Shown: piece by piece, positions 1 through 64,000 of the stretch
Numbering within the stretch: the first letter of the stretch is position 1
Layout of the letters: the number at the start of each line of letters is the position of its first letter
NCBI GenBank assembly: GCA_016218105.1
Contig: JACRET010000036.1
Span: 5,304-69,303 of the forward strand
Length of the DNA stretch: 64,000 bases
Reading direction: 5' to 3'
Origin: Deltaproteobacteria bacterium
Lineage (GTDB): Bacteria; Desulfobacterota; GWC2-55-46
The notes under the pieces: model-generated
Seen by the model: the letters and a program-made list of their open reading frames with translations, nothing else
What the model was told of the DNA's origin: nothing
The model's database searches: none
Program-made: the position numbers and the translations under genes

Positions 1-636
1 TATTATAGGGGTCCTCTTAAGCGCCTCATCGTGCTTTACCTCGTAAGCAAGCTCATAGCCGTCCATTACCGGCATCAGTATGTCGCTGATAATGATAGTG
101 GGCTTGATCTTGCGCGCGGTCTCAAGTCCCTCTTTCCCGTTGCCCGCGACAAAAACCATGAAGCCGTGCTCGGAAAGCATATATTGTAATTGCTCGGCCT
201 GAGTGGGGCTGTCTTCCACTACAAGAATGGTAATGTCCTTATTGGCTCTCGCCTGCTCCAGTTTAAGAGTGAGTATCGCCTGTATCCTTGTGATCAGGAA
301 CTCCTCATTGTAGGGCTTTACTATAAAATCGTCGGCCCCGCATTCCATACCCCTTATTATCTCGTGGGGGTCAGAAAGCTGGGTGAGGAGCACTACCGGC
401 ACCTCCTTGAGCTTGTCGTCCCCCTTGATTATCTTACAGAGCTGGTATCCGTCCATCTCCGGCATCAGGATGTCGGCTATCACTATGAGCGGTCTGCTCT
501 GCCTCATACATGAGAGGGCCTCCCTGCCGTTATAGGATATAACGACCTGATACCCGAGCTGCGTAAGCGACCCCTCAAGCTGTTTTGCCTGTGTACGGCT
601 GTCCTCGACGACTAGAATATAGCTTTGGTCTTTCAT
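1..636 (-). CDS. Response regulator with two tandem receiver (REC) domains; N-terminal part only, the C-terminus runs off the left edge
   Basis: Absent from the ORF track because it is open at the window edge. My reverse-strand translation from the ATG at 636..634 reads MKDQSYILVVEDSRTQAKQLEGSLTQLGYQVV...ADILMPEMDGYQLC...VKPY. A second REC follows: ITILVVEDSPTQAEQLQYMLSEHGF...SDILMPVMDGYELA. A GAGGAA RBS lies just upstream. It is the last gene of the Wsp-like operon. Confidence 0.8.
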   Translation of the reverse strand, partial: MKDQSYILVVEDSRTQAKQLEGSLTQLGYQVVISYNGREALSCMRQSRPLIVIADILMPEMDGYQLCKIIKGDDKLKEVPVVLLTQLSDPHEIIRGMECGADDFIVKPYNEEFLITRIQAILTLKLEQARANKDITILVVEDSPTQAEQLQYMLSEHGFMVFVAGNGKEGLETARKIKPTIIISDILMPVMDGYELAYEVKHDEALKRTPII

Positions 637-674
637 GTCATTTCCTCATTAAGCTGACTTTCTTATATGCTCGT

Positions 675-1736
675 CTATCTTTTTATGACAAGACTCTCAA
701 GTTTACCGGGGATCCTCTCCGGAGGCAGAACAAACGTGGCCCCGTCAAGCCTTACAGCTTCGCCGGGCATCCCGAAAACCACTGAGCTTTCCTTATCCTG
801 CGCTATTGTCACAGCGCCCCTGTCTCTCAAGGACTTCAGCTCCGACGCCCCGTCCTTTCCCATGCCCGTAAGGAGTATGCCTATGACATCTTCGCCGTAA
901 ACGCTTAAAGCGGAGCGGAAGAGGTAAGACACGGACGGCCTGGTGCCGTTCTCAGGTTCCGCCTTGCTCAGAGCTATCCTCCCGCCGTTTACGATCCCCG
1001 TGTGAAAATCGTCCGGCGCGAAATAAATATGGCCTGGCTCCAGTTGCTCCCCGTCAATGGCGATAGAAATCGGAAGTTCGGTGATTTGAGCAAGCCAATC
1101 GACCATCCCCTCCAGAAAGCCTTTTGATATGTGCTGGACTACAAGTATAGGAGCTGGAAACTCCCTCCTGATGCCGGAAAGTATCGCCTGCAGTACCGGG
1201 GGGCCGCCGGTGGAAGCGCCGATAACTACAAGCTTATAATTTTTCGGCTGAGATTGGAAGTAATCAGTTTCATAGCTCGCCTGCCTGGGCATCCGTCCCC
1301 TGGGCCATCTTCTTACGACCCTGACTTCGGACATCAGCTTTACCGTGCTTATAAGCTCTTTTGAGGCGGCTTCAAACCCCTGATGCCGCGGGCCGGCGGG
1401 TTTTTCCAATATAGCCACGGCCCCGGCCTCTATCGCGCGAAACGAATGCTCGACATCAGTCCGGTCATAGCTCGCGCTTACGATCACTATGGGAACAGGG
1501 TTTGTCTCCATGATAATGCGCGTGGCCTCATGCCCGTTCATCCTGGGCATGTTTATGTCCATGGTTATGACGTCGGGAGTCTGATTCTCCATAAATTTTA
1601 CGGCCGCTTCGCCGTCTTCAGCCGCGCCTATAACCCTGACCTCAGGGTCGGATTCAAGGATGTGCTTTAAGTATTCCCTGACCACTGCTGAATCATCTAC
1701 CACAAGTACTTTTATCACTTGCTGCTCCAAAGACAC
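675..1736 (-). CDS. cheB: Chemotaxis response regulator protein-glutamate methylesterase CheB (REC + methylesterase)
   Basis: N-terminal REC ([16 protein letters not shown]...DINMPRMNGHE) plus a CheB esterase domain (GASTGGP, VVQHISKGF, LTGMGKDGA). The track start is a GTG; a GTG at 1718 preceded by GGAG is an alternative start. Confidence 0.9.
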   Translation of the reverse strand: MSLEQQVIKVLVVDDSAVVREYLKHILESDPEVRVIGAAEDGEAAVKFMENQTPDVITMDINMPRMNGHEATRIIMETNPVPIVIVSASYDRTDVEHSFRAIEAGAVAILEKPAGPRHQGFEAASKELISTVKLMSEVRVVRRWPRGRMPRQASYETDYFQSQPKNYKLVVIGASTGGPPVLQAILSGIRREFPAPILVVQHISKGFLEGMVDWLAQITELPISIAIDGEQLEPGHIYFAPDDFHTGIVNGGRIALSKAEPENGTRPSVSYLFRSALSVYGEDVIGILLTGMGKDGASELKSLRDRGAVTIAQDKESSVVFGMPGEAVRLDGATFVLPPERIPGKLESLVIKR

Positions 1737-1924
1737 GGGCGTGTATATATTTGTAAATTTGTTGAATTCTCTATGGTAATCGCCTGAATGTCAATATAAA
1801 AAAATACTTTTTTAAAATTCCCCGTTTTATTTATGAAATATATTGTAAACATCTTCGTGAAACAGCAGGGTGTTGAAAAATACCCTGCGTGTGCAATCCA
1901 TGTATGGACTTTTTCAACATCCAG

Positions 1925-4273
1925 CTAGATAAGCTTGCGAATGACCTCAAGCAGATTGCTCTGGTTGAAGCTGCTCTTTATTATGTAGGCGTTTGCGCCT
2001 ACCTCGATCCCTTTTTCACGGTCCTCACGCGTTTCCAGGGCCGTAACCAGCACGACGGGCATCTCTGAAAGCTTCTTTTCGTTACGTATCTTTGCCGTAA
2101 GCTCGAATCCGTTCATCCTGGGCATCTCGATATCAGAGACGACAAGGTCGAAATGCTCCGTTTTAAGTGCGGTTATCGCGTCCACGCCGTCAACCGCGGT
2201 TTTAACGTTATATCCCGCGCCCTCGAGGATGTTCTTAAGCAGCATCCTTGATGTGATCGAATCCTCGACTATCATGATCGATCTGCCGGCATGAGACTCC
2301 TCAGCCGGGGATGGCGCCGCGGCAGTAGACTTGAATTTGATGGCTGTCCTTACAAGGTCTATGGCATTGAGTATCGGCACGGGTTTGCCTGAGCCGAGGA
2401 TGGCCGCCCCGGAAACGTTACGCACCCTTGTCATCTGCCTTCCAAGGCTCTTTACCAGCACCTCCTGCTCTTCGAGAAGGGCATCCACGCCAAACGCGAT
2501 CTTCTTGTCAGCCGCGGCAAGGACAAGCACAGTCTGGTAAGCGCTCTCCTGCGCCTTTTTTTTCTTTTTGGGGAGGTCCAGCGCCCTGCCAAGCCTTACG
2601 AATGAGGCCGGAGCGCCGCCGATCGGAACCGTTTCCCTGTTCTCTACCGTTTTTATTTCGTCCTTTTTAATCCTGAGCGTCCGTTCCACGTTAACCGTGG
2701 GTATTATAAACACCTGCTCGTCAGCCTCAACCAGCACCCCTCTGAAAGTGGCTATCGTAAGCGGGAGCACTATGCGGAAGGCGGTGCCAGCGTTATGCTC
2801 CGTTTCAACCTTGATCGTGCCGCCGAGCTTATCCACCTTTTCGCGCACTATGGCGAGCCCCAGTCCCCTGCCGGAGATATCCGTTATTATGGGGCTGGTA
2901 GAAACCCCTGAATTGAAGATGAGCAGACAGGCCTCTTCGGCGTCGAGCCCGTCCGCATCGGGCTGAGTCAATACGCCGTTTTTTACGGCCGCTTCCTTTA
3001 CCCTCGCCATGTTTATGCCGGCGCCGTCATCGGAGACGAGGATCTCTATTTTGTTCCCGCCCATATGCGAGATGGCTATCCTCAAGGTGCCTCGTCTCGG
3101 CTTTTTGAATATCTCCCTTTCAGCCGGGCTTTCTATCCCGTGGTCTACGGAATTTCTGACCAGGTGAATGAGCGCGTCTTTCATCTCCTCGAGGATCCTT
3201 CTGTCTATTTCGACGTTCTCCCCGCTGATCACAAGGTCTATTTCCTTTCCGACCTCCAGGGAGATATCCCTGACAAGCATCGGGAAGCTCTCCAGGAGTA
3301 TTGAGAAAGGAAGCATCATCGCTTTCTTGAGGTCGTCGAGTATCGAATCCACCATCCTGTCGAGCGACCTGCTGTTATGGGCCGCGGACTTTGAAACGGT
3401 GCGCGCCCTCGTCTCCATAAGCTTTATATATCCCTGCGACCAATTGAAAAACTCCTGGAGCTTCGCTGTAAAGAGCGGCCCACCGCCGCTCCCCTCTTTC
3501 GCTAGGTGGGCGGGCAGCACATCCCTGTAAAGCTTGGAGGACTGTGATTTGAGCTCTTCTATCATGGATATCACTTCGTTAAAGCCGTTCGCCTGGCGAT
3601 TTGCCGCAAGCTTCACCGGAAGCATCTCTTCCGCCTCAAGCAGCAGATTCCCGAGCTTCTCGGTCGATATCCTTATGGTATCTATCGAGGCTGCCGGATG
3701 GCGCTCTTTCACAAGCCTTTTTGGCAGGACGCCCTGCGCGGCTGTTATCTCCGGGGCATTAGCCTCTTTTTTCGCGGCCGGCTTGGGTTCCGGCTGTTTC
3801 GCCGGCTCCTCTTCATGGACGTGCGATTCGAACCGGTCGCTTAATATCCTCACGGAGGGCCCGCCTGCCTCGAACCGGTCGATCTCCTTCACAAGTTTCG
3901 ATATGTGTATCTTATCGATCCCCGGCTGACCCGACTCAAGGTTTGAGACCAGGGTCTTTATCGTATCGATCGCGAGGTAGAGCACGTCAAAAAGCTCCCT
4001 TGTATGGGTTATCTGCCGCTGTTTCCAGGCGGCGAAGACCCCCTCCAAAGACTGGCATATCGATTCGATCTCGGAGATATTTACGGCGCGCGCGGCCCCC
4101 TTGAGGCTATGGGACTCCCGATAGACCGTCTCGATGACCTCCATCTGAACCTCTATGGGAGGCATGCGCTCAAGCTCCAAAAGGCCGGCTGAAATCGTGT
4201 TCAGGTGCTCAAGGGCCTCGACCTCGAAGGTCGAAAGGAGACGCTTTCTGAATTCAAATTCCTTCTTATCCAT
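1925..4273 (-). CDS. cheA: Hybrid chemotaxis histidine kinase CheA with C-terminal receiver domain (WspE/FrzE-like)
   Basis: Hpt (SHSLKGAARAV), an HATPase_c core (HLVRNSVDHGIE, DDGAGI, GRGLGLAIV), a CheW-like domain, then REC (SIMIVEDSITSRMLL...SDIEMPRMNGFEL...KS). Confidence 0.9.
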   Translation of the reverse strand: MDKKEFEFRKRLLSTFEVEALEHLNTISAGLLELERMPPIEVQMEVIETVYRESHSLKGAARAVNISEIESICQSLEGVFAAWKQRQITHTRELFDVLYLAIDTIKTLVSNLESGQPGIDKIHISKLVKEIDRFEAGGPSVRILSDRFESHVHEEEPAKQPEPKPAAKKEANAPEITAAQGVLPKRLVKERHPAASIDTIRISTEKLGNLLLEAEEMLPVKLAANRQANGFNEVISMIEELKSQSSKLYRDVLPAHLAKEGSGGGPLFTAKLQEFFNWSQGYIKLMETRARTVSKSAAHNSRSLDRMVDSILDDLKKAMMLPFSILLESFPMLVRDISLEVGKEIDLVISGENVEIDRRILEEMKDALIHLVRNSVDHGIESPAEREIFKKPRRGTLRIAISHMGGNKIEILVSDDGAGINMARVKEAAVKNGVLTQPDADGLDAEEACLLIFNSGVSTSPIITDISGRGLGLAIVREKVDKLGGTIKVETEHNAGTAFRIVLPLTIATFRGVLVEADEQVFIIPTVNVERTLRIKKDEIKTVENRETVPIGGAPASFVRLGRALDLPKKKKKAQESAYQTVLVLAAADKKIAFGVDALLEEQEVLVKSLGRQMTRVRNVSGAAILGSGKPVPILNAIDLVRTAIKFKSTAAAPSPAEESHAGRSIMIVEDSITSRMLLKNILEGAGYNVKTAVDGVDAITALKTEHFDLVVSDIEMPRMNGFELTAKIRNEKKLSEMPVVLVTALETREDREKGIEVGANAYIIKSSFNQSNLLEVIRKLI

Positions 4274-4290
4274 TATGGCTCCGCCGGACG

Positions 4291-5928
4291 CTATACCTTA
4301 TAATGCTCCACCAGCACCTTAAGCTTCTGTCCCAGCTCCTGCAGATTCCTTACCGTCATCTCGACCTGTTTTGTGGACGCCGCGTTCTGGGTCGTTGCCT
4401 GCTTTATGTTGTTCATCGCGAGAGCGACCTGATCCATTCCCACAAGCTGCTGCTGGCTGGAAGCGGCTATCTGTATTACCGCCTGCGACGCTTCCGCTAT
4501 GCTTGAGGCCAGCGCCTGTATGGAATCTCCCGTGCCTGAGGACTGGCTTACCGTGCCATCTACGGCCTTGCTCCCTTTTTCAGTCGCCATGACGGCGGCG
4601 CTTGAGGACCTCTGAATATCGTTAAGTATCGTCCTTACCTGCTTGGTCGCCTGCTTGGACTGCTCAGACAGGCTCTTTATTTCCTGGGCCACCACTATAA
4701 AGCCTTTGCCGTGCTCGCCGGCCTTTGACGCCTCTATCGAGGCGTTCACCGCAAGCAGGTTCGACTGCTCGGCAAGGTCGTCGACAGCCGCTATGATCTC
4801 GCCTATGGCCTGATTATGCTCCGAAAGCTTTACTATGGTATCGGCTATGTACTCGACCTGCTCTTTTATCCTGTTTATCCCGCCTATGGTCTCGTTTACC
4901 AGCCTGGTGCCGGCCTGGGATACCTGCACGGCCGTCTGGGCTATTTCAGATACGTGCCTCGCTTTCTGCGAGGAAACGTTGGCTGTCTGCTTTACCTCCT
5001 CGACGGTAGTCGTCGTCTCGGACACGGCTATGGCGGTCTGCTCGGTGCCGGAGGCCAACTCCGCGGTTGTCGCCGCTATTTCGTTGGAAGAGGAAGCGAG
5101 CACCGTCACTGCCTCGGTTATATCCTTTGTCTGCTTCTGAAGGCGCGCGACCATGGAACGGAAGGTCTGCGTCAATATACCGACCTCGTCGTTCCTGCCG
5201 CTGTCGGGTATATTCACGGTAAGGTCTCCTGCCGCGATGCGCCCGGCGATCTCTGAAATATCCTTGAGCGGGGCCGCTATCAGGCGGTTCAGGGCCGCCG
5301 CCACTATCGCGCTGATTAAAACAGCCACTATTCCGATGATTATAAATATTGTTATCGACTGGTTCGCGCTCTCTTCCGACCGCTTAAGGTGGCTGTTGGC
5401 GCCCGCCACAGCCTCTTTTCCAAGTTCCATTACTATGGCGTTCATCTTTTCATGGCGCTGCGCCTGTATGCCGAGCGCCAACCTTCTGGCCTGGTCGATT
5501 TTCCCTTCGTAGATAAGCGGTATTATCTGGGAGTCCCTGGTTTGCACGAAAGCGTTTCTTATCTTATTCAGTTCCTCGAGCCTGGCGAGAACGGAAATAT
5601 CGTCCCTGTTCCTTTCAAGGAGCCTCCTGGATATCGTATCGATCTGCTCGCTGCTCTCTTTTATGCCCTGATGCCGCAACTCCTTGTCCGCGCGCGACGT
5701 TGCGGCCATCATCGTAAGAAGATCCACCCTGACCTCGTCCTCCCTGTTCTCAAGCATCAGAAAATCCACGCTGTTGGTGTACTCGGAAGCCACGATGTCC
5801 CTCTGTGACTTCTGCATTATCGATATGTTCCTCGTGGCCGTAAAGATGACGATCACAAGGAACAGGATCGCCACGCCAAAGCCGGCGATCAGCTTCAGAC
5901 GTGTGGAAAGATTAACAAACCAGTTCAT
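4291..5928 (-). CDS. mcp: Methyl-accepting chemotaxis protein (two TM segments, helical sensor, HAMP, MCP signalling domain)
   Basis: N-terminal TM, a second TM followed by HAMP (AGDLTV), and the conserved hairpin tip [38 protein letters not shown]. Confidence 0.9.
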   Translation of the reverse strand: MNWFVNLSTRLKLIAGFGVAILFLVIVIFTATRNISIMQKSQRDIVASEYTNSVDFLMLENREDEVRVDLLTMMAATSRADKELRHQGIKESSEQIDTISRRLLERNRDDISVLARLEELNKIRNAFVQTRDSQIIPLIYEGKIDQARRLALGIQAQRHEKMNAIVMELGKEAVAGANSHLKRSEESANQSITIFIIIGIVAVLISAIVAAALNRLIAAPLKDISEIAGRIAAGDLTVNIPDSGRNDEVGILTQTFRSMVARLQKQTKDITEAVTVLASSSNEIAATTAELASGTEQTAIAVSETTTTVEEVKQTANVSSQKARHVSEIAQTAVQVSQAGTRLVNETIGGINRIKEQVEYIADTIVKLSEHNQAIGEIIAAVDDLAEQSNLLAVNASIEASKAGEHGKGFIVVAQEIKSLSEQSKQATKQVRTILNDIQRSSSAAVMATEKGSKAVDGTVSQSSGTGDSIQALASSIAEASQAVIQIAASSQQQLVGMDQVALAMNNIKQATTQNAASTKQVEMTVRNLQELGQKLKVLVEHYKV

Positions 5929-5965
5929 ACATTCCTCCTCTGAGATATGCTTCCCAGCATGTTTT

Positions 5966-6580
5966 TCATTCTATATTTTCATAAACTATTATAGATTTGC
6001 CGGAAAGGAGCTTGCCTGCGTCGAGAACGGTGATGTTCTCGTCGGTAACCCCCTTGAGATATTCCTCACGTATCCCCGTGAGCGTGGGGAGGATTTTAAG
6101 GCTATCCGGGTTTATATACCTGCACCCTGTAATAGAGTCAGCCAGTATGCCGAATTCCATATCCTCCGACTTGAGTATTATCACCTTGTTCAGGTCTGTC
6201 AGCCCTTTTTCCGGAAGATCAAAGAACTTCTTTATATCTATCACTGAGATTATCTGTCCGCGGACGTTTATTATCCCGAGCACGAAGGAAGGCGTGCAGG
6301 GGACTGGCGTAAGCTCCGTCATCGGGAATATCTCTCTTACGAACGCGGATTCAACGGCATATTTCTCGTAAGCGAGCATGAACTCGACGGCCTCGATAAA
6401 ATCAGCCTGGGCGACAGGTTTTTCCACGGAGGCGAAGAGTTGCGCCCTCTTCCGTAAAATCTCGCTTTTTCGCTCATGCGAGGGCTGAAGGTTTTTACTG
6501 AGGGCCTCGCCGAAGCTGTCTATGCGGCGGCGCACCTCGTCCCAGTCTATCTTCCTGCCGCTGGCCTCCCGCTCCGTCAT
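5966..6580 (-). CDS. cheW: CheW-like coupling protein with an N-terminal extension of about 60 aa
   Basis: CheW fold motifs (VLGIINVRGQIISVIDIKKFF). Its start overlaps the cheR stop by 4 nt (6577-6580). Confidence 0.85.
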   Translation of the reverse strand: MTEREASGRKIDWDEVRRRIDSFGEALSKNLQPSHERKSEILRKRAQLFASVEKPVAQADFIEAVEFMLAYEKYAVESAFVREIFPMTELTPVPCTPSFVLGIINVRGQIISVIDIKKFFDLPEKGLTDLNKVIILKSEDMEFGILADSITGCRYINPDSLKILPTLTGIREEYLKGVTDENITVLDAGKLLSGKSIIVYENIE

Positions 6581-8079
6581 GCGAGCCTCTCCTTAATGAT
6601 CGAATTTATTATCTCTTTAAGCCTTCCCGCCGTAACCCCGTCTGATTCGGGCAGCACCTCTTCCGGGTTCTCTGCCGAAAGAAGATCGAGGGCGTTCCTG
6701 TAATGCCGCGCCGCCGCGCCAGAGTCGCCGCGCGAAAAAAGCAGGTTCCCGAGCACGAATTGGGCGAGGACAAAATTATGATCCAGATAAAGGGCCTTCT
6801 TAAGGTAATTTATAGCGTCTTCGGCCCTGCCTTGTTCCTGAAGTATCGTGGCAAGCAGATAGTACTGGACGGGGTTCAATGTATCCGCCGATATCGCCTT
6901 TTCACACCACTTTGCCGCAAGGTCGAGCCTGCCCTGGTTCGCGCAGGCGCGAGCGAGGAGGTTCATGACTTTCCAGCCGTTATCACCCGCAAGGGCGGAC
7001 TCTTCAAGGGCCAGTGACGCTTCCGCGTATCTCCCCCGCTCGAAAAGGGAGACGGCTTCGTCATATTTGGAAGGGGCCGCCTCTGCCTCTGCGGGAGGCT
7101 CATCAGTAACAGCGTTTGCGCTCCGCTCCTCTTTGATATCGTCTTTAACGGGCGGGAGCCATTTATATTCGGCGGGACCGGGTATATAATGGGGCGGCGC
7201 GGGCCTCATCTCCTCCATTTCCTCGCTCTTCCTGTACAATGTCGTATTGGACATGTTTACGGGCCTGAAAAGGGGTGATCTGGTCCTTAAGGCCTCTGCA
7301 GGACTTACAAGCAGGTATCCATCGTCCATCAGTGAATTATGGAGGCCCTTAATCACCCTTCCGGCCACCTCTGCGGAAAAATACATGATCACATTCCTGC
7401 AGAATATTATGTCTATCGCGTTGGTGTTGTTCAGGAGAGAGGGATATACGTCTTCCGCCAGATTTAAATAATTAAAACTGACCATTTTCTTTATTTCGGG
7501 GCTTATTTCGTACAAGCCCTCTTTGATCTTTACGAAATATCCGTTCTTAACCCACTCGGGCGTGCCGCGGAAAGACCATTCGGAATATACCCCGGCTGAA
7601 GCCTTTTTGATGGCCGTGGCGTTGATGTCCGTGGCGAGTATGCTTATATTCCAGTTCTTAAGGTCCGCGAGCATCCTCTTGAGGAGTATGGCAACGGAGT
7701 AAGGCTCTTCTCCCGTGGAACACCCGGCGCTCCAGACCCTTAAACGCCGGAGGCCGCTCTGTCTTGCGCTGATAAACTCCGGAAACACATGCTCCTCAAG
7801 GGCTCTGAAGCTGTCCTGATCCCTGAAGAAATAGGTCTCGCCCACGGTCAGGTGGCCTGCCAGCGTCTCTATATGCTGTCTTGTCAGGGTGGTGGACTTA
7901 AGCCAATAGGTAAACTCCTCGATGCTGCTGAAACCGAGATCAGCGGAAGCGGACCTTACGGAGCGCTCAAGGTCAGCGAAACGGGATTCGGGGAAGTGGA
8001 GGCCCATCATGGACGATATCAACTGGCTCAACTCATTGAGGAGGGTCGTATGGCTGGCGGGTATTGTGTCCGTCATCAT
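6577..8079 (-). CDS. cheR: Chemotaxis methyltransferase CheR fused to C-terminal TPR repeats (WspC/FrzF-like)
   Basis: CheR SAM-binding core (RVWSAGCSTGEEPYSVAILL, IFCRNVIMYF), followed by about 170 aa of TPR-like repeats (YYLLATILQEQGRAEDAINYLKKALYLD). Confidence 0.9.
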   Translation of the reverse strand: MMTDTIPASHTTLLNELSQLISSMMGLHFPESRFADLERSVRSASADLGFSSIEEFTYWLKSTTLTRQHIETLAGHLTVGETYFFRDQDSFRALEEHVFPEFISARQSGLRRLRVWSAGCSTGEEPYSVAILLKRMLADLKNWNISILATDINATAIKKASAGVYSEWSFRGTPEWVKNGYFVKIKEGLYEISPEIKKMVSFNYLNLAEDVYPSLLNNTNAIDIIFCRNVIMYFSAEVAGRVIKGLHNSLMDDGYLLVSPAEALRTRSPLFRPVNMSNTTLYRKSEEMEEMRPAPPHYIPGPAEYKWLPPVKDDIKEERSANAVTDEPPAEAEAAPSKYDEAVSLFERGRYAEASLALEESALAGDNGWKVMNLLARACANQGRLDLAAKWCEKAISADTLNPVQYYLLATILQEQGRAEDAINYLKKALYLDHNFVLAQFVLGNLLFSRGDSGAAARHYRNALDLLSAENPEEVLPESDGVTAGRLKEIINSIIKERLA

Positions 8080-8538
8080 TTACGCCTCCCTCATGGCATC
8101 GTCGAGGGCTTTTTCCTCATCAAGGGACAGAAAGCCGTCGATATCGTGTATCAGCGTGATCCCGTCTTTTAACTTGATCACGCCTTTGACATGCTCCATC
8201 CCGGGCAGTATCTCAGCCGGAGCTATTATATCCTCGTCACCGCATTCAATTACCCCGTAGACCTCGTCGGCCACAATACATACCGGCCTTTTTGAAGTAG
8301 CGGCTATTATAAGCTGGTCGCTCAACATAATGTCCTTTGACGGGAGGCTGAAGCGGCAGCGTATGTCTACGACGGGGATGATCCTTCCACGGATATTTAC
8401 GATACCAAGCACTATAAGAGGGGCGTTAGGAAGCGTCGTGACCTCTATCGCGGGGACAACCCTTTCGACATTCGGCAGGGGCAGGGCAAATCTTAGGTTA
8501 TCTAAACTGAATAAGAGAAACTGTTTCGGGGCGTTCAT
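8080..8538 (-). CDS. cheW: CheW coupling protein
   Basis: CheW domain (FLLFSLDNLRFALPL...VLGIVNIRGRIIPVVDIR). I prefer the ATG at 8538 (AAGGGA RBS) over the GTG at 8574 used by the track. It directly abuts cheR. Confidence 0.85.
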   Translation of the reverse strand: MNAPKQFLLFSLDNLRFALPLPNVERVVPAIEVTTLPNAPLIVLGIVNIRGRIIPVVDIRCRFSLPSKDIMLSDQLIIAATSKRPVCIVADEVYGVIECGDEDIIAPAEILPGMEHVKGVIKLKDGITLIHDIDGFLSLDEEKALDDAMREA

Positions 8539-8738
8539 TAGGCAGTCCCTTTTTAAAACGGATTGAGGCCCCACCTGAGCCGGTAAAAAGAAAAGTATGT
8601 AATTTTTCTATAACTTACCTTAAAACCGTCAAAAATTCAAGTTAATACAATTATTGGGCAGACGTTCCCCGCTCATAGGGAATCGGAAACGCCTGCCCTT
8701 GAAGTGGTTGTTTTTAAAAAGGAAAATCGAAAAAGGCC

Positions 8739-9845
8739 TTAAAGGGCGGACCGCACCTTCTCTCCGTCCTCATAACATGCTTCCAGAGCGGCATCAGTGA
8801 TACTATGGAGCGGCAGCACCGTATCTACCCCGCCGGTCTTTATCGCTTCTTTCGGCATGCCGAAGACGACGCAGGAGTGTTCATCCTGTGCGATATTGTG
8901 CGCGCCCGCCTGTTTCATCTCAAGCATCCCCAGCGCCCCGTCGTTGCCCATGCCGGTCAATATCACCCCCACGGCGTTTTTCCCGGCATATTGGGCCGCT
9001 GAGCGAAAGAGCACATTTACGGAAGGGCGGTGCCGGGATACCGGAGGGCCGTCTTTTATTTTCACATAATACCTCGCGCCGCTGCTCTTGAGGAGCATAT
9101 GGCGGTTTCCGGGGGCGAGGAGCGCCCGGCCCCTTATTACGGTATCGTCATCCTCGGCCTCTTTAACTGAAATAGCGCAAGAGGCGTCAAGATGCCTGGC
9201 GAATGTGGCTGTAAACTTCTCAGGCATATGCTGGACTATTACTATGCCGGGGCTGTCGGCCGGCATGGATTGGAGAAATACCTTGATAGCCTCTGTGCCG
9301 CCGGTAGACGCCCCGACCACTATGACCTTCTCGGTCGTCCTTATCATCGCCTTCGTACGCTTCCCGATAACGGCGTCGGGACTGAGGTTTGGCGGAATAT
9401 GGAGCGGGTGCGCCAGGGTGGTCCGCTTTACTTTTGATACAGAGGCGGCCTTTATGGCATCGCAGAGGAATATCCTCGATTCCTCCAAAAACTGCTTTGT
9501 TCCTATGCGGGGCTTTTGTATGATATCCAGCGCGCCGTACTCAAGGGCCTTAAGGGCCGTCTCAGAGCCGGATTCGGCGAGGCTCGATACGATTATCACC
9601 GGTATCGGGTGCTGAGTCATGATCTTATGGAGAAACGTGAGCCCGTCCATCCGGGGCATCTCTATATCCAGGGTTATCACATCCGGCGCATTCTCACGCA
9701 TCTTCTCCGCAGCCATAAAAGGATCTCCAGCCGTTGCCATTACCTCAAGCTGAGGGTCTGCAGAGATTATCTTTGATAATATCTGCCTTGCAACGGCTGA
9801 GTCGTCAACTACCAGCACCTTGATTTTCCTGCCTTTTATTTCCAT
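8739..9845 (-). CDS. cheB: CheB methylesterase (REC + esterase), last gene of the second Che operon
   Basis: [17 protein letters not shown]...[16 protein letters not shown], then [18 protein letters not shown] and LTGMGNDGA. The ATG at 9845 is preferred; the track ORF extends to a GTG at 9875. Confidence 0.9.
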
Positions 9846-9919
9846 AGAACTCGCCCAGCAATCAACCACCTGCACAAGCTACGGGGCGAAGACCACCAAA
9901 ACACCCCAGGAAAGCTGGC

Positions 9920-10405
9920 TCAGCCCTGCCCCTTTACCACTTTTTTGACGAAGACTTCCCCGGTACTCGTCAGAAACATCACCTTCCGGCCAGCGGTTCC
10001 TCCGATATCCTTACCCAGCACCATGATCCTGTTCTCTATGAGCGCGGTCTCGGCGAAAGAAATATTCCGGGCCCCGATATTCAATAATCCACTTGAGTTC
10101 TCAAGGATATTGGCCCCGCCGAATACCTTGGCCCTGAGATTACCCCTGCTACTGCCCAGGGATATCATCTTTTCGACCAGCATGGGAATAGCCACATTGC
10201 CGTACTTGGGGGTCTGAAGCCCATCGCCGTTCCAGAACGGCAGAAGGTAGTGGTTCATGCCTCCAAAATGAAGCGCCGCGTCCCACAGGCACACAGATAT
10301 GCATGAACCCAGCACGGTCGTTATCATGTGTTGTCCGCTCTGGGCGAAGATCATCCCCGGATAAAGGAAATGGCTGTCTGGCTTTGCCGCGTTTTCGAGA
10401 TTCAT
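9920..10405 (-). CDS. cheD: Chemoreceptor glutamine deamidase CheD
   Basis: CheD signature TVLGSCISVCLWD...GGMNHYLLP...KVFGGANIL...NIGARN. Its ATG overlaps the stop of the upstream kinase-like gene (TAATG at 10403-10407). Confidence 0.85.
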   Translation of the reverse strand: MNLENAAKPDSHFLYPGMIFAQSGQHMITTVLGSCISVCLWDAALHFGGMNHYLLPFWNGDGLQTPKYGNVAIPMLVEKMISLGSSRGNLRAKVFGGANILENSSGLLNIGARNISFAETALIENRIMVLGKDIGGTAGRKVMFLTSTGEVFVKKVVKGQG

Positions 10406-11304
10406 TAAAACCTCTCGCCATCGCTGCTCCCGAAGAAAAACTCGTTTCCGTCAACCGAGAAGTCGGAGGCTTCAGTTGCAGCCATTTCCGGTATTGATAT
10501 CGTAAAAACCGCGCCGGCCCCCTTTTTGCTGACAACGGTTATCGTCCCGCCAAGCAGTTCGAGCACCGATTTTATTATACTGAGTCCAAGCCCGTGCCCC
10601 CCGTGTCTCTTGGTAGCGCCTGTCTCAAGCTGGCGGAACCTTTCAAATACGGCTTTCTGATCCCTTTCATCTATACCGATGCCGTAATCGGTTACGGATA
10701 TATTCAAGCGGCCGCCGTCTTTCCAGGCCCTTATGGATATAGGCCTGCCCTCGATGCTGTACTCTATAGCGTTTGAAAGAAGGTTTAAAAGTACGGACTG
10801 GAGCTTTTCCGGGTCAGTCCTGAAAAAGTTATTTTTCGCGGAGTCGGTAAGTTCATAGGTGATATTGAGCCGCTTCTCATTTGCTCTGTGCTGGAAGGAC
10901 TCTATCGTGCTCTTAAGGAACGAATCCATATCCAGGGCTGCCGTGCTTAATACCGTGTCCCCCGCCTCGAGCTCCGCGGCCGTAAAGATGTTCCGGAGCT
11001 GGAAGCTCAGGTCAAAGGCTTCCCTGTGTATCGTGCTGACGAGGTTTTTGCAGATATCCAGGTCTACCTGGCTTTCGTTTGATATTATGAGCTCGCACAT
11101 CGTAAGTACGGATGTAAGCGGGTTATTTATCTCGTTCCTTATGTTCGACAGGAAGTGGCCTTTTACCTTTTCGGACTCCACGAGCCTTTCGTTCAGGCCC
11201 GCGAGTTTTTTTGTCATGGCCGTCAGGTCGTGGTAAGCCTTGTCCTTGGCTTGAAGACGGCTCATTATCTCTTTAACTATCTCGTCGTCCGAAAATTTAT
11301 TCAT
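10405..11304 (-). CDS. Soluble histidine-kinase-like protein (coiled-coil + HisKA-like + HATPase_c) with a non-canonical H-box
   Basis: N box LLNLLSNAIEYS, G1 VTDYGIGI, F box FERFRQ and G2 GGHGLGLSI are all present. The H-box reads KGHFLSNIRNEINNPL, with Asn where SHELRTPL has the His. There is no TM segment. Confidence 0.75.
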   Translation of the reverse strand: MNKFSDDEIVKEIMSRLQAKDKAYHDLTAMTKKLAGLNERLVESEKVKGHFLSNIRNEINNPLTSVLTMCELIISNESQVDLDICKNLVSTIHREAFDLSFQLRNIFTAAELEAGDTVLSTAALDMDSFLKSTIESFQHRANEKRLNITYELTDSAKNNFFRTDPEKLQSVLLNLLSNAIEYSIEGRPISIRAWKDGGRLNISVTDYGIGIDERDQKAVFERFRQLETGATKRHGGHGLGLSIIKSVLELLGGTITVVSKKGAGAVFTISIPEMAATEASDFSVDGNEFFFGSSDGERF

Positions 11305-11339
11305 GGCCTTGTCCCTCCGGCGCTCCGTACATGATTTTT

Positions 11340-11891
11340 TTAGAAAAACCTGAAATTGCCGCTCCTCCGGGAATCCCCGCCGCCAAAGACTTTTATGGGC
11401 CTGAGTATCACTTTCCCGGTATGCGTATAAAAAAATATCTTCCTGCCTTCGGAGCCTCCCGTATTCGATGCCGAGACCTTAAGCCCTTTGCTTTCAATGA
11501 TCCCGTAAGCCATCCTGAGGTTCTGGTACCCCACATTGACTCTCCTCGTATCGTAAAAGGCCGCCCCGCCGAAAACCTTGACCTCAAGCTCGTCCATGTC
11601 TCTTATTCCGAGTACCTTAAACCTGCTGAGCATAAATGTTATCGAGCTGTCTACGTACTTGAAGGCCTCTTTCAAGTCCCTGCGGCAGGAACCGCACTCA
11701 CCTGTGCATGCCCCTTTCACGCGCGGGGATATCGAATGGCATATGGAACCGGCCCTGAGCGAACGATCGAACAGGGCGACCGATACGCATGACCCGAGGA
11801 GCGTATGGACGAGCGCCGGCCTGTTGGCGAAGAAAAGTTCTCCTGGATTGAGAAACACGATCGGGAGGTCCGTGCACAGGGGGTTCATCAC
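11340..11891 (-). CDS. cheD: Divergent CheD paralog with a Cys-rich insertion
   Basis: TLLGSCVSVALFD...SICH...KVFGGAA...NVGYQN matches the CheD core, including the catalytic Cys and His positions. An extra segment KGACTGECGSCRRD follows the His. The start overlaps the cheR stop (ATGA at 11888-11891). Confidence 0.7.
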   Translation of the reverse strand: MMNPLCTDLPIVFLNPGELFFANRPALVHTLLGSCVSVALFDRSLRAGSICHSISPRVKGACTGECGSCRRDLKEAFKYVDSSITFMLSRFKVLGIRDMDELEVKVFGGAAFYDTRRVNVGYQNLRMAYGIIESKGLKVSASNTGGSEGRKIFFYTHTGKVILRPIKVFGGGDSRRSGNFRFF

Positions 11892-12757
11892 TTTTTCCTG
11901 TAGATGGAAGGAGCCACCTTCGAAAAAGGCAGGTCAAAGCCGCTCAGGGTCTCTGAGTGTCCGATAAACATATAGCTGCCGGGGTGCATGCACCCGGCGA
12001 ATTTATTGAAAAGCGTTGCCTGCGTCGCCTTGTCGAAATATATTATGACGTTCCTGCAAAATATTATGTCCTGCTTTTCAGGAAAGCCGAAATCCTCTTC
12101 CATGAAATTAAGCCTCTTAAGCTTCAATCGCGTCCTCAGTTCCGGGACTATCCTCACAAGGCCTTTTGAAGAGTCTTTGCTTTTCAAGACATACTTCTTT
12201 TTTAGATCCAACGGCACGGGTGTTATCCGATCTTCCTTATAGATGCCTTTTCCGGCCATGCTCAGCACCCTTGTGGAAATATCGGTTCCTGTTATCCTGT
12301 AATCGAAATCGAGTTCCGGACAGGAGCCCGAGTACTCATTTAATACCATCGCGATCGTGTAAGGCTCTTCGCCGGTCGAGCATCCGGCGCTCCATACGGA
12401 AAGCGGCTTTTTAATCCCCGCTTCACAGGTTCTTATGAGATCCGGGACAGCCGTACGCGTGAGAAAATCAAAGTGATAGGGTTCCCTGAAAAAATCGGTC
12501 TTATTTGTGGTGACGAGGTCTATCATATGGACAAGCTCCTGCTCCAGGCCCGCGGGACTGAACACAAAATCGCAGTATTCGCTGAAGCCTTTCATGCCCA
12601 GAGCCCGGAGCCTTTTCTGGAGCCTCGATTCCAGGAGGGCCCTCTTTGCGGGCGGCATCTTTATCCCCAGTTCCCTGTGGATGAAGCCGCTTAAAAGCCC
12701 GAAGACCTTCTCATCCATTCTTATGGTATTAAGAACCGCCCGCGCATCGTCTGCCAT
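11888..12757 (-). CDS. cheR: Chemotaxis protein methyltransferase CheR
   Basis: N-terminal helical domain plus the SAM-MTase core (VWSAGCSTGEEPYTIAMVL, IFCRNVIIYF). Confidence 0.9.
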   Translation of the reverse strand: MADDARAVLNTIRMDEKVFGLLSGFIHRELGIKMPPAKRALLESRLQKRLRALGMKGFSEYCDFVFSPAGLEQELVHMIDLVTTNKTDFFREPYHFDFLTRTAVPDLIRTCEAGIKKPLSVWSAGCSTGEEPYTIAMVLNEYSGSCPELDFDYRITGTDISTRVLSMAGKGIYKEDRITPVPLDLKKKYVLKSKDSSKGLVRIVPELRTRLKLKRLNFMEEDFGFPEKQDIIFCRNVIIYFDKATQATLFNKFAGCMHPGSYMFIGHSETLSGFDLPFSKVAPSIYRKK

Positions 12758-12782
12758 GTTTAATCCCCAAGCCCGGCGCGTC

Positions 12783-13277
12783 TTAAGCCGCCGGAGCCTT
12801 TATGTCCTGAACTACGGCGAGCTCTTCGGTAGAGAAGATCTCGTCTACCTCCAAGATGATTATGAACTGGTCGTCGCGCTTGCCCATGCCTTTGATAAAC
12901 TCGGTATTGAGCCGTGTGCCTATCCTCGGGGGCGGTTCTATCTGCCCCGGCTCGAGCTCTATGACCTCCTGAACCGAATCCGCAAGGGCGCCCAATACGA
13001 GTTTTTCCCCCTCAAGGTTGATCTCGACTATGATGATGCAGGTATTGACTGTCTGCTCCGTCTTTGACATGCCGAATTTGAGGCGCATATCGACGACCGG
13101 CACAACGCTGCCCCTGAGGTTGATAACCCCTCTCATGAAATCCGGCGTCCTCGGCACTTTGGTAACCGATGTAAAATCAAGCACCTCTCTGACCTTGGAG
13201 ATATCGAGGGCAAACACTTCGCTGTCCAGCTTGAACGTCAGGTACTGCGTCGTTTCCGCTACCGTGGGCACACTCAT
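12783..13277 (-). CDS. cheW: CheW coupling protein
   Basis: QYLTFKLDSEVFALDI...MRGVINLRGSVVPVVDMRLKFG is a typical CheW. Confidence 0.9.
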   Translation of the reverse strand: MSVPTVAETTQYLTFKLDSEVFALDISKVREVLDFTSVTKVPRTPDFMRGVINLRGSVVPVVDMRLKFGMSKTEQTVNTCIIIVEINLEGEKLVLGALADSVQEVIELEPGQIEPPPRIGTRLNTEFIKGMGKRDDQFIIILEVDEIFSTEELAVVQDIKAPAA

Positions 13278-13289
13278 CGCAAGCCTCCA

Positions 13290-14987
13290 TTAATATTTTA
13301 CGAATTCCGTATCTTCTTCGTCGTGCGTATCCAGATTCAGGGCCACCCCTCCGCTGTTGGCCGCAGCCTTGGCGGTTTTGGCGGACGCGGCCTGGGATAT
13401 GTGCGCGACCTTCGACCTCGAAGCCGGGTGCTTTGCGCCTTTTACGGCCTTAAGCTGCCTTGTAACCGGCGCGCCTGAATCCGAGATCTTGAAGAACGCT
13501 ATAGACGACTGGAGCTGTTCGGCCTGGGAAGATAGCTCCTCTGAAGTTGACGCAAGCTCCTCCGCCGCTCCGGCGTTCTGCTGGATAACCTGGTCAAGCT
13601 GCTGGAGGGCCCTGTTGATCTGGTCGGCGCCGCTGTTCTGTTCTCCGCTTGCCGCGGTGATCTCCTGTACAAGCTCGGAGGTCTTCTGGATATCAGGCAC
13701 GAGCTTCGCGAGCATCTCTCCGGCTTTCTCGGCTATCTGCACGCTTGTGGAAGAGAGCTGGCTTATTTCTCCTGCGGCTGTCTGGCTTCTCTCCGCGAGT
13801 TTCCTTACCTCGGATGCCACGACGGCGAAGCCTTTGCCGTGCTCGCCGGCCCTGGCTGCCTCGATCGCCGCGTTCAGGGCGAGGAGGTTTGTCTGCCTTG
13901 CTATCTCTTCTATGATAGATATCTTTGAGGCTATCTCTTTCATCGCGCTCACGGTCTCCGCCACGGCCTTGCCCGACTCCCTGGCGTCTGTGGCCGATTT
14001 ATTCGCGATCTTTTCCGTCTGCTGGGAGTTATCCGAGTTCTGTCTGATATTGGATGTCATCTCTTCCATCGAGGAAGACGTCTCTTCGATCGCGGCGGCC
14101 TGTTCGGTCGCACCCTGCGATATCTGTTGAGCGCCTGAGCTCAGCTCCTGGCTTCCGCCCGCAACATTGTCCGAAACGGCGCGCACATCCGCGACAACGC
14201 TTCTGAGCTTGTCGACCATGTTCTTCATGGCGGAGAGGAGCTGGCCTGTCTCGTCCTTGCCTTTTAATTCTATGTCTATAGTAAGATCGCCTACGGCAAG
14301 CTTATTAGCCACGTTCTCGGTAAGGTCCGACAGCGGCCTGGCGATCATCCTTGTAAGGAGCATGACAGCCGAAATAGCTACCGCTATGGCAAGGAAGGTA
14401 GCTCCTATGACAACGTTCCTGGTAAATATATAATCGGTCGCCGCCTGATCGTAAAGCTGCTTGCCGACCTCATTCTGTATCTCTATCAGCCTCTGGGATT
14501 TTTGATCCACAACCTTGAATTTAGCGCCCGCATCGTTAGCAGCATTGAACTTAGCCTGTTCAAATTTGCCTTCAAGCGCCCATTTGTAGGTATTTGTCCT
14601 TGATTCGTCATAGGCCTTCCAGGCCGGTATAAATTCATCAAGAACCTTTTTCTCCTCCGGTACCAGGTATGTCTGAGCGTACTTGTCTATCAGAGTGTTT
14701 ATCTCTTTCTCGTCCTCAGCGGACTGAGTGAAAATCGCCTGCCGCTTCGCGAGATCGGTCTCGTTCACGATCTTAAGCGCGCCCATCCTGATATTAGCGA
14801 GCGACATATTCACCTTCCCGAGGTCCACAACAGGGACAAACCTGTCATCGTAGAGCGACTGGAGATCGCCTTTCAGGTCCATAATCCTGTTTATGCTTAG
14901 GGCTCCCAGGAGCAGCACGAAGACCACTACCAGGGCAAAGCTTAAAGTAAGTTTGGAGCTTGTTTTCATGTCTCTAAAAAAATTCAT
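13290..14987 (-). CDS. mcp: Methyl-accepting chemotaxis protein (4-helix-bundle-type periplasmic sensor, HAMP, MCP domain)
   Basis: Start placed at the ATG at 14987 ([23 protein letters not shown]..., GGAGG RBS). The longer track ORF would overlap cheA. HAMP is VGDLTI; the tip is [38 protein letters not shown]. Confidence 0.9.
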
Positions 14988-15111
14988 TACGTCCTCCGAT
15001 TTTTTAGATTTACAGGTAGCTGACACACTCTCACCGCAGCCAGCTCCTTTTTTAGCCTGATAGAATATGTGTATCTCCGGAAAACTCCCTTTCCATCCTT
15101 TCCCTCCCTGA

Positions 15112-17283
15112 TCATGAGGCCCTTGAGGCCTCATGCTCGACGCAGGCGATAAGCCTTGGGATATCGAGTATCAGCGCGACCTTGCCGTTTCCCATAATGG
15201 TCGCCCCTGAAATGCCCTGGATGTCCCTGTAGACCCTTCCGAGCGATTTGATGACCGTCTGCACCTCACCGTAAAGCTCATCCACCACAAGCCCTATCTT
15301 TACCGAGGCGTATTGCACGACCACGATATTTTCGAAACGGGGGCTCTCACCCGCGAGCCTGAAAAAATCGCGGAGCCTTACATAGGGGAGAACTTCGCCC
15401 CTCAGATTGATGTAGCTTCTCCTGCTGGCGGCCTGCCTTTCCGCGTCAGAAAGTTCCACGCATTCAACCACCATATCTAGCGGTATTACGTACGAAGAGC
15501 CCTGTACCCCGACCATGAAGCCGTCTATGATGGCAAGCGTGAGCGGCAGCCTTATGACGACCTTGGCGCCGGCGCCCTCGGCGCTTTCAACATCAACGGT
15601 CCCTCTTAAGGATTCGATATTACGCTTGACGACATCCATTCCAACGCCCCTTCCCGAAAGCTTCGTTACCGCTTCCGCCGTCGAGAAGCCCGGCTCGAAT
15701 ATAAACCGGAATATTTCATTGTCCGTAAGAGACTGCGCCGTGTTTGCGAGCCCCAGGGCTATCGCCTTATCGAGTATCTTTTTGCGGTTGAGCCCCCTGC
15801 CGTCGTCGATTATCTCTATTACTATCGACCCGGCGTCGTGATATGCGTTGAGGCGGATAGTCCCTTTTGACGGCTTGCCCGCGCTTACCCTCTGTTCGCT
15901 CGTCTCTATCCCATGGTCTGCGGCGTTACGCACGAGGTGCATCAGAGGGTCGCTTATCTTCTCGACCACCGTCTTGTCAAGCTCGGTCTCCCCACCCTTG
16001 ATCTCCAGCTCTATTTCCTTGCCGGTCTCCTTGCTTATATCCCTTATTACCCTGTTAAAGCGGCTGAACGTCTCGCCTATCGGCACCATCCTGATCTTCA
16101 TCGAAGTATCGCGGATCTCCTCCACGAGGCAGAGCATCGACGAGGCGGACTCAAGCAGCCATGTGTCTTTTATACGCTGGGCCTGCTGGTCTATATTGGC
16201 GCTCGATATCACGAGCTCGCCGACGAGGTTTATCAGGGAGTCGAGTTTATCCGCGTCTATGCGGATAGTCTTCGCCTCTTTCGACTTGACCTCCTGCGTC
16301 TTTTTCTGCTTAAGGAGCGCGGCGTCTAGAATGTCTTGCTGAACCATGTGCTCGCTTACCAATATTTCCCCTAGCAGGCGTTTTCCTTCCTCCGCTCCCG
16401 CATCCGGCCTGCCCTGGAGCTTCAACGCCTCTTCCAGTTCCGGTTGGGTGAGCGCGCCGCCGTTGACAAGTATCTCCCCAAGCAGGAGCGTATCTTCCGG
16501 CAAGCCGTTTATAAGTTCCACATAGGATTCGATGCGGCTGTGAGGCGGAAGGATGTGTATCTTGCAGTCCTCACGGACGAATTCGAAGACATCTTCAATA
16601 GCCTTTTTGTCAAAATCACTTTTGAAATCCACTTCGAAGCCGAGGTAACAGCTCTCCGGGTCTGCAGCTTCAAGCGGCGGAATGGAATCGAAGATGGTAG
16701 TGAGGCTTGTGACCTCACCGAGCTTTGAAAGGTAATTGATGAACGGGATCGGGTCCATCCCTCCCCGCAGCACGTCGGGCCCGAACCGGAGAGAGATATG
16801 CCATGCGTCAGTTTGGGCCAGCGTGCCCGTTATCGCAGCCGCGGGGGCATCCGCTCCTTTAGCTTCTTTGCGGGGCTTTTCCTCTTTTGTCCCGAGTATC
16901 TGAGTGAGCCTTACCAGGAGCTCCGCGTCTTTTGCCATGACGGTGGCGGTCAGCGGCGCATCGGATGCCGCCAGCTCTATAAGGGCTTTTATATGGTCCC
17001 TGCATTCGAGAAGGAGCTCTATAGCCTCATTTGTTATCCCGATCTCGCCCTCGCGAACCTTCGAGAGGAGATTTTCCACTACGTGAGTGAACTTTTCGAC
17101 ATGATCGATACCCAGGATCCCGGACGCCCCTTTGATCGTATGGGCTGACCGGAAAAGCGAATTTATGGTGTCCTGGTCATCGGAGGACTTCTCCAGTATG
17201 AGAAGCGCGTTTTCCATCTCGACAAGAAGCTCCGAGCTTTCGGTTATGAACGTCAGTTTCGCCTGGGTTAATTCTATCTCCAT
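15112..17283 (-). CDS. cheA: Chemotaxis histidine kinase CheA
   Basis: Hpt ([12 protein letters not shown]), a dimerisation region, the HATPase core ([27 protein letters not shown]) and a C-terminal CheW-like domain. Confidence 0.92.
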
Positions 17284-17597
17284 GCTGCCCCTTTGCTGCT
17301 GTCTGCTTCGAAATAGGTTCTCATATTGTAGAGTTCGATGACCGTCGCGGCGGCCTGACTGATATTCACCAGCGTAAGCTCTCTGCTTTTTTGAACAGCC
17401 TCCTTCTTCGCGAGCAGGAGGAGCTGAAATCCCGAGGTATCCATCTCGTTTACCTCTGAAAGGTCCATAGCAAGGTCCCTGTTTTCAGCCAGCGCGTCGA
17501 GCAAACCCTTTTTCAGGGCTGGCGCGTTGTATATGGTCATCTCTCCCGATATGCGCATCAAATCCCCGCGCTCATTATTTTCCATCATTATCTCCAC
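17274..17597 (-). CDS. STAS-domain protein (anti-sigma-factor-antagonist fold) embedded in the Che operon
   Basis: 107 aa; RISGEMTIYNAPALKKGLLDAL...LSEVNEMDTSGFQLLLLAKKEA is SpoIIAA/STAS-like. It overlaps the cheA start by 10 nt. Confidence 0.7.
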   Translation of the reverse strand: MEIMMENNERGDLMRISGEMTIYNAPALKKGLLDALAENRDLAMDLSEVNEMDTSGFQLLLLAKKEAVQKSRELTLVNISQAAATVIELYNMRTYFEADSSKGAAWR

Positions 17598-17613
17598 GCG
17601 CTTCCTCCTTGCC

Positions 17614-17982
17614 TCAGGGCATTATCAATTTTGAAATGGCTTCCAGCATCTGCTCGGGCTTGAAGGGTTTGACGACCCAGGCCTTCGCCCCGGCCATCTT
17701 TCCCTCCTGTTTTTTATTCTCCTGGGATTCCGTCGTGAGCATTATCACAGGGGTGAATTTATAAGAGGCGCTGGTCTTGATGTTTTTGAGAAATGAGATT
17801 CCGTCCATGTTAGGCATATTCACGTCGCATATCATGAGGTTTACCTTCTGGCCCTGGAGCTTGCCTATCGCGTCTCTCCCGTCGCATGCCTCGATAACGT
17901 CGTAGCCGGCCTTCTTAAGGGTAATATTCACGACCTGCCTGATCGAAGCCGAATCATCGATAACCATTATTGTCTTTGCCAT
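17614..17982 (-). CDS. cheY: Single-domain response regulator CheY
   Basis: 122 aa; IMVIDDSASIRQVV...CDVNMPNMDGISF...KAWVVKPF. Confidence 0.92.
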   Translation of the reverse strand: MAKTIMVIDDSASIRQVVNITLKKAGYDVIEACDGRDAIGKLQGQKVNLMICDVNMPNMDGISFLKNIKTSASYKFTPVIMLTTESQENKKQEGKMAGAKAWVVKPFKPEQMLEAISKLIMP

Positions 17983-18018
17983 CTTAAGCCTCCTGGATAT
18001 TCCCCGCCGGGTTGATTT

Positions 18019-19362
18019 TTAAAAGAAAGTAACGTCGCTCTGCGCGACCCTTGGCGCCTTCGCGTTGGCGCTTTTTTTACTGCCCCCGCCCTGGTTCACG
18101 ATTTCGAGGTGAATGTTTCTCTGCTGCTCCATCACATAATAGCTGTGAATGTCTTCCATATTGAATTCCGGAAGCCTGCACTCCGAGGTGCACAGCTCCG
18201 GCATTGCAAGGCAGTCTTGAAGCCTTCTTATGTAAGCGTCGGTATCTGAAATGGTCCTCATGACAAGCTCAATCTGCTGGCGGACGATATCCTGGAACTG
18301 CACATTGGCAAGCAGATCGGTCACTTCCCTGGCGACCTCATCGCTCCCAAGGCTTACCTGGGCGAGTATCTCCTTATTAAGCGTATCCAGCTCGCCATAG
18401 CTTTTTCCGAGCTTCGCGAGCTGCGCCTCAAGGCTCAGGAGGAGCGTGCCTTCTTCCTTGTTATTGTGCTGGTTGAGCTTTACCGCGAACTTCTCCTCTA
18501 TGTCCTCGGCCATCTGAACCATGGCATGGCCTATCTTTGTGGCGGCCTGCTCGGACTGCGTGGAGAGCTTCCTGACCTCTGAGGCGACTATGGCGAAGCC
18601 TCTTCCGTGTTCGCCCGCCCTTGCCGCTTCTATGGCGGCATTCAACGCAAGCAGATTCGTCTGGTCGCTTATCTCCTTTAAAAGATCGACAAACTTGGTC
18701 ATCGATCGCGCCTTTTCCGCGAGCGCCAGCACCGCCTTATAATCCTTGTCAACCTCTGAAAGGCGTTTTTCCACGTAGTGCCGGAGGGCCGAGATCGTCT
18801 CTTCGTTCGCGGCTATGGTCTCTCCGGAGACTGTGGCGAGGGACTCGCTCTCCTGCTGGAGCTTGAGGAGGGTCTGCTGCATTCCTCCCATTGACCGGTC
18901 TATGGCCTGTGATTGGGAGATGATCATGTTCGCGGCTGAATCGGTTTCTCCTATGATGTTGTTGAGATGTGCCTTTGCCAGCTTGTTTATATCCTGCTGG
19001 GCCTCGAAGTAGCGGCCCACCTTCGCTTCCCTGTTCTGTAAATGCTCGCTGTAAGCCGTAATCTCATCTACCAGTTCTTTTTCCGTCTCCGCTATCCTCA
19101 AAAGAGACCGGCCTGCCGATTTAAAGCTGATGGCCTGCACTATCACGACGGCCGTGATTACCCAAAAAGCGTCTTCCAATGCCCTTGAATATCCCTGTGA
19201 AAAAAAGCGGCTTAAGAAGCCCTGTATGTAATCCCAGAAAAAAAGCTCTATAAAGCCGGGAATAATCAAAGCCAGGGCCGTTGTTGCGAAAAAGATCCGT
19301 TTGTAGGTGGGGATGTAGAGGAAGAGGAAGGAATCGGATCTTCTATTTAGAGTTTCTGCCAT
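18019..19362 (-). CDS. Short membrane-anchored MCP-like protein (two N-terminal TM helices, no periplasmic sensor domain, MCP tip, Cys-containing C-terminus)
   Basis: The TM helices are close together. The tip is [38 protein letters not shown]. The C-terminal region carries [15 protein letters not shown] and [12 protein letters not shown]. It is the first gene of the Che2-like operon. Confidence 0.75.
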
Positions 19363-19660
19363 AATCTTCTAAAGTCCCTTTCAGTTATCGACACGCCCCC
19401 GAAATACTCGACTGTTAAGAGGAGGCGTGTATAACTCCATATCGGAATACAGGCTTTGAAGATGTATAGCCAGAAAGATTGAATTTTCGCCTAGTCTGAA
19501 GGATCAGGCGGCTCCTAGTCCGGGAGACTAGGGGGATATTGAAAAGCACCCGGCGCAATCAGCGCCAGAAGGCCGCGAGGGAGCGAATATGCCCCGCATA
19601 AAATCATTGTAAAACCGCGCGTCACGGGGTAGACTCTCGATAAGATAAAAGGAGCGGAAT

Positions 19661-20629
19661 ATGGTTCGTGTCCTCACTTATACACAGGAAAAAGGGCTTG
19701 AAGAGCCGGGCATAGAGAGCATACCGGAGCTTCTTAAAGACGAAAAACGGCTTACCTGGGTGGACTTCGACAACCCCGGGGAATCCGAAACAGAGCTTCT
19801 CTCAAGCGTCTTCAAATTTCATCCTTTGGCTATCGAGGACTGCCTGAGCTTCGTCCCGAATCCAAAGATAGACGATTATTCAGATTATCTGTATATCGTG
19901 ATCCACGGCATAAGCTCGGAGGCGCTTAAGCGCGACGAGCTTGAGACGCATGATCTGGACATATTCCTCGGAAAGAACTACCTCGTAACCTTCCATAAGG
20001 ATTATTCCAGGAGTGTCGCCTCTGTAATGGAGCGTTGCAGAAAAAATACTTCCTTGATGGCAAAGGAATCTGAATGGCTCATGCACAAGGTAGTGGATAC
20101 GCTGGTGGACAATTACCTTCCCATAATGGATGAGCTTGAGGAAAAAATAGACGCGACAGAGAAGGAGTCCTTCGAAAAGCCGGGCAAGGAGATCCCGAAG
20201 AAGATACTCGCCCTTAAGAAGGACATCCTTTATTTAAGAAGGGTAATCCACCCTCAGAGGGAGATATTAAGACAACTGAGCAGCGGCGAATATCCGATCA
20301 TCTGCTTTGATTGCAGCCTGCATTTCAAGGACGTTTATGACCACCTTTTCATGATCTCCGAGCTTATCGAATCCTACAGGGATTCCTTAACCACCGCCAT
20401 GGACGTCTATCTCTCAACGGTATCCAACAGGCTCAACGAGGTGATGAAGGTCTTGACCGTGATAGCGACTATAATGATGCCGCTGACATTGATCAGCGGT
20501 ATCTACGGGATGAACTTCAGATGGATGCCGCTACTGGATGAGCCTTTCGGGTTCCATGTAATGATCATTATAATGCTCTTCCTCGGCGGCGGAATGCTCT
20601 GGTCTTTCAAACGAAGAGGCTGGTGGTAA
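19661..20629 (+). CDS. corA: CorA family magnesium/cobalt transporter
   Basis: 322 aa with two C-terminal TM helices and the YGMNF signature (GIYGMNFRWMP). Confidence 0.9.
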   Translation: MVRVLTYTQEKGLEEPGIESIPELLKDEKRLTWVDFDNPGESETELLSSVFKFHPLAIEDCLSFVPNPKIDDYSDYLYIVIHGISSEALKRDELETHDLDIFLGKNYLVTFHKDYSRSVASVMERCRKNTSLMAKESEWLMHKVVDTLVDNYLPIMDELEEKIDATEKESFEKPGKEIPKKILALKKDILYLRRVIHPQREILRQLSSGEYPIICFDCSLHFKDVYDHLFMISELIESYRDSLTTAMDVYLSTVSNRLNEVMKVLTVIATIMMPLTLISGIYGMNFRWMPLLDEPFGFHVMIIIMLFLGGGMLWSFKRRGWW

Positions 20630-20758
20630 TCTGCCTTTAGCAGGCCTCTCAAAAATCTCTACTCCCCCTCTTTCCTCACTCCTCGGCGTTAATATCAGTT
20701 AATATCAGACGTAGCCGATAGTTAGACACTCTCCCGTAAAATTTCTTGTCAATATCAA

Positions 20759-20833
20759 TTGGAGCTCCTCCGCCCAAAGCCGCTGGGAATCTTCGAATGT
20801 AATAAATTTTTATTCCCCTTCGCTCGCTATGCC
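20759..20833 (+). repeat. Dispersed intergenic repeat, family 2, copy A (core GGGAATCTTCGAATGT ... TTCGCTCGCT)
   Basis: Aligns by eye with 49511..49580 and 57795..57900, e.g. TTGGAGCTCCTCCGC..GCCGCTGGGAATCTTCGAATGTAAT versus TTGAGGCTCCGC..AGCCGGGAACCTTCGAAATGTCAG. Confidence 0.6.
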
Positions 20834-20982
20834 ATTTTCAAAAATCTTTTCAGGGCATTTCTGTTAAATCTATTTACATTCCCCTTCCATATATGCCAGC
20901 TCTTTTTTTAAAGCCCTTGCATCTGCTGAAAAATATCCTTTAAAAACAGGGAGGATTTTTCTCTGACCACCCAAAACCGCCT

Positions 20983-20998
20983 TGGCGCGCTACTTGCA
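20983..20998 (+). promoter_or_regulatory. Candidate sigma54 (-24/-12) promoter upstream of the PEP-CTERM gene
   Basis: TGGCGCGCTACTTGCA has GG and GC at the canonical 12-nt register of TGGCAC-N5-TTGCA. It lies 80 nt upstream of the ATG at 21078. Confidence 0.45.
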
Positions 20999-21077
20999 CT
21001 TTCACCTTTTATGACCGCCCTGGGGAAGAACACCGCGAGCTTTAGCCCGGGGACGGTCATTTAAAGGAGGCGGGGAG

Positions 21078-21788
21078 ATGAGAAAAAAACTTAAAAAATT
21101 CACACGCCGTGCGTTTCCGCATATTAAAACTTCCTCAATGGCCTTTTTCTGCACGTTGGCTGCCGGGTCAGCGTCTTGGTTCATTGGCGGCGCCGCTCAT
21201 GGCGATCTCCTTATAAACTCGACGCTTAGGGGAAAAGGGCTCCATTATAGCTATTCCACTTCCACCTCTGCCCTCGACGAGGACAGCGGTCTACCGGCGT
21301 ATCAGCCGGAAAATTTTCATGCGGCTGATGAGGTCAACGATAGTCCAGGTAACCGCGCAGAGGACTTTCCAGCCTCCGGTGAAGGGCCCGGCCCGGCGGC
21401 GCTTGCGTTCAGGCCTGATATCGGCTTTTTTGGTGCGAACCTGTACGCTAACGGACTTACAGAGTACGGTATGTCGGCAACCGATTCCGGAGGGGATCCG
21501 GTAGATTCAGACATTAACGGACTTTTTGATTTGAAGTACGGCAAGACAAATTACTTCTTGATGGACGCCGCCGTCGATAACGAGGAGCGGTTGGATGGCG
21601 GCCTTTATTCGAACAGTCATGCGGACAGTAAGCTTCTCACGGACGGGTGGCTCTATGCCCCTTATACTTTTGAAGAGAGAGGCGGCGCGCGCGATACTGA
21701 GATGCCTGAGCCTGCGTCATTACTGCTCATCGGCGCGGCTTTCGCCGGGGCCGCGGTTTTAAAAAGGAAATTTCCGCGCAGTTTTTAA
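21078..21788 (+). CDS. Secreted PEP-CTERM sorting-domain protein
   Basis: N-terminal signal-like segment. The C-terminus EMPEPASLLLIGAAFAGAAVLKRKFPRSF has the PEP motif, a hydrophobic helix and a basic tail. Confidence 0.8.
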   Translation: MRKKLKKFTRRAFPHIKTSSMAFFCTLAAGSASWFIGGAAHGDLLINSTLRGKGLHYSYSTSTSALDEDSGLPAYQPENFHAADEVNDSPGNRAEDFPASGEGPGPAALAFRPDIGFFGANLYANGLTEYGMSATDSGGDPVDSDINGLFDLKYGKTNYFLMDAAVDNEERLDGGLYSNSHADSKLLTDGWLYAPYTFEERGGARDTEMPEPASLLLIGAAFAGAAVLKRKFPRSF

Positions 21789-21902
21789 AAAGCCCAACTC
21801 CCGCTGTTGTAAAGACCGGGGTTTACAGTTTTGACAACTGCAAACACTCTGCGTTCAGCTATACTATTAATAGCAGCTTTTACATCAACAAGGGGGGGCG
21901 CC

Positions 21903-22544
21903 ATGGCCGAGCCTTTCAGATTTTACGAATGCTTCGCCTTAATAAAGCTTACGGGCAGGAGGGCCAAGGACATCCTTGAGCTCCTTGAGATAATAAAACA
22001 GGTAAGCAGGGAATCCATCTTCCATCACATGCACCAGTACTTCCTGAAGCCGCATATAATCCCGCCGGAGTTCCCGAATGATTTCGCGGTCTGGGTCGCT
22101 GATTCGCTCGGCGAGCAGAACCTGGCCGAAGGGCTCGCCAACGTAAACCCCTTTGAATTCGAAAACATAGAGGTCATAAGGTACGAGCTTGTCAGAATAA
22201 TAACGGAGCATCTCAAGAATTACCCGATGCCCAGGCCGGTGCTGCCAGGCCGGGAGTTCCGTTTTAACGAGGCCGTGACGCTGGTTTTGCCGACGGAACT
22301 TACCGCGGAGCGCCTGCATGATTTCGCGAGGATAATTAAAGAAGTGGACAGCTCGTCCATATACTTCCATTTTTACGAGGCGCGGCTCCGGCTCGGCAAG
22401 GAGCGGGATGACTTCAGCCATTTCCTGGACGAGTCTCTTGGCTGCCCGGGGCTCGCGGGAAGGATAAAATCGCTCGATCCTTATATGTATTCAACCGAGG
22501 TCTTACGGACGAAGATACTAACCCTTATCGAAGAGGCGCTATGA
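21903..22544 (+). CDS. Conserved hypothetical protein built from two tandem repeats of about 100 aa, translationally coupled to treT
   Basis: ATG at 21903 (MAEPFRFYECF...) is preferred over the TTG at 21831. The two halves begin FRFYECFALIKL...SIFHHMHQYF and FRFNEAVTLVLP...SIYFHFYEARL. The stop overlaps the next start (ATGA at 22541-22544). Confidence 0.6.
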   Translation: MAEPFRFYECFALIKLTGRRAKDILELLEIIKQVSRESIFHHMHQYFLKPHIIPPEFPNDFAVWVADSLGEQNLAEGLANVNPFEFENIEVIRYELVRIITEHLKNYPMPRPVLPGREFRFNEAVTLVLPTELTAERLHDFARIIKEVDSSSIYFHFYEARLRLGKERDDFSHFLDESLGCPGLAGRIKSLDPYMYSTEVLRTKILTLIEEAL

Positions 22545-23752
22545 AACTGGAGGATTACAGGGGTATAGCCGAGCAGGGAGATATAAGGGCGATAGAGTCG
22601 ATGGCCGCCAAACTTAAAGGCAGGACCATGCTCCATGTGAACTCAACCGCCGAGGGGGGAGGGGTCGCGGAGCTTCTCCAGAGGATAGTCCCGCTATTCA
22701 AGGATCTGGGTATAAATGTCAGGTGGGAAGTTATGCAGGGAACCAAGCCCTTTTTCGAGGTCACCAAGGGACTTCATAACTCTCTTCAGGGCAAGGGCAT
22801 GCATATAACAAAAGAGATGTGGGATGAATACGAGAGCGTGAACCGCGCCAACGCGGAGAGGATAGATACCGATGCGGACTGCGTTATCATACATGATCCG
22901 CAGCCGGCCATGTTCATTGAAAAAAAGAGGCGCGGTATCTGGTTCTGGAGGTGTCACATAGATATCTCAAGCCCTGACCCGATTACCTGGTATTTCCTGA
23001 AGAATATAGTCGAGAGATACGACGGCTCGATATTTTCCGTGGCGAATTTCGCCCAATCGGTCTCGATACCGCAGTTCATGATGCAGCCCTCGATAGACCC
23101 GCTGGCGAACAAGAATATCGAACTTTCAGAAGAGGAAGTCAAAGGGACGTTCGAGAGGTTCAATCTGCCGACGGATAAGCCTATTCTCCTCCAGGTCTCG
23201 CGTTTCGACCCGTTTAAAGACCCGCTTGGCGTAATAGACGCGTACAGGCTGGTAAAGAAGTACCATGACTGCAGGCTGGTGCTGGCGGGCGGCACGGCTA
23301 CGGACGACCCCGAGGGGGACCGGGTATTGCAAGAGGTGCGGGAGAAGGCGGGAGGTGACCCGGACATCCATTTGCTGCTTCTGCCCCCGTTCAGCGACAG
23401 GGAGATAAACGCGCTCCAGAGGGGCTCGACGATAGTCCTTCAGAAGTCCACGAGAGAGGGCTTCGGCCTGGTGGTTGCCGAGGCGCTCTGGAAGAAAAAA
23501 CCGGTGATCGGAGGCGATGTCGGCGGCATACCCCTCCAGATAGTGGAAGGGGTCACGGGTTTTCTGGTGCATTCGGCCGAAGGCGCGGCCTACAGGATAC
23601 GCCAGCTTCTGGAAAACCCGGACAAATCCCGTCATATGGGCGAGGCTGCAAAGGAGCACATAAGGAGAAACTTTCTCGTGACCAGGAATGTAAAAAACTA
23701 TCTCGCGCTCTGGATAGCGATGGAGCGGAAGGAGCAGGTTATCTATATATAA
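22541..23752 (+). CDS. treT: TreT-like trehalose synthase (GT4 family glycosyltransferase)
   Basis: Close by eye to archaeal/thermophile TreT along its whole length: KLEDY...LKGR..HVNST..GGGVAE, FFEVTK.LHN.LQG, HDPQPA, WRCHID.S.P, SIDPL..KN.EL, QVSRFDP.K and REGFGL.V.EA.WK.KPVIGG.VGGI..QI. This similarity is recalled from memory and was not searched. Confidence 0.75.
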   Translation: MKLEDYRGIAEQGDIRAIESMAAKLKGRTMLHVNSTAEGGGVAELLQRIVPLFKDLGINVRWEVMQGTKPFFEVTKGLHNSLQGKGMHITKEMWDEYESVNRANAERIDTDADCVIIHDPQPAMFIEKKRRGIWFWRCHIDISSPDPITWYFLKNIVERYDGSIFSVANFAQSVSIPQFMMQPSIDPLANKNIELSEEEVKGTFERFNLPTDKPILLQVSRFDPFKDPLGVIDAYRLVKKYHDCRLVLAGGTATDDPEGDRVLQEVREKAGGDPDIHLLLLPPFSDREINALQRGSTIVLQKSTREGFGLVVAEALWKKKPVIGGDVGGIPLQIVEGVTGFLVHSAEGAAYRIRQLLENPDKSRHMGEAAKEHIRRNFLVTRNVKNYLALWIAMERKEQVIYI

Positions 23753-23780
23753 TGCTCCCGGCTTTTTATCCAGGGCGATT

Positions 23781-24560
23781 ATGGAAACGAAATATCTTCT
23801 CCACAGCCTGGATAGGATCAAAGACGTCTTGAAAGAGCGGCGTTTGTCCATTTTTCTGGATTACGACGGAACGATAACGCCGTTGGCTGGAGCGCCGGAG
23901 GACACCGTAACCACCCTTTCGACCGCGAACCTCCTTAAAAAACTCGCCACCCTATTTCCGCTTTCCATCGTGAGCGGCAGAAGGCTTTTTGATTTAATGG
24001 ATGTGGTCGGGATCAAGGGCATAACCTATGCCGGCAATCACGGTTTTGAGATATGGCACGAGGACTTTACCGCCGTATTCGACACCGGGAAACGCGCTGT
24101 AAAGGAACTACGTCTGCTAAAAGAAAAGTTCAGCCGGATATCGCTTGAATACCCGGGGACTGATGTGGAAGACAAGGGGCTTACGGTAACGGTACACTAC
24201 AGGCCGCTTGACATAAAAAAAATCCGCCCGTTCAGGGAAGCGATCAGGGTTGCCGCCGAGGATCAGGTCTCAAGCGGTATTATAAGGCTTCGTAACAGCA
24301 AGATGGCTATAGAAGTCCAGCCCAACGTAGATTGGGATAAGGGCAGGGCCGTACTCTGGATCATGGAAAGAAAGGGGTTCAGGGGAACTTACCCCATATA
24401 TTTGGGGGATGACCAGACAGACAAGGACGGCTGCAGGGCTGTCAAGGGGATAGGGCTGTCGGCATTTGTAGGCGGAATATTAAAAGAAGCGGACTACTAC
24501 CTGAAGAACCAGGGAGAGGTCAGGCTATTTCTTGAGTGGCTTATAGATATCAAATCATGA
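23781..24560 (+). CDS. otsB: Trehalose-6-phosphate phosphatase-like HAD hydrolase
   Basis: FLDYDGTITPL (HAD motif I), SGR (motif II) and a GDDQTD-type motif IV, as in OtsB/T6PP. Confidence 0.7.
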   Translation: METKYLLHSLDRIKDVLKERRLSIFLDYDGTITPLAGAPEDTVTTLSTANLLKKLATLFPLSIVSGRRLFDLMDVVGIKGITYAGNHGFEIWHEDFTAVFDTGKRAVKELRLLKEKFSRISLEYPGTDVEDKGLTVTVHYRPLDIKKIRPFREAIRVAAEDQVSSGIIRLRNSKMAIEVQPNVDWDKGRAVLWIMERKGFRGTYPIYLGDDQTDKDGCRAVKGIGLSAFVGGILKEADYYLKNQGEVRLFLEWLIDIKS

Positions 24561-24565
24561 CAGGG

Positions 24566-24594
24566 TTGACTTAAGCATGGAAATTTTTGATAAT
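24566..24594 (+). promoter_or_regulatory. Candidate sigma70-type promoter for the TMTC-like gene
   Basis: TTGACT, a 17-nt spacer, then GATAAT. It lies 40 nt upstream of the ATG at 24634. Confidence 0.4.
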
Positions 24595-24633
24595 GTAGCC
24601 TCTGGCTGTATGTTTTTTTAAAGAGGCTCTGGA

Positions 24634-26031
24634 ATGGCTTTTGAAAAACCCGGCAATAAATGGCTGCCCTATCTCGTATTGACCCTTTCCGTCCTGTTTA
24701 TCTACTGGCAGGCCCTTTCATTCGACTTCATACCCTCATGGGACGATAAGGAATACGTCCTTGACAATATCCACATTCAAAGCCTGTCGGCTGAGAACCT
24801 CAAATTCATATTTACTAACACCTACTTCTCAAACTACGCGCCTCTCCATCTTTTAAGCTACTCTATCGACTTCGCTATCTGGGGCCTTAAGCCCGCCGGA
24901 TACCACCTTACAAATATTATACTTCATATCCTCAATGCCTGTCTTCTCTTCACCCTCGTGTCCAGGATCACCGGGGACAGGAAGGCGGGATTTATCGCTT
25001 CCTTGATTTTTTCGCTCCACCCTATCAACATAGAAAATGTCGCCTGGATATCCGAAAGAAAGACCCTTCTTACCACATTTTTTTCGTTCCTCTCTATCGT
25101 TTCTTATCTGAACTTCAGGGATGCTCTAAAATGGCGCTATTATATCCTCTGTTTCGTACTCTTTCTCCTGGCGCTCCTCGCCAAACCTCTTACGGTGACA
25201 CTGCCTTTGGCGCTCCTCGCGTATGAGCTGTTCATAAAAAAGGAGAGAAAAGGCATACTCTTCCCATTTCCTCTCTTTTTGCTATCCATCCTTGGGGCGG
25301 TCATGGCGATGTGGGCCCACATGAGCCATCACTCCATCGAACAGAGCAGCCTCACGCTCGACGTCCTCTTCGGAACGGTCTATCCGACCATGACGCCCAT
25401 ATACTGGAAGTATGTGAAACTCATCATCTGGCCTATGGGTTTAAGCGGCTTTTATGACGCGCCGATCTATGGCTCTTTCCTTGACGCAGTACCGGCGGTC
25501 TCCGTCATAGCCTGGGTTTCCCTTACTGTCCTTATATTATGTAAGGGCGGCGGACAGATGCGTTTCTGGTATCTGTGGTTCTGGATATGGCTTCTCCCGG
25601 TGTCGAACATAATACCCATACCTGTATATTATGCGGACAGATACATGTACTTGCCTGCCATCGGGTTTTTCGCCCTTGCGGGACTTGGCGTCTCTAAGAT
25701 ATCCAAGGCCCCGTCTTTTGAAAAAATCGTTTACGCCGTCGCCGCTATTATAATCGTATTCTACGGCGCGGCAGCCTTCAGCCGCGCCGGGGTGTGGAGG
25801 AATGAGGTCTCGTTCTGGAAAGATACCGCCGAAAAATCCCCCGGCCAGGATAAGGCCCGTCTAAACCTCGGCTACGCATATGAGATGGAAGGCCTTCTGG
25901 CGGAAGCCGAAAGGGAATATCAGGCGGCGGTGAATATCTATCCGAGCCAGGAGGCTCTCTCCAATCTACAGATGATAAAATCAAAAATAGAGTTATTACG
26001 CCAAAAGGCCCTCCAGCAGCAAAACCCTTAA
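24634..26031 (+). CDS. Polytopic membrane glycosyltransferase-like protein with C-terminal TPR (TMTC / PMT_2-like), paralog 1
   Basis: About 11 predicted TM helices. The N-terminal motif FDFIPSWDDKEYVLDNIHI...YAPLHLLSYSIDFAIWGLKPAGYHLTNIILHILNA parallels the 49660 paralog. The C-terminal TPR is ARLNLGYAYEMEGLLAEAEREYQAAVNIYP. Confidence 0.7.
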   Translation: MAFEKPGNKWLPYLVLTLSVLFIYWQALSFDFIPSWDDKEYVLDNIHIQSLSAENLKFIFTNTYFSNYAPLHLLSYSIDFAIWGLKPAGYHLTNIILHILNACLLFTLVSRITGDRKAGFIASLIFSLHPINIENVAWISERKTLLTTFFSFLSIVSYLNFRDALKWRYYILCFVLFLLALLAKPLTVTLPLALLAYELFIKKERKGILFPFPLFLLSILGAVMAMWAHMSHHSIEQSSLTLDVLFGTVYPTMTPIYWKYVKLIIWPMGLSGFYDAPIYGSFLDAVPAVSVIAWVSLTVLILCKGGGQMRFWYLWFWIWLLPVSNIIPIPVYYADRYMYLPAIGFFALAGLGVSKISKAPSFEKIVYAVAAIIIVFYGAAAFSRAGVWRNEVSFWKDTAEKSPGQDKARLNLGYAYEMEGLLAEAEREYQAAVNIYPSQEALSNLQMIKSKIELLRQKALQQQNP

Positions 26032-26113
26032 CCCTTGCCCTCCACCCTCTCCCACAAGTAGGGCCCTCTCGAAGAACGGGCCGGGAAACTATAAGGGAAT
26101 CAATACCAGTCTG

Positions 26114-26183
26114 GTAAAACCTTTTTGCGCGCTGCCACGCGCTTTCGGGGTATTGCTCCGCTCGCTGTCGGCTCTCTCCCTCC
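26114..26183 (+). repeat. Dispersed intergenic repeat, family 1, copy 1 (about 70 bp, contains hairpin GCGCG(C/T)-TGCC-ACGCGC)
   Basis: GTAAAACCTTTTTGCGCGCTGCCACGCGCTTTCGGGGTATTGCTCCGCTCGCTGTCGGCTCTCTCCCTCC is near-identical to 36125..36196. Confidence 0.8.
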
Positions 26184-26462
26184 AATAGAACTGAAGCCCA
26201 GTCGCTCGCCTCCTTTATGCTCGGCTACGCAATACCCTCTGTAACGGCCTTTACCCACAGAAGTCACAGACTGTCTGTCTCTACCCTGATAAACTCTGTG
26301 TCGCGCAGTACGCAGACAAGCGCTTTGAGGAACTATTAATGAAGTATTAACTTATTTTAAGGATGCTTGCTTTGCCGAAAAACTCATTTATACTTAATTT
26401 AAATTTTCATCATAAAGGTAAAGCTGTTATTTAACAACAAACAAGCAGGAGGACTGAACAGA

Positions 26463-27005
26463 ATGAAAAAAGAAACACTGAAAAGAGCAGTAATAGCAGC
26501 GGCTTTTACCGCATTTATGGCAGGGACCATACCGGGGGCTCTACATGCAACTGAGAACGGCGCATCAAAAAATGACGCCATCTCAAAACTTGAGTCCTGC
26601 AAGAGCAGCTACATGGCTAAACTACGGCAGGAGGCCTTGCAGACAAAAAATCCGCTCCCTGAGAGCATGTCGAACGGCCCGGCGAGCGCATGGCTTCAGA
26701 AGGTCAGCCCCAATGAAGTGAACATGGTCACAAACACCTTCGAAAAGAAGGAGCAGAAAGAAATAAGCCTGGACGGCAAGAAGTACTACGCCAACGGAGA
26801 AGGTTACGCTTTCAACCTTTCCCAGAACCCTTCTACCCGTTTTGGAGTGGATCCCCTTACCAATAAAAAGGTTGATAAAGCCTCCGCCGCGATCTACGCT
26901 GATGCTTCCGGCAGGGTCTTCTACTTCGAATCAGAAGACAGCTTCAATGGTTTTCTGGCCCTGGCGTACCCCCAGTCTGTAGAAGGATCTTCAAAGGCAA
27001 ATTAA
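26463..27005 (+). CDS. Secreted protein with a C-terminal YHS-like domain lacking cysteines
   Basis: Signal peptide (AAAFTAFMAGTIPGALHA). The C-terminus VDPLTNKKVDKASAAIYADASGRVFYFESEDSFNGF resembles the YHS domain pattern DP..G..V......Y.G..YYF.S.....F. Confidence 0.5.
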   Translation: MKKETLKRAVIAAAFTAFMAGTIPGALHATENGASKNDAISKLESCKSSYMAKLRQEALQTKNPLPESMSNGPASAWLQKVSPNEVNMVTNTFEKKEQKEISLDGKKYYANGEGYAFNLSQNPSTRFGVDPLTNKKVDKASAAIYADASGRVFYFESEDSFNGFLALAYPQSVEGSSKAN

Positions 27006-27014
27006 TCCTCTTTC

Positions 27015-27055
27015 AAAAAAAGCCCCGCGGCCTCATGGCCGCGGGGCTTTTTTTA
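27015..27055. terminator. Bidirectional rho-independent terminator between convergent genes
   Basis: AAAAAA-AGCCCCGCGGCC-TCAT-GGCCGCGGGGCT-TTTTTTT: a perfect 12-bp GC-rich stem flanked by an A-run and a T-run. Confidence 0.9.
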
Positions 27056-28312
27056 TTGGGTTTTCCCTTCCCCGCCTTTTTCATTTATGTGCCTGATCCT
27101 CTCGATGACAGGCGGATGCGAATAGTTGAATGTGACGTACAAAGGATGCGGATGGAGATTGGACAGGTTGTCCCTCGTTAGCTTTACAAGGGCTGTTATC
27201 ATCGGCGACGGGCCGCCGGAGAGCCTGCAGGCGTATATGTCGGCCTCGTTCTCATATTTTCTGGATAAGTAATTCATAAGCGGGCCGAACGGAAAGGCGG
27301 CTATAGCTCCGATAAAACCCAGGATAAAGACCTCCGTGAAGAAGCTTCCCCCCTCTATCGCGAATATCCTGTTTAAAAACCGTCCGTCCAGAATCCTGAA
27401 GGCGGCATAAAAAACTATCAGGGCGGTTAATTCTATAAATATCATCTGTTTAAGGATGTGTCTTTTCCTCCAGTGCCCGATCTCATGCGCCAGCACGGAG
27501 AGTATCTCGTTTTTATTCAGTTTCTCCAGCAGGGTGTCGTAGAGGACGATCCTTTTTACATTTCCGATCCCCGTAAAATAGGCGTTGGTATGCGTCGTCC
27601 TCTTTGACGCGTCTATCCTGAGTATTTTTTTAACCTTTATGCCAGCTTTTACGGCAAGCCCCTCTATCCCGTCCTCAAGGTCTTTATCATCTATCCGTTC
27701 AAATTTATTGAAAAGGGGCTCTATCAGGTAAGGCGATACATACATCATAAAGACGGTAATCAGAAAAAAGAGGCACCATACATAGAACCACCAGAAAGAC
27801 GGGCTCTTCTCCACGATGAAAAGCCCTCCGATGATCAGGACGGACATGATGACGGTAGAGACGATCGTCGACTTAAGGAGGTCTGTTATCCACAGCCCGG
27901 GCGTCATGGCGTTAAACCCGTACTTTTTTTCTATCCCGAACGTCCGGTAAAGACTGAAGGGGATCGATAAAACCGTATCGGCGTAGAAAAGCAGCAGATA
28001 AAAGACCAATCCGGATAGTTTGAATCTCAACCCGAGGGAGGCGGCCCATGAATTATATTCCTCCAAAAACACAAAGAGGAACATAAGAAGGACGGCGCTG
28101 CTGAAAGCGGAAGATACTATCCCGAACCTTGTGTTCTCTATCAGGTAATTCCTGGCCTTTGAAAGAAAAGCCCTGTCAACGTGCCCTTCGAACTCAGGAG
28201 GGATATTTTCTCCCATATCTTTTAAATTCCTTAAATTAAGGAACTCCAGATACCAGTGAAAGCAGGTGATTGAAATGTAGGCGAGGATGATCGCTAAAAG
28301 GAGGTTTTCCAT
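27053..28312 (-). CDS. M48 family zinc metalloprotease (Ste24/CAAX-protease-like)
   Basis: Multi-TM N-terminal domain, the HEIGHW (HExxH) motif, and a downstream E for the third zinc ligand (ENEAD). Confidence 0.85.
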   Translation of the reverse strand: MENLLLAIILAYISITCFHWYLEFLNLRNLKDMGENIPPEFEGHVDRAFLSKARNYLIENTRFGIVSSAFSSAVLLMFLFVFLEEYNSWAASLGLRFKLSGLVFYLLLFYADTVLSIPFSLYRTFGIEKKYGFNAMTPGLWITDLLKSTIVSTVIMSVLIIGGLFIVEKSPSFWWFYVWCLFFLITVFMMYVSPYLIEPLFNKFERIDDKDLEDGIEGLAVKAGIKVKKILRIDASKRTTHTNAYFTGIGNVKRIVLYDTLLEKLNKNEILSVLAHEIGHWRKRHILKQMIFIELTALIVFYAAFRILDGRFLNRIFAIEGGSFFTEVFILGFIGAIAAFPFGPLMNYLSRKYENEADIYACRLSGGPSPMITALVKLTRDNLSNLHPHPLYVTFNYSHPPVIERIRHINEKGGEGKTQ

Positions 28313-28442
28313 TATTAGATTTTATCAGTTATCGGCTTGTATGGAAAGCTTAGTGGGGTCTTGCCTGGCATGCGGCATAAGGGGCGCGCAGGCGCGCGCA
28401 AAAAGACTTTTTGTAAAACAAAAAAAATATCCTTAAACAAGA

Positions 28443-30242
28443 CTACCATTGCATCTTAAAAAACACCTCCACCACCTTCGGGTCGAAGTCGCGGCCTGAG
28501 AGGGACAATATGTAATCCTTTATCTTCTCCTTGTTCCAGGCCTTCCTGTAAGGCCTGTCTGAGCCGAGCGCGTCCCATACATCGACAACCGAGAATATCC
28601 TCGCGGAAAGAGGTATCTCCGCGCCCCTAAGCTCTCTGGGATAGCCTGTGCCATCCCATTTCTCATGGTGGCAATAGGGTATGTCCAGGGCTGGGCGGAG
28701 GTAATTTATCGGCAAGAGCAGCTCATACGCGTATGCCGGGTGTTTTCTCATTATCTTCCATTCCTCCTCATTCAGGGGCGCGGGCTTTAAAAGTATCGCA
28801 TCAGGTATGCCCATCTTGCCTATGTCATGGAGGAGGGCGCCTCTCCTGACATGAACCAGTTCAGATTCGGTCATGCCCATAGTCCTGGCGATCCTTACCG
28901 TCATCTCGGTAACCCTGGACGAATGGCCCTCTGTCTCCTTGTCCCTGAGGTCGAGCGCATGGGACCAGCCCTCGAGGGTTGTCTCATACGCCATGGAAAG
29001 CTCGAGATTAGCCCTGTATAAATCGTTAAAAAGCGAGGCGTTATCTATCGCTATGGCAGCCTGGAGCGCGAGGGCCTCCATGAAATCGAGAAAATCGGCG
29101 TCATGCTCGATTTTTTTCCGGCTGAACGCCTCCAGCACCCCTTTGGTTTTCCCCTTTGAGATAAGCGGCAAAGCGCAGTAACAGACGAACCCTTCTTCCT
29201 TGAACATCGGTGCGCGCTCGAAATCCCCAATCTCATTTTTAAGATCAAGCACGCAGACCACCCTCCCTTCGGATACGGCTCTTCCAGCATGGCCTTCTCC
29301 TATGCGAAGCCTGGTATTTTTCAGCGCGGATGAATAAAAACCCCTCCCGGCGCTGTATTCCAGCCTCATCGTATTCTGGTTAAGGAGCAGTATATCCGCG
29401 GCATCCACATGGAGCGTCGCCGTTATCTGATCCAGTATTACATTCAAGGTCAGCCTCAGATCCAGGCTCGCTGTTATGGCCATGTCAATATTGCGGAGGG
29501 CCTTCAGCCTTCCCAACTGATTTTTGATCTGTATTTCGGCCCCTTTCCGTTCGGTTATATCCCTGATGATGGATGTGATGAAGACCTTCTCTTCAGACAT
29601 GTATGATGATATCGATATCTCTATGGGGAATTCAGCGCCATTCTTTCTAACCCCCTCAACCTCGTGGAGGCTCCCTCTTTTGAGCGTATTTTCCTTTAAG
29701 AATTCCTTGAACCCTTCCCTGTGCCGATCCCTGTACCTTTCTGGGATTATCATCATTATATCCGCTCCGAGCGCCTCCTCCCGGGTATATCCGAAGGCCG
29801 ATTCAGCGACATGGTTCCAGAATACGATCCTCATATCGGAATCTATGACGATTATTATGTCGTTGGATGTTTCGAGGAATGTCCTGTATTGCGCGTCCGT
29901 CCTCCTGAGCTCCGTAACCTTTGCCTCTATCGCGGCCTCTAGGTTCCTTGCGTAATCATTCAGTTTGGCATTCATGGCCTGAAGCTCATCTTGCGCCTCT
30001 CTCCGAAGACTTACCTCTCTTAAAAGAGGCCTGTACACCCATCTGTAAAGGCACGGGGTGAGGATGGTCACAAGGATGACGCTGTCCAGAAATGTATCGA
30101 AATACCCCCCGTAAAAATTTACGTAACGGAAAAAGAACATTATCAGGGTCTCAACGCCAAAGGTTATAAGAGATATCCTTAGCGCGTAGGCAAAAGCCGA
30201 ACGGGCGGATGCCTTCTCCGAAATAACATTACTCGATTCCAT
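28443..30242 (-). CDS. Membrane-anchored PAS-GAF-HD-GYP signalling protein (putative c-di-GMP phosphodiesterase)
   Basis: Two N-terminal TM helices, PAS (IIVIDSDMRIVFWNHVAESAFGY), GAF, then HD-GYP (HSSRV...LHDIGKMGIPD...HHEKWDGTGYP). Confidence 0.85.
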   Translation of the reverse strand: MESSNVISEKASARSAFAYALRISLITFGVETLIMFFFRYVNFYGGYFDTFLDSVILVTILTPCLYRWVYRPLLREVSLRREAQDELQAMNAKLNDYARNLEAAIEAKVTELRRTDAQYRTFLETSNDIIIVIDSDMRIVFWNHVAESAFGYTREEALGADIMMIIPERYRDRHREGFKEFLKENTLKRGSLHEVEGVRKNGAEFPIEISISSYMSEEKVFITSIIRDITERKGAEIQIKNQLGRLKALRNIDMAITASLDLRLTLNVILDQITATLHVDAADILLLNQNTMRLEYSAGRGFYSSALKNTRLRIGEGHAGRAVSEGRVVCVLDLKNEIGDFERAPMFKEEGFVCYCALPLISKGKTKGVLEAFSRKKIEHDADFLDFMEALALQAAIAIDNASLFNDLYRANLELSMAYETTLEGWSHALDLRDKETEGHSSRVTEMTVRIARTMGMTESELVHVRRGALLHDIGKMGIPDAILLKPAPLNEEEWKIMRKHPAYAYELLLPINYLRPALDIPYCHHEKWDGTGYPRELRGAEIPLSARIFSVVDVWDALGSDRPYRKAWNKEKIKDYILSLSGRDFDPKVVEVFFKMQW

Positions 30243-30250
30243 TTCGCTCC

Positions 30251-32629
30251 TTAAAATTGACCCTCGGGCCTGTTAAAGCGGCCTGCCGGGTCTACCCCGG
30301 ATAAGCGGAGGAATTCTCCGTAGCTCTTTAAGACCTTCTTGGCATAGTTGCGGGTTTCGCTGTATGGGATGGATTCGATGAATTCGTCAAGCTCGGAAGG
30401 GAGCGTCAGGGTCCACCGGGCGACCGCGTCAGGGCCTGCGTTATAGCCTGCTATCGTAAGCACGAGGTTGTTGTCGAACCTTTCCGCAAGGTGCGTCAGG
30501 TACCATGAACCAAGCTCGATATTAAGTTCAGGGTTAAAAAGCTCTTTTGAGTCGAAACCTTCTTTTTTAAGCTCTTTTGCCACAAACCTGGCGGTATACG
30601 GCATGATCTGCATAAGCCCAAGCGCCCCTACCGGAGAGACCGCCTTTGGGTTGAAATGGCTCTCCTCCCTCATAACCGCCGCTACAAGGTAAGGGTCCGC
30701 GTTCCCCGGCGCCTTTTCTTTTATGGTATCTATCAGCTTTAAAGGAAAAGCGAAGGCATAAAGGTCTTTTCTCTTCCCGTCCTTGTTAAATCCCGAAAGG
30801 TAAACCCTGTATATGCGCAGGGCCCTGAAATAATCTCCGCTGTCATAAAACAGCCCGGCCAGCATCTTCAAGGCCTCGTCATCCTTCGAATACCTCTTTG
30901 CAAGGAGGTCTACTTCCGCCGAGGCCTGAGCCTGCAGCCCCAGTGTGATAAGCTCCCTGGCGGCGAGATAATGCCCGTTTAAAAAAAGGAGGTCTTTTTT
31001 CTCGAAACCTTCCTCCGTATCCGCAAGGCTTAAGCCGTTTTCCTCGTCCCTTTCCTCAATTTCATCCGGCTCGGGTATAATCACCTCTTCTTGAACGGCC
31101 TCAGGGGCGCCCGGCGCGTCTATCCTTATGCCGGACCTGAGCGCCAGCATCCTGTCCCCGGCTATCTGCCTGTAATAGCCGTCCCTGTCCGCCTCACAAA
31201 CCTTGCCGTAGGCGTTCAGGGCATCGTCAACGCGCCCCATCTTTTCGAGAGACCTTCCCGACCAATAGAGCCCCTTTGTAAGCTCTTTTCCCTCAGCCGA
31301 TTCCAGAAAAAGGGATAAGGTTTTATACGCCTCCTCATATTTACCCTCGCGGTAATCTATCCAGCTTATCGACCAGAGGGCGTCCTTCGCGTGCTGGCTT
31401 CCGCGGAATTCATCGGCTACTTTTTTAAAATAGGCGAATGAGTCCTCCTTAAGCCTCTTTCCCTCATAAAAAGTACCCAGGTAGTAGAGTACCCCGGCCC
31501 TTTCCCTGCTCCCGGGGTATTTACGGGCGAGCTTCTTTTCAATCTTTATAAGCTCATCCCCGTCATTGCGCCTTAACGCTATGAGCCCCCAGAGGCTTAA
31601 CGCCTCCGCTTCTTTTTTTATCCCCTGTCCTTTTAAATATTCTTTTATCGTTTTTTCAGCCTGTTCGTATGATTTGAGCCTGACCTGGGCGTATGCTGTC
31701 TTGAGGAGTATCCTTTCACGCAGCTCTCCCTCTGCGCCCTTGATCTTCGAAAGCTCTCCGATGGATTCCTTGTAACGCGCCCCGTCGAATAATTTTCCGG
31801 CCCTCGTCATGATCTCTTCGGATGAAAGCTCGGGTGCCCCGCCCCCCGATTCCTTCAAGTCATTCAGGATGAGCAGGGCTATCTTTGAAGCGTTATCCAG
31901 AGGGTAATGGACGACAAGCCGCCTTAACGCCTCCGAGACTTCTTTCCCCTCGTTCAGATATAATGAGTTAAGAGCTGATTTAAAGAGCGCCGCAGGGATC
32001 GACGAGTTCTTCGGGTATTGGCGGATAAAATTGGAAAATTGGCCGCGGGCCTGAAGATACTCCCCAGCCTCCATCAGCGCCTCTCCCTTTTTAAAGAGCG
32101 AGTCGGCGGCTAAAGCCGAGCCTGGGTATAAGCATATGAGGGAATCGTAAAGAGAAGCCGCTTCGGCGAATTCACCTTTTATATGATGCGCGCGTCCGCG
32201 GAAAAAGAGCAGGTAATCCTTGATGTCCGGGATATCCAGAGCCCTGTCCAGAAATTCAAAGGCGTTCTCCCTCGCCTCATCAAGGGAGCCTAACCCTAAA
32301 AGGAGCGCGGCCCTTGACGCCCAGACAGTGCCGGGGAACTTATCGAGGATCTCGTTTAATCTGGTTTGCGCCTCGGCGGACTTGCCTGCCTTCCTCAGAC
32401 TGACGGCTGAGCTTAGGCAGTCCTCCGGCTCGCATCCCTCATTAACTAAAGGTTCCCTGATGTCATCCACTATTCTCTGGGGAGTATCCGCGATGGCTAC
32501 GGGAGTAACGTCTCGTCGAAACGAGCAAGATGAAGAGGTCAGGATCAGAATGGACGCAGCAAAGAGGCCTATAAGATAATGAAGGTCCTTATTTTCAGAG
32601 CGCTTCAAGGTTTCCTCCATTTTTGGCAA
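30251..32629 (-). CDS. slt: Soluble lytic murein transglycosylase (Slt70-like superhelical TPR-like domain + SLT domain), probable lipoprotein
   Basis: The C-terminal catalytic motif is AVMREESHFNPKAVSPVGALGLMQIMP...AGYNAGP. The N-terminal signal has LTSSSC. Confidence 0.85.
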   Translation of the reverse strand: MPKMEETLKRSENKDLHYLIGLFAASILILTSSSCSFRRDVTPVAIADTPQRIVDDIREPLVNEGCEPEDCLSSAVSLRKAGKSAEAQTRLNEILDKFPGTVWASRAALLLGLGSLDEARENAFEFLDRALDIPDIKDYLLFFRGRAHHIKGEFAEAASLYDSLICLYPGSALAADSLFKKGEALMEAGEYLQARGQFSNFIRQYPKNSSIPAALFKSALNSLYLNEGKEVSEALRRLVVHYPLDNASKIALLILNDLKESGGGAPELSSEEIMTRAGKLFDGARYKESIGELSKIKGAEGELRERILLKTAYAQVRLKSYEQAEKTIKEYLKGQGIKKEAEALSLWGLIALRRNDGDELIKIEKKLARKYPGSRERAGVLYYLGTFYEGKRLKEDSFAYFKKVADEFRGSQHAKDALWSISWIDYREGKYEEAYKTLSLFLESAEGKELTKGLYWSGRSLEKMGRVDDALNAYGKVCEADRDGYYRQIAGDRMLALRSGIRIDAPGAPEAVQEEVIIPEPDEIEERDEENGLSLADTEEGFEKKDLLFLNGHYLAARELITLGLQAQASAEVDLLAKRYSKDDEALKMLAGLFYDSGDYFRALRIYRVYLSGFNKDGKRKDLYAFAFPLKLIDTIKEKAPGNADPYLVAAVMREESHFNPKAVSPVGALGLMQIMPYTARFVAKELKKEGFDSKELFNPELNIELGSWYLTHLAERFDNNLVLTIAGYNAGPDAVARWTLTLPSELDEFIESIPYSETRNYAKKVLKSYGEFLRLSGVDPAGRFNRPEGQF

Positions 32630-32784
32630 TTATATCACAGAGAAAGCCAAGTTCAAGCCGATATAAAAGACCCCTTTCCTCCAGGCCCTTGTAAAGGCGG
32701 TTTGCAGACCTCCCCATAGTTTGATAGAATAGATGACAAAGGACGTAAGGCCCTGGAAAGATTAAAATTTTTTTGAAAACCTTC

Positions 32785-32812
32785 TTGATTAAGGCACCTG
32801 TTGTTGTATAAT
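32785..32812 (+). promoter_or_regulatory. Candidate sigma70-type promoter for the glucan phosphorylase gene
   Basis: TTGATT, a 16-nt spacer, then TATAAT. It lies 41 nt upstream of the ATG at 32853. Confidence 0.45.
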
Positions 32813-32852
32813 CGCATCTAGCACCTGAATCTTTAAAAGGTAAAGGAGTTTT

Positions 32853-34574
32853 ATGAGATTTGCATTGTCACAGGATTTAATGTCCGAGCCGCAGATAGCC
32901 TACTTCTCCATGGAGATAGGTTTCAGAAACGACATACCCACATATAGCGGCGGCCTGGGGGTGCTTGCGGGCGACACTATAAAATCCGCCGCCGACCTTA
33001 ACCTTCCTGTCGTGGCGGTAACGCTCCTCCACAGGAAAGGATACTTCAGGCAGGAACTTGACGGCTCTGGCAGGCAGATCGAGCACCCCGAGGAATGGAA
33101 GCCCGAAGACTGCATGACGCTTCTTCCGCAAAAGGCGCGCATTACCATCGAAGACAGGGAAGTCGCCGTACAGGCCTGGGTTTATAATATCTCCAACGTC
33201 GTCACGAACTGGGCCGTGCCGATCTTTTTCCTTGATACCGACCTGCCTGAGAATGAACCGGAAGACAGGGCGCTTACCGACCACCTTTACGGCGGAGACG
33301 ACAGGTACAGGCTTAAACAGGAGGTAGTGCTGGGTATCGGCGGAGTGCTGATGCTGCGGGCTATCGGCATCAGGATAAAGAAGTACCACATGAACGAGGG
33401 GCACGCGAGCTTTCTTACGCTTGAACTCCTTCAGAGATACAAGAAAGACATAGAATCCGTCTGGGACGAAAGGCAGATCTGGGATGTAGACCGCGTAAAG
33501 GATCTATGCGTGTTTACCACACACACGCCTGTCGAGGCCGGACACGATAAGTTCTCATACGACCTCGTCAGGGAAGTGATGGGAGAGATAATACCGTTTG
33601 ACGTCCTTAAGGACCTGGCCGGCAAAGACAAGCTTAACATGACGCTGCTCGCCATGAACCTCAGCAAATATATAAACGGGGTGGCTAAAAAGCACGGCGA
33701 AGTATCCAAGATGCTCTTCCCGGGCTATAAGATACAGGCCATTACAAACGGGGTGCACACTTTTACCTGGACGTGCGAGTCCTTCGCGAGGCTTTACGAC
33801 AAGTACATACCTGGCTGGGCGAATGAGCCGGAGCTGTTCGTGAGGATCGGCAAAATCCCTGATGAGGAAATATGGGGCGCCCACATGGAGGCGAAAAAAC
33901 ACCTTATAGACTATGTAAATAATCTTACCGGCATCGGGATGGATTACGAGACGTTTACCATCGGCTTCGCCCGCAGGGCCACCGCCTATAAGAGGTCGAA
34001 CCTCCTGTTTTCGGATATCGAGCGCCTGAGGAAGATAGGGAAAAAGAAGCTTCAGATCATCTACGCTGGCAAGGCGCACCCCAAGGACTACGAAGGCAAG
34101 AAGAACATAGAAGAGATATTCAAGAAATCAAAGGAACTCAAGGACGACATCAAGATAATCTACCTTCAAAATTACAACATGGATCTGGCCCTCAAACTGG
34201 TCTCCGGGGTTGACGTATGGCTCAACACCCCCATGAGGCCGAGGGAGGCCTCGGGCACCAGCGGAATGAAGGCCGCCCATAATGGTGTCATGAACTTCAG
34301 CGTCCTGGACGGCTGGTGGATAGAGGGGCACATAGAAGGCTTCACGGGATGGTCCATAGGCCCGAGCCCGACCGAGGCCACGCTCACCAAATCAACCGAC
34401 CTGCTCGATGCCGAAGACCTCTACGACAAGCTGGAGCATCAGGTGATCCCCACCTATTACGAGAACAGGCTTATCTGGGTACGCATGATGCAGAACGCGA
34501 TCGGAAAGAACGCCAACTACTTCAACTCCCACAGGATGATGAGGAGATATGTAACCGAGGCGTATATAAGATGA
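32853..34574 (+). CDS. glgP: Alpha-glucan (maltodextrin/glycogen) phosphorylase, short GT35 type
   Basis: YSGGLGVLAGDTIKSAADL, HMNEGHA, and the pyridoxal-phosphate site EASGTSGMKAAHNG. Confidence 0.85.
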   Translation: MRFALSQDLMSEPQIAYFSMEIGFRNDIPTYSGGLGVLAGDTIKSAADLNLPVVAVTLLHRKGYFRQELDGSGRQIEHPEEWKPEDCMTLLPQKARITIEDREVAVQAWVYNISNVVTNWAVPIFFLDTDLPENEPEDRALTDHLYGGDDRYRLKQEVVLGIGGVLMLRAIGIRIKKYHMNEGHASFLTLELLQRYKKDIESVWDERQIWDVDRVKDLCVFTTHTPVEAGHDKFSYDLVREVMGEIIPFDVLKDLAGKDKLNMTLLAMNLSKYINGVAKKHGEVSKMLFPGYKIQAITNGVHTFTWTCESFARLYDKYIPGWANEPELFVRIGKIPDEEIWGAHMEAKKHLIDYVNNLTGIGMDYETFTIGFARRATAYKRSNLLFSDIERLRKIGKKKLQIIYAGKAHPKDYEGKKNIEEIFKKSKELKDDIKIIYLQNYNMDLALKLVSGVDVWLNTPMRPREASGTSGMKAAHNGVMNFSVLDGWWIEGHIEGFTGWSIGPSPTEATLTKSTDLLDAEDLYDKLEHQVIPTYYENRLIWVRMMQNAIGKNANYFNSHRMMRRYVTEAYIR

Positions 34575-34598
34575 TCGACTCCCCCGGGGCCTGACCGG

Positions 34599-35690
34599 AT
34601 GGGTCTTCAAGAGATACTCTTTTTCCTGTCCGGCCTCTTCTTACTGGTCATAGGCGCTGAAGCGCTCGTGAGGGGCTCTTCACGCCTTGCCGCCATAGCC
34701 GGCGTCTCTCCACTGGTAATCGGCCTTACCATAGTAGCCTTCGGCACAAGCTCGCCTGAGACGGCGGTGAGCGTCGTATCGAGCATCAAAGGCCAGGCGG
34801 ACCTGTCGGTAGGCAATGTCGTAGGCTCGAATATCTTCAACATCCTTTGCATCCTCGGCCTATCGGCCTTGATAATCCCCCTTGGGGTATCCAGGCAGCT
34901 TATCAGGTTCGATGTGCCGGTGATGATCCTGTCTTCAGCCCTCCTGTTCCTCTTCGGCTTAAATGGCAACATAAGCAGGGGCGAGGGCGTCATATTCCTT
35001 ACAGGTATTTTTGCCTATACGGGCATACTCTTATACAAGAGTAAAAAGGAAAGCGCCGCCATAAAAGAGGAGTACGAAAAGGAATTCGGCTTCCATAACG
35101 GCAGGTCTTTAAAAAAATGGGCCGTCAACATCCTGCTTATAATCATCGGCCTGGCATTGCTCGTAATCGGCTCAAAGTGGCTGGTAGACGGCGCGACCGC
35201 GATGGCGAGGTCTTTGGGGGCAAGCGAGCTTATCGTAGGGCTGACTATAGTGGCCGCAGGCACGTCGCTCCCTGAGCTTGCTACATCGGTACTGGCGAGC
35301 ATTCGGGGGGAGCGGGATATCGCCGTAGGCAATATCATCGGCAGTAATGTCTACAATATACTCGGCGTGCTCGGTTTATCGAGCGTTGTCAATGCTGGCG
35401 GGATCAAGGTATCCCGGGCCGCCACTGCGTTCGACATACCGGTAATGGCGGCGGTAGCAGCCGCCTGCCTGCCGGTCTTCCTTACCGGCAGGATGATCTC
35501 GCGCTGGGAGGGCGCCCTTTTCTTCGCCTATTACCTCGCGTATACCGCGTATCTGATCCTGCTGGCGACGGGCCACCATTTTACAGGCGCGTACGCGTTC
35601 TGGTTCTCCTCGGCCATCATCCCCGCTACCATCGTTGTCCTTCTGTTTACGCTCATCTCCGGCTTAAGGCGAGCGCGGAGGAAGCCTTAG
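34599..35690 (+). CDS. CaCA family sodium/calcium exchanger membrane protein (YrbG-like)
   Basis: Two internal alpha-repeat motifs: GTSSPETAVSVVS...GNVVGSNIFNIL and GTSLPELATSVLA...GNIIGSNVYNIL. Confidence 0.85.
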   Translation: MGLQEILFFLSGLFLLVIGAEALVRGSSRLAAIAGVSPLVIGLTIVAFGTSSPETAVSVVSSIKGQADLSVGNVVGSNIFNILCILGLSALIIPLGVSRQLIRFDVPVMILSSALLFLFGLNGNISRGEGVIFLTGIFAYTGILLYKSKKESAAIKEEYEKEFGFHNGRSLKKWAVNILLIIIGLALLVIGSKWLVDGATAMARSLGASELIVGLTIVAAGTSLPELATSVLASIRGERDIAVGNIIGSNVYNILGVLGLSSVVNAGGIKVSRAATAFDIPVMAAVAAACLPVFLTGRMISRWEGALFFAYYLAYTAYLILLATGHHFTGAYAFWFSSAIIPATIVVLLFTLISGLRRARRKP

Positions 35691-35749
35691 CCCACCCTTG
35701 ACAACATTCGATTATCGGATACGCTTTGAATATACAAGCGAGGTGACCT

Positions 35750-36106
35750 ATGCCTGCGATAGTACATTTTGAGATACCTGCCGATGACGTGAACAGGGCG
35801 AAGGGTTTTTACACAAAACTCTTCGGCTGGGAATTCAAGGAAGTGCCTCAAATGAATTACTGGCTCATCTCCACGGGAAAAGGCTCTACCGGCGGGGGGA
35901 TGATGAAGAGGCAAGACCCGCAGCAGAAGATAATCGATTATATCGACGTGCCTGATATTGACAAATACCTGAAGGAAATAGAAAGGCTTGGAGGGAAGGT
36001 ATTGGCCGGCAAGACGGCCGTGCCGAAGATGGGATACTTCGCGGTTTGCATGGACACGGAGGGTAATCCCTTCGGCCTCTGGAAGGACGATGTGAACGCG
36101 AAATAG
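35750..36106 (+). CDS. VOC / glyoxalase-bleomycin-resistance family protein
   Basis: 118 aa; HFEIPADDVNRAKGFYTKLFGWEF...GYFAVCMDTEGNPFGLW is typical of the single-domain VOC fold. Confidence 0.75.
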   Translation: MPAIVHFEIPADDVNRAKGFYTKLFGWEFKEVPQMNYWLISTGKGSTGGGMMKRQDPQQKIIDYIDVPDIDKYLKEIERLGGKVLAGKTAVPKMGYFAVCMDTEGNPFGLWKDDVNAK

Positions 36107-36124
36107 GTTTTTTGAGGAGGCTCC

Positions 36125-36196
36125 GTAAAAAACCTTTTTGCGCGTTGCCACGCGCTTTCGGGTATTGGCTCCGCTCGCTGTCGGCTCTCTCCCTTC
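36125..36196 (+). repeat. Dispersed intergenic repeat, family 1, copy 2
   Basis: GTAAAAAACCTTTTTGCGCGTTGCCACGCGCTTTCGGGTATTGGCTCCGCTCGCTGTCGGCTCTCTCCCTTC, same orientation as 26114..26183. It sits between the convergent VOC and pyk genes. Confidence 0.8.
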
Positions 36197-36234
36197 GTTG
36201 CCGGTCACCCGATGAAGCTCCCCGCTGCAAGAGA

Positions 36235-37704
36235 TTAACCGTCTCTGCCCTTAAGATACAGCTTGCACTCCTCGCTCCCTATCCAGTCTATCTTCATCAT
36301 GTTCGTGGCGCCCCGCATGCCGACCTTGGTCCCTGAGACGACTACTATGGTATCTCCGAGCCCCGCTATGCCGTAATCCAGGAGCGCGGCCTCTCCCCTG
36401 CAGATCATCTCGTCGGTATGGAGTCCGAACTCGATTGTAAACGGCTCTACCCCCCAGACGAGGGCAAGCCTTCTCCATGTGGTCTCAAGAGGGGTAAAGG
36501 CTATAATACGCGTAGTGGGACGAAGCTTTGAGAGAAGCCTGGCGGTTTCTCCTGTCTGGGTAAAGACGACGATGGCTTTCGAGTTGACCTCGTTGGACGC
36601 GGCGTTCGCGGCGAATGCCACAGCCTGAGCGAATGACCCTGCGACGGGCTTTTTCCTTCTCAGCAGATGCTTCTGGGCAAGGGCCGCCTCTTCAGCCTCT
36701 CTCGCTATCTTTACCATCATCTCAACGGCCTTTATCGGATATTTCCCGACGGCGGTTTCGCCCGAGAGCATAAGCGCGTCCGTGCCGTCAAACACGGCGT
36801 TCGCGACGTCCGACGCCTCGGCCCTCGTGGGCCTCGGATTCTCTATCATCGACTCAAGCATCTGTGTGGCGGTGATGACGAGTTTTCCGGCCTCATTCGC
36901 CTTTGAGATGAGCTTTTTCTGCAATACCGGAACTTCCTCCGCCGCCAGTTCCACGCCCAAATCCCCCCGGGCGATCATTATCCCGTCAGCCTCTTCGAAG
37001 ATCGCGTCAAGATTGGCTACAGCCTCCGCCTTTTCTATCTTGGCTATGACCGGGATGTCGGCGCCTTGCTCCTTAAGCCGCTCCTTAAGCTCAACTATAT
37101 CCGACGCCTTCCTGACGAACGAGAGCGCGATGTAATCGACCCCATGAGAGACGCCAAATTTTATGTCCTCGATATCTTTTTGCGAAAGGCTCGGCGCGCT
37201 TACGTTCACGCCGGGGAGGTTCATGCCCTTATTCTCTTTTAAAAGCCCGCCGTAGACGACCTCGCACTCGACCATAAGGCCGGTGACGCCAAGGACCCTC
37301 GCTTCTATTATCCCGTCATCCAGAAGTATCCTGTCGCCGGGCTTTACATCCCTATAAAGATCCTTATATGTCGTTGAAAGTATCTTTTCGTCACCGTCGG
37401 GTTCTTCGGCGCTTATGGTTATCTTCTGGCCGCGCTTGAGCTCTACAGGCGCCTTCAGTTTCCCGACCCTGATCTTCGGCCCCTGGAGGTCCATCAGTAT
37501 CGATACCGGCAAAGCAAGCCGTCTTGAAGCCGCCCGTATCCGGGAGACGGCCTCGGAGTGGGTATCAAGCTTTCCGTGAGAGAGGTTCAGCCTGAAGACG
37601 TTCACGCCGGCGAGCAGAAGATTTTCTATCACGTCCGGGGAAGATGAAGATGGCCCGATCGTGGCTACGATCTTTGTCTTTCTTTTGTCATGCAGTCTTT
37701 CCAT
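36235..37704 (-). CDS. pyk: Pyruvate kinase
   Basis: KTKIVATIGPSS, NLSHG, the MIARGDLGVE motif, TQMLESM, and a C-terminal regulatory domain. Confidence 0.92.
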   Translation of the reverse strand: MERLHDKRKTKIVATIGPSSSSPDVIENLLLAGVNVFRLNLSHGKLDTHSEAVSRIRAASRRLALPVSILMDLQGPKIRVGKLKAPVELKRGQKITISAEEPDGDEKILSTTYKDLYRDVKPGDRILLDDGIIEARVLGVTGLMVECEVVYGGLLKENKGMNLPGVNVSAPSLSQKDIEDIKFGVSHGVDYIALSFVRKASDIVELKERLKEQGADIPVIAKIEKAEAVANLDAIFEEADGIMIARGDLGVELAAEEVPVLQKKLISKANEAGKLVITATQMLESMIENPRPTRAEASDVANAVFDGTDALMLSGETAVGKYPIKAVEMMVKIAREAEEAALAQKHLLRRKKPVAGSFAQAVAFAANAASNEVNSKAIVVFTQTGETARLLSKLRPTTRIIAFTPLETTWRRLALVWGVEPFTIEFGLHTDEMICRGEAALLDYGIAGLGDTIVVVSGTKVGMRGATNMMKIDWIGSEECKLYLKGRDG

Positions 37705-37834
37705 GTCAAATCCTTTCAGAAGTGTATATTATCCTTATGAAAAGATTATGTCAATCAGGGGAGAGTCTGCCGTGACTTGACGCAGAGTATTGACAAAAAA
37801 ACGATTTGCCATTTTAATTGGTCTGGGGGTGCCG

Positions 37835-38668
37835 ATGAACTTCGGTGAATTTAAAATTTATCCTGTAAGCGACGGGTACTTTAGATTGGACGGCGGCGCC
37901 ATGTTCGGCGTAGTCCCGCGCTCCATGTGGGAGAAGACAAACCCTCCCGACGACAAGAACAGGATCACGTTAGGGCTAAATACCCTGCTGGTGCAGACGC
38001 AGAGGGGCAATATTCTTATAGATACCGGCATAGGAGACAAGAGAGACGCAAAATTCAACTCGATCTTTGCCGTTGAAAAGGAACCGTCCCTTGCCGATTC
38101 CCTGGCCTTGCTCGGTTTGAAAAAAACCGATATCACGATCGTAATCAATACCCATCTTCATTTTGACCATGCCGGAGGGAATACCGTAATAGACGGAGAC
38201 GGTGTCAGGCCGGCCTTTCCGAATGCCAGGTACATCGTTCAAAGGGGCGAATGGGAGGCCGCGAACAAGCCGAACGAGAGGACACAGGCGAGTTACAAGC
38301 CGGATGATTTTATTCCCGTAATGGAGGCCGGGCTTTTAAATCTGGTCGAAGGAGACGGCGAGATAGTAAAAGGTATTTCGGTCTTCAAGGCCCCCGGCCA
38401 TAACAGGGACTTACAGCTTGTTAAAATCGAATCTCTGGGGAAGACAGCCCTGTACTTTAGCGATCTGGTGCCGACGACAACGCATCTTAGATATCCCTAC
38501 ATCGCGGGTTATGACCTTTTTCCGCTCGAAACCCTTCGCTTAAAGAAAGAGCTTATCACAAGAGCCGCTCTGGAGAGATGGCTGCTTATCTTCGAGCACG
38601 ACGCCTCGATAAGGGCCGGATATGTCAAGCTGAAGGAAGGCAATCCGGAATTCGAGGCGCTTTTCTAA
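37835..38668 (+). CDS. MBL-fold metallo-hydrolase
   Basis: HLHFDHAGGN (HxHxDH). The ATG at 37835 with a GGGGG RBS is preferred over the TTG at 37790. Confidence 0.8.
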   Translation: MNFGEFKIYPVSDGYFRLDGGAMFGVVPRSMWEKTNPPDDKNRITLGLNTLLVQTQRGNILIDTGIGDKRDAKFNSIFAVEKEPSLADSLALLGLKKTDITIVINTHLHFDHAGGNTVIDGDGVRPAFPNARYIVQRGEWEAANKPNERTQASYKPDDFIPVMEAGLLNLVEGDGEIVKGISVFKAPGHNRDLQLVKIESLGKTALYFSDLVPTTTHLRYPYIAGYDLFPLETLRLKKELITRAALERWLLIFEHDASIRAGYVKLKEGNPEFEALF

Positions 38669-38868
38669 CCAGATTGCTGAAAACCCAAAATTGTTAAAAA
38701 ACAGGACACCAGTGTCCAGATCGGACATTACTGTCCTGTTTGCCCGCCACCCTCAAAACAACACCTGTGTAGCGGCAAATGGCTCAACATCTTTTGACCC
38801 TTAAAAAAACAAGAAAATTCAATTATTTACAAGTATGACTCCGGGCAATTCAGGGCTATCCTCCTTGA

Positions 38869-38884
38869 TGGCAAGTATCTTGCA
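38869..38884 (+). promoter_or_regulatory. Candidate sigma54 (-24/-12) promoter upstream of the solitary MCP gene
   Basis: TGGCAAGTATCTTGCA matches TGGCAC-N5-TTGCA in register. It lies 55 nt upstream of the ATG at 38939. Confidence 0.5.
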
Positions 38885-38938
38885 ATTATAGCCGCTTGTC
38901 AGAAAATCTATTCGCATCAAAACGGGAGGAAGTCTGCA

Positions 38939-40672
38939 ATGAAGAACCTAAGCATCAAAGCGAGGCTCATAGCGATATTGGCTGTGTTTGTGATCATAAG
39001 CTCGGGATCGGTCATATACAGCCTCGTGAACATAAGGAGCCAAAAAGGAGATACTCAAATAATCAATCTGGCTGGAAGGCAGAGGGCTTTGACGCAGGCC
39101 CTGGCCAAATCGGTCTTCGGTCTGCACCACAGCGCTGAGGAAGACAATATTGATCCAGTCCAAAAACTAAAAAATATAGACTTTTACAGGTCTGATCTTA
39201 TAGAGAAAAAAAAGGTCTTCAACGATACCCTAACTGCCTTCGCGAACGGCGGCACGGCGGTGAACAGCGAGGGCAATCAGGTCATCATACAAAAAACCCT
39301 GGACAAGGGACTATCCGCCAAGCTTGAAGAATCCAGGGTCCTCTGGGATAAGTTCTCGAAGCAGATAGACGTTATCATCGCGGGCATCAACAACACTGGA
39401 GACCCCGGGGTTGACGCCGCCATAGAGTATATAGAGCAGAACAATATGCCCTTATTCAAAGACATGAACAAGGTTACGCTCCTTTTTCAGGGATTATCGG
39501 ATTCCAAGCTCATTTGGTTCAAAAACTTCCTCTATATAGGGTTACTGCTTAATCTCATGACCTTTGGCGCGGTTATCTGGCTGTTCCACAGGCTCATAAT
39601 CGCGAGGCTCGCCGCGCTCCACCAGCACATGCAGGACATCACCAGCGGAGAGGGCGACCTTACCAAGAGAGTAAAAACCGAATCATCCGATGAAATAGAC
39701 GTCCTCGGACAGGAGTTCAATTTGCTTCTCGGAAACTTCGAAGTCGTAATTTCCAGGCTCATGGGCAGCACCTCTCTCCTTAAAAACTCATCCGAAGGGC
39801 TTTCATCTACGTTCTCCACTATGGTAGACGGCATCGGGATCCAGGACCAGAAGACAAGCCAGGTGGCTACGGCCATGGAAGAGATGAGCGCGACGGTCGT
39901 TGAAGTGGCCAGGAGCGCCTCAAATATGGCTGAAGTCGCCGCAAACGCCGATAACGCGGTAAAGAGCGGTGAAGTGTCGGTTAATAAGGTTATCGGCAGG
40001 ATGAACGATATCGCCCAGTCCACAAGGAATTCGGCCGCTGTCGTTGGCGCGTTAGGCGTAGAATCCCAGAAGATCGGCAATATCATACAGGTCATCAATG
40101 ACATCGCCGACCAGACGAACCTCCTTGCGCTTAATGCCGCGATCGAGGCCGCCAGGGCCGGAGACCAGGGCAGGGGCTTTGCCGTAGTAGCGGACGAGGT
40201 CAGAAAACTCGCGGAGCGCACTACAAGGGCCACAAAGGAAATAGACGTGATGATCAGGTCGATCCAGGAGGAATCTAGGAAGGCTGTTGAATCGATTCAG
40301 AAGGAGTCCGCCACGGTGGATGAGGGGGTGCTGCTTACCAAAGAGGCCGGTGCCGCACTCCTGGATATCACAGACTCCATAAAGAACGTAACGTATATGA
40401 TACAGCAGATAGCCACAAGCACGGAGGAACAGTCGGCTGTAGCTTCAACAATAAGCGCTGACATGGAAACTGTCGCGGGTATCTCAAAAGATTCCTCCAG
40501 GGAAGTCCGGAAAGTAAGCTCCCTGGCACACGACCTGAGTTCGCTGGCGCTGGAGATAGAAGGCAGCCTTTCGAGGTTCAAGGTAAGCGCCTCTATGAAA
40601 AAAGATACCGGTGCCGAGCCCGATGATGTCGTAGTTCCGATCAGTGCGAGACTGGCCATGGGGGACGCGTAG
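38939..40672 (+). CDS. mcp: Methyl-accepting chemotaxis protein with a PilJ/NarX-type (P-box-like) periplasmic sensor
   Basis: N-terminal [21 protein letters not shown] (PilJ/NarX P-box-like), a second TM, HAMP (GEGDLT) and the tip [38 protein letters not shown]. Confidence 0.88.
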
Positions 40673-40699
40673 GGTTCCCCGCGGATTCCGCGGGGCGGT

Positions 40700-41977
40700 T
40701 CATTTCAACATCGAAAAATCAACGCCGAAGAAGCTTAAAAGGAGCAGGACGTTCAGGGATATTATTATCCCTCCGCATACATATAACAGCAGGTTTTCAA
40801 ACCTTCCGTTCGCGTAGACACCCATCACCTTTCTTGAGCGGGTAAGTATTATCAAAGGAATGATCGTAAGCGGGAGCTGCATGGAGAGTATCACCTGGCT
40901 CCAGATAAGCGCCTTATAGGTATCGCCAAGAAACATGATTATGATTATCGCGGGGACCGCCGTCAGGAAGACACCGCCCCTGAACCAGGTTTTCTGCGGG
41001 TCTATTTCTTTTCCCAGATACCCTGTGAATACAGTCCCGCCGGCCAGACACGCTGTTATTGATGAAGAGATACCCGCGCATATGAGGGCGACGGCGAAGA
41101 CCAGCTCCGCGAGAGTACCCGCGAGCGGGCGCAGCGTTTCAGCCGCCTGGTTGATGTCGGTCACCAAAACCCCGTTTTTAAAAAATACCGCTGCGGCTAC
41201 GATCACCATTGCGCTGTTTATCATCCATCCCGTGCCCATCGCAAGCAGTGTGTCCGTAAATTCATATCTGAGGAGCTGCCTTTTCCTCTCCTCCGTAACC
41301 GCCTTCCAGTTCCGCCTCTGAATGACCTCGGAATGGAGGTAGATATTGTGCGGCATCACCACGGCCCCGAGCATGCCCATGGCGATAAAAATCTCGGACG
41401 AGCTGATCTTTGGCACCACACTCGCCTTTACGGCCTCCCCCCAGTCAGGACTGACAAGATAAAGCTCCAGAAGGTAGCAGAATCCTATTATGGAGACAAA
41501 GGAGATAATAAGGTGCTCTATCTGATCGTATTTCTGAACGGTTACGAGCGAGAGTATGATGAACCCGGCTATTATCGCCGAAACCCGGAGCGGGAGGCCG
41601 AACAGTATGGTAAAACCTATGGCCGCGCCCAAAAATTCGGCGAGCGCGGTAGCTACGCACGCGAGCATTATCGAGCCGCCGAGGAGATAATTGGCCGATT
41701 TCGGGAACCACATCCTGCACGACTCGGCGAGGCAGGTGCCTGTCACAATGCCGAGGTGCGCGGACATGTGCTGGAGGAAGATGAGCATGAGCGTGGAAAG
41801 TGAGATTACCCATAGGAGCGAATAGTTGAACTCGGACCCTCCGGCTATGTTCGTGGCCCAGTTGCCGGGGTCGATGAAGCCGACCGTAACAAGAAAACCG
41901 GGGCCAAGATACCTCAGAAGCTCGACGTTGAATGTCCGTCCAGGCCCGAAAAAGTCCTTTATCGTTTTTGACGCCAT
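40700..41977 (-). CDS. mntH: Nramp family divalent metal (Mn2+/Fe2+) transporter
   Basis: GPGFLVTVGFIDPGNWATNIAGG (the DPGN motif), 11-12 TM helices, and MPHNIYLHSE. Confidence 0.9.
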   Translation of the reverse strand: MASKTIKDFFGPGRTFNVELLRYLGPGFLVTVGFIDPGNWATNIAGGSEFNYSLLWVISLSTLMLIFLQHMSAHLGIVTGTCLAESCRMWFPKSANYLLGGSIMLACVATALAEFLGAAIGFTILFGLPLRVSAIIAGFIILSLVTVQKYDQIEHLIISFVSIIGFCYLLELYLVSPDWGEAVKASVVPKISSSEIFIAMGMLGAVVMPHNIYLHSEVIQRRNWKAVTEERKRQLLRYEFTDTLLAMGTGWMINSAMVIVAAAVFFKNGVLVTDINQAAETLRPLAGTLAELVFAVALICAGISSSITACLAGGTVFTGYLGKEIDPQKTWFRGGVFLTAVPAIIIIMFLGDTYKALIWSQVILSMQLPLTIIPLIILTRSRKVMGVYANGRFENLLLYVCGGIIISLNVLLLLSFFGVDFSMLK

Positions 41978-41995
41978 CTTTTCCCTCTTCCGTAT

Positions 41996-42847
41996 CTACA
42001 ATGAAATAACGGCCGTGCCGATGACAAGGGTTGAAAACCCCGCCCCCTTTGCCAAAGGCGTGCGGACAAGGAGGGTGTCTCTTTCAGGGTCAACCCCTTC
42101 TATTATACCCAAGGCAATGTCTTTGTGCATCTCATCGCGGAGCGATATCAGCCTTCCCGCAAGCTCCCCGTTATTTTTTGTGGAAGTGAACCTGAGGCCC
42201 ACTTCGCTCCGGGATACGGTTATTACGCGCGACCCGCTGAAGTATTTCCTGAATTTATCTGCCCTGTACTCTGTCCGCTTGAGAACGCTTTTGAACGAAA
42301 TAAAGCCGGGGACATCTATTCTTTCGAAAACAGGGGTCTTCTGAAGCCTGAAACCCTCGATAATATGGCGGAGTTCCCCTTCCCTCTCAAGCGCCACAAC
42401 CATATCAGGCAAAAGCAGTTCTATCTTATACTGCTTGAGTAAGCGCCCCAATGGGCCTCTGACAAGCCCGGTTGTGTCTATTACAAGTTTTTCAGACCTT
42501 TTGGCCGCGCTCTCCACTATTTTTTTGGCCCCTGCCAGCAGAGGCAGCAGATTTCCAGGCGGGCTTAATGCGCCTGTAAAGTACATATCCTCCATCTCTA
42601 TATCGTCCCAATGGCCTTTACCTGCCTTTCCCCATGCTATTGTGGAGGGCGGGCCGATATGGGACTGCCCCATATCGAGATCGGCCGCGCCTGTCTCAAA
42701 ATGTTCGGATAGCAGGCCTGCAAGCGCCTCGCAAAAAGCCGTTTTACCGGAGTCCGCGTCCCCGATTACCATTATGGTCTTTATCGGCCCCGTCAAAATT
42801 CGATCTATTACATCAGTGTCTCTTAGGAATAATCCAAGCCTGTTCAA
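41996..42847 (-). CDS. Clp1/Grc3-like P-loop protein (putative polynucleotide 5'-hydroxyl kinase)
   Basis: The Walker A IMVIGDADSGKTAFCEAL is followed by AADLDMGQSHIGPPSTIAW. This parallels the Clp1 pattern VGP.D.GKST....L.......V.LD.GQ....PG. Confidence 0.55.
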   Translation of the reverse strand: MNRLGLFLRDTDVIDRILTGPIKTIMVIGDADSGKTAFCEALAGLLSEHFETGAADLDMGQSHIGPPSTIAWGKAGKGHWDDIEMEDMYFTGALSPPGNLLPLLAGAKKIVESAAKRSEKLVIDTTGLVRGPLGRLLKQYKIELLLPDMVVALEREGELRHIIEGFRLQKTPVFERIDVPGFISFKSVLKRTEYRADKFRKYFSGSRVITVSRSEVGLRFTSTKNNGELAGRLISLRDEMHKDIALGIIEGVDPERDTLLVRTPLAKGAGFSTLVIGTAVISL

Positions 42848-42949
42848 CGTTCTTTTATCCCTTTGACAGAGTGAATTTAAGGTTTATAATATCATAAAAA
42901 TAATAGCTCTGCGGCGCGCCCCTGAGAACCCGGGGGGACGGGCCTACAC

Positions 42950-43095
42950 AAAACCCCTCTCCCCATTTGGGGAGAGGCTGGGTGAGGGGTTTTAAAAACG
43001 AGATTGCTTCGCTCGGAACGCCGGAAAAGAATGGGCCACCCCGTAGGCAAGGCTGGTATAGCCCCAAAATCTCCCTCCCTCGACGGGAGAGGGAG
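42950..43095. repeat. Two C/G-tract palindromic hairpins in the clp1-like/gcvT divergent intergenic region
   Basis: Hairpin 1 is CCTCTCCCC-ATTT-GGGGAGAGG (42956-42977), nested in AAAACCCC...GGGGTTTT. Hairpin 2 is CTCCCTCCCTC-GAC-GGGAGAGGGAG (43071-43095). Confidence 0.6.
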
Positions 43096-43166
43096 CTATA
43101 AGGAAACCCTGTGGGCTTGCTATATGGAATTTTTCTGACTAAAATTAAAAAAATGATTTTTTTCCT

Positions 43167-43195
43167 TTGACATTTTTTTGGCATTTAGTAATAAT
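43167..43195 (+). promoter_or_regulatory. Candidate sigma70-type promoter for the gcv operon
   Basis: TTGACA, a 17-nt spacer, then AATAAT. It lies about 55 nt upstream of the gcvT start. Confidence 0.4.
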
Positions 43196-43250
43196 TCAAC
43201 TGCTTGATATTTCTTAAAGGATTTGAAGGCTTCTCGACTTCAGAAATTCA

Positions 43251-44339
43251 GTGTTAAAAAGAACGCCATTATATAACACACACGTCTCTCTCGGCGCGAG
43301 GATAGTAGACTTCGCCGGGTGGGAGATGCCAGTCCAGTACAAAGGTGTAATCGAAGAGCACAATGCGGTTCGTTCCTCATGCGGCCTGTTCGATGTAAGC
43401 CACATGGGCGAGATTGAGATTTCGGGGCCAAAGGCGCTAGATGCCGTACGTCTCCTTATGACAAACGACATCGAACGCGTTGTAGACGGCCAGTGCCAGT
43501 ACACCCTTCTCTGCTATCCGGACGGCGGCGTAGTCGATGACTGCATCGTCTACCGTTATAACAGGGACAGGTTCCTTTTTTGCGTAAACGCGTCGAATAC
43601 TGATAAAGTCTTCGACTGGATGCAGAAACAGGTTTCCGGACTGGCCCTTGTCGAAAACCTAAGCTCCGAGTTAGGCCAGATCGCGATACAGGGCCCTTCC
43701 GCGCCTGACATCCTGAGGCCTATCATAGACATAGACCCGGACGACGTGGAACACTTTCACTTTGTTTTAGCTGAATTGAACGGCCATATAGAAGCGCTGG
43801 TATCGAGGACCGGATATACGGGTGAGGACGGGTTCGAGATCTACCTACCCTCCGACGATACTGTCGAGGTCTGGAATTCATTGATGGAGGCCGGAAAGGG
43901 TTTCGGCATCCAGCCAATCGGCCTTGGCGCAAGAGACACGCTCCGCCTTGAGATGGGATATCCGCTATACGGCCATGAGCTCTCTGAGAAGCTTACGCCG
44001 ATAGAAGCGGGGCTTGGCAAATACGTAAAATTCGGCGACAGGGAATTTCTAGGCCAAAAGCCTTTAAAACAGCAAAAAGAGGCCGGTGTATCAAAGGCCC
44101 TTGTGGGCTTCAGGATGAAAGACCCGGGGATCCCCCGCGCCGATTATGAGATATTCAAAGACGGGAAGAAGACGGGCTGGGTCACCAGCGGCACAAGCTC
44201 TCCTTCCCTTAAGACAGGCATAGGGATGGGTTATGTCGAGCCGGAGCTGAAAGAACCCGGCACCGAGATTGAGATCATGATCAGGAACAGGGCCGCAAAG
44301 GCCGAGGTCATAAAGCCGCCCTTTTACAAAAGAGCATAA
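43251..44339 (+). CDS. gcvT: Glycine cleavage system aminomethyltransferase (T protein)
   Basis: LKRTPLYNTHVSLGARIVDFAGWEMPVQY...FDVSHMGE. GTG start. Confidence 0.93.
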   Translation: MLKRTPLYNTHVSLGARIVDFAGWEMPVQYKGVIEEHNAVRSSCGLFDVSHMGEIEISGPKALDAVRLLMTNDIERVVDGQCQYTLLCYPDGGVVDDCIVYRYNRDRFLFCVNASNTDKVFDWMQKQVSGLALVENLSSELGQIAIQGPSAPDILRPIIDIDPDDVEHFHFVLAELNGHIEALVSRTGYTGEDGFEIYLPSDDTVEVWNSLMEAGKGFGIQPIGLGARDTLRLEMGYPLYGHELSEKLTPIEAGLGKYVKFGDREFLGQKPLKQQKEAGVSKALVGFRMKDPGIPRADYEIFKDGKKTGWVTSGTSSPSLKTGIGMGYVEPELKEPGTEIEIMIRNRAAKAEVIKPPFYKRA

Positions 44340-44381
44340 AATCGATAATATATAAATTTATAAGAAGGAAGGAGATAGAAT

Positions 44382-44768
44382 ATGGAGTTCCCGAAGGACC
44401 TTAAATATACCAAAGAGCACGAATGGGTTAAGGTCGAAGGAAGTATCGCCACAGTAGGGATTACCGATTATGCCCAGGATTCTCTTGGAGACGTGGTCTA
44501 CGTGGAACTGCCCCAGGAAGGGGGTTCGGTTACCAAAAACGAACCTTTCGGAGTAGTTGAATCCGTTAAAGCAGTATCTGACCTTTACTCGCCCTTAAGC
44601 GGCAGCGTTCACGAGGTAAACGATTCGATAATAGACAGCCCCGAGGTCATTAACGAAGACCCTTACGGCGATGCCTGGATGATTAAGATAGAGATCAATA
44701 GTCCCGATGACCTTGAAGACCTTTTGAACTCTGAAGAGTACGCAAAATTCATAGAGGAAGAGAAGTAG
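44382..44768 (+). CDS. gcvH: Glycine cleavage system H protein
   Basis: 128 aa; YTKEHEWV, and the lipoyl-lysine motif ESVKAVSDLYSP. Confidence 0.93.
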   Translation: MEFPKDLKYTKEHEWVKVEGSIATVGITDYAQDSLGDVVYVELPQEGGSVTKNEPFGVVESVKAVSDLYSPLSGSVHEVNDSIIDSPEVINEDPYGDAWMIKIEINSPDDLEDLLNSEEYAKFIEEEK

Positions 44769-44774
44769 AGTTCA

Positions 44775-46127
44775 GTGCCGTACATACCGCATACAAAAGA
44801 AGACCGGCAGGAACTCCTCAAGGCGATCGGGGTAAACTCGATAGACGATCTTCTGGCGGCCTTGCCGGAGGAACTAAGGGCAAAAGCCGCGCTGGGTCTG
44901 CCGAAGGGGCTTAGCGAGCAGGAGCTTGCAAAGAACTTAAAAGAGCTTAGCTTAAAGAACTCGACGGTAGAGGATTATTCAAGTTTCCTCGGAGCCGGCG
45001 CTTACAACCACTATATACCATCTATTGTAGACAGCCTCATCTCCAGATCTGAATTTTACACCTCATACACCCCCTATCAGCCTGAAATAAGCCAGGGTAC
45101 GCTCCAGGCTATATTTGAGTACCAGACGCTTGTCTGCCAGCTTACAGGGATGGATGTCTCTAACGCCTCCCTTTACGACGGCGCTTCAGCGGTTGCCGAA
45201 GCGGTGCTTATGGCGCGGCGCATTACCGGAAAAGACAAGGTGCTCTTAAGCGGGGCTTTGCATCCCGAGTACAGGGAGACCGCGAGGACTTATCTAAGGG
45301 GCGCCGGAGACCATGTCTCGGAGGTGATGTACTGCACGGAGGCGGGTACGACGCTCCCGGATGCGGTCGACGCATCCCTGTCAGGGGACAGCGCGTGCGT
45401 AGTCATTCAGCAGCCTAACTTTTTCGGCTCTATAGAAGACATCCCAGCCCTGGCTGAAGCCGCGCACAGGAAAGGCGCGTTATTGATCGTAGTAGTCAAC
45501 GAAGCCGTCTCGCTTGGGCTCTTGAAGTCCCCGGGTGAGCTTGGCGCTGACATAGCCATCGGAGAGAATCAGTCATTCGGCAACGCACTTAACTTCGGCG
45601 GGCCGTATTTGGGCTTCATGGCCACAAAAACGGAATTCGTCAGGCAGATGCCCGGCCGTATTATCGGCGAGACGGTGGATAAGCACGGGAAAAGGGCTTT
45701 CTGCCTCACATTCTCCACACGCGAGCAGCACATCAGGAGAGAGCGCGCCACCTCGAACATATGCACCAACCACGGGCTATGCGCCTTAGCCGCTTCCATC
45801 CACATGGTAAGCCTCGGCTCTGTCGGCCTTAAAAAATTAGCGCTTCTAAACCTGTCAAAAACGGAATATTTAAAAAACAGGCTCAAAGAGATCTCAGGCG
45901 TAACTATCGCCTTCAGCTCCCCTACTTTTAACGAATTCACCCTGAAACTCGGGGATCACGCCCCTGAAGCCGTCTTAAAGGCCCTTTTGAAAAAGCGGAT
46001 TATCGGCGGCCTCGATCTGAAGAGGTTCTATCCCGAACTCAAGAGCCACATTTTAATTTCCGCAACCGAGATGAACTCGAAGGAAGAGATGGACAGGTTC
46101 GCGGCAGAGCTTGGCAGTGTAATTTAA
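44775..46127 (+). CDS. gcvPA: Glycine dehydrogenase (decarboxylating) subunit 1
   Basis: FLGAGAYNHYIPS...SYTPYQPEISQGTLQAIFEYQT. Its operon position is between gcvH and gcvPB. Confidence 0.92.
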   Translation: MPYIPHTKEDRQELLKAIGVNSIDDLLAALPEELRAKAALGLPKGLSEQELAKNLKELSLKNSTVEDYSSFLGAGAYNHYIPSIVDSLISRSEFYTSYTPYQPEISQGTLQAIFEYQTLVCQLTGMDVSNASLYDGASAVAEAVLMARRITGKDKVLLSGALHPEYRETARTYLRGAGDHVSEVMYCTEAGTTLPDAVDASLSGDSACVVIQQPNFFGSIEDIPALAEAAHRKGALLIVVVNEAVSLGLLKSPGELGADIAIGENQSFGNALNFGGPYLGFMATKTEFVRQMPGRIIGETVDKHGKRAFCLTFSTREQHIRRERATSNICTNHGLCALAASIHMVSLGSVGLKKLALLNLSKTEYLKNRLKEISGVTIAFSSPTFNEFTLKLGDHAPEAVLKALLKKRIIGGLDLKRFYPELKSHILISATEMNSKEEMDRFAAELGSVI

Positions 46128-46164
46128 ACCGCTCCCCTTTTTAAGAAGGAATGGTACAAAGAGA

Positions 46165-47643
46165 ATGTCTACAAACGGAATAAAAGGGCTCCTTATGGAT
46201 GAGCCCCTTATATTTGAAAAATCGTCCGAGGGGCGCACCGGCATATGCCCGTCTGAATTCGACGTGCCTCCTGCTGACGCAAAGGCCCTTATACCCCAGA
46301 ACCTCATCAGGGAGACGATCGAAGGCTTCCCCGACGTAGCCGAGATCGACATAGCCCGCCATTATACAAGGCTATCTCAGTGGAACTTCGGGCTGGATAC
46401 TGGCTTTTACCCTCTCGGCTCATGCACGATGAAGTATAACCCTAAGGTAAACGAGACTGTCGCGCGATTCCCGGGTTTTACCATGCTCCATCCTTACGAA
46501 CCGGAGGAATTCACCCAGGGCGCGCTGGAACTCATGTACGAGCTTGAGACCTATCTCGCCGAAATCAGCGGCCTGGACGCGGTAACGCTGCAGCCTTCGG
46601 CCGGCGCTCACGGAGAGCTTTGCGGCCTTCTTATGATAGCCGCTTATTTCAAGGACAAAGGCAGGCCCCGCACAAAGATCATAATACCCGATACGGCTCA
46701 CGGCACTAACCCGGCAAGCTCGCACCTCGCGGGCTTTAAGGTCGTCCCTGTAAAGTCGGAGGGCAGGGGAGTCCTGTCGGTAGAGGCGATCAGGGATGTA
46801 ATGGATGAGGATACGGCAGGCCTCATGCTCACAAACCCCAACACCATCGGGTTATTCGAACGCAATATCAGAGAGATAGCCAAAATCGTCCATAAGAAGG
46901 GCGGTTTTGTCTATTGCGACGGGGCGAATTTAAATGCCTTAATGGGCATAATCAAATTGGGCGATCTGGGCGTTGACGTAGTCCAGTTCAATCTGCATAA
47001 GACATTTTCAACGCCTCACGGCGGCGGCGGCCCTGGAAGCGGCCCCGTAGGGGTAAAAAAGATTCTGGAGCCGTTCCTCCCCATCCCGAGAATAAAAAAA
47101 TCGAGGAAGAAGTATTCTCTTGTCTACGACAGCCCCAAGGCTATAGGAAGGCTCAAGGCTTTTTACGGAAACTTCTCCATCATGGTAAGGGCTTACAGCT
47201 ACATAAGAAGGATGGGGCCTGACGGCCTGAAGAAGGCGAGCGAGACCGCCATACTCAACGCCAACTATATTAAAGAAAAGCTCAGGGACGTATTCAACCT
47301 TGCTTATGATCAGCCCTGCATGCACGAGGCGGTCTTCTCTGACAAGAACCAGACCGGTTACGGCGTTTCGACCATGGACATGGCGAAGAGGCTTATAGAT
47401 TACGGCTACCATCCGCCGACAGTGTACTTCCCGCTCGTTGTCCACGGGGCGATAATGATCGAGCCCACTGAGACCGAGACCAAAGAGACGATGGACAGGT
47501 TTATAGAGGTAATGAGGAAGATAGCGGAGGAAGCAAGAGAGAACCCTCAGCTCCTTAAGGACTCCCCTACAAAGACGAAGGTCGGAAGGGTTGACGAGAC
47601 CAGGGCCGCGAGGGAGCCTGTGTTGAGGTGGAGGAAGAAGTAG
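46165..47643 (+). CDS. gcvPB: Glycine dehydrogenase (decarboxylating) subunit 2 (PLP-binding)
   Basis: YPLGSCTMKYNPK..., and the PLP lysine motif NLHKTFSTPHGGGGPG. Confidence 0.92.
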   Translation: MSTNGIKGLLMDEPLIFEKSSEGRTGICPSEFDVPPADAKALIPQNLIRETIEGFPDVAEIDIARHYTRLSQWNFGLDTGFYPLGSCTMKYNPKVNETVARFPGFTMLHPYEPEEFTQGALELMYELETYLAEISGLDAVTLQPSAGAHGELCGLLMIAAYFKDKGRPRTKIIIPDTAHGTNPASSHLAGFKVVPVKSEGRGVLSVEAIRDVMDEDTAGLMLTNPNTIGLFERNIREIAKIVHKKGGFVYCDGANLNALMGIIKLGDLGVDVVQFNLHKTFSTPHGGGGPGSGPVGVKKILEPFLPIPRIKKSRKKYSLVYDSPKAIGRLKAFYGNFSIMVRAYSYIRRMGPDGLKKASETAILNANYIKEKLRDVFNLAYDQPCMHEAVFSDKNQTGYGVSTMDMAKRLIDYGYHPPTVYFPLVVHGAIMIEPTETETKETMDRFIEVMRKIAEEARENPQLLKDSPTKTKVGRVDETRAAREPVLRWRKK

Positions 47644-47693
47644 TATCCGCCACTTGCGGGTATGGCGAAGCAATCTATTGAATATTTAATGTT

Positions 47694-47725
47694 GGGCGGA
47701 TAGAATTTAATCCGCCCTTTTTTTT
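47694..47725 (+). terminator. Rho-independent terminator of the gcv operon
   Basis: GGGCGGAT-AGAATTTA-ATCCGCCC followed by TTTTTTTT. Confidence 0.85.
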
Positions 47726-47832
47726 GATTTTTACATAATCGAAATAAGAGATCAGATCAGAAAAACCCCGTCGTTTACGGCAGGATTTTCTTATAGTTTC
47801 CCCGGCCCGTTCAGGGAACGGGCCCTGCTCCC

Positions 47833-49302
47833 TCAACTCCACGCGTAATCGTTATACGCCATCAAGGTAAGTATCGTCGAGACCCTAACCCTCTTGTCAA
47901 AGAGCCTAGGCAGTATCTTGAGGATAAATTTTGTCCTTGGCAGATTTGTTGAAAATAGCATCGTACCCAGCCGCAGCGCGAAGAGGAGGCGGTATTTAAA
48001 TTTTATCGGGTCGATCTCATTGGAATGTCTCCAGAAGTCGGCCTCCCAGTAAGAATCGAGCTTCTTATATATAGAATCGAATGAGTAGACGCTTTTAATG
48101 ACCCGGTCATATCCTTTCTTAAGCCCTTCGGGCGACATGAGGGCGGGACTGAATACTACCGTCTTGGCGTCATACTTCGACCAGTCCTTATGTATTATCC
48201 TTCCCTCTTCCTCAAAACGCTTGAACAGCTTCGTCCCCGGAAAGGGGGTCAGTATATTTATAAGCGGCATGAGCAGTCTCGACTCATCCATAAATTTTAT
48301 CAGCTCGTCAAAGGACGACTCCGTGTCGAAGTCATAGCCCAGGATGAACGAGCCGTGCACGAGTATCCCGAAGGATTGTATCTTTTTTATCGCGTCTATA
48401 TAGTTGAGCCTCAGGTTTACCTTTTTATCCATGCAGGAGAGGTTTTTTTCCGAGACGGACTCAAAGCCTATCAGTATCGCCCCGCAGCCGCTATCCTTCA
48501 TCAGCCGGAGCGTCTCGTCGTCCTGCGCTATATTTATGGATGCCTGACACGACCAGTTGAGCTTAAGGGGCTTCAGGGCCTTGAAAAGCCCCCTGGCAAA
48601 GGCCTTATCAGCGATAATATTGTCATCCGCGAAGAAGATCGATTTTCTCTTGAAACCGGCATTCCGGCTTAAGCTCGTTATCTCTTTTACGAGCTGATCG
48701 ATAGTTTTGTTCCGTATGCTTTTACCGTCAAAAGCGAACACCGAACAGAATTCGCATTGGAAGGGGCACCCTTTTGTCGTCTGGACTACATCTGAAAAAT
48801 ATTTGTTATTTGAAAGTACCCCCCTCGCCGGGGGCGGATAGGCCTTGAGATCGGCCTTCCTGCCTGCCTCGTAAGTCCTTTTAAGCCTTCCATTACCGGC
48901 GTCTTGAAGCACGGCTTGCCAGACCTCCTCTGCCTCGCCTATAACGACGGCGTCAGCATGTCCAAGGGCCTCTTCAGGGCACATGGACGGATGTATGCCG
49001 CCCATAACGGTCTTAACTCCCTTTCTGCGGAAGTTGTCGGATATTTCGTAGGCCCTTTTCGCGAACATCGTCCTGACGCTTATGCCGGCCAGGTCCGCGC
49101 CCCAGTTATAATCGATCTCCTCTATATTCTCATCGAAGACCCTTACCTCGTGTTCCGGCGGGGTCAGGGAAGCCAGCGTGGGGACGGCGAGCAGGTACGA
49201 GAAATATTTTTTTGAAAAAAGAAATTTCGAGAAAAATTTGTAGTCGTAAAAACTCTTCTCTTTTTCAGAGCTATTTTTGGGGATAATGAGAGCGATCTTC
49301 AT
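47833..49302 (-). CDS. B12-binding-domain radical SAM protein (class B)
   Basis: Start placed at the ATG at 49302 (MKIALIIPKN..., GGAGAA RBS). An N-terminal cobalamin-binding-like domain is followed by the CxxxCxxC cluster motif TTKGCPFQCEFCSV. Confidence 0.8.
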   Translation of the reverse strand: MKIALIIPKNSSEKEKSFYDYKFFSKFLFSKKYFSYLLAVPTLASLTPPEHEVRVFDENIEEIDYNWGADLAGISVRTMFAKRAYEISDNFRRKGVKTVMGGIHPSMCPEEALGHADAVVIGEAEEVWQAVLQDAGNGRLKRTYEAGRKADLKAYPPPARGVLSNNKYFSDVVQTTKGCPFQCEFCSVFAFDGKSIRNKTIDQLVKEITSLSRNAGFKRKSIFFADDNIIADKAFARGLFKALKPLKLNWSCQASINIAQDDETLRLMKDSGCGAILIGFESVSEKNLSCMDKKVNLRLNYIDAIKKIQSFGILVHGSFILGYDFDTESSFDELIKFMDESRLLMPLINILTPFPGTKLFKRFEEEGRIIHKDWSKYDAKTVVFSPALMSPEGLKKGYDRVIKSVYSFDSIYKKLDSYWEADFWRHSNEIDPIKFKYRLLFALRLGTMLFSTNLPRTKFILKILPRLFDKRVRVSTILTLMAYNDYAWS

Positions 49303-49510
49303 ATAGCGCCTTAATTTCTCCGCCGTCTCCCGCAGGGGAGATGGAACCACAATGAAACTCCGCGTAAAGCCACAGGGAATTGACCGATTAAAAAATCTGC
49401 AAATCAGTCTAGCAGAAAAACGGGAGGCCCGCTGGGGAGCGTACCTTTTTTTTAGTGGTGGATGGGGAGGCAAATGCAGTAAACTAAACATATCTCAACG
49501 GAAGGCCGGT

Positions 49511-49580
49511 TTGAGGCTCCGCAAAACAGCCGGGAACCTTCGAAATGTCAGAATGTTACAATTTATATTCTCGCTCCCCC
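49511..49580 (+). repeat. Dispersed intergenic repeat, family 2, copy C
   Basis: TTGAGGCTCCGCAAAACAGCCGGGAACCTTCGAAATGTCAGAATGTTACAATTTATATTCTCGCTCCCCC aligns with copy A at 20759..20833. Confidence 0.6.
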
Positions 49581-49659
49581 GCTGAACGCGGAGAATGCGG
49601 CCGCGATAAGATTTCAGAAATAAAAAGCTCATTCAGGGCAGGATACCCCCAAGGCCCAT

Positions 49660-51477
49660 TTGTCTATGGAAAAAAACTTTTCATTCAGGCGGCTCTTCCC
49701 GCCCCTCCTTATACTTCTCGGATTCATCATATATATCAACGCGCTCAGCGCCCCTTTCGTGTATGACGACCGGGGTTATATAACCCATAACGAGGCCATA
49801 AAGGACCTGACGAACTTCCTCGACCTTTCCGGGACAAGGTACATCGGATTTTTGAGCTTCGCCGTAAACTATTACATCAGTGGATATACCCCTTTCGATT
49901 ACCACCTGCTGAACGTGTTGATACATATCGTCAATTCCATCCTGATATTCCAGCTTGTGGCCCTTACCTTCAAAACCCCCCTGCTTAAGGCCGCCGGTAA
50001 AGGGCGCGAGGGGCTCTCTATAGCCTTTGCCGTTTCCGCCATATTCCTTGCGCACCCGGTACAGACGCAGGCCGTAACGTATATAACCCAGCGGTTCACG
50101 TCTTTGGCCACGCTTTTTTATCTGCTCTCGATCTTCCTCTATGTAAAATCAAAGATCTCCATGAAAGAAGGTTCGGGGGGGCTCGGGCCCTGGGTTATCT
50201 ACTCAGGCTCTCTCGTATCCGCCCTTCTCGCCATGAAGACAAAGGAAATAAGCTTCACATTGCCTTTTTTGCTTTTGTTGTACGAGATTGTCTTCTTCGG
50301 CATCGAAAAAGACCGGCGCTCCGTGGCGATGAGGGCGCTATTCTATCTGACCGTCCTGATAATCCCGATTTCGTTAATAGGCCAGGGCGGAGACCATGTC
50401 ACAAGGGCGCTGCGGGATCTGCAGCTTAAGGAGGCTGCGGGCCTGCCGAGAGATATATATGTGTACACCCAGTTCAACGTGATCATGACTTACATAAGGC
50501 TCTTGTTCCTGCCGATAAATCAGAGGATCGACTACGCCTACCCCCTGTCGGATACCCTGTTCGAGCCATATACCTTCGTCTCTTTTCTCATTCTGCTGAC
50601 GCTTTTTGTATCTTCCGTATTCTGGCTCAGGCGGTCTTACATAAAAAAAGACATCTATGGTATTTTCTTCTCTTTTGGCGTCATCTGGTTCTTCATGACA
50701 CTGTCTATAGAGTCCTTTGCCGTTCCCATACAGGACGTGATATTCGAGCACAGGATATATCTGCCGGGCATAGGATTTATAATGTCCGTGGTATCCGTCT
50801 TATTTTATTTCATGTCGTTTCTTGAGAGGCGCATGGGCCTGAAGGTATTTCACCCAGCCGCGATCGCGTCAATAATCATCGTATTGTCCGCGCCCCTTGC
50901 CTACTCGACGCACAGGAGGAATATCGTCTGGGGCGATGAATTGAAATTGCTTGACGAGGCCATAGGTGAAAAAACCGGCAAGTCCAGGCTTTATTACATA
51001 AGGGCTATGGTATATACGGAGAGGGGAGAGTTCGAAATGGCCCTCAAAGACGCTGATTCGGCCGTCCGGCTGAGCCCTCAGTCTGCCGAGATGCACAATA
51101 TCCGGGGTTATGCCTATTCTTCCATCGGAAGACATGAGGAATCGATAAAGGACTTTAACAACGCCTTAACGGCCGACCCCAGGTATTACATGGCCTATTT
51201 TAACCGTGGCCGCTCATATTCGTTCCTTAAAAGATACGATCTCGCTATCGCAGACTATACAAAGGCGATCGAGGTACGCCCGGATTACGGGGGCGCTTAT
51301 AACAACCGCGGCGTAATCTACGCCGAGGTGGGCGATATGGAAAATGCCGGGAAGGACTTGAGCGAGGCTTGCAGGATGAAGCACCTTGAGGCCTGCGATA
51401 ATCTACGGTTCCTTAAGGATTACTTGAAGTCCGGGGGTGAAAAGCTTCCGGGAAAGGCGGAAGGGCGGTATTATTGA
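49660..51477 (+). CDS. Polytopic membrane glycosyltransferase-like protein with C-terminal TPR repeats (TMTC / PMT_2-like), paralog 2
   Basis: FVYDDRGYITHNEAI...FDYHLLNVLIHIVNSIL, many TM helices, and four or more C-terminal TPRs (AYFNRGRSYSFLKRYDLAIADYTKAIEVRPDY...). Confidence 0.7.
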   Translation: MSMEKNFSFRRLFPPLLILLGFIIYINALSAPFVYDDRGYITHNEAIKDLTNFLDLSGTRYIGFLSFAVNYYISGYTPFDYHLLNVLIHIVNSILIFQLVALTFKTPLLKAAGKGREGLSIAFAVSAIFLAHPVQTQAVTYITQRFTSLATLFYLLSIFLYVKSKISMKEGSGGLGPWVIYSGSLVSALLAMKTKEISFTLPFLLLLYEIVFFGIEKDRRSVAMRALFYLTVLIIPISLIGQGGDHVTRALRDLQLKEAAGLPRDIYVYTQFNVIMTYIRLLFLPINQRIDYAYPLSDTLFEPYTFVSFLILLTLFVSSVFWLRRSYIKKDIYGIFFSFGVIWFFMTLSIESFAVPIQDVIFEHRIYLPGIGFIMSVVSVLFYFMSFLERRMGLKVFHPAAIASIIIVLSAPLAYSTHRRNIVWGDELKLLDEAIGEKTGKSRLYYIRAMVYTERGEFEMALKDADSAVRLSPQSAEMHNIRGYAYSSIGRHEESIKDFNNALTADPRYYMAYFNRGRSYSFLKRYDLAIADYTKAIEVRPDYGGAYNNRGVIYAEVGDMENAGKDLSEACRMKHLEACDNLRFLKDYLKSGGEKLPGKAEGRYY

Positions 51478-51659
51478 TGCTCACTGATACCATTGTTCCC
51501 GTTGGCATCATAGGTGTAGGTCAGGGTAGTCCCGTCCCCGTAATCCACGCCGGTCAGGCGGTTTGCGTTGTCGTGGGTATAGGTCGCCGAAAAGGCCGGG
51601 GCGCAGACAAACAGGCTTATCAGAAAGACCAATAGGGAGATATATTTTTTAGAGTTCAT
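51471..51659 (-). CDS. Small secreted peptide (62 aa) containing RHS/YD-repeat motifs
   Basis: MNSKKYISLLVFLISLFVCAPAFSA signal, then TYTHDNANRLTGVDYGDGTTLTYTYDANGN, which fits Y.YD..GRL........G....Y.YD..GN. The 3' end overlaps the convergent TMTC-like gene by 7 nt. Confidence 0.4.
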   Translation of the reverse strand: MNSKKYISLLVFLISLFVCAPAFSATYTHDNANRLTGVDYGDGTTLTYTYDANGNNGISEHQ

Positions 51660-51736
51660 GAATTGCACCTTTAAAGATACATCTGAAAATCATTTGCGCT
51701 CAGTTACAGTCAATGGCTTTGAATATTTTTCGGACA

Positions 51737-51774
51737 GTAGGTGTTGGGTTACGCTCCGCTAACCCAACACCTAC
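51737..51774. repeat. REP hairpin 1
   Basis: GTAGGTGTTGGGTTA-CGCTCCGC-TAACCCAACACCTAC: a perfect 15-bp stem with GTAG at both ends. Confidence 0.85.
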
Positions 51775-51849
51775 CAGACTATAATTCGACATGCAATGTC
51801 ATTATGTTGCCTGTTTTGATGGTGGGCGGTGCACACCCTGATTATCTGT

Positions 51850-52452
51850 CTATTTGTCACCATACTCAACGGCTGCCTTTATCGCCTCCACGATATTTTT
51901 ATGTATTGAATCTTTTTTCTTATTTATTTCCGCGATATCAAAATAAGAATTAAAATTGATAGTATTGCCATTAGGTTCTTCGTAATATCCAACCGTCTCC
52001 ATCTTCCATGTCCCGTCGGTATAAAACTCTAGACCCATGTTAACCTTTGTACCATTTTCTGGCTGAAACTGTATGTCAGTACTAAAATCCGATAAAACCA
52101 GCAATCTATCCTCGTACATACTTGTCCGTATAAAGCTATTAATTTGACCGTCATTTGCGTATCTTTGTCCTCCTATATACTTATAACGCCAAACACCTGG
52201 ATTTTTCTTGAACTGCACACCCGCATCCATAAGCTCTTTGATTTTTTTAGCAACCACCTTTGTTAATTCGTCAATGCATCGATCCATTGCTTTCTGTTTT
52301 TCCGCCTTGGTAACTTCTTTCTTCCTTTCGTTGGCGGCATTGGTTTTTTGCTGTTTTATAATATCTTCTGCATTGGAACTGAATGCTGCAATAGGAGAAA
52401 TCAGGTTAATACGATTATTAAGACGAATATTCTCATTGGAAGTTCTCCACAA
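51850..52452 (-). CDS. Hypothetical protein in an AT-rich region, bracketed by inverted REPs
   Basis: A 200-codon ORF from a TTG. The first ATG is at codon 56 (MDRCIDEL..., 52287). I recognise no motif. The N-terminus is Lys/Glu-rich and the C-terminal half looks beta-rich. Confidence 0.45.
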   Translation of the reverse strand: MWRTSNENIRLNNRINLISPIAAFSSNAEDIIKQQKTNAANERKKEVTKAEKQKAMDRCIDELTKVVAKKIKELMDAGVQFKKNPGVWRYKYIGGQRYANDGQINSFIRTSMYEDRLLVLSDFSTDIQFQPENGTKVNMGLEFYTDGTWKMETVGYYEEPNGNTINFNSYFDIAEINKKKDSIHKNIVEAIKAAVEYGDK

Positions 52453-52472
52453 TACGATTAATTGAGAGCCAC

Positions 52473-52507
52473 GTAGGTTGGGTTAGCGAAGCGTAACCCA
52501 ACAAACC
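52473..52507. repeat. REP hairpin 2 (opposite orientation to REP1 and REP3)
   Basis: GTAGGTTGGGTTA-GCGAAGCG-TAACCCAAC. It abuts the stop codon of the RAYT gene. Confidence 0.85.
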
Positions 52508-53050
52508 TTATTCATGCCCGATATTGCCTTCAAACTCGATCTCGCTCTCCGCGCTCCAATCAATAGCGTAAAGGCCATCTTTTACATATCGATGAAAGCT
52601 TGAGTAAGGCCACTCTTTGGGCGACTTTACCAGCCCGTGTTTCACAGGATTATAATGAATATAATCAACGTGTCTTATAAAATCATCTTCATTCACAATC
52701 GTGTGTTCCCAAAAACGGCGTTGCCAAACCGCCTGTTCGCCACTTTTTACCCTTGAAGCCGTCTGCGGGTTTTTATATTTATTGTGACAGCCCTTTGTGA
52801 AGCACGTTTTAAAGAGCCTCCATCTCGTCGAGAAGTCGTTGTCGTTTTCAGGCAATGTCCAGATACAATGTATATGGTACGGCAACAGAACGAATGCATC
52901 CATCATAAAGGGGCGTTGGGTCATTACACGTTTAAACGCCTCTTTTATGAGCAGCACATTGGCCTTGCGGCACAAAATCTTTTTTCTTCCGTGCGTGACC
53001 ACAGTAAAGAAAAATGTCGCACCTTTTGCTTTCGACCTGCGATATTGCAT
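52508..53050 (-). mobile_element. REP-associated tyrosine transposase (RAYT; IS200/IS605-type Y1 HUH transposase)
   Basis: 180 aa; FFTVVTHGRKK, the HUH motif LLPYHIHCIW, WQRRFWEH, and the catalytic Tyr region YIHYNPVKHGLV. It is flanked on both sides by inverted REP hairpins. Confidence 0.85.
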
Positions 53051-53060
53051 CTCTTCTATT

Positions 53061-53099
53061 GTGTTGGGTTACGCTCCGCTAACCCAACCTACCAGACTA
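53061..53099. repeat. REP hairpin 3
   Basis: GTGTTGGGTTA-CGCTCCGC-TAACCCAAC-CTACCAGACTA, with the same loop and 3' tail as REP1. Confidence 0.85.
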
Positions 53100-53158
53100 A
53101 CGCAGGCTCCTCTACACCAAATACAGCCCTCTTTTTTGTCTTGACGATGGGGATAGCT

Positions 53159-54037
53159 TTAAGCAAAACATCTGTGCCTGCCATGAAACCAGAATGTCTG
53201 AGTTATTATAAATTTTAAAAAATCGTAATCTTCCGGTTTGAATTTATGGTGTGTAACAAAAATCTTATTAAAAGCACTTTTGTTTAAATTTTCCCACTCA
53301 CCATTCTCGCGATTTCCAAACAGCTCGGACCAAGTTTTTTCAACCTTTTTGAATCCATATGTTTTGTTTTTACCATCAAACCCTTGGAGTCCAATTTTAT
53401 TGAGCGTCTTGGCAATTTGAGAGTCGATCACAAAAGACTTTCCATTCACATTTGTTAAAGCCCATAAGGCAAGCTTGTCACCGACACCGTTAATTTTATT
53501 TTCTTTTCCTTGAAAATTTTTTTGAAAAAATTGTTCATTATTATCAAACATATCAATCATGCTGCAGATAGTTGTGTCACATTTCCATTTATGAATTTTA
53601 TCTACTATCGAAAAAAGTACCATCAAACCGCCGAGCCAGAAGCGACCAGGAACTGTGTCGTATAATCTTTTAAAATCGACATCTTCTAAAAGTGTTTTAA
53701 AATTTTTGCTATTTTCAGTATCAGCTAGAAAACTATCGTAAGCTGATTTTCTATTCAGTTTAGCTTCCTTATAAGAGTTAAGTAGTGCCGCGATACAGCG
53801 CACATTCTGTTTTTCCATTCTTATTTTTATTAGAGTTTTTTTTAGATTTTTATTATTTTCTCGAAATAATTGAATCTCCTCATCGCTAGTTGCCCTATCT
53901 AAAAATGCTGTCAGGAAATAATGGTCGTGGTCTGCATTTTTATCTTTTAAACGTTCATCGAGCTGATGTTTCACATGATACGCAATAATTTGTTTTTCAG
54001 GGTCATGTGGCAGATATACCATCTCCACATCAAGCAT
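53159..54037 (-). CDS. Hypothetical AT-rich orphan protein with an HhH-GPD (endonuclease III / glycosylase)-like C-terminal half
   Basis: INGVGDKLALWALTNVNGKSFVIDSQIAKTLNKIGL parallels the EndoIII segment [37 protein letters not shown], with the HhH, the Lys and the Asp in register. The C-terminal FWFHGRHRCFA parallels LILHGRYTC, but the protein stops before any Fe-S cluster loop. Confidence 0.4.
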   Translation of the reverse strand: MLDVEMVYLPHDPEKQIIAYHVKHQLDERLKDKNADHDHYFLTAFLDRATSDEEIQLFRENNKNLKKTLIKIRMEKQNVRCIAALLNSYKEAKLNRKSAYDSFLADTENSKNFKTLLEDVDFKRLYDTVPGRFWLGGLMVLFSIVDKIHKWKCDTTICSMIDMFDNNEQFFQKNFQGKENKINGVGDKLALWALTNVNGKSFVIDSQIAKTLNKIGLQGFDGKNKTYGFKKVEKTWSELFGNRENGEWENLNKSAFNKIFVTHHKFKPEDYDFLKFIITQTFWFHGRHRCFA

Positions 54038-54112
54038 CTCCTTAAGAATGCTCTCTAGTTTCTTAGGTGTTATTGTTATCTTTTTATCCTTTTTTATATT
54101 GTCCCTTATAAA

Positions 54113-54161
54113 CTTGCGCCAGCTTCCCTATCTCCTCAGCAACGTAGGGGAAGAGCGCAAG
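54113..54161 (-). terminator. Imperfect inverted repeat just downstream of tRNA-Leu (possible terminator)
   Basis: CTTGCGCCAGCTTCCC...GGGGAAGAGCGCAAG. On the minus strand it is followed by TTTATAAG. Confidence 0.35.
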
Positions 54162-54175
54162 TAATTGATTTTAAA

Positions 54176-54263
54176 TGGTGCCCGAGGCCGGACTCGAACC
54201 GGCACGGCTTTGAGGGCCGCGGGATTTTAAGTCCCGTGCGTCTACCAATTCCGCCACTCGGGC
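54176..54263 (-). tRNA. tRNA-Leu (anticodon UAA) with encoded CCA
   Basis: The reverse complement is GCCCGAGTGGCGGAATTGGTAGACGCACGGGACTTAAAATCCCGCGGCCCTCAAAGCCGTGCCGGTTCGAGTCCGGCCTCGGGCACCA. It has a 7-bp acceptor stem, anticodon loop CT-TAA-AA, a long variable arm and a GGTTCGAGTCC T-loop. Confidence 0.92.
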
Positions 54264-54471
54264 ATATAAAGGCCCGCAAAACCCAATTATACACAGATTT
54301 ATACACGCCGCCAGGCGCTTTGATAAAACCACCTTGTCACAATTATCAAATATTTAAAGTTCTGTCAACAACGGCCGATAATTATTACAGGCTATTCGCT
54401 TATTTTCTTTTGAAAAATTTGCGATCATTCTTCAATTAATGGCTGACACAGATTACAAGTCTTGGTTTACC

Positions 54472-54499
54472 TTGACAATTGTGGTTTCATTGTTATAAT
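54472..54499 (+). promoter_or_regulatory. Near-consensus sigma70 promoter for the cytochrome-porin gene
   Basis: TTGACA, a 16-nt spacer, then TATAAT. It lies about 100 nt upstream of the ATG at 54603. Confidence 0.55.
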
Positions 54500-54602
54500 T
54501 ACGGAAAATCGGCAAAGGAGGATGCCCTTTAAAGGCCGACCTTTCCCTTTCGGGTTTTTTCTGTTTTTAAAAAGGCTGCAAACTAATATCAAAGGAGGTT
54601 GT

Positions 54603-55841
54603 ATGAGTAGAAAATTAATTTATGCTGTGGCCATGGTTTTTTTCTTCGCGTTCTCTGTATTCGCGACCCGCGAGGCCTCAGCAGTACCAGCTTTTGCAAG
54701 GCAGACCGGCATGGCCTGTAATTCATGTCACTTCCAGCACTTCCCAACGTTGAATGCCTTTGGTCGCGCCTTCAAGGAAGGCGGGTACACCCAGATCGGC
54801 GGACAGAGCCTTATAGAAGGCGACTACCTTTCCCTGCCCGTCAATCTCAATGCATCGCTGGTTACGAAGATCAGATACCAGAAGAGAAATGGGGATAGCG
54901 AAACCGGCAGCGCAGGCAATCTCAATAAAGGCGAATTTCAGTTCCCTGACGAAGCCGCTCTCTTGATCGGCGGACGCGCAGGCGAACATATCGGCTTCCT
55001 CCTTGAAGCTTCGCTTAAGGACGGCGACAGCCGCTTTACATCTTTCAAGGCTCCTATCGTATTCGACACAATGGGCGTGAAACTCAGCGCCATACCTTTT
55101 ACAACTGATTCAGCCGGACCGTCATACGGTTTTGAACTTTTAAACACCGGCGCCGTAAGGATGGATCGCATCCTTGAGCACAGGACTCAGACCTCAGCCC
55201 AGCAGTACATAGGCACGGACGGCGCGGCCACAGGCGCTTCCTTTGTAGCCTCAAAGGGAATCGGTTATGTCAACTATACGCTCTGGTATCCTGAGCACGG
55301 TGATGCGGCCGCAGGGCCGTTCTTGAATTACCTCAGGGTAGCGGCGACACCGACGATAGCCGGTTGGGATATCGGCGGCGGTTTCCAGCTCTGGAACGGA
55401 ACATCAAAGATAGGCAATGGCGCAGCCGCCACACAGGAGAGGGCTGACGCATGGGCCATAGACGCGCAGGCTCAGGGCACAGTCGGAACCTTACCGATAG
55501 GCGTTTATTTTACTTACGCTAACGCTGCCAAGTCAGACGCGAGTGAGATCGAAAACAGGTACAACGCCTCAACAGTAGACGATAAGACCGCATGGACCAT
55601 CCTCGGTGAAGTCGGCGTAATCCCGAACAGGCTTACGCTCGCGGCAGCGTATCGCTCCGGGAAAAATGGCGACCCCAACGACAACGGCCAGGACAGCGAC
55701 AACGCCACAACAGTCGGCGCTGTTTACAATGCCACACAGAACCTCCAGGTTCATGTCAACCACTCATTCCTCTCTGGTGACGTGACAACTGACGCGAGCG
55801 GCGATCAGCTTACAACAGTAATGCTCTTCGCAGCGTTCTAA
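54603..55841 (+). CDS. Cyc2/Cyt572-like fused monoheme cytochrome c - outer-membrane beta-barrel protein
   Basis: Start at the ATG at 54603 (AAAGGAGG RBS). The signal peptide ends ASA. It is followed immediately by VPAFARQTGMACNSCHFQHFPTLNAFGRAFKEGGY, which carries the protein's only CXXCH (54717-54731). The remaining ~370 aa are Gly/aromatic-rich with alternating beta-strand pattern and contain no other Cys. The C-terminus is an aromatic residue (...MLFAAF). Confidence 0.6.
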   Translation: MSRKLIYAVAMVFFFAFSVFATREASAVPAFARQTGMACNSCHFQHFPTLNAFGRAFKEGGYTQIGGQSLIEGDYLSLPVNLNASLVTKIRYQKRNGDSETGSAGNLNKGEFQFPDEAALLIGGRAGEHIGFLLEASLKDGDSRFTSFKAPIVFDTMGVKLSAIPFTTDSAGPSYGFELLNTGAVRMDRILEHRTQTSAQQYIGTDGAATGASFVASKGIGYVNYTLWYPEHGDAAAGPFLNYLRVAATPTIAGWDIGGGFQLWNGTSKIGNGAAATQERADAWAIDAQAQGTVGTLPIGVYFTYANAAKSDASEIENRYNASTVDDKTAWTILGEVGVIPNRLTLAAAYRSGKNGDPNDNGQDSDNATTVGAVYNATQNLQVHVNHSFLSGDVTTDASGDQLTTVMLFAAF

Positions 55842-55860
55842 GACTCTAGCAGAACGGTTC

Positions 55861-55894
55861 AAAGGGAGGGTTTAAACAACCCTCCCTTTTTTTA
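55861..55894 (+). terminator. Rho-independent terminator after the cytochrome-porin gene
   Basis: AAAGGGAGGGTT-TAAAC-AACCCTCCCTTT followed by a T-run. Confidence 0.85.
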
Positions 55895-55958
55895 TTTCCA
55901 CGAAAAGGCTTCTCCCCCTGCCCTCAAAAACCATAGCGGGTTCGAGCGCTCTGTGGCT

Positions 55959-56999
55959 TCAGACATTCTCAATTTTCTCTTCTATCCAAAGGCCATTTTG
56001 CGCGGCTTCCGGGGCGGACTCAGCTGATGCGGCGACGTCAGGGAGCCCGAATATCATGCTTCCATCTGAGGCTGTCCCTATCCTTGCCAGATTGATGATT
56101 AGAAGGCCGACTCTCCGGCCTGCAAAGGGAGGATTTTTCCCATCTATTGCATGGTCCAGATCGAACGCAAACCTGAAATCCTTTAACTCGTCTATTGAGC
56201 CCGCGTAATTCGCGATGAGAGGGTCAAGCTCGAAACCCTTCCCGCAGAGGGCGCCGCCGGTTTCTGACGCGAGGTTCAGCACGAGCCTGAACCTAAGGCA
56301 ATGGCCGCCTGCGGTCCTTATAATGCCTGATGACGTCAGTTTGACCGGCTCAGGATTGGAATAACGTTTACCCAGGAGGTAACAGCTGTCGTCGTCCTCG
56401 CCATCCTTCTCAGAGGGCTCTTGCCGCTGCTCATCATCGTCTTTCTTCTTTCTAAAGCCCGCCCTGCTCTTTCTCCAGTAAAGCTTTAAAAACCTTAACC
56501 TCAAACCGGGAAGTATTTCATTAAGCAGCGTCATCAGAAAAGGGGCGCCAGCGGCTTGGGGTAAATCTATCTGCCGGGGCGCGCTTGCCTCCTGGGGAGA
56601 CACTGACTTGAGAATGGATTTAAGATCCTTGAAAAGCGTTACGGCATCGATCTCTTCGGATTCCAACTTATTAAGAAGAGCAACCAAACCCGCCTCCCCC
56701 TTCAAAATCCTTTCCTTAAGGAGGGCACTGATCAGGGTCTTTAGCGAATCTTGGGATATAGCCGGTTGAGTGGGAGGGGGTGTCTCTGAGGAAGACAAAT
56801 ATTTAAGAACTGACTTAAGCTCTTTGGAGAGCGTAACGACATCGGCAACTCCGAGCCTGAGGATATCAGCATTACCGGCACTGACATCGCTGACTGGACG
56901 GTTTCCGGTTTTCTGTACCTTCAAGCCCGGCTCACCCTTGGCCGCCTCTTCGTTGACGCAAGGCTTACTTAAGGGTATTTTAGTATCTGGCACCTGCAT
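55959..56999 (-). CDS. Hypothetical protein (346 aa) with an internal repeat and an acidic/basic linker
   Basis: VVTLSKELKSVLKYLSS and AVTLFKDLKSILKSVSP repeat. The central segment is RKKKDDDEQRQEPSEKDGEDDD. I recognise no family for the C-terminal ~150 aa. Confidence 0.5.
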   Translation of the reverse strand: MQVPDTKIPLSKPCVNEEAAKGEPGLKVQKTGNRPVSDVSAGNADILRLGVADVVTLSKELKSVLKYLSSSETPPPTQPAISQDSLKTLISALLKERILKGEAGLVALLNKLESEEIDAVTLFKDLKSILKSVSPQEASAPRQIDLPQAAGAPFLMTLLNEILPGLRLRFLKLYWRKSRAGFRKKKDDDEQRQEPSEKDGEDDDSCYLLGKRYSNPEPVKLTSSGIIRTAGGHCLRFRLVLNLASETGGALCGKGFELDPLIANYAGSIDELKDFRFAFDLDHAIDGKNPPFAGRRVGLLIINLARIGTASDGSMIFGLPDVAASAESAPEAAQNGLWIEEKIENV

Positions 57000-57050
57000 A
57001 GTTGGCCCCGGATACTTTATCGGCTTTTATATCGAAAACTTAACCACACC

Positions 57051-57121
57051 CGGCGCTCGCAAGCCGTTCGACTCCCAAATTAGCTTTTCTGATCAACTCT
57101 GGCGGAAGGGGGAGGGAGTCG
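57051..57121. repeat. Duplicate of the tRNA-Sec 3' end (23 nt) plus about 48 nt of its downstream flank
   Basis: CGGCGCTCGCAAGCCGTTCGACTCCCAAATTAGCTTTTCTGATCAACTCTGGCGGAAGGGGGAGGGAGTCG is repeated at 57209..57280 with two substitutions and one indel. The sequences diverge after GAGTCG. Confidence 0.85.
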
Positions 57122-57258
57122 GTTTCCGATCGTAGGCTTCCTGCCTCCTCTCTCCAGCCCCTGTCTTTCTCGCTTCCGGGCGCATCCTGCGCCCTAATCC
57201 TCGCCAGCTCGGCGCTCGCAAGCCGTTCGACTCCCAAATTAGCTTTGGTGATCAACTC

Positions 57259-57354
57259 TGGCGGAAGGGGGAGGGAGTCGAACCCCCCGATCCCCGAAAT
57301 CGGCGACAGACAGGTTTTGAAGACCTGCAGGGCCACCGGGCCCTGTCCCCTTCC
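57259..57354 (-). tRNA. selC: tRNA-Sec (selC), anticodon UCA
   Basis: The reverse complement is GGAAGGGGACAGGGCCCGGTGGCCCTGCAGGTCTTCAAAACCTGTCTGTCGCCGATTTCGGGGATCGGGGGGTTCGACTCCCTCCCCCTTCCGCCA. It has an 8-bp acceptor stem, a 6-bp D stem, anticodon loop CT-TCA-AA, a long extra arm and discriminator G + CCA, totalling 96 nt. Confidence 0.9.
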
Positions 57355-57467
57355 TTATGGATAAATACGCCATCACTGGAGGGAAAATACTATAGCGGGT
57401 TTATATAGCCGGTTGGAAAGCCCTGGGCTTTAGGCCAACGTCGTCATTTTATAGATGAGATCAAGGA

Positions 57468-57502
57468 GAGTCAAAACAAAAAAACCGGATTTTTATCCGG
57501 TT
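57468..57502 (-). terminator. Rho-independent terminator (minus strand)
   Basis: AACCGGAT-TTTT-ATCCGGTT is a perfect 8-bp stem. On the minus strand it is followed by TTTTTTTGTTTTG. Confidence 0.75.
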
Positions 57503-57722
57503 CAAAAAAAGGCGGCTTAAGGTCTTTTTATCCAATCCGCTGGTCCTTAACGGTATCAACCCCTTCCGAGCGCCCTCCCCTTCCGGGGAACCCATGCTCC
57601 TTCTGGCCGCCTCCTTTTTAAAGGCACGGTCAATCCGGGTCTAACCTCTTAAGGCCACTTCAGGTGGTTTATACGCACCCACGGATGGGACCTACGCATT
57701 CGAGCGTTGGCCTAAGCCGTCT
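57503..57722 (-). ncRNA. Candidate structured small RNA of about 215 nt (unidentified)
   Basis: On the minus strand, 5' GACGGCTTAGGCCAACGCT pairs with 3' AGCGGATTGG...CCTTAAGCCGCC, followed by T7. Internal hairpins include CCCC-GGAA-GGGG, CCAC-CTGAA-GTGG and CCCA-TCCG-TGGG. There is no ORF, and the canonical terminator follows immediately. Confidence 0.3.
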
Positions 57723-57794
57723 ATATTAAAGCCTGTTCCTATCTTTATTTTATCACAAATGAGAAAATTTACAAACCCATGCGGCTTTAAAAAA

Positions 57795-57900
57795 TTGAAG
57801 CTCCCCGCGTAATCCGCGGAGAATCTTCGATATGTAAGGAAACTATTTCTATTCGCTCGCTTGACCCCGCAGAAGACTGCTGGGAATGCGCTCGCTATGC
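57795..57900 (+). repeat. Dispersed intergenic repeat, family 2, copy B (with a partial second unit)
   Basis: TTGAAGCTCCCCGCGTAATCCGCGGAGAATCTTCGATATGTAAGG...ATTCGCTCGCTT, followed by GCTGGGAATGCGCTCGCTATGC. It resembles copies A and C. Confidence 0.55.
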
Positions 57901-58156
57901 ATATTCAATAAAAACAGTGCTTTTTATAAATCATAAAGGGCATATCGAGCCAGGAGAAGAGTTTTTCAACCAGGTGGCAGTCCAAGAGAGCGGTTCAGGC
58001 TTCCGGCATCGTCATCAGACGGCCAGCTTGCACACCCCGTTCCGGAAGGACCCCTAGCATAAATTACTTGATCCTCATCTCCTTCATGCCGGTATGCCCT
58101 TTATCTATATATTACTCCCTTCGGAAAAAAATGTCAAATCAGCCGGGGCGTTCAAA

Positions 58157-59035
58157 TTACTTCTCTTCCGACTCTGGTCTGGTCTTCCATCTCCTGTGCA
58201 CCCAGAACCATTGCTCTGGATATTTCCTTATAGTGTCCTCTATCACCTTCGTGCATCTCCGCGTGTTCTCTTCCGAGTCACGCTCCTTGTCGCCTGTATT
58301 TACGAGCCTTATCTCTTCCTGTATCTCGATGCGGTGGCCTTTGTCTGTCCTTATCATAAATACCGGAACGACGGGCGCTCCGCTTGCGACGGCCAGAAGC
58401 GCCGGCCCTTTATTGGTGCAGGCCGGGGTCCCGAAAAAGTCCACGAACACGCCTTCGCTTCTCGTTACGTTCTGATCCATGAGGATCATAACCAGTCCTT
58501 TTTCCGACAGCCTCGTGAGGAGTTTGCGCATCGCCCTCCTCTTGTATATCATATTATTGCCGGAGCTCTTAGTCCTCACCCAGTATATGAACTCCTCAAA
58601 CACGGGATTGTCCGCCTCCCTTACTACGAGGTCTATCGTATAACCCTTTATCCCGAAGTATACCGCTTGAAGCTCCCAGTTCCCGAAGTGGGCGGTGCAT
58701 AAGATCACGCCCTTCCCTCTGGAAGCGGCCTTTTTAAGGTTTTCAAGGCCGACGCACTCTACAAACCCATCAACCTTTTTTCTGTTTAGCCACGGGATGG
58801 AGAGGAACTCAAAAAACATTACAGCGAGGTTTGAAAATAATTTTTTACCGGCGCGCTCTATCTCCGCAGGCGTGAGTTTCCCTTTAAAAGCCCTGTTCAG
58901 ATTATCCAGGGCAATATTCCTTCTCTTCTTGTCGATACGAAAGGCGAGCGCGCCTAAAAGAGCGCCCAGGAACTTCTGTAAGGCGCGCGGAAGATTCCCC
59001 AGTATAAAGGATAGAGACTTAAGGAGACTACGCAT
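58157..59035 (-). CDS. lpxL: Lipid A biosynthesis (Kdo2-lipid IVA) late acyltransferase, LpxL/HtrB family
   Basis: The LCTAHFGNWEL (HX4E) motif, and a C-terminal PEQWFWVHRRWK. The ATG at 59035 is preferred; the track starts at a TTG at 59074. It overlaps the lpxK stop. Confidence 0.8.
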   Translation of the reverse strand: MRSLLKSLSFILGNLPRALQKFLGALLGALAFRIDKKRRNIALDNLNRAFKGKLTPAEIERAGKKLFSNLAVMFFEFLSIPWLNRKKVDGFVECVGLENLKKAASRGKGVILCTAHFGNWELQAVYFGIKGYTIDLVVREADNPVFEEFIYWVRTKSSGNNMIYKRRAMRKLLTRLSEKGLVMILMDQNVTRSEGVFVDFFGTPACTNKGPALLAVASGAPVVPVFMIRTDKGHRIEIQEEIRLVNTGDKERDSEENTRRCTKVIEDTIRKYPEQWFWVHRRWKTRPESEEK

Positions 59036-60101
59036 CACCCGCCCCCTTAAGCAGAGGGTTGACAGCATTCTCAAGCGCCTCTTTTCCTTTTACTTCCACA
59101 TCTATCGAGAGGACATACAAAGGGAGCGTCTGCACACGGCCCTTTAGCTTCACCCCGTCCTTTTCAGTCGTGATGATAAGCTCCGCCTCAAGGAACCCTT
59201 TTTTTATCGAATCGATGTCCTCATTAGTGTAGAGATGATGGTCTGGATAAGTAAACGCCTTTACGAGCTTTACGCCGAGGGATTTAAGTGTCTCAAAAAA
59301 GGAGCCAGGGTTCGCGATACCCGCTATCGCGATGGCTTTTTTCCCCTTCAGGTAACCGGCGTCCTTCGAGGCGTTGGTCTTTATGTCGGTTATGACAGAC
59401 GGGCTGTAACTGAACGGTATCACAGGAACGGATTGGATCTTCGATCTTTCATCCGAAGTAAGATGCCCGCCTTTCACCATCACTATCGACGCCCTCTCAA
59501 TCCCTTCCAGCGGCTCTCTCAGGACACCCCTGGGGAGAAGATAGCCGTTCCCAAACCCCTCCTCAGCATCGACCAGGAGGATATTCAGATCCCTTTTGAG
59601 CTTTATATGCTGGTATCCGTCATCGAGTATGATGACGTCCGGGTTGAAATTCTCGACCGCGAACATACCGCTTAAATACCTGTCAGACCCTACAATCACA
59701 GGCACATCCTTAAGCCTTTTTGCCATGAGATAGGGCTCGTCCCCGGCTTCCTGCGCGCTTAAAAGGATCTTCTGCCCGTCAGATACGACGCTTATGTCCC
59801 TTGTGCTTCTTTTATAGCCTCTGCTGAGTATCACGACCCTGTTATTTCTTTTTCTGATGAGCCCGGCGACGTGAATCGCCATCGGCGTTTTTCCGGTGCC
59901 GCCGACCGTGATATTGCCTATCGAGATGACCTTGCAGGGCAGTTCTTTCGTTGACAGGAAACCCCGTTTAAACAAAAAAAGCCTAAGTTTTATTGCCAGG
60001 CCATATAGAAGAGAAAGAAGAAAGAGCAAGTTATGCGGAACAAGCCCGATCTTATCCTCGCGCATCCACCTCTCTATATTTTTTCTTAAAGTACCGGCCA
60101 T
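59028..60101 (-). CDS. lpxK: Tetraacyldisaccharide 4'-kinase
   Basis: VISIGNITVGGTGKTP P-loop, SRGY, and ILDDGYQH. Confidence 0.9.
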   Translation of the reverse strand: MAGTLRKNIERWMREDKIGLVPHNLLFLLSLLYGLAIKLRLFLFKRGFLSTKELPCKVISIGNITVGGTGKTPMAIHVAGLIRKRNNRVVILSRGYKRSTRDISVVSDGQKILLSAQEAGDEPYLMAKRLKDVPVIVGSDRYLSGMFAVENFNPDVIILDDGYQHIKLKRDLNILLVDAEEGFGNGYLLPRGVLREPLEGIERASIVMVKGGHLTSDERSKIQSVPVIPFSYSPSVITDIKTNASKDAGYLKGKKAIAIAGIANPGSFFETLKSLGVKLVKAFTYPDHHLYTNEDIDSIKKGFLEAELIITTEKDGVKLKGRVQTLPLYVLSIDVEVKGKEALENAVNPLLKGAGDA

Positions 60102-60125
60102 CTTCCCTTTTAAAAATCGCTTTAT

Positions 60126-61436
60126 TTAAATAACCGCGTTTTTGCTTTTTGCCTTGTTCAGAAATACCTCTATCGCTTCAACGCTCTTCCTAGCGGCTCC
60201 CCTGTTGGCCTCGACGACTTTCCAGGCGCTCTCTCCCGCCTCTTTGCAAAGGGCCGCGTCAGAAAGGAGTTTTTCAAGCGTACCCTTTAACCCGTCCACG
60301 CCCTCCGCCCTGAAACCTCCTCCGGCGCCCTCAAGAAGCTCCGCCATATTCAAATATGCCGTCAGGTGCGGGCCGTAGATAACGGGCTTCCCATAATACG
60401 CCGGTTCCAGGAGATTATGGCCGCCGATGCCTTTTACAAGGCTGCCTCCTACAAACGCGACCGTAGCGAATGAATATACCATCATAAGCTCGCCGACCGT
60501 ATCGAGGAGGACTATCCCTTCACCGCCATTCCCTTTCGAGCGCTTCGAATAAGGGAGCCCTGATCTTCTCAACAACGCCTCTACTTCAGCGAACCTCTCA
60601 GGGTGCCTCGGCGCTAGTATCAGTCTTGTATTTTTAAATTCGCCCCGGAGCCCCTTGAAGGCATTCAGTATCATCTCCTCTTCTCCGGGGTGGGTGGAGC
60701 CCGCGACTATCACCGCCTCTTTGGGGTTTATTCCTAAAGACGCCCCAAGCGGCGTCAGTGAGGACTGGCGGCCATCCGGCGGGCTCAGGTCGAATTTGAT
60801 ATTGCCGGTGGCCACAGCGTTACTATCCTTGACCCCCGCACAAACGGCCTTTTCCCTGTCCTCTTTTGTGCGCGCTGAAAAGAGGCTCACACCCCCGAAG
60901 ACGCCCTTAAAAAAGAACCCATACCTTGCAAACCGCCTGGACGACCTGTCTGAAATTGTCCCGTTAAGGACGATTACAGGCACGCCTTTCTTATTCATTT
61001 GCCTGAAGATGTTCGGCCATATTTCCTTTTCTATCACTATGAAAGCCTTGGGGTTAAAGAGCCTTATCGCCTTGTTCACCACCCACGAAAGATCGAGCGG
61101 AAAATATATAAGCGCGTCGATAAGTCCGGTCAGGTCTTTTGCCGCGGTATTATTGCCTGTCCTGGTGACTGTTGAAAAAACCACCCTTGTATCGGGGTTT
61201 CTCTCCTTAAAGAGCTTGACTACAGGCGCGGCCGCCTTTGTCTCTCCGACGGAGACCGCGTGTATCCACACCACTGGCCCGCCTGAGAGCGCCTTTAGTT
61301 TGGCGGCCTTATAAAAGCCGAACCGCTCCGGAATGCCTTCCCTGTATTTACGGGCGGTAATCATCTTAAATACAAAATAAGGGAGCAGCGCGATAACTGA
61401 AATATGGAGCAGGATATCGTAGAGGCGATATATCAT
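60126..61436 (-). CDS. waaA: 3-deoxy-D-manno-octulosonic acid (Kdo) transferase
   Basis: VWIHAVSVGE, a C-terminal GT-B half (GGSL...GGHNLLEP) and an N-terminal membrane anchor. Confidence 0.9.
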   Translation of the reverse strand: MIYRLYDILLHISVIALLPYFVFKMITARKYREGIPERFGFYKAAKLKALSGGPVVWIHAVSVGETKAAAPVVKLFKERNPDTRVVFSTVTRTGNNTAAKDLTGLIDALIYFPLDLSWVVNKAIRLFNPKAFIVIEKEIWPNIFRQMNKKGVPVIVLNGTISDRSSRRFARYGFFFKGVFGGVSLFSARTKEDREKAVCAGVKDSNAVATGNIKFDLSPPDGRQSSLTPLGASLGINPKEAVIVAGSTHPGEEEMILNAFKGLRGEFKNTRLILAPRHPERFAEVEALLRRSGLPYSKRSKGNGGEGIVLLDTVGELMMVYSFATVAFVGGSLVKGIGGHNLLEPAYYGKPVIYGPHLTAYLNMAELLEGAGGGFRAEGVDGLKGTLEKLLSDAALCKEAGESAWKVVEANRGAARKSVEAIEVFLNKAKSKNAVI

Positions 61437-61515
61437 TTAAGGGAGTTTACATTTATTTTTTTAAAGTCTGCGCGGATTGCTCTGAAAAAAAGCGCGGCTG
61501 TTTGACGCAAACTCT

Positions 61516-61544
61516 ATACTACATTTTGTCTAAATCATAGTCAA
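61516..61544 (-). promoter_or_regulatory. Candidate sigma70-type promoter for waaA-lpxK-lpxL (minus strand)
   Basis: On the minus strand: TTGACT, a 17-nt spacer, then TAGTAT. Confidence 0.3.
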
Positions 61545-61584
61545 GTTTTGAGGGGATATTTCAGAAAGGACACAAGGACGAAGA

Positions 61585-62238
61585 TCAGAAGAAGCTGTCC
61601 GCCTTCGCGGTAAGCTCATTCAAGCTATTTTCAAGCTTTTGCCGCGCCTCTTCCATCTCAGCGGAGCCGGCGTCAGCTTTTACATACAATGGGTCTCCGC
61701 AGATAAATACGCCTTTCGAAAATGGATAGGGCAGGAGGAAAGAGTCCCAGCTCCCGAATATTTTTTTTTTCGAGGCGTTAAACGATATGGGAAAGACGGG
61801 AAGGCCTGTCGCCCTGGCTATGTGTATAGCCCCCATCTGCGCCTTCATCCCTGGCCCTTTCGGCCCGTCAGGCGTCAGGGCGAGGTCTCTGCCTTCCCGG
61901 ACGGACTTCAAGAGCCCCCTGATGCCGCCGAGCGAGCCCCTTGTGGTAGAGCCCCTCACTGATTCGATCCCGAAGCCTTTGAAGACCCTCCTTATAAGCT
62001 CGCCGTCTTTGCTCTGGCTTATAAGCCCTGTAAGCCGCCTGCCAGGATACGCGTAGGGCACCATAAGGAGCCTTCCGTGCCAGAAGACCGAGATCGTCTG
62101 CTTGCCGCTGTCTGTCATCGAGCGGTATGCTTCGTAGTTTACATAGGTCTTTCTCATTGTAAGGGACAGGAACCTTATTATCCATTGGGCAAGTACGGGG
62201 GCAAGGTTTACGAGGAGGCTATCTAATATCTTTTTCAT
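61585..62238 (-). CDS. DUF374-type lysophospholipid-acyltransferase-like protein
   Basis: ISVFWHGRLLMVPY...SQSKDGELI...VRGSTTRG...LTPDGPKGP. It sits between msbA and waaA. Confidence 0.65.
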   Translation of the reverse strand: MKKILDSLLVNLAPVLAQWIIRFLSLTMRKTYVNYEAYRSMTDSGKQTISVFWHGRLLMVPYAYPGRRLTGLISQSKDGELIRRVFKGFGIESVRGSTTRGSLGGIRGLLKSVREGRDLALTPDGPKGPGMKAQMGAIHIARATGLPVFPISFNASKKKIFGSWDSFLLPYPFSKGVFICGDPLYVKADAGSAEMEEARQKLENSLNELTAKADSFF

Positions 62239-62249
62239 AGGATTGGGGC

Positions 62250-64000
62250 TTACCCATTAAACTGCATGGAATAAAGGCGAGAGTATTCGCCTCCCTTGTC
62301 AAGGAGGTCCTCGTGCCTGCCGATCTCCTTTATCGCTCCGCCCGACAGGACGATTATCCGGTCGGCGTTCCTTACGGTCGAAAGCCTGTGGGCAATAACG
62401 AAAGTGGTGCGTCCTTCCATGAGGTTCGAGATCGCCTTTTGCACCTCATGCTCGGATTCGGTATCCAGGGCAGAGGTCGCCTCGTCCAGGATCAGTATCG
62501 GCGCATTTTTAAATATGGCCCTTGCTATCGACAGCCTCTGCCTCTCTCCGCCTGAGAGCCTCACTCCGCCTTCGCCTATGACAGTGTCATAGCCCTGCGG
62601 AAGCCTTGAGACGAAATCATGCGCATTGGCCGCCTTTGCCGCGGCGACGATCCTGTTCATGTCCATCTCCGTGTCCCCGTAGCCGATATTCTTTTTTACG
62701 GTATCATTAAAGAGTATCACCTGCTGGGAGACTATCGCTATCTGTGAGCGCAGGGAATTGAGCGTCAGCTCCCTGATGTCTTTTCCGTCGAATAGTATCG
62801 AACCCTCCGCGACATCGTAGAATCTCGGTATCAGGTTTACGAAGGTAGTCTTGCCGGCCCCGGAGCTCCCGACGATCGCGAGCACTTCGCCCTTCCCGAC
62901 CCTCAGGTCTATACCCTTGAGCACCAGCTCTCCGCCGTACTTGAAGGTCACGCCCTTGAACTCGACCGAATCGTTTACGCCTGTAATTACCGCTCCCCCG
63001 CCCTTCTTCTCCGTCTCGCCGGGCATATCCATTACGTCGAATATGCGGGTCGCGGCGGCAAGCCCCTGCTGGATATTGAGGTTCACCCCGTTAAGAGCCT
63101 TTATGGGCTGGTAGAACATTAGCACAGAGGCGAAGAACGAAATGAATATCTCGGGCTTGAGCGTGCCGTGGCTTATCCTGTATGCGGCGAACCATATGGT
63201 CACGGCGAACCCTACCGCTCCAAGCGTCTCCATGAGCGGCGATGATATGGAGCGCACCTTTATCGTCTTTATCTGGTTTTGCGTATACCTTTCGTTTTCC
63301 TTTTGGAACCTCTTGGACTCATAGCCTTCCATGCTGAACGCCTTGACGATCCTTATCCCGGCTATCGATTCGTGGAGGAGCGCCGTGATGGTGCCCATCG
63401 TAACCTGCCCCTGCGTGGATACCTTTTTCATCTTCTTGCCCAGTTTTCTCATCGGATAGACGGATAAAGGGAGGGCGATGCCAGCCGCGAGCGCGAGCTT
63501 CCAGTCCAGGCTTATCACGACCCCTGCGAGGACTATGATTGTGAGGCTCTGCTTTAGCGTAGTCGCTATCGCCTCGGAGGTGGTGGATTGAAGCAGGTTT
63601 ACGTCGTTGGTAAGCCGTGATATCAGAACCCCTGTCGGGGTCGTGGTAAAATAGTTCACCGGGAGGCACAGGACATGGTCATACAGGCGCTTCCTTATGT
63701 CGCGCACAACGCTTTGCCCGACGTAGCCCATGAAAAAAGATTGCCCGTAAGAGCTGATCCCCTTTACGACCGCCACGACTATGAGCGCGAGCGGTATCGC
63801 TATTATCATCTTTTCCTTTGGGATGACAAAAAGGTCGAGCGGGATTATCTTTATAACGGAGTCGGAATCGTTTGAAAAGAGGAACTTCATCACCGGGCCG
63901 ATAAGATAGGCCATCGCCCCGTTCGCAAGCGCGAACCCCACCATGGAGACGAACGCCATGATCAACTGGAACTTATACGGCGGCAGCAGTTTTAATATTC
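62250..64000 (-). CDS. msbA: Lipid A export ABC transporter MsbA (permease + ATPase); the N-terminus runs off the right edge
   Basis: Six-TM domain, Walker A GSSGAGKTT, signature LSGGERQR and Walker B ILILDEATS. The reading frame stays open upstream of the track start (..ILKLLPPYKFQLIMAF) to the window end. Confidence 0.88.
   Translation of the reverse strand, partial: ILKLLPPYKFQLIMAFVSMVGFALANGAMAYLIGPVMKFLFSNDSDSVIKIIPLDLFVIPKEKMIIAIPLALIVVAVVKGISSYGQSFFMGYVGQSVVRDIRKRLYDHVLCLPVNYFTTTPTGVLISRLTNDVNLLQSTTSEAIATTLKQSLTIIVLAGVVISLDWKLALAAGIALPLSVYPMRKLGKKMKKVSTQGQVTMGTITALLHESIAGIRIVKAFSMEGYESKRFQKENERYTQNQIKTIKVRSISSPLMETLGAVGFAVTIWFAAYRISHGTLKPEIFISFFASVLMFYQPIKALNGVNLNIQQGLAAATRIFDVMDMPGETEKKGGGAVITGVNDSVEFKGVTFKYGGELVLKGIDLRVGKGEVLAIVGSSGAGKTTFVNLIPRFYDVAEGSILFDGKDIRELTLNSLRSQIAIVSQQVILFNDTVKKNIGYGDTEMDMNRIVAAAKAANAHDFVSRLPQGYDTVIGEGGVRLSGGERQRLSIARAIFKNAPILILDEATSALDTESEHEVQKAISNLMEGRTTFVIAHRLSTVRNADRIIVLSGGAIKEIGRHEDLLDKGGEYSRLYSMQFNG

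Follow-up and report, generated by a model that had tools for sequence, protein, structure and literature searches.

A pseudo-histidine kinase paired with a distinct type of CheD in an F7-like chemosensory cluster of a deltaproteobacterium

What is the function of a histidine-kinase-like protein whose gene lies between two cheD genes within a chemosensory cluster? The question is raised by a stretch of 64,000 nucleotides (hereafter the window) from the contig JACRET010000036.1 of a deltaproteobacterium. An earlier note on this DNA interpreted the three genes as a classical two-component-type kinase placed between duplicated receptor deamidases, acting either as an ATP-dependent regulator of receptor deamidation or as a second signalling branch. 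CheD is widespread, but what it does is understood only for systems that also have CheC. The window was described as devoid of cheC and cheX, and the Pfam search agrees, as none was found in the 30 non-nested ORFs of at least 180 aa located at 19.5-64 kb.

The host cluster, assigned from the ORFs with Pfam and NCBIfam, occupies positions 8739..19362 of the minus strand, on which all the genes described below are placed, and is F7-like by gene order. It reads McpA-like, cheY, STAS, cheA, mcp, cheW, cheR, cheD2, pseudo-kinase, cheD1 and cheB. Pfam identifies the McpA-like MCP (19362-18019), the STAS gene (17597-17274), the 4HB-HAMP MCP (15134-13290), cheR (12757-11888) and cheB (9875-8739). The STAS protein contains a D-T-S-G motif. 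The cheY gene (17982-17614) is assigned from NCBIfam matches that are all below the curated cut-offs (88.2 bits for PhoB; 85.7 bits for CheY PRK10610, with a cut-off of 189) and from the Response_reg annotation of orthologues in related loci. The best NCBIfam match of cheA (17283-15112) is the E. coli type (PRK10547, 452.8 bits), also below the cut-off, and cheW (13277-12783) is assigned because its positional orthologues carry the Pfam CheW annotation and tblastn recovers cheW in related loci. The Che2(F7)-like backbone that was proposed for the operon agrees with the ancestral F7-type gene order, in which STAS and a McpA-like receptor are standard members (Ortega 2020, PMC7184735). A complete genome (L001) has the identical order minus cheD2.

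The three central genes are present and tightly joined, as previously described: cheD2 (11340..11891; Pfam CheD, E=6e-18, 65.4 bits), the kinase-like gene (10405..11304; Pfam HATPase_c E=1e-27, HisKA E=5e-7), which encodes a soluble HisKA/HATPase_c pseudo-kinase of 299 aa, and cheD1 (9920..10405; Pfam CheD, E=3e-27, 95.5 bits). The stop codon of the kinase-like gene and the start codon of cheD1 indeed overlap as TAATG (10407-10403). NCBI begins cheD1 at an internal Met, giving 144 aa (P0366); the conserved H(F/Y)LYPG motif upstream of this Met supports the long ORF and with it the TAATG overlap. The junction between cheR and cheD2 had been given as ATGA and has to be corrected, since the bases read GTGATG: the stop codon of cheR, TGA (11890-11888), shares bases with the start of cheD2 either as GTGA, with GTG at 11891, or as TGATG, with ATG at 11888. 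A gap of 35 nt carrying a GGAGGG ribosome-binding site separates cheD2 from the kinase-like gene. No convincing terminator was found between cheR and cheB, and a split of the operon by internal terminators or promoters was rejected, as only weak matches at chance level were obtained.

The conserved unit is the pseudo-kinase followed by cheD1 and not the cheD/kinase/cheD arrangement. The loci were inspected for the best 80 of 441 genome hits, and in these a cheD directly follows the pseudo-kinase gene in 82 of the 83 related loci, so that the linkage to cheD, on which the earlier note had made its proposal depend, is conserved. On the other hand, the three-gene synteny beside cheR and cheB is not: an upstream cheD is found in 3 of about 84 loci of the same set with the window included, namely the window and the two loci most closely related to it (L007 and L008). 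The pair is found in at least six contexts; for example, it stands between cheR and cheB, follows cheB or cheA, occurs by itself or separates dnaN from gyrB, and the constant neighbour of the pseudo-kinase is cheD rather than a response regulator. A cultured carrier is Rhodocytophaga aerolata KACC 12507 (L076). The pairwise identities of pseudo-kinase and CheD correlate (r=0.85). Fusions of the two proteins are absent among the top 120 CheD1 homologues (134-192 aa) and, on the pseudo-kinase side, among the listed top 120 (all 287-334 aa) or the top 150 homologues. The pair occurs in hundreds of bacterial species and is apparently undescribed; in full-text searches of the literature neither a description of it, apart from a possible mention in Wuichet and Zhulin 2010, nor a characterised and named Che accessory module of this kind was found, as the earlier note had supposed.

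Other genes accompany the pair less regularly. In many loci cheY adjoins it, and no response regulator does so at the dnaN-gyrB and orphan loci. A CrsR-like gene is adjacent in one case (L093). STAS was considered as an obligatory partner of the pseudo-kinase and rejected, being missing at the dnaN-gyrB and orphan loci, roughly half of the total.

The pseudo-kinase begins with an N-terminal helical stalk running into DHp helix 1; the DHp hairpin is followed by the CA domain and by an acidic tail that is disordered. The AF2 model (mean pLDDT 79) contains a helix at residues 6-74, a second one at 82-114, the CA fold and a disordered tail at 278-299. This model shows no sensor or transmembrane input domain, and neither Pfam nor AF2 reveals a PAS domain. 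The degenerate H-box, located by phmmer alignment to HK853, covers F51-L63 (FLSNIRNEINNPL; 11116..11154), where Asn57 (codon AAC, 11136-11134) aligns opposite H260 of HK853 and replaces the phospho-acceptor His. This position is Asn in all 120 close homologues and in 113 of 115 diverse representatives (50% clustering). The E-x-x-N phosphatase motif is retained as E58 (111/115 representatives) and N61 (112/115). HisKA domains devoid of the His amount to about 0.9% (PMC12632262).

The term classical two-component-type kinase cannot therefore be kept for this protein. With the phospho-acceptor fixed as Asn, the pseudo-kinase would lack autophosphorylation at the canonical site as well as a phosphodonor role, and the second signalling branch previously envisaged is excluded as far as His-Asp phosphotransfer is concerned. 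The family is annotated as HAMP domain-containing histidine kinase, a label that appears wrong on both points, given that no HAMP domain is detected and the phospho-acceptor His is absent. The upstream His50 was considered as an alternative phospho-site and rejected, the position varying among S, N, D and H, and the decay of the gene into a pseudogene is contradicted by its strong conservation across phyla. A rare His-bearing member (P0237) was rejected as a separate lineage of active kinases, as a WNG-type CheD is still encoded downstream, and it is regarded as a point variant. Among the 150 best matches, the longer proteins are multidomain kinases; of 36 examined for the H-box, 25 have the canonical His box and one has a Gln, and 10 gave no match.

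The CA (ATP-binding) domain (10480..10944) has intact N, G1, F and G2 boxes, as judged from residue conservation among the 115 representatives: N178 and G236/G238/G240 are found in all of them, G208 in 114 and D206 in 106. The boxes also form invariant columns in two alignments (A1 and A3). HATPase_c_2 scores 24.6 bits, lower than the Pfam cut-off of 27.4, and the DHp domain is present. The C-terminal tail (10408..10473) is conserved as D-G-N-E-F-x-F, an acidic stretch and a terminal Phe. G286, F289 and F299 are invariant in alignment A1, the last residue is Phe in 85 of the 115 representatives and acidic residues make up 32% of the last 12; the tail is probably a docking peptide. The best sequence and structure matches of the pseudo-kinase are bifunctional HisKA kinases. 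The closest folds to the AF2 model are the HK853-RR468 complexes, with DivL ranking fourth, and the rmsd is about 3 A against the RR-bound HK853 and worse against free (6.4 A) or ATP-bound kinases. Pfam and NCBIfam give no CheC or CheX match, and the DHp-CA fold has only the E-x-x-N dyad in common with those proteins.

The partner CheD is equally distinctive. The catalytic residues T30, C35 and H52 of cheD1 are intact, as an alignment to the T. maritima CheD (2F9Z) shows, and they are invariant in 80 of 80 partner CheDs. The protein bears the signature HYLLPxWNGxGLxxPxYGN, whose core HYLLPxWNGxGL occurs in all 80 partner CheDs and in 118 of 120 further homologues, versus 1 of 97 other CheDs. 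The loop that directly follows the catalytic His is remodelled in the partner CheDs, and these form a single, monophyletic clade. The NCBIfam CheD equivalog scores of cheD1 are all below the cut-offs, consistent with a separate subfamily. A blind prediction from the signature was borne out: the one outlier CheD bearing it (P0189) proved to have an Asn-type pseudo-kinase upstream, and two further distant cases likewise agree. In the loci inspected this subfamily occurs exclusively next to the pseudo-kinase.

The roles that had been given to the two CheDs are consequently reversed, as cheD1, previously called canonical, belongs to a special subfamily with a private signature, whereas cheD2, taken for the divergent paralog, is of the ordinary resident type. 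The two proteins share 30% identity and fall in separate clades, and the notion of duplicated receptor deamidases does not hold. Homologues of cheD2 are the sole CheD in the STAS-cheA-mcp-cheW-cheR-cheD-cheB clusters of two loci without the pseudo-kinase (L087 and L089), and the T-L-L-G-S-C and C-H motifs are kept in the window and in both relatives (L007 and L008). The identity of cheD2 to the orthologues in these two relatives is 45%, versus 69-95% for most neighbouring genes; cheD2 evolves fast and is the ordinary resident CheD of F7 type, occupying the usual place behind cheR. At the WNG site of cheD1 it carries a C-x-x-E-C-x-S-C insert, which was rejected as a general feature of the type because it is confined to the window, the same two relatives and one partial case. 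The window may represent an intermediate in the replacement of the resident cheD2 by the pair.

The explanation that we favour, with a probability of about 0.45, is that the pair, placed beside the cheD that the cluster already has, serves as a functional counterpart of CheC-CheD and constitutes a new chemosensory feedback module. The pseudo-kinase dimer would use DHp helix 1 to dock CheY~P (or the CheB receiver), sense the docked phospho-protein and probably dephosphorylate it, with N61, together with E58 and N57, positioning the attacking water and the CA-bound nucleotide stabilising the phosphatase-competent state. The pseudo-kinase would also bind its CheD, so that the level of CheY~P sets the free CheD that acts on the receptors. 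CheD1, translationally coupled to the pseudo-kinase through TAATG, is predicted from its residues to be catalytically intact. CheC itself dephosphorylates CheY~P and also binds CheD, and the two proteins regulate each other (PMC3513319).

Several features of HisKA phosphatases bear on this proposal. Their activity specifically needs a Thr or Asn at H+4, which positions the water (PMC3510030), and the His was reported as non-essential (PMC12632262). The near invariance of E58 and N61 in the alignments argues for a phosphatase, and the modelled fold, which is closer to RR-bound HK853 than to free or ATP-bound kinases, would point to the same. The phosphatase activity of EnvZ and HK853 is stimulated by ADP and the CA domain (PMC7005713), which would explain the intact ATP boxes. 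On the other hand, Mideros-Mora et al. hold that the His itself takes part in the chemistry of the phosphatase reaction (PMC7005713), and consequently the Asn variant might be a poor phosphatase. According to Willett and Kirby the H+1 Glu is dispensable for phosphatase activity (PMC3510030), so that a phosphatase role alone does not account for the invariance of E58. Nor does it account for a strictly invariant Asn in preference to other non-His residues. Against the likeness to CheC stand the missing response regulator next to the pair at the dnaN-gyrB and orphan loci and the absence of fusions among the top homologues examined. A receptor-like CheD recognition motif, [AS]xx[QE][QE]xx[AS], is found at any given position in at most 2 of the 115 pseudo-kinase sequences.

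The pseudo-kinase might instead act as a non-catalytic sensor or scaffold resembling DivL, which binds a phospho-receiver or some other partner, for instance the receptor array, and sequesters or releases CheD allosterically, with no dephosphorylation. DivL, the fourth-best structural match, is a His-less kinase that reads RR~P (PMC4211667); in Bacillus the binding of CheC to CheD outweighs the enzymatic activity of CheC (PMC3513319), and if the His contributes to the phosphatase chemistry (PMC7005713) its loss could abolish activity. Nevertheless, near-invariant E58, N61 and ATP-box residues exceed what a pure scaffold should need, and DivL has a Tyr and large PAS inputs where this family has an Asn and no input domain; the scaffold is regarded as unlikely. 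A protein kinase, as one form of the ATP-dependent regulator suggested by the earlier note, is less probable still. An enzyme of RsbW/SpoIIAB kind, phosphorylating Ser, Thr or Tyr of CheD, of a receptor or of the STAS protein and placing deamidation under ATP control, would fit the invariant N, G1, F and G2 boxes, the weak, sub-threshold HATPase_c_2 similarity, the STAS gene with its D-T-S-G motif in the same operon and the connection of F7 clusters with STAS partner-switching (PMC7184735). The complete DHp-CA HisKA fold is not that of RsbW, STAS is missing in roughly half of the loci while CheD is present in 82 of 83, and the intact boxes do not discriminate, as the HisKA phosphatase state also needs nucleotide (PMC7005713).

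The relation between the two partners could also be that of enzyme and substrate. CheD1 might deamidate an Asn of the H-box (N57, N60 or N61), or might simply occupy that helix, with the pseudo-kinase as its pseudo-substrate, and in this way switch the activity of the pseudo-kinase. This is improbable, although three invariant or near-invariant Asn lie on an exposed helix of a four-helix bundle, the partner CheD is remodelled after its catalytic His and the pair persists away from che genes. The MCP region on which CheD acts is a four-helix bundle too. The CheD receptor consensus, reportedly given by Chao et al. in 2006, is nowhere conserved in the pseudo-kinase family. CheC binds CheD by mimicry of the receptor site, and a Gln engineered there is deamidated (PMC3513319); CheD is known for Gln deamidation and Glu-methylesterase activity rather than for the deamidation of Asn (PMC3513319; NCBIfam names). 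The bolder form, that the real substrate of WNG-type CheD is its own pseudo-kinase and not primarily the chemoreceptors, for instance with Asn57 converted to Asp to switch the DHp-CA protein irreversibly or cyclically, has a slim chance of being right. If true, it would explain the survival of the pair far from che genes, as between dnaN and gyrB, and would represent a covalent, amide-to-acid signalling chemistry carried by a histidine-kinase scaffold, of which no two-component example is known. Least credible of all is the functional unit of the earlier note, in which the three genes form a module of duplicated deamidases. The three genes lie side by side with little space between them in the window and in both relatives; the scarcity of the upstream cheD, the distance between the two CheD clades, the presence of cheD2-type genes as sole cheD in clusters free of pseudo-kinase and the divergence of cheD2, much faster than that of most neighbours, all speak against it.

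If the CheC-CheD-like reading is taken further, a dedicated and conserved partner of CheD on a histidine-kinase scaffold would provide a concrete, testable handle on CheD in F7-type and many other systems in which CheD is present and CheC is not; the function of the ancestral F7 system is 'still unknown' (Ortega 2020, PMC7184735). The family would also enlarge the small number of bacterial pseudo-histidine kinases by a large, cleanly defined group, correct a present annotation and offer a natural experiment, a HisKA domain from which the His was removed while the phosphatase motif and the ATP pocket were kept.

Among known systems, the CheC-CheD pair of Bacillus subtilis and Thermotoga maritima is alike in that a CheD stands beside, and presumably works with, a partner bearing an E-x-x-N motif, and in the proposed logic by which CheY~P controls the availability of CheD and CheD modulates its partner. 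It differs in that the partner here is a HisKA/HATPase_c protein with an ATP pocket and not a CheC fold carrying the D/S-x3-E-x2-N-x22-P motif of CheC, CheX and FliY; in addition, the receptor-mimic motif was not found in the 115 sequences, the CheD subfamily is distinct and the pair also occurs outside che clusters. The bifunctional HisKA kinases (HK853-RR468, EnvZ and CrdS) share the DHp-CA fold, the H+4 Asn and the nucleotide pocket, whereas the pseudo-kinase lacks the phospho-acceptor His, any sensor or transmembrane input and a dedicated response regulator next door, and has instead a C-terminal peptide that is conserved and cheD as its obligatory neighbour. DivL, the RetS-type proteins, PsmA and the ChrS variant are likewise histidine-kinase folds repurposed as regulators after canonical phosphotransfer was lost. 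DivL, however, has a Tyr and PAS inputs and binds DivK~P, while the pseudo-kinase has an Asn at the site, a minimal architecture and no PAS, and it is linked to CheD and chemosensory clusters rather than to cell-cycle or Gac networks. The stage 1/2 F7 clusters (P. aeruginosa Che2, V. cholerae cluster III and S. oneidensis Che1) have the same set of McpA-like receptor, STAS, cheY, cheA, cheW, receptor, cheR, cheD and cheB, and cheD2 of the window fills their canonical cheD slot; they possess one cheD and no kinase-like gene, and the window receptor is 4HB-HAMP versus the Aer2-type PAS-HAMP. Finally, the RsbW/SpoIIAB-STAS partner switching, as in CrsR/CrsA of Shewanella, also combines a GHKL ATPase domain and a STAS protein in one operon, and the pseudo-kinase departs from it by its sub-threshold HATPase_c_2 match, its DHp domain and a STAS partner missing in about half of the loci.

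The ORF map of the window places eleven minus-strand genes across 19362-8739 and bears out the order read in an earlier note: MCP-like, cheY, STAS, cheA, mcp, cheW, cheR, cheD, kinase-like gene, cheD and cheB. Between cheR and cheB, both Pfam-assigned, lie cheD2 (11891-11340, Pfam CheD E=6e-18), a gene encoding a 299-residue kinase-like protein (11304-10405, Pfam HisKA/HATPase_c) and cheD1 (10405-9920, Pfam CheD E=3e-27), all on the minus strand. The sequence confirms that the stop codon of the kinase-like gene overlaps the cheD1 start as TAATG. The ATGA overlap proposed for cheR and cheD2 is wrong: the sequence there reads GTGATG, and the choice of start codon makes the overlap either GTGA or TGATG. 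A 35-nt spacer containing a GGAGGG site separates cheD2 from the kinase-like gene, and the window sequence holds no credible terminator from cheR through cheB. The operon backbone agrees with the F7 ancestral chemosensory clusters, in which STAS and a McpA-like receptor are standard (Ortega 2020, PMC7184735).

Other features accompany this operon. Its 4HB-HAMP MCP ends (13290-13330, minus) in ...EEDTEFVKY, a pentapeptide-like x-F-x-x-Y after an acidic linker, of the type that tethers CheR and CheB. The CheA (15112-17283, minus; 34.1 bits against NCBIfam NF053729, cut-off 38) carries an inserted MshE-type c-di-GMP-binding motif at residues ~266-290 and a degenerate second copy at ~302-326. The first copy is kept in the CheA of 17 of 25 related clusters, and the motif suggests that CheAs of this kind receive c-di-GMP input. 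Directly downstream, ~160 nt from cheB and on the same strand, lies a second complete chemosensory cluster, unmentioned in the earlier note (8574-675, minus: cheW, cheR-TPR, cheW, mcp, cheA-REC, cheB), which resembles Wsp/ACF systems. An orphan MCP with a PilJ-type N-terminal domain and a HAMP domain (38939-40672, plus) is placed ~20 kb from the che clusters. The stretch at ~51800-57000 is low in GC (38% at 52-54 kb, ~51% elsewhere), contains five ORFs of 180-459 aa without a Pfam match and possibly represents an island gained by horizontal transfer.

The conserved unit is a two-gene pair, formed by the kinase-like gene and the cheD downstream of it. Scanning a single genome for each species returned 441 relatives; the best 80 were inspected and come from Thermodesulfobacteriota, Nitrospirota, Magnetococcales, Deferribacteres, Rokubacteria, Desulfuromonadales and Cytophagales. 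The synteny search and linkage check suggested earlier find a cheD immediately downstream on the same strand in 82 of 83 non-redundant loci, and the contig ends at that point in the remaining one. The cheD/kinase/cheD arrangement is not itself conserved, as the upstream cheD2 occurs only in the window and its two closest relatives (L007 and L008). In one complete Thermodesulfobacteriota genome the order is MCP-cheY-STAS-cheA-mcp-cheW-cheR-[kinase-like, cheD]-cheB, an upstream cheD being absent. Across the 83 loci the pair is flanked by cheR/cheB in 19 and by dnaN/gyrB in 14; cheB lies upstream in five, cheA upstream in two and cheY downstream in nine (six of these without a recognised upstream gene), and in 20 neither flank has a recognised gene. 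The order dnaA-dnaN-[pair]-gyrB is found in Magnetominusculus and in a MAG labelled Magnetococcales. The probability that the module itself is real is put at about 0.9.

In magnetotactic Nitrospirota the pair lies within a dnaA-dnaN-[pair]-gyrB-gyrA block, the usual place of recF (loci L003-L006, L019, L021-L027, L029, L031, L035, L037, L040, L042, L051 and L086). This placement, distant from any che gene, is kept across several genera. At another locus (L093 5102-6784, same contig as L054) a divergent Response_reg-SpoIIE-HATPase_c_2 gene lies directly upstream of the pair; it is like the partner-switching regulator CrsR and recalls the STAS/serine-phosphatase output that F7 clusters are reported to have. 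A different cheD-kinase adjacency (L088 181-3202) places a 206-aa CheD ahead of a full dCache-PAS-HisKA-HATPase_c sensor kinase, followed by a response regulator and cheR-cheD-cheB.

Judged by sequence, the partner CheDs constitute a subfamily of their own. Its members keep T30/C35/H52 and carry, directly after the catalytic His, an invariant HYLLPxWNGxGLxxPxYGN, a signature that the CheD of T. maritima lacks. The signature is present in 80/80 partner CheDs, which a neighbour-joining tree groups in a single clade, and in 1/97 cheD2-type CheDs. This one outlier (P0189) falls inside the partner clade and, in a blind test, the gene upstream of it proved to encode a 299-aa protein with FLSNIRNEIINPL and an acidic tail. 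Two more distant signature cases, one from Bacteroidota, agree with the pairing, and 118 of 120 further CheD1 homologues carry the signature. Pairwise identities of the kinase-like protein and its partner CheD correlate (r=0.85), in line with co-inheritance.

The two cheD genes of the window, described earlier as duplicated deamidases, are not duplicates, sharing 30% identity. Relatives of cheD2 fill the canonical slot, as the only cheD, in STAS-cheA-mcp-cheW-cheR-cheD-cheB clusters that have no kinase-like gene. Consequently, cheD2 is the resident type and the window combines a resident cheD with an inserted pair; it may represent a stage in the replacement of the resident gene. The catalytic residues of cheD2 are intact. 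Its identity to the L007 and L008 orthologues is ~45%, against 69-95% for most neighbouring genes; the other fast-diverging gene is STAS (44% in L007), and cheY has no orthologue match in L008. At the place of the WNG loop of the partner CheDs, these three cheD2 proteins share a clade-specific C-x-x-E-C-x-S-C insert (CTGECGSC in the window, 11340-11891, minus; CAFECSSC in L007, 9453-9929; CAFECTSC in L008, 5091-5606), which may form a metal-binding knuckle.

The 299-aa protein is labelled 'HAMP domain-containing histidine kinase' in the public record; no Pfam or NCBIfam family covers it, the NCBIfam matches being all generic and below cut-offs. In phmmer alignments its Asn57 aligns with the phospho-acceptor H260 of the reference histidine kinase HK853 (FLSNIRNEINNPL vs FIANISHELRTPL). 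The 120 closest full-length homologues, reaching down to 46% identity, all have Asn at this position, and a nearby upstream His is not conserved among them. An exhaustive profile search gave, among the best 150 matches listed from 1.84 billion representatives, 114 family members of ~300 aa. In the alignment (n=115) the His column holds Asn in 113, with Glu at +1 in 111 and Asn at +4 in 112, and the N, G1 and G2 boxes show almost no variation. The other 36 matches are long multidomain kinases: 25 have a canonical SHE(L/I)RTP box, Gln replaces the His in one and 10 are unmatched by the pattern. With this substitution the protein cannot be the classical two-component-type kinase first described. 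The tail is conserved: D-G-N-E-F-x-F precedes an acidic stretch, and the last residue is Phe in 85/115 members. Among the members found, only P0237 (FLSNIKHEINNPL; L094 858-1787) has His in the phospho-acceptor column, and a WNG-type cheD follows its gene all the same; P0237 could be a natural revertant, of use in tests for a return of kinase activity. Full-text searches, with one key paper outside their coverage, returned no description of the pair; the pseudo-kinases are rated as a new pseudo-histidine-kinase family and the pair as a new CheD-associated accessory module.

In the AF2 model (pLDDT 79) residues 6-74 form one long helix that continues into DHp helix 1; a hairpin and the CA domain follow, and both the lid of the CA domain and the tail are disordered. 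The best fold match of the model is HK853 in complexes with the response regulator RR468 (rmsd ~3 Å; free HK853, 6.4 Å). The His-less DivL ranks fourth, and the protein could likewise be a non-catalytic DivL-like sensor; the model contains no sensor domain. It could also be a protein kinase with a non-His target, or a substrate of its own CheD. The reading preferred here, an analogue of CheC-CheD, leaves unexplained why Asn, rather than any non-His residue, is so strictly fixed.

HisKA phosphatase activity specifically needs a Thr or Asn at H+4, which positions the attacking water (PMC3510030). The His is reported as dispensable for this activity (PMC12632262); Mideros-Mora et al. give it a chemical role in the reaction (PMC7005713). 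The phosphatase reaction of EnvZ and HK853 is stimulated by the nucleotide-bound CA (PMC7005713), and this would account for an intact ATP pocket in a pseudo-kinase unable to autophosphorylate. The known CheD partner CheC is an E-x-x-N-type CheY~P phosphatase; CheY~P strengthens CheC-CheD binding and CheD stimulates CheC activity (PMC3513319). The H+4 residue, the role of the nucleotide and the CheC precedent together lead us to propose, tentatively and at somewhat less than even odds, that the pair would work as an analogue of CheC-CheD built on a DHp-CA scaffold.

Follow-up and report, generated by a model that had tools for sequence, protein, structure and literature searches.

HKL ("His-less histidine-kinase-like") probably serves bacterial chemosensory systems as an accessory protein not yet described, rather than being a broken kinase. 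Its gene (10405..11304, minus strand; 299 aa from the ORF and its translation) lies in a 64,000-nt window, the whole stretch of DNA analyzed, within an operon with the order MCP, cheY, STAS, cheA, MCP, cheW, cheR, cheD′, HKL, cheD, cheB (8739..19362, minus strand; assigned from Pfam matches and the ORF list). Judged from alignments and a tree, the family to which HKL belongs, made up of small soluble HisKA/HATPase_c proteins, is ancient and arose once.

Fold of HKL and its phospho-acceptor position

Pfam matches and an AF2 model give HKL a soluble DHp-CA histidine kinase fold, and no transmembrane segment, sensor domain or PAS domain was found in the translation or by Pfam. HATPase_c (PF02518) matched residues 164-273 with 96.9 bits. 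HisKA (PF00512) matched residues 48-115 with only 30.0 bits against a cut-off of 26.9, a weak score that reflects the altered H-box. The RsbW-type profile HATPase_c_2 (PF13581) reached 24.6 bits, under its Pfam cut-off of 27.4. The AF2 model (pLDDT 79) has a normal DHp-CA fold. Its DHp-like helical hairpin (10963..11289, minus strand; from AF2 secondary structure and the HisKA match) consists of helix 1 (residues 6-74, extended N-terminally as a coiled coil) and helix 2 (residues 82-114). The CA (GHKL ATP-binding) domain, defined by HATPase_c and AF2, covers residues 122-272 (10489..10941, minus strand), and disorder is predicted for its ATP lid (222-237). When the model was compared with the PDB by Foldseek, the best matches were HK853 chains from HK853-RR468 complexes (TM ~0.85, target-normalised), and DivL (4q20) ranked fourth (E 1e-19). 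The C-terminal tail, F-S-x-D-G-N-E-F-F-F...E-R-F-COOH (10408..10473, minus strand), is conserved yet disordered: G286, F289 and F299 are kept in 115, 118 and 116 of 120 homologues, respectively, and residues 278-299 have pLDDT values below 50 in the model. NCBIfam profiles gave sub-threshold matches to assorted kinases only and no curated family name. Annotation pipelines call HKL-type genes "HAMP domain-containing sensor histidine kinase," which misleads because HKL lacks a HAMP domain, a sensor domain and the phospho-acceptor His.

The best-conserved stretch of the protein is its degenerate H-box, F51-L63 (FLSNIRNEINNPL; 11116..11154, minus strand). Residues 48 to 63 read K48 G49 H50 F51 L52 S53 N54 I55 R56 N57 E58 I59 N60 N61 P62 L63, and a phmmer search of PDB chains aligned this segment gap-free to GacS (KSEFLANMSHEIRTPL) and HK853 (KTEFIANISHELRTPL). 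Asn57 (codon AAC, 11134..11136, minus strand) therefore stands in the column of the phospho-acceptor His. The first-pass annotation had placed Asn57 (codon 11136..11134) there, and minus-strand translation together with the gap-free alignment confirms that assignment. A register shift bringing His50 to the canonical position, which the same annotation had considered, did not appear; every alignment was gap-free, with Asn57 in the His column.

Asn57 was invariant in 120 of 120 close homologues (47-73% identity), as were F51, S53, N54, I55, E58, N61 and P62. It was present in 80/80 genomic HKL loci, encoded by AAC in 51 and AAT in 29, and in 104 of 106 family representatives (50%-identity clusters). 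Canonical kinases from the same list of matches carried His in this column in 42/42 cases. In the tree, the HKL family forms one clade on a long branch, apart from the canonical kinases. His57 occurred in one cluster only (P0141), which lies deep within the Asn clade beside a sister with Asn57, so that His57 arose there by reversal and is not ancestral. Orthologues with His57 had been named as a possible sign of recent inactivation; this nested reversal is the sole example, and it does not carry that meaning. As read from these comparisons, Asn57 is ancient and selectively maintained, neither a chance substitution nor a recent lesion.

His50 (codon CAC, 11155..11157, minus strand) had been put forward as a shifted phospho-acceptor. 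It lies 7 residues upstream of Asn57 on the same helix, and 25 of the 120 homologues also have His there. However, the position is variable, holding S, N, D, H or Q without preference: the 120 homologues have S35/N30/D26/H25 and the 106 cluster representatives N37/H29/Q16/R6/D5. It is extremely improbable that HKL is a working kinase autophosphorylating on His50 or, alternatively, a canonical kinase that lost its activity recently. Asn57 goes back to the ancestor of a clade found in at least 516 species' genomes from several phyla, and it has been maintained despite synonymous codon turnover. No other His was universal either: H54 is confined to Magnetococcales, H234 is found in 60/106 representatives and H237 in 84/106. 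We infer that HKL is incapable of canonical autophosphorylation and has no substitute conserved His. Of the options raised at first pass, phosphorylation of a shifted His50 has been dropped; the broader reading holds, in that HKL is not a canonical autokinase and is either a pseudo-kinase or a protein acting on or with a partner. Two decisive features, the obligatory pairing with cheD and the retained phosphatase-type E-x-x-N motif, had gone unnoticed at first pass.

Asn57 is followed by E58-I59-N60-N61 (11122..11133, minus strand), an E-x-x-N at H+1 to H+4, the HisKA phosphatase-motif position. The translation and AF2 model place the E58/N61 pair on DHp helix 1. Both residues are invariant in 120/120 homologues, and N61 is present in 104/106 representatives. 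HKL has N at positions 60 and 61, which are R and T, respectively, in 41 canonical comparators each. N54 is an ordinary HisKA feature, being N in 35/43 canonical comparators. In the CA domain, N174, N178, D206, G208, G210, F220, F223, G236, G238, L239 and G240 are invariant among the 120 homologues. The earlier description of the ATP-binding boxes as intact holds for N174/N178, D206-x-G-x-G, F220/F223 and G236-x-G-L-G but not for the N-box Lys, which is Glu181, or the G2 Thr, which is His237. Homologue alignment places the Glu181 codon at 10762..10764 (minus strand); position 181 is E in 118/120 close homologues and E61/K27 family-wide, versus K in 42/42 canonical kinases. The His237 codon (10594..10596, minus strand), located in the same way, falls in the G2 box G-H-G-L-G-L; position 237 is H in 116/120 and H84/Q14/N4 family-wide, versus T in 40/43 canonical kinases. 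Q225 in place of the F-box Arg was rejected as a family-specific loss, the nearest canonical hybrid kinases also having Gln (39/43).

Pairing of HKL with cheD

The ATG of cheD (161 aa; 9920..10405, minus strand; Pfam CheD, 95.5 bits) overlaps the HKL stop codon in the sequence TAATG, with base 10405 shared. cheD lay directly downstream of HKL in 77/77 judgeable loci, with a spacing from the HKL stop mostly of -4 to +15 nt, and Thr30, Cys35 and His52 were invariant in 78/78 paired CheD proteins. Across the loci compared, HKL is always the upstream partner, tightly or translationally coupled, of a cheD predicted to be catalytically intact. These loci span Deltaproteobacteria/Thermodesulfobacteriota, Nitrospirota, Magnetococcales, Rokubacteria and Bacteroidota. 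The gene upstream of HKL varies (cheR in 19, dnaN in 12, cheB in 5 and others in 32), and the pair is found in che operons, standing alone, or between dnaN and gyrB, the order dnaN-HKL-cheD-gyrB occurring in 12 loci. In one family member (P0246, locus L082) a receiver domain is fused N-terminally to HKL, and cheD is still the next gene. A cultured member, Rhodocytophaga aerolata KACC 12507 (locus L070), has the order cheR-HKL-cheD-cheB. No genuine HKL-CheD fusion was found; the sole candidate, P0269 (464 aa), is a frameshift artefact, since the region where the CA domain should be is out of frame and of low complexity.

The host operon contains a second cheD paralogue, cheD′ (183 aa with a Cys-rich insertion; 11340..11891, minus strand; Pfam CheD, 65.4 bits). 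Just two loci, the closest ones (L001 and L002), have this divergent gene ahead of HKL; it is lineage-specific and lies outside the core HKL-cheD pair. The STAS gene was rejected as a universal partner or substrate of HKL, since it is present in only 17/80 loci. No gene for CheC, CheX or CheZ was seen by Pfam among the che genes of the 64,000-nt window.

Possible activities of HKL

We tentatively favor, at a probability a little below even, the explanation that HKL is kinase-dead but has kept the HisKA phosphatase motif and nucleotide binding, and that it serves with CheD as a CheC-like phosphatase of CheY~P or CheB~P or as an adaptor. HKL appears to retain the parts of a histidine kinase that act on receivers, namely, the DHp docking helices, E58/N61 at H+1/H+4 and a nucleotide-binding CA domain. 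Replacement of His by Asn would abolish kinase activity and back-transfer, yet the active site would still have a polar side chain able to form hydrogen bonds. An HKL dimer would associate with CheD, holding ADP or ATP as a cofactor and not as a phosphodonor. The CheD-bound dimer would then bind CheY~P, CheB~P or both, dephosphorylating or sensing the phosphorylated protein, and response-regulator phosphorylation would thereby be coupled to the availability of CheD for receptors. HKL would thus fill, on a different fold, the role that CheC has with CheD in Bacillus and Thermotoga.

Published mutants bear on the phosphatase part of this proposal. Phosphatase activity depends on the Thr or Asn at H+4 in four HisKA kinases, CrdS, HK853 and two others (PMC3510030). 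The His of CrdS is of minor importance for the phosphatase reaction, with a half-life of 2.6 min for H371A, 0.7 min for the wild type and 53 min without kinase (PMC3510030). The H139N mutant of NRII "only functions as a phosphatase" (bioRxiv 10.1101/122606). However, the acidic residue at H+1 of CrdS is required for kinase and dispensable for phosphatase activity (PMC3510030), and therefore a HisKA phosphatase model alone fails to explain the invariance of E58. PleC H610A lost its phosphatase activity (PMC3510030); some HisKA phosphatases therefore need the His, which counts against a phosphatase model for HKL. The same can be said of several observations on the family. The conserved Arg at H+3 is gone (N60), the H+4 residue of the cultured member L070 is Asp, and many HKL-cheD pairs are isolated, lacking a response-regulator gene in their vicinity. 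Glu at the N-box Lys position may also weaken or alter nucleotide binding by HKL, again to the disadvantage of the model.

It is possible, though doubtful, that HKL is a non-catalytic pseudokinase or adaptor, a DHp/CA scaffold that might sense ATP/ADP, that sequesters or delivers CheD and that might bind CheY~P, as DivL does DivK~P, without dephosphorylating it. Strict pairing and translational coupling with cheD suggest a stoichiometric complex, the canonical chemistry seems to have been relaxed, given that the N-box Lys (E181) and the H+3 Arg are gone, and the conserved, disordered tail ending in Phe resembles a docking peptide. The best matches of HKL, in sequence and in fold, include DivL, which carries Tyr in place of the His. 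Against a pure scaffold, N57, E58, N61, P62 and the Mg and adenine ligands are the most conserved residues, which would not be expected of one; the explanation also overlaps the favored phosphatase or adaptor function. The invariance of N174, N178, D206-x-G-x-G and G-x-G-L-G is in keeping with a further possibility, that HKL is active as an ATP-dependent protein kinase or ATPase and uses a noncanonical acceptor, a Ser, Thr or His on CheD, on the STAS protein of the operon or on a receptor. Kinases of the GHKL fold that work independently of the His include plant ethylene-receptor and phytochrome kinases, PDK/BCKDK and SpoIIAB/RsbW. E58, which resembles a general base, is invariant despite the lost His, the STAS gene of the host operon has a D-T-S-G motif, and there is the faint resemblance to HATPase_c_2. 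Such a kinase is nevertheless unlikely. The RsbW-type score falls below the Pfam threshold, and STAS is present in a minority of loci whereas cheD is universal. The N-box Lys, which touches the ATP phosphates in PhoQ and HK853 structures, is Glu in HKL and most of its family. Asn174 stands four positions before the Mg-binding Asn, where SpoIIAB-type kinases and GHL ATPases have their catalytic Glu, and no conserved acceptor residue could be identified.

The partner's own chemistry suggests a further reading. CheD is a Gln deamidase and Glu methylesterase, its amidohydrolase triad is intact in the obligate pair, and the most conserved segment of HKL holds four Asn in eight residues. HKL could therefore be a CheD substrate, switched between states by deamidation of an amide at N54, N57, N60, N61 or Q102. 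CheC reportedly binds CheD as a receptor mimic, and binding by mimicry would fit such a relationship. We regard it as very unlikely: a receptor-type site, [ASTG]xx[QE][QE]xx[ASTG], was looked for and none was conserved in the HKL family, the known CheD targets are Gln and methyl-Glu and not Asn, and N54 and the polar residue at H+4 are ordinary HisKA features. The MCP of the operon itself also offers CheD many normal Q/E sites. In a highly improbable version, CheD would edit HKL by deamidating Asn57 or a neighboring H-box Asn, and the resulting Asp at the former acceptor site could be phosphorylated to an acyl-phosphate by the CA domain with Glu58 or could switch the affinity for CheY~P. Were this so, HKL would be a kinase-like signaling protein armed posttranslationally by a deamidase.

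Relation of HKL to known systems

The favored phosphatase or adaptor function draws on several known proteins. Bifunctional HisKA kinases such as HK853, CrdS, EnvZ and NtrB share the DHp and CA architecture of HKL (phmmer E 2e-29), the Mg and adenine ligands and the G boxes. They also share the frame of the H-box, F-L-x-N-x-x-[H]-E-x-x-[T/N]-P-L, in which the residue at H+4, the seat of the phosphatase function, is polar (PMC3510030). HKL differs from them in the changes of the acceptor His to Asn, the H+3 Arg to Asn, the N-box Lys to Glu and the G2 Thr to His, in lacking a sensor or transmembrane domain and in having a conserved tail that ends in Phe. Its obligate partner gene is cheD and not one for a response regulator. 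E. coli NtrB (NRII) H139N has the same His-to-Asn change as HKL and provides a precedent for the proposed chemistry. The phosphatase of wild-type NRII is switched on by the small partner PII (bioRxiv 10.1101/122606), and NRII-PII is thus a precedent for the partner control proposed here. However, H139N was made by engineering a real kinase whose partner is PII, whereas the Asn of HKL is natural and ancient and its partner is CheD.

The CheC-CheD pair of Bacillus subtilis and Thermotoga maritima resembles HKL-CheD in that cheD is coupled, in che operons, to a partner bearing E-x-x-N on a helix. E-x-x-N is the catalytic pair of CheC, CheX and FliY, reportedly the defining motif of these proteins. 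HKL has a different fold, no CheC/CheX Pfam match and a DHp-CA dimer with a nucleotide-binding domain, and its partnership with CheD is predicted from gene adjacency. PMC3513319 proposes that CheC senses CheY~P or acts on it and that it controls the availability of CheD. DivL of Caulobacter and RetS-type proteins have HisKA/HATPase_c domains with an acceptor that has been substituted (by Tyr in DivL) or can be dispensed with, and they signal through the partners that they bind. DivL ranks among the top matches of HKL in sequence and in fold, and both keep the histidine kinase fold with the acceptor His replaced. In contrast to HKL, DivL is a large, membrane-anchored, multi-PAS regulator of CckA with a Tyr substitution, DivK~P as its partner and no link to CheD. 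The RsbW and SpoIIAB anti-sigma Ser kinases lack the DHp domain that HKL has.

In gene order, the host operon resembles F7 (Pseudomonas aeruginosa Che2-like) clusters, which are given in PMC7184735 as cheY-cheA-cheW/MCP-cheR-cheD-cheB with STAS genes nearby. In the F7 clusters described there, cheD stands between cheR and cheB, and no gene resembling a kinase comes before it. Text searching of that paper yielded no description of the HKL-cheD pair (PMC7184735). Unlike F7, the pair also occurs wholly outside che clusters. A search of literature on CheD with histidine kinase, pseudokinase, HATPase or deamidase likewise found no description of it, and no Pfam or NCBIfam entry describing the pairing was found.

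CheD occurs widely among chemosensory systems without CheC, the only partner it is known to have. HKL would add a new accessory component to bacterial chemotaxis and to F7-like and "alternative function" pathways. The His-to-Asn change fixed in this family is the one that makes NtrB phosphatase-only, and HKL may accordingly be viewed as a natural experiment in how far HisKA phosphatase activity needs the His. Its carriers include magnetotactic Nitrospirota and Magnetococcales.

An asparagine in the phospho-acceptor column

HKL, a His-less histidine-kinase-like protein (10405..11304, minus strand; 299 amino acids), gave a weak but significant Pfam match to HisKA (residues 48-115; 30.0 bits against a cut-off of 26.9) and a strong match to HATPase_c (residues 164-273; 96.9 bits). 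Its H-box region, from the minus-strand translation, reads K48-G-H50-F-L-S-N54-I-R-N57-E58-I-N60-N61-P62-L63. In a phmmer search of all PDB chains, this segment aligned without gaps with GacS (KSEFLANMSHEIRTPL) and HK853 (KTEFIANISHELRTPL), which sets Asn57 where these proteins have their phospho-acceptor His. The first-pass annotation had assigned Asn57 (codon AAC, 11136..11134, minus strand) to the canonical His position, and both position and codon were borne out. The same alignments ruled out a register shift that would bring His50 (codon CAC, 11157..11155, minus strand) to the acceptor column.

A homologue search over 5.8 billion proteins returned many relatives of about 300 amino acids. 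In the best 120 (47-73% identity; the close set), N57, F51, S53, N54, I55, E58, N61, and P62 were invariant. Relatives were found in at least 516 genomes when one genome per species was scanned, and the best 80 loci were fetched. All 80 encode Asn at position 57, using AAC 51 times and AAT 29 times, so the codon has turned over synonymously while purifying selection kept the residue. When 1.84 billion cluster representatives were searched with a profile, 106 of the best 150 matches were short family members; residue 57 was Asn in 104, His in one (P0141), and Cys in one (P0207). The hit list also included canonical kinases (long comparators; n = 43), of which 42 had His and the remaining one had a gap. 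A maximum-likelihood tree of the DHp-CA region grouped all 106 short proteins in one clade, set on a long branch (0.76 substitutions per site; support, 0.68). P0141 lay deep inside this Asn clade with an Asn57 protein as its sister, which makes its His either a reversal or an error; its gene, too, is followed by cheD. The near uniformity of Asn57 in all three samples and the single clade rule out a recent lesion.

Upstream of the gene for this sole His57 member, a partial gene (locus L081, 1..825) encodes a PilZ-like segment (...RVIDISHRGIGF...), which hints at a c-di-GMP-related context.

The alternative acceptors were variable. Position 50 was Ser in 35, Asn in 30, Asp in 26, and His in 25 of the close set and N37/H29/Q16/R6/D5 among the cluster representatives. 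H234 was present in 60 and H237 in 84 of the 106 representatives, and H54 replaced N54 only in Magnetococcales among the 80 loci. Comparison of H50, H54, H234, and H237 across homologues, loci, and representatives revealed no conserved phosphorylatable His in the family. The earlier suggestion that a shifted His is phosphorylated thus failed the conservation check proposed with it, His50 being variable in the close and wide sets alike, and a shifted-His or recently inactivated kinase is effectively excluded.

The Magnetococcales H-box reads F-V/I-S-H-M/V-K-N-E-I-N-N-P, with a lineage-specific His54 that precedes Asn57, where the acceptor used to be, by three residues or one helical turn (loci L032, L038, L054, L055, L058, L059, L062, L064, L066, L068, L072, and L078-L080).

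Fold and family-specific residues

An AlphaFold2 model of HKL built from 120 homologues (mean pLDDT, 79) predicted a DHp hairpin, formed by a long helix (6-74) that includes an N-terminal coiled-coil extension and a return helix (82-114), and a normal alpha/beta CA domain (122-272). The ATP lid (222-237) and C-terminal tail (278-299) were predicted to be disordered, and HKL has no sensor or transmembrane segment. The top Foldseek PDB matches were HK853 chains from HK853-RR468 complexes (TM normalized to target, about 0.85), a likeness to the complexed conformation that carries low weight because AlphaFold2 conformations are biased by training data. The pseudokinase DivL ranked fourth.

The family signature was read against the canonical kinases of the cluster-representative hit list. 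Besides the exchange of His for Asn at position 57, canonical Arg at position 60 (H+3 from the acceptor site; 41 kinases) is Asn or hydrophobic in the HKL family, Thr at position 61 (H+4; 41 kinases) is Asn in 104/106, and Thr at position 237 of the G2 box (40 kinases) is His, Gln, or Asn. The N-box Lys at position 181, present in 42/42 canonical kinases, is Glu in HKL and 118/120 close homologues (family-wide E61/K27), which reverses its charge; in structures of PhoQ and HK853 this Lys contacts ATP phosphates. The family keeps the Mg ligand N178, N174, the glycines of the G1 and G2 boxes, and the F-box phenylalanines, along with adenine-binding D206 in 97/106 representatives. The initial description of the ATP boxes as intact therefore holds for the Mg and adenine ligands, the glycines, and the F-box Phe but not for the N-box Lys (Glu181) or the G2 Thr (His237). 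From these residues, nucleotide binding looks to be selected for in the family. HKL lacks the acceptor His, and its former active-site helix and nucleotide pocket are under strong selection.

The signature further includes conserved G286, F289, and terminal Phe299 in the disordered tail. Gln225, at the F-box Arg position, was dropped as a hallmark because it is common to the nearest canonical hybrid kinases.

Pairing with cheD

HKL belongs to a minus-strand operon, MCP(19362)-cheY-STAS-cheA-MCP-cheW-cheR-cheD'-HKL-cheD-cheB(8739), in which its stop codon overlaps the start of cheD (TAATG). When the 80 loci were annotated by BLAST against the window's proteins, cheD lay directly downstream of HKL in 77, mostly at -4 to +15 nt, and the remaining 3 stop at a contig edge. 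The upstream gene varies (cheR in 19 loci, dnaN in 12, cheB in 5, and unrelated genes in 32). Since cheD follows in every locus that can be judged and other neighbors vary, the two genes make up a mobile module complete in itself, and HKL has no constant partner other than cheD. Thr30, Cys35, and His52, which correspond to the catalytic triad of Thermotoga CheD, are present in 78/78 HKL-linked CheD sequences, which also share a signature of their own (NHYLLPxWNGxGL...P.YGN.AI). The coupling of the HKL gene to an intact CheD is obligate.

Twelve magnetotactic Nitrospirota have the arrangement dnaA-dnaN-HKL-cheD-gyrB(-gyrA), as confirmed with Pfam for Ca. Magnetominusculus xianensis, and no other che gene occurs within 7 kb. 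The slot between dnaN and gyrB is usually occupied by recF. These origin-proximal blocks are L013-L015, L017-L020, L022, L024, L031, L033, and L042 (e.g., L014, 4521..13255). In L032, the sole Magnetococcales locus with ORFs listed, large opposite-strand ORFs flank the pair.

A metagenomic contig (L082, 150..3236) encodes, in this order, REC-EAL, a REC-HKL fusion (413 amino acids, Asn57 kept), CheD, and a GAF histidine kinase; this is the sole receiver-fused member among the 106 representatives. A 464-amino-acid "CheD-domain protein" (L083, 2995..4389) was rejected as an HKL-CheD fusion: a frameshift inside the CA-domain region of HKL carries translation on into the cheD frame, and the protein is an assembly or annotation artifact or a pseudogene.

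The upstream paralogue cheD' (11340..11891, minus strand) is divergent (Pfam, 65 bits versus 95 for the partner cheD), lacks the WNG/YGN signature, and carries a Cys-rich insertion (C..H..C-x3-C-x2-C) past the catalytic His; among the 80 loci, it was seen only in the window and its closest relatives, L001 and L002. The STAS gene between cheY and cheA (17274..17597, minus strand; 107 amino acids) has a D-T-S-G motif, which is where SpoIIAA-type antagonists carry their phosphorylatable Ser; STAS genes go with HKL loci of the che-cluster type (17/80), not with stand-alone pairs. The 614-amino-acid MCP (13290..15134, minus strand; C terminus ...DTEFVKY) contains eight candidate sites of Q/E modification, four with a Gln, and its terminal E-F-V-K-Y is similar to the aromatic C-terminal pentapeptide by which some receptors tether CheR/CheB. 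Directly after cheB, a second chemosensory cluster (cheW, cheR-TPR, cheW, MCP, cheA-REC; 1925..8574, minus strand) resembles the Wsp/ACF type in gene composition.

Candidate functions of HKL

HKL represents a conserved His-less HisKA family with an inferred function, defined by the acceptor-site Asn and obligate CheD pairing. NCBIfam has no model for it, source annotations read "HAMP domain-containing (sensor) histidine kinase" (HKL has no Pfam HAMP match), and neither the literature searches nor the paper on F7 system evolution yielded an account of cheD coupled to a gene of this kinase-like kind. Structurally, HKL falls within the HisKA/HATPase_c superfamily, yet it lacks what defines a histidine kinase. 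Its relation to DivL-type pseudokinases is one of analogy, with homology through the shared core only. Like CheC, it is a genetic partner of CheD and has an E-x-x-N motif, the catalytic pair in CheC/CheX, but the fold differs. The first-pass interpretation is partly borne out: a pseudokinase or partner-directed protein stands, and a shifted His does not.

In CrdS, HK853, and two other HisKA kinases, Thr or Asn at H+4 is needed for phosphatase activity, while the acidic H+1 residue is needed for kinase activity only (PMC3510030). The His contributes modestly to CrdS phosphatase activity, with CrdA~P half-lives of 0.7 min for wild-type CrdS, 2.6 min for H371A, 47.6 min for N375A, and 53.5 min without kinase; PleC, unlike CrdS, requires the His (PMC3510030). 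For NtrB, the H139N mutant "only functions as a phosphatase," and the small partner PII switches on NtrB phosphatase (10.1101/122606). CheD has CheC as its known partner, and CheY~P strengthens their interaction (PMC3513319).

Combining this chemistry with HKL conservation and cheD coupling, we tentatively prefer a model in which HKL would be a kinase-dead DHp-CA dimer, phosphatase-type or CheY~P-sensing, that would act in complex with CheD and use nucleotide as a cofactor, making it a CheC analogue on a kinase scaffold. A purely noncatalytic CheD adaptor, separable from this model only by assay, seems rather unlikely. A His-independent protein kinase or ATPase, which would account for the invariant E58 and the nucleotide ligands, is still less probable, given that the N-box Lys is lost, the HATPase_c_2 score is below the Pfam threshold, and STAS occurs in only 17/80 loci. 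Deamidation of the Asn-rich H-box by CheD is attractive but very improbable, as no receptor-type site is conserved in HKL, compared with eight in the operon's MCP. The receiver-fused member, with cheD still behind it, ties the family to receiver signaling; among the 106 clusters it stands alone.

Follow-up and report, generated by a model that had tools for sequence, protein, structure and literature searches.

cyc2 is the gene chiefly used as a marker to recognise neutrophilic iron oxidation in genome and metatranscriptome data. A gene resembling it lies in the 64 kb stretch of deltaproteobacterial DNA analysed here (the window, meaning that whole stretch), and raises the questions of whether it encodes a genuine member of the Cyc2 family, to which kind it belongs, and what it may do in its host.

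Gene, protein and predicted fold

The cyc2-type coding sequence occupies nt 54603–55841 of the forward strand, stop codon included, and translation of this open reading frame gives a 412 aa precursor of a fused monohaem cytochrome c–porin. The true ribosome binding site (AAAGGAGG, nt 54591–54598, forward strand) lies 4 nt before the ATG, and a listed ORF starting from TTG 54462 is merely an in-frame upstream extension of the same CDS. An upstream in-frame ATG at nt 54522 was considered as an alternative start, or as the start of a leader peptide, and was rejected: an SD-like sequence (again AAAGGAGG, nt 54514–54521, forward strand) directly abuts it with a spacing of zero, no start codon is consistently present at this position in relatives, and the signal peptide starts at M1 of the 54603 reading.

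By inspection, residues 1–27 (nt 54603–54683, forward strand) make up a signal peptide with a basic n-region, a hydrophobic core and an AxA motif; cleavage is predicted after ASA and before V, between MSRKLIYAVAMVFFFAFSVFATREASA and VPAFARQTGMACNSCHFQHFPTL. This layout is kept across the Cyc2 family, and residues 3–18 are helical in the AlphaFold2 model. The haem-binding (cytochrome) segment, residues 28–82 (nt 54684–54848, forward strand), was assigned by motif match to the published definition of Cyc2 (Keffer et al. 2021, PMC8406198), which comprises the motif AXPXFAR[Q/K][T/Y], stated to be unique to Cyc2, together with one CXXCH, a PXL four residues past it, and a length of at least 365 aa. 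All of these are present in the 412 aa protein: AVPAFARQT at residues 27–35, with R33 placed five residues ahead of C39; CNSCH at residues 39–43 (DNA positions 54717–54731); and PTL at residues 48–50, following H43-FQHF. The segment also includes a helix with the sequence NAFGRAFK. The only two cysteines of the protein (C39 and C42) belong to the sole CXXCH, and the C-terminus reads MLFAAF, in which LFAAF is the beta-signal. The single CXXCH, the lack of any other cysteine and the barrel ending in Phe had all been noted in a preliminary description of the locus, and stand.

Residues 83–412 (nt 54849–55838, forward strand) are predicted to form a 16-strand outer-membrane beta-barrel. The AlphaFold2 model has a pTM of 0.82 and a barrel pLDDT mostly >90. 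It contains 16 long strands over residues 83–411, as counted from the DSSP string rather than from coordinates, with short periplasmic turns alternating with long loops, among them a long loop (residues 169–208) between strands 5 and 6. The model is haem-less, and pLDDT falls below 50 over residues 18–45, in the haem-binding region. Foldseek matched it to the 16-strand porins PorB, OmpT, OmpF and OprP (2o4v) with E values of 1e-9 to 1e-11 and TM scores of 0.45–0.54, pointing to an OprO/OprP-like barrel; OprP is also the template reported for Cyc2 (PMC8406198). The barrel fold is shared with OprO/OprP, OmpF, PorB and OmpT, whereas sequence identity to OprO/OprP and the 16-strand porins is 11–14% with no significant sequence match, and these porins are without an N-terminal haem-binding segment.

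Place within the Cyc2 family

Homology searches recovered 1765 homologues and 582 confirmed genome loci, including those of Gallionellaceae and Zetaproteobacteria; named genome loci of these two groups served as the Cyc2 references. Among 35 diverse homologues, with identities down to 28%, residues R33, C39, C42, H43 and P48 are invariant, and a single CXXCH occurs in all 74 of the full-length homologues from genomes. Across both sets, which span several phyla, no part of the protein is better conserved than the CXXCH with the PxFARQT ahead of it and the PxL behind it.

A profile was built solely from Gallionellaceae and Zetaproteobacteria Cyc2 (FeOB only), as a surrogate for the FeGenie Cyc2 HMM with which the preliminary description had proposed to check the assignment. 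It matched the protein over essentially its full length (457 bits, E 1e-138, HMM positions 3–416 of 416) and no second ORF in the window. By blastp, the Cyc2 of Ca. Ferrigenium straubiae KS, listed in Cyc2 Cluster 1, is 39% identical over residues 8–412 (E 2e-89, against a threshold of E ≤1e-5 to a reference Cyc2). Identities to Gallionellaceae Cyc2 are 38–46% (41–46% for Sideroxydans and Gallionella), and those to Zetaproteobacteria (Mariprofundaceae, Ghiorsea) are 30–33% (E 1e-35 to 1e-43). These full-length values equal or exceed the 26–30% mutual identity of Zetaproteobacteria and Gallionellaceae Cyc2, and compare with a published identity of about 17–23% between clusters. In a neighbour-joining tree (midpoint-rooted, no bootstrap, and drawn without Cluster 2 or 3 sequences) the window clade is flanked by those of Gallionellaceae and Rhodocyclales, Zetaproteobacteria branch off outermost, and the window protein is nested between the Gallionellaceae and Zetaproteobacteria branches.

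From these comparisons the protein is clearly a member of the known Cyc2 family of fused monohaem cytochrome–porins, an ordinary addition to it rather than a new kind of system. It is assigned to Cluster 1 (the neutrophilic type, with the Cyc2 of Zetaproteobacteria, Gallionellaceae and Chlorobi), apart from the Cyc2/Cyt572 of acidophiles by the published inter-cluster identities. With the Cluster 1 proteins of Mariprofundus ferrooxydans PV-1, Sideroxydans, Gallionella and Ca. Ferrigenium it shares the signal peptide, the haem segment motifs, a length of ~400 aa and the 16-strand OprP-like barrel. The hosts of those proteins are iron oxidisers, whereas the host here belongs to an uncultured 'Deltaproteobacteria/Thermodesulfobacteriota'-type lineage that is not a recognised iron oxidiser. 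The preliminary description had likened the protein to Acidithiobacillus Cyc2 and Leptospirillum Cyt572; the Cyc2 architecture holds good, but the type does not, the protein grouping with Gallionellaceae/Zetaproteobacteria Cluster 1. A. ferrooxidans Cyc2 (rus operon) and Cyt572, compared here by description, share the architecture and haem motif according to PMC8406198, and represent the other two Cyc2 clusters, at a published identity of about 17–23% to Cluster 1. Cyt572, for which the published inter-cluster identities are below 20%, has an unusual haem with a 572 nm band, and A. ferrooxidans cyc2 heads a cyc2-cyc1-cup-cox-rus operon, whereas the window cyc2 stands alone.

Searches of Pfam, NCBIfam and PDB sequences with the protein gave no matches, and the family profile, run against PDB, found nothing beyond matches to OmpT at E = 0.1; this is a family without a curated model or solved structure. 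Homologues are labelled 'hypothetical protein' or, occasionally, 'OprO/OprP porin', and a few match Pfam Porin_4. Because there is no Pfam or NCBIfam model, about 1,700 Cyc2 relatives are missed by standard annotation.

Promoter, leader and terminator

A sigma-70-type promoter on the forward strand (nt 54472–54499) precedes the gene and matches the consensus at 12/12 positions: a -35 box TTGACA (nt 54472–54477), a 16 nt spacer ending in TG-n (extended -10), and a -10 box TATAAT (nt 54494–54499). A promoter scan of the 2.2 kb region found 4 promoter-like sites compared with 1.8 ± 1.6 in shuffled sequences, and the one perfect site is that ahead of cyc2. Exact TTGACA-N16-TATAAT sequences were found 103–122 nt before the ATG in eight relatives (the loci named are L001, L002, L003, L005, L081, L083, L085, L086 and L087), while L008 has a variant (TTGACA-N16-TATTAT) 62 nt before its ATG. 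The promoter is kept in relatives although their leaders have otherwise diverged.

Downstream of the gene is an intrinsic terminator (nt 55861–55896, forward strand; stem-loop 55861–55889), consisting of a 12 bp stem (AAAGGGAGGGTT/AACCCTCCCTTT), a 5 nt loop and a T-run. Its folding energy is -19.2 kcal/mol (z = -4.67), a stability that none of 200 shuffled sequences reached. A GGGAGGG...CCCTCCC hairpin with a T-run follows cyc2 in L001, L002, L004–L006, L012, L081, L083 and L085–L087. The strong promoter and terminator of the preliminary description are both borne out by this conservation, as is its leader of about 100 nt: with the transcript start placed from the -10 position, the predicted 5′ untranslated leader is ~97 nt long (nt 54506–54602, forward strand), a length common to relatives, and its 5′ part is conserved in L085–L087. 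Taken together, the promoter, the ~100 nt leader, the strong ribosome binding site and the strong terminator predict high, autonomous expression of cyc2.

On the forward strand, the leader carries a palindrome (CCTTTAAAGG, nt 54526–54535), a weak CCC/GGG stem (nt 54545–54554) and T-runs (nt 54555–54568). A hairpin with a T-run at about nt 54527–54560 had been put forward as a possible attenuator, that is, a transcriptional switch gating cyc2 expression. A U-rich tract does follow a small stem, T-rich tracts also occur in the L001 and L002 leaders, leader length is conserved, and Fe(II) affects the expression of cyc2 in other organisms. However, the stem ahead of the T-run is just 3 bp (CCC/GGG; -3.1 kcal/mol, z = -0.98) and was not flagged in the terminator scan; the leader as a whole is no more stably folded than shuffled sequences (z = +1.12); L083, L086 and L087 have GGTTTC or GATTTC in place of the T-run; and RNAalifold found no structure conserved among the five closest leaders (-6.6 kcal/mol, covariation term +0.6). 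An attenuator is therefore very unlikely. A riboswitch was also rejected, as the leader had no match in Rfam, its sub-segments fold weakly, and the fold and covariation values just given offer nothing in its favour. Most simply, the leader is a long 5′ UTR of the kind typical of mRNAs for abundant outer-membrane proteins.

Neighbourhood, partners and proposed function

The gene lies between an AT-rich islet at 52–54 kb (GC 0.38, against about 0.50–0.54 elsewhere) with an adjacent tRNA-Leu(taa) gene (nt 54176–54263, reverse strand) on one side, and a tRNA-Sec gene (nt 57259–57354, reverse strand) on the other, as had been described. tRNA-Leu(taa) is a conserved neighbour, found upstream of cyc2 also in L001, L002, L003, L005 and L009. 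tRNA-Sec is followed by an lpxL-lpxK-kdtA-DUF374-msbA cluster (nt 58157–63965, reverse strand), an arrangement common to L001, L002 and L005; L081 and L083 likewise have the lipid A cluster after cyc2. Since a lipid A/LPS pathway is encoded in the window, the host has an outer membrane. The window also carries genes for an Nramp divalent-metal importer and many genes for chemotaxis.

In nearly all close relatives, a gene for a PEGA-domain lipoprotein follows the cyc2 terminator on the same strand. Several phyla have such a gene immediately downstream of cyc2; in Rhodocyclales and Burkholderiales it comes after both cyc2 and dihaem cytochrome genes. No PEGA homologue was found in the window, where an ORF on the reverse strand (nt 55959–56999) sits in the corresponding place; this ORF belongs to no Pfam or NCBIfam family and has no counterpart at the relatives' loci. 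The earlier reading of cyc2 as monocistronic is thus right for the window but does not extend to relatives. Because nearly all close relatives have the PEGA gene, the solitary cyc2 is a derived feature of the window genome, and the absence of the PEGA gene could indicate a degenerate or re-purposed system.

Among the ORFs of 60 aa or more across the 64 kb window, none but cyc2 contains a CXXCH, in agreement with the partner cytochromes reported missing in the preliminary description, and no cbb3 or aa3 oxidase, nitrate reductase or periplasmic cytochrome is encoded there. A Cyc2-Cyc1 module, with a gene for a periplasmic c-type cytochrome adjoining cyc2, either as a rus-type operon or with dihaem c4 cytochromes behind cyc2, is therefore not seen: in many proteobacterial loci a dihaem, Cyc1-like ORF directly follows cyc2, whereas neither the window cyc2 nor its clade has one. 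With cytochrome, oxidase and nitrate reductase partners all lacking in the window, the electron path in this genome is left unanchored. In the relatives L083–L085, ccoN (TIGR00780, 731 bits) is near cyc2, the cbb3 oxidase gene being about 8.5 kb away.

By analogy with studied relatives, the protein is probably a Cluster 1-type Cyc2 in which a haem segment of ~55 residues, fused to a 16-strand barrel, serves Fe(II) oxidation. The Cyc2 of PV-1 oxidises Fe(II) in vitro and has a midpoint potential of about +208 mV (PMC8406198). On the model in PMC8406198 and PMC7029218, the precursor would be exported by Sec, receive its haem in the periplasm and then be inserted as a barrel into the outer membrane, with the haem domain at the barrel's periplasmic mouth. 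The haem would oxidise dissolved Fe2+ that enters the pore, and a soluble carrier in the periplasm would take the electron to a terminal reductase. MtoAB, PioAB and MtrAB likewise carry electrons for iron redox reactions through the outer membrane, but as two components, a 26-strand barrel and a separate decahaem cytochrome that can reach solid minerals; the window protein combines a single predicted haem and a 16-strand barrel in one polypeptide, and the window has no multihaem ORF.

Two other functions were weighed against Fe(II) oxidation. An ordinary substrate-specific porin like OprO/OprP, with an incidental CXXCH and no bound haem, would account for the plain porins among the best structural matches, for the one homologue named 'OprO/OprP family phosphate-selective porin' and the few Porin_4 matches, and for the lack of a cytochrome match in Pfam or NCBIfam. 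It is extremely improbable given the invariant or near-invariant CXXCH, PxFARQT and PxL in the 35 and 74 homologues; this is the same haem motif that defines Cyc2, for which haem has been stained experimentally (PMC8406198), and dihaem cytochrome genes follow the homologue in many relatives. A true Cyc2 that does not draw energy from Fe(II) here, acting instead in Fe(II) detoxification, as a redox-sensing valve, with some other dissolved donor or acceptor, or in the reductive direction, is unlikely but fits several observations. Partner respiratory genes are lacking in the window and the conserved PEGA neighbour is lost, while the Nramp and chemotaxis genes point to sensing or handling of metals and do not prove lithotrophy. 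In addition, many organisms that are not known iron oxidisers have Cyc2 homologues, additional functions have been left open (PMC8406198), and the published Cyc2 tree shows rampant horizontal transfer with low clade fidelity. Against this, the function of Cluster 1 is the one that generalises best, about 55% of its sequences coming from known iron oxidisers and the PV-1 protein having been assayed. Every residue that defines the haem site is conserved, the clade-wide consensus promoter implies heavy investment in expression, and cbb3 is close by in relatives.

For the preferred reading, Fe(II) oxidation, a close parallel is Ca. Ferristratum (DTB120 phylum; PMC8114936), compared here by description, which likewise has a Cluster 1 Cyc2 in an uncultured Desulfobacterota-related lineage. 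As with the window protein, the nearest neighbours of its Cyc2 come from Gallionellaceae and not from Zetaproteobacteria. The Ca. Ferristratum Cyc2 is expressed together with narG upon Fe(II) addition (PMC8114936). Fe(II) oxidation in that organism is proposed to be coupled to an anaerobic or microaerobic acceptor (PMC8114936), and it presumably uses nitrate. Ca. Ferristratum lives in marine vent mats and has narGH, whereas the relatives of the window genome are groundwater or aquifer MAGs with cbb3 near cyc2. From the cbb3 genes of these relatives and the presumed nitrate use of Ca. Ferristratum, the most likely physiology would be microaerobic or nitrate-dependent Fe(II) oxidation.

Uncultured groundwater Deltaproteobacteria/Thermodesulfobacteriota clades are already published, as is the Cluster 1 Cyc2 of Ca. 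Ferristratum; the window cyc2 was previously unannotated, and extends a known pattern without revealing a new mechanism. The pairing of cyc2 with the PEGA gene in relatives is the sole element that might add to the Cyc2 pathway model. A wider reading, in which a groundwater 'Deltaproteobacteria/Thermodesulfobacteriota/Nitrospirae' clade consists of unrecognised neutrophilic Fe(II) oxidisers using Cyc2 with a new accessory outer-membrane PEGA lipoprotein, the window genome being a variant without that partner at the locus, is doubtful. If this reading is true, the system of the window genome would be either one in decay or one that works independently of PEGA. An aquifer 'deltaproteobacterial' lineage gains a candidate iron oxidiser, one that might work microaerobically through cbb3 or depend on nitrate, and iron oxidation in such a lineage, if true, would bear on subsurface iron cycling.

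Family membership and predicted fold

The cyc2-type gene extends from an ATG at 54603 to a stop codon at 55841 (+ strand) and encodes 412 aa, with a ribosome binding site-like sequence, AAAGGAGG, four bases 5′ of the ATG. A TTG start at 54462 was rejected, as it merely gives an in-frame extension of the same ORF. The product begins with MSRKLIYAVAMVFFFAFSVFATREASA followed by VPAFARQTGMACNSCHFQHFPTL and ends in Phe (...MLFAAF), and its only two cysteines (C39 and C42) form one CXXCH, as the preliminary description had stated; all descriptive statements made there on the locus hold, apart from a leader 'hairpin and T-run'.

Cyc2 is already well described. Keffer et al. 2021 (PMC8406198) define it by a signal peptide, one CXXCH and a length of at least 365 aa, with PXL four residues after CXXCH and a 16-strand OprO/OprP-like barrel as further criteria, and state that AXPXFAR[Q/K][T/Y] is unique to Cyc2. 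All of these motif and length features are present in the window protein, where AVPAFARQT occupies residues 27–35, CNSCH residues 39–43 and PTL residues 48–50.

Sequence searches of Pfam, NCBIfam and PDB with the window protein gave no matches, and the Cyc2-motif family lacks a model in both Pfam and NCBIfam. Homologues numbered 1765 in a collection of 5.8 billion proteins (the best 75% identical); their source MAGs carry the label Deltaproteobacteria, Thermodesulfobacteriota, Nitrospirae or Methylomirabilis. Nearly all of them, more than 1,700 with Cyc2 motifs, are named 'hypothetical protein', and the name 'OprO/OprP family phosphate-selective porin' appears once (listed homologues P0002–P0120). 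A representative library gave 1964 matches. Thirty-five homologues with identities down to 28% were aligned; conservation is highest in the haem segment, and R33, C39, C42, H43 and P48 do not vary. Conservation does not make the sixth haem ligand obvious: besides H43 the family has no invariant His or Met, and H46 (54738–54740) and M407 (55821–55823) occur in 63% and 66% of the 35 homologues.

Among 185,579 species genomes scanned, 582 relatives were confirmed. Identity to the window protein is 49–67% in Delta/Thermodesulfobacteriota/Nitrospirae MAGs, 38–46% in Sideroxydans, Gallionella, Gallionellaceae and Ca. Ferrigenium straubiae KS (listed among Cluster 1 Cyc2 in Fig. S7 of PMC8406198), and 30–33% in Zetaproteobacteria, Mariprofundaceae and Ghiorsea; the same N-terminal motif is found in all these groups. 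According to the same figure, Zetaproteobacteria and Gallionellaceae are 26–30% identical inside Cluster 1, and identities between Cyc2 clusters are about 17–23%. A profile built only from Gallionellaceae and Zetaproteobacteria sequences gave the window protein 457 bits (E 1e-138, HMM 3–416 of 416), and a Zetaproteobacteria-only profile gave 235 bits, while no other ORF of the window scored with either. In a neighbour-joining tree the protein falls inside the Delta/Thermodesulfobacteriota/Nitrospirae clade, which has the Gallionellaceae clade on one side and the Rhodocyclales clade on the other; Zetaproteobacteria are outermost. Homology, profile scores and tree position together identify the window protein as a Cluster 1-type Cyc2, and the Cyc2-like identity first proposed is borne out by the motifs and the 457-bit score.

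Structure prediction likewise agreed with the expected outer-membrane beta-barrel. A haem-less AlphaFold2 model, run with the 35-sequence alignment, had a mean pLDDT of 84 (mostly >90 in the barrel) and a pTM of 0.82. Sixteen long strands, parsed from the DSSP string, span residues 83–411 and are connected alternately by turns of two to four residues and by longer loops; one of these loops, of 40 residues (169–208), joins strands 5 and 6, and both termini are on the same side. This is a classical porin topology, and Foldseek matched the model to the 16-strand porins PorB, OmpT and OmpF and to OprP (2o4v, TM 0.54), with E values of 1e-9 to 1e-11. Residues 18–45, including the haem site, have pLDDT <50, as expected in a model without haem. 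No solved structure of any family member was detectable by sequence-profile search.

An earlier report describes Cluster 1 Cyc2 in Ca. Ferristratum, of the DTB120 lineage related to Desulfobacterota (PMC8114936), and published Cyc2 trees include Deltaproteobacteria, Lambdaproteobacteria and Nitrospirae clades. The window gene is a previously unannotated Cyc2.

Promoter, terminator and leader

The strong promoter and terminator ascribed to the gene were both recovered, and both are conserved in relatives. The promoter (54472–54499, + strand) is a perfect TTGACA-16-TATAAT with TG before the −10 box; no other site in the region matches 12/12. An exact TTGACA-N16-TATAAT lies 103–122 nt 5′ of the ATG in the window and at nine loci carrying relatives of the gene (L001, L002, L003, L005, L081, L083, L085, L086 and L087), mostly with the extended −10 TG. 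Near-consensus variants occur at L004, L006, L007 and L010, and at L008, where TTGACA-N16-TATTAT is only 62 nt from the ATG. Because the exact site is conserved while the sequence around it has diverged, the predicted promoter and its leader of about 100 nt have phylogenetic support. The terminator (55861–55889, + strand), a 12 bp hairpin with a T-run (−19.2 kcal/mol), folds better than all 200 shuffles, and its GGGAGGG...CCCTCCC and T-run are conserved among relatives.

A leader hairpin with a T-run had also been proposed as an attenuator, and this was not upheld. The CCC/GGG stem before the T-run reaches only −3.1 kcal/mol (z −0.98) and was not called in the terminator scan; the whole-leader fold has a z of +1.12. 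In L083, L086 and L087, GGTTTC or GATTTC stands in place of the T-run, RNAalifold found no conserved structure among the leaders (−6.6 kcal/mol, covariation +0.6), and an Rfam search of the leader gave no family match.

The conserved part of the leader is its 5′ end, where an SD-like AAAGGAGG (54514–54521) is followed by a palindrome, CCTTTAAAGG (54526–54535). The SD-like element, placed about 8 nt from where the transcript is predicted to start, is kept in L085–L087, L001, L003, L004 and L006, and a CCCTTAAAGG element is kept in L083 and L085–L087. No consistent start codon follows the SD-like element among relatives. The conserved 5′ element could be a stabiliser, or a protein-binding site or operator.

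Genomic setting and the PEGA gene of relatives

As initially described, the gene sits between an AT-rich islet with tRNA-Leu(taa) (54176–54263, − strand) and tRNA-Sec (57259–57354, − strand). The 52–54 kb segment has a GC content of 0.38, versus about 0.5 elsewhere. Downstream of cyc2 is lpxL-lpxK-kdtA-DUF374-msbA, and the host is therefore a diderm with LPS. The rest of the window carries two chemotaxis clusters, CorA, Nramp, trehalose and glycine-cleavage genes and a B12-radical-SAM enzyme. The chemotaxis genes (675–19362, − strand) form two complete CheA-CheW-MCP-CheR-CheD-CheB sets plus an extra MCP, back to back, and a further PilJ-type MCP is encoded at 38939–40672 and the Nramp divalent-metal transporter at 40700–41977. 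The 64 kb contain no respiratory genes and no further CXXCH ORF of at least 60 aa, consistent with the reported absence of partner periplasmic cytochromes.

The order tRNA-Leu, cyc2, tRNA-Sec, lipid A cluster is common to L001, L002 and L005, the lipid A cluster is also 3′ of cyc2 in L081 and L083, and the radical-SAM gene upstream shares 79% identity with one adjoining cyc2 in L085. This conserved order and neighbour show vertical inheritance of cyc2 in the window's lineage. Compared with L085, the window has acquired a TPR gene and the AT-rich islet, an insertion at 49660–54037 between the B12-radical-SAM gene and tRNA-Leu. The islet encodes a REP-associated tyrosine transposase (52508–53050; NF047646, 188 bits) and two ORFs without a family (51850–52452 and 53159–54037). 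A 71-nt direct repeat (57051–57121 and 57210–57280; 97% identical, 159 nt apart), whose second copy comprises the 3′ 22 nt of tRNA-Sec and 49 nt downstream, may have arisen by a small tandem duplication or be an integration scar at the tRNA.

Almost every member of the Delta/Thermodesulfobacteriota/Nitrospirae/Nitrospinota clade has a PEGA-domain lipoprotein gene on the cyc2 strand, just 3′ of the cyc2 terminator (among others, L001 9338–10282; L085 11224–12066; L083 11307–12152; L086 2790–3635; L087 1664–2521; L016 1760–2647; L014 10909–11874). The protein, of about 280–315 aa, carries a lipobox (L-x-G-C), and its C-terminal domain is PF08308. At Rhodocyclales and Burkholderiales loci, cyc2 is followed by a pair of dihaem cytochromes, in some cases a monohaem cytochrome, and a closing PEGA gene. 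No PEGA homologue occurs anywhere in the window, where the slot is taken by an unrelated ORF (55959–56999, − strand) of 346 aa with internal repeats (VTLSKELKSVLKYLS / VTLFKDLKSILKSVS), which has no Pfam or NCBIfam family and no counterpart at the relatives' loci. Within the literature searched, no paper named Cyc2 and PEGA together, and the cyc2-PEGA pairing of relatives, absent from the window, is the sole element that may be unreported.

Proposed electron route

A consensus promoter, long 5′ UTR and strong terminator are what would be expected for an abundant outer-membrane protein, and agree with reports of cyc2 ranking among the genes with the highest expression in iron oxidisers. The present analysis supplies the family assignment, the fold and the expression signals; the steps of the mechanism we infer from the Cyc2 literature (PMC8406198, PMC7029218). 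The protein would be exported by Sec and receive its haem in the periplasm, and the barrel would insert in the outer membrane, the haem domain lying at the barrel's periplasmic mouth. Dissolved Fe2+ would enter the narrow pore and be oxidised, the electron passing to a periplasmic carrier. At the loci of the closest relatives (Cyc2 71–75% identical), ccoN (cbb3 subunit I; TIGR00780, 731 bits) and an Rrf2-family regulator are located about 8.5 kb 5′ of cyc2 (L083/L084 1–1274; L085 3–2042), a region that is not syntenic in the window. The ccoN of these relatives suggests that the terminal acceptor in the window's lineage may be a cbb3 oxidase (microaerobic), and the Ca. Ferristratum precedent (PMC8114936) suggests that it may be nitrate.
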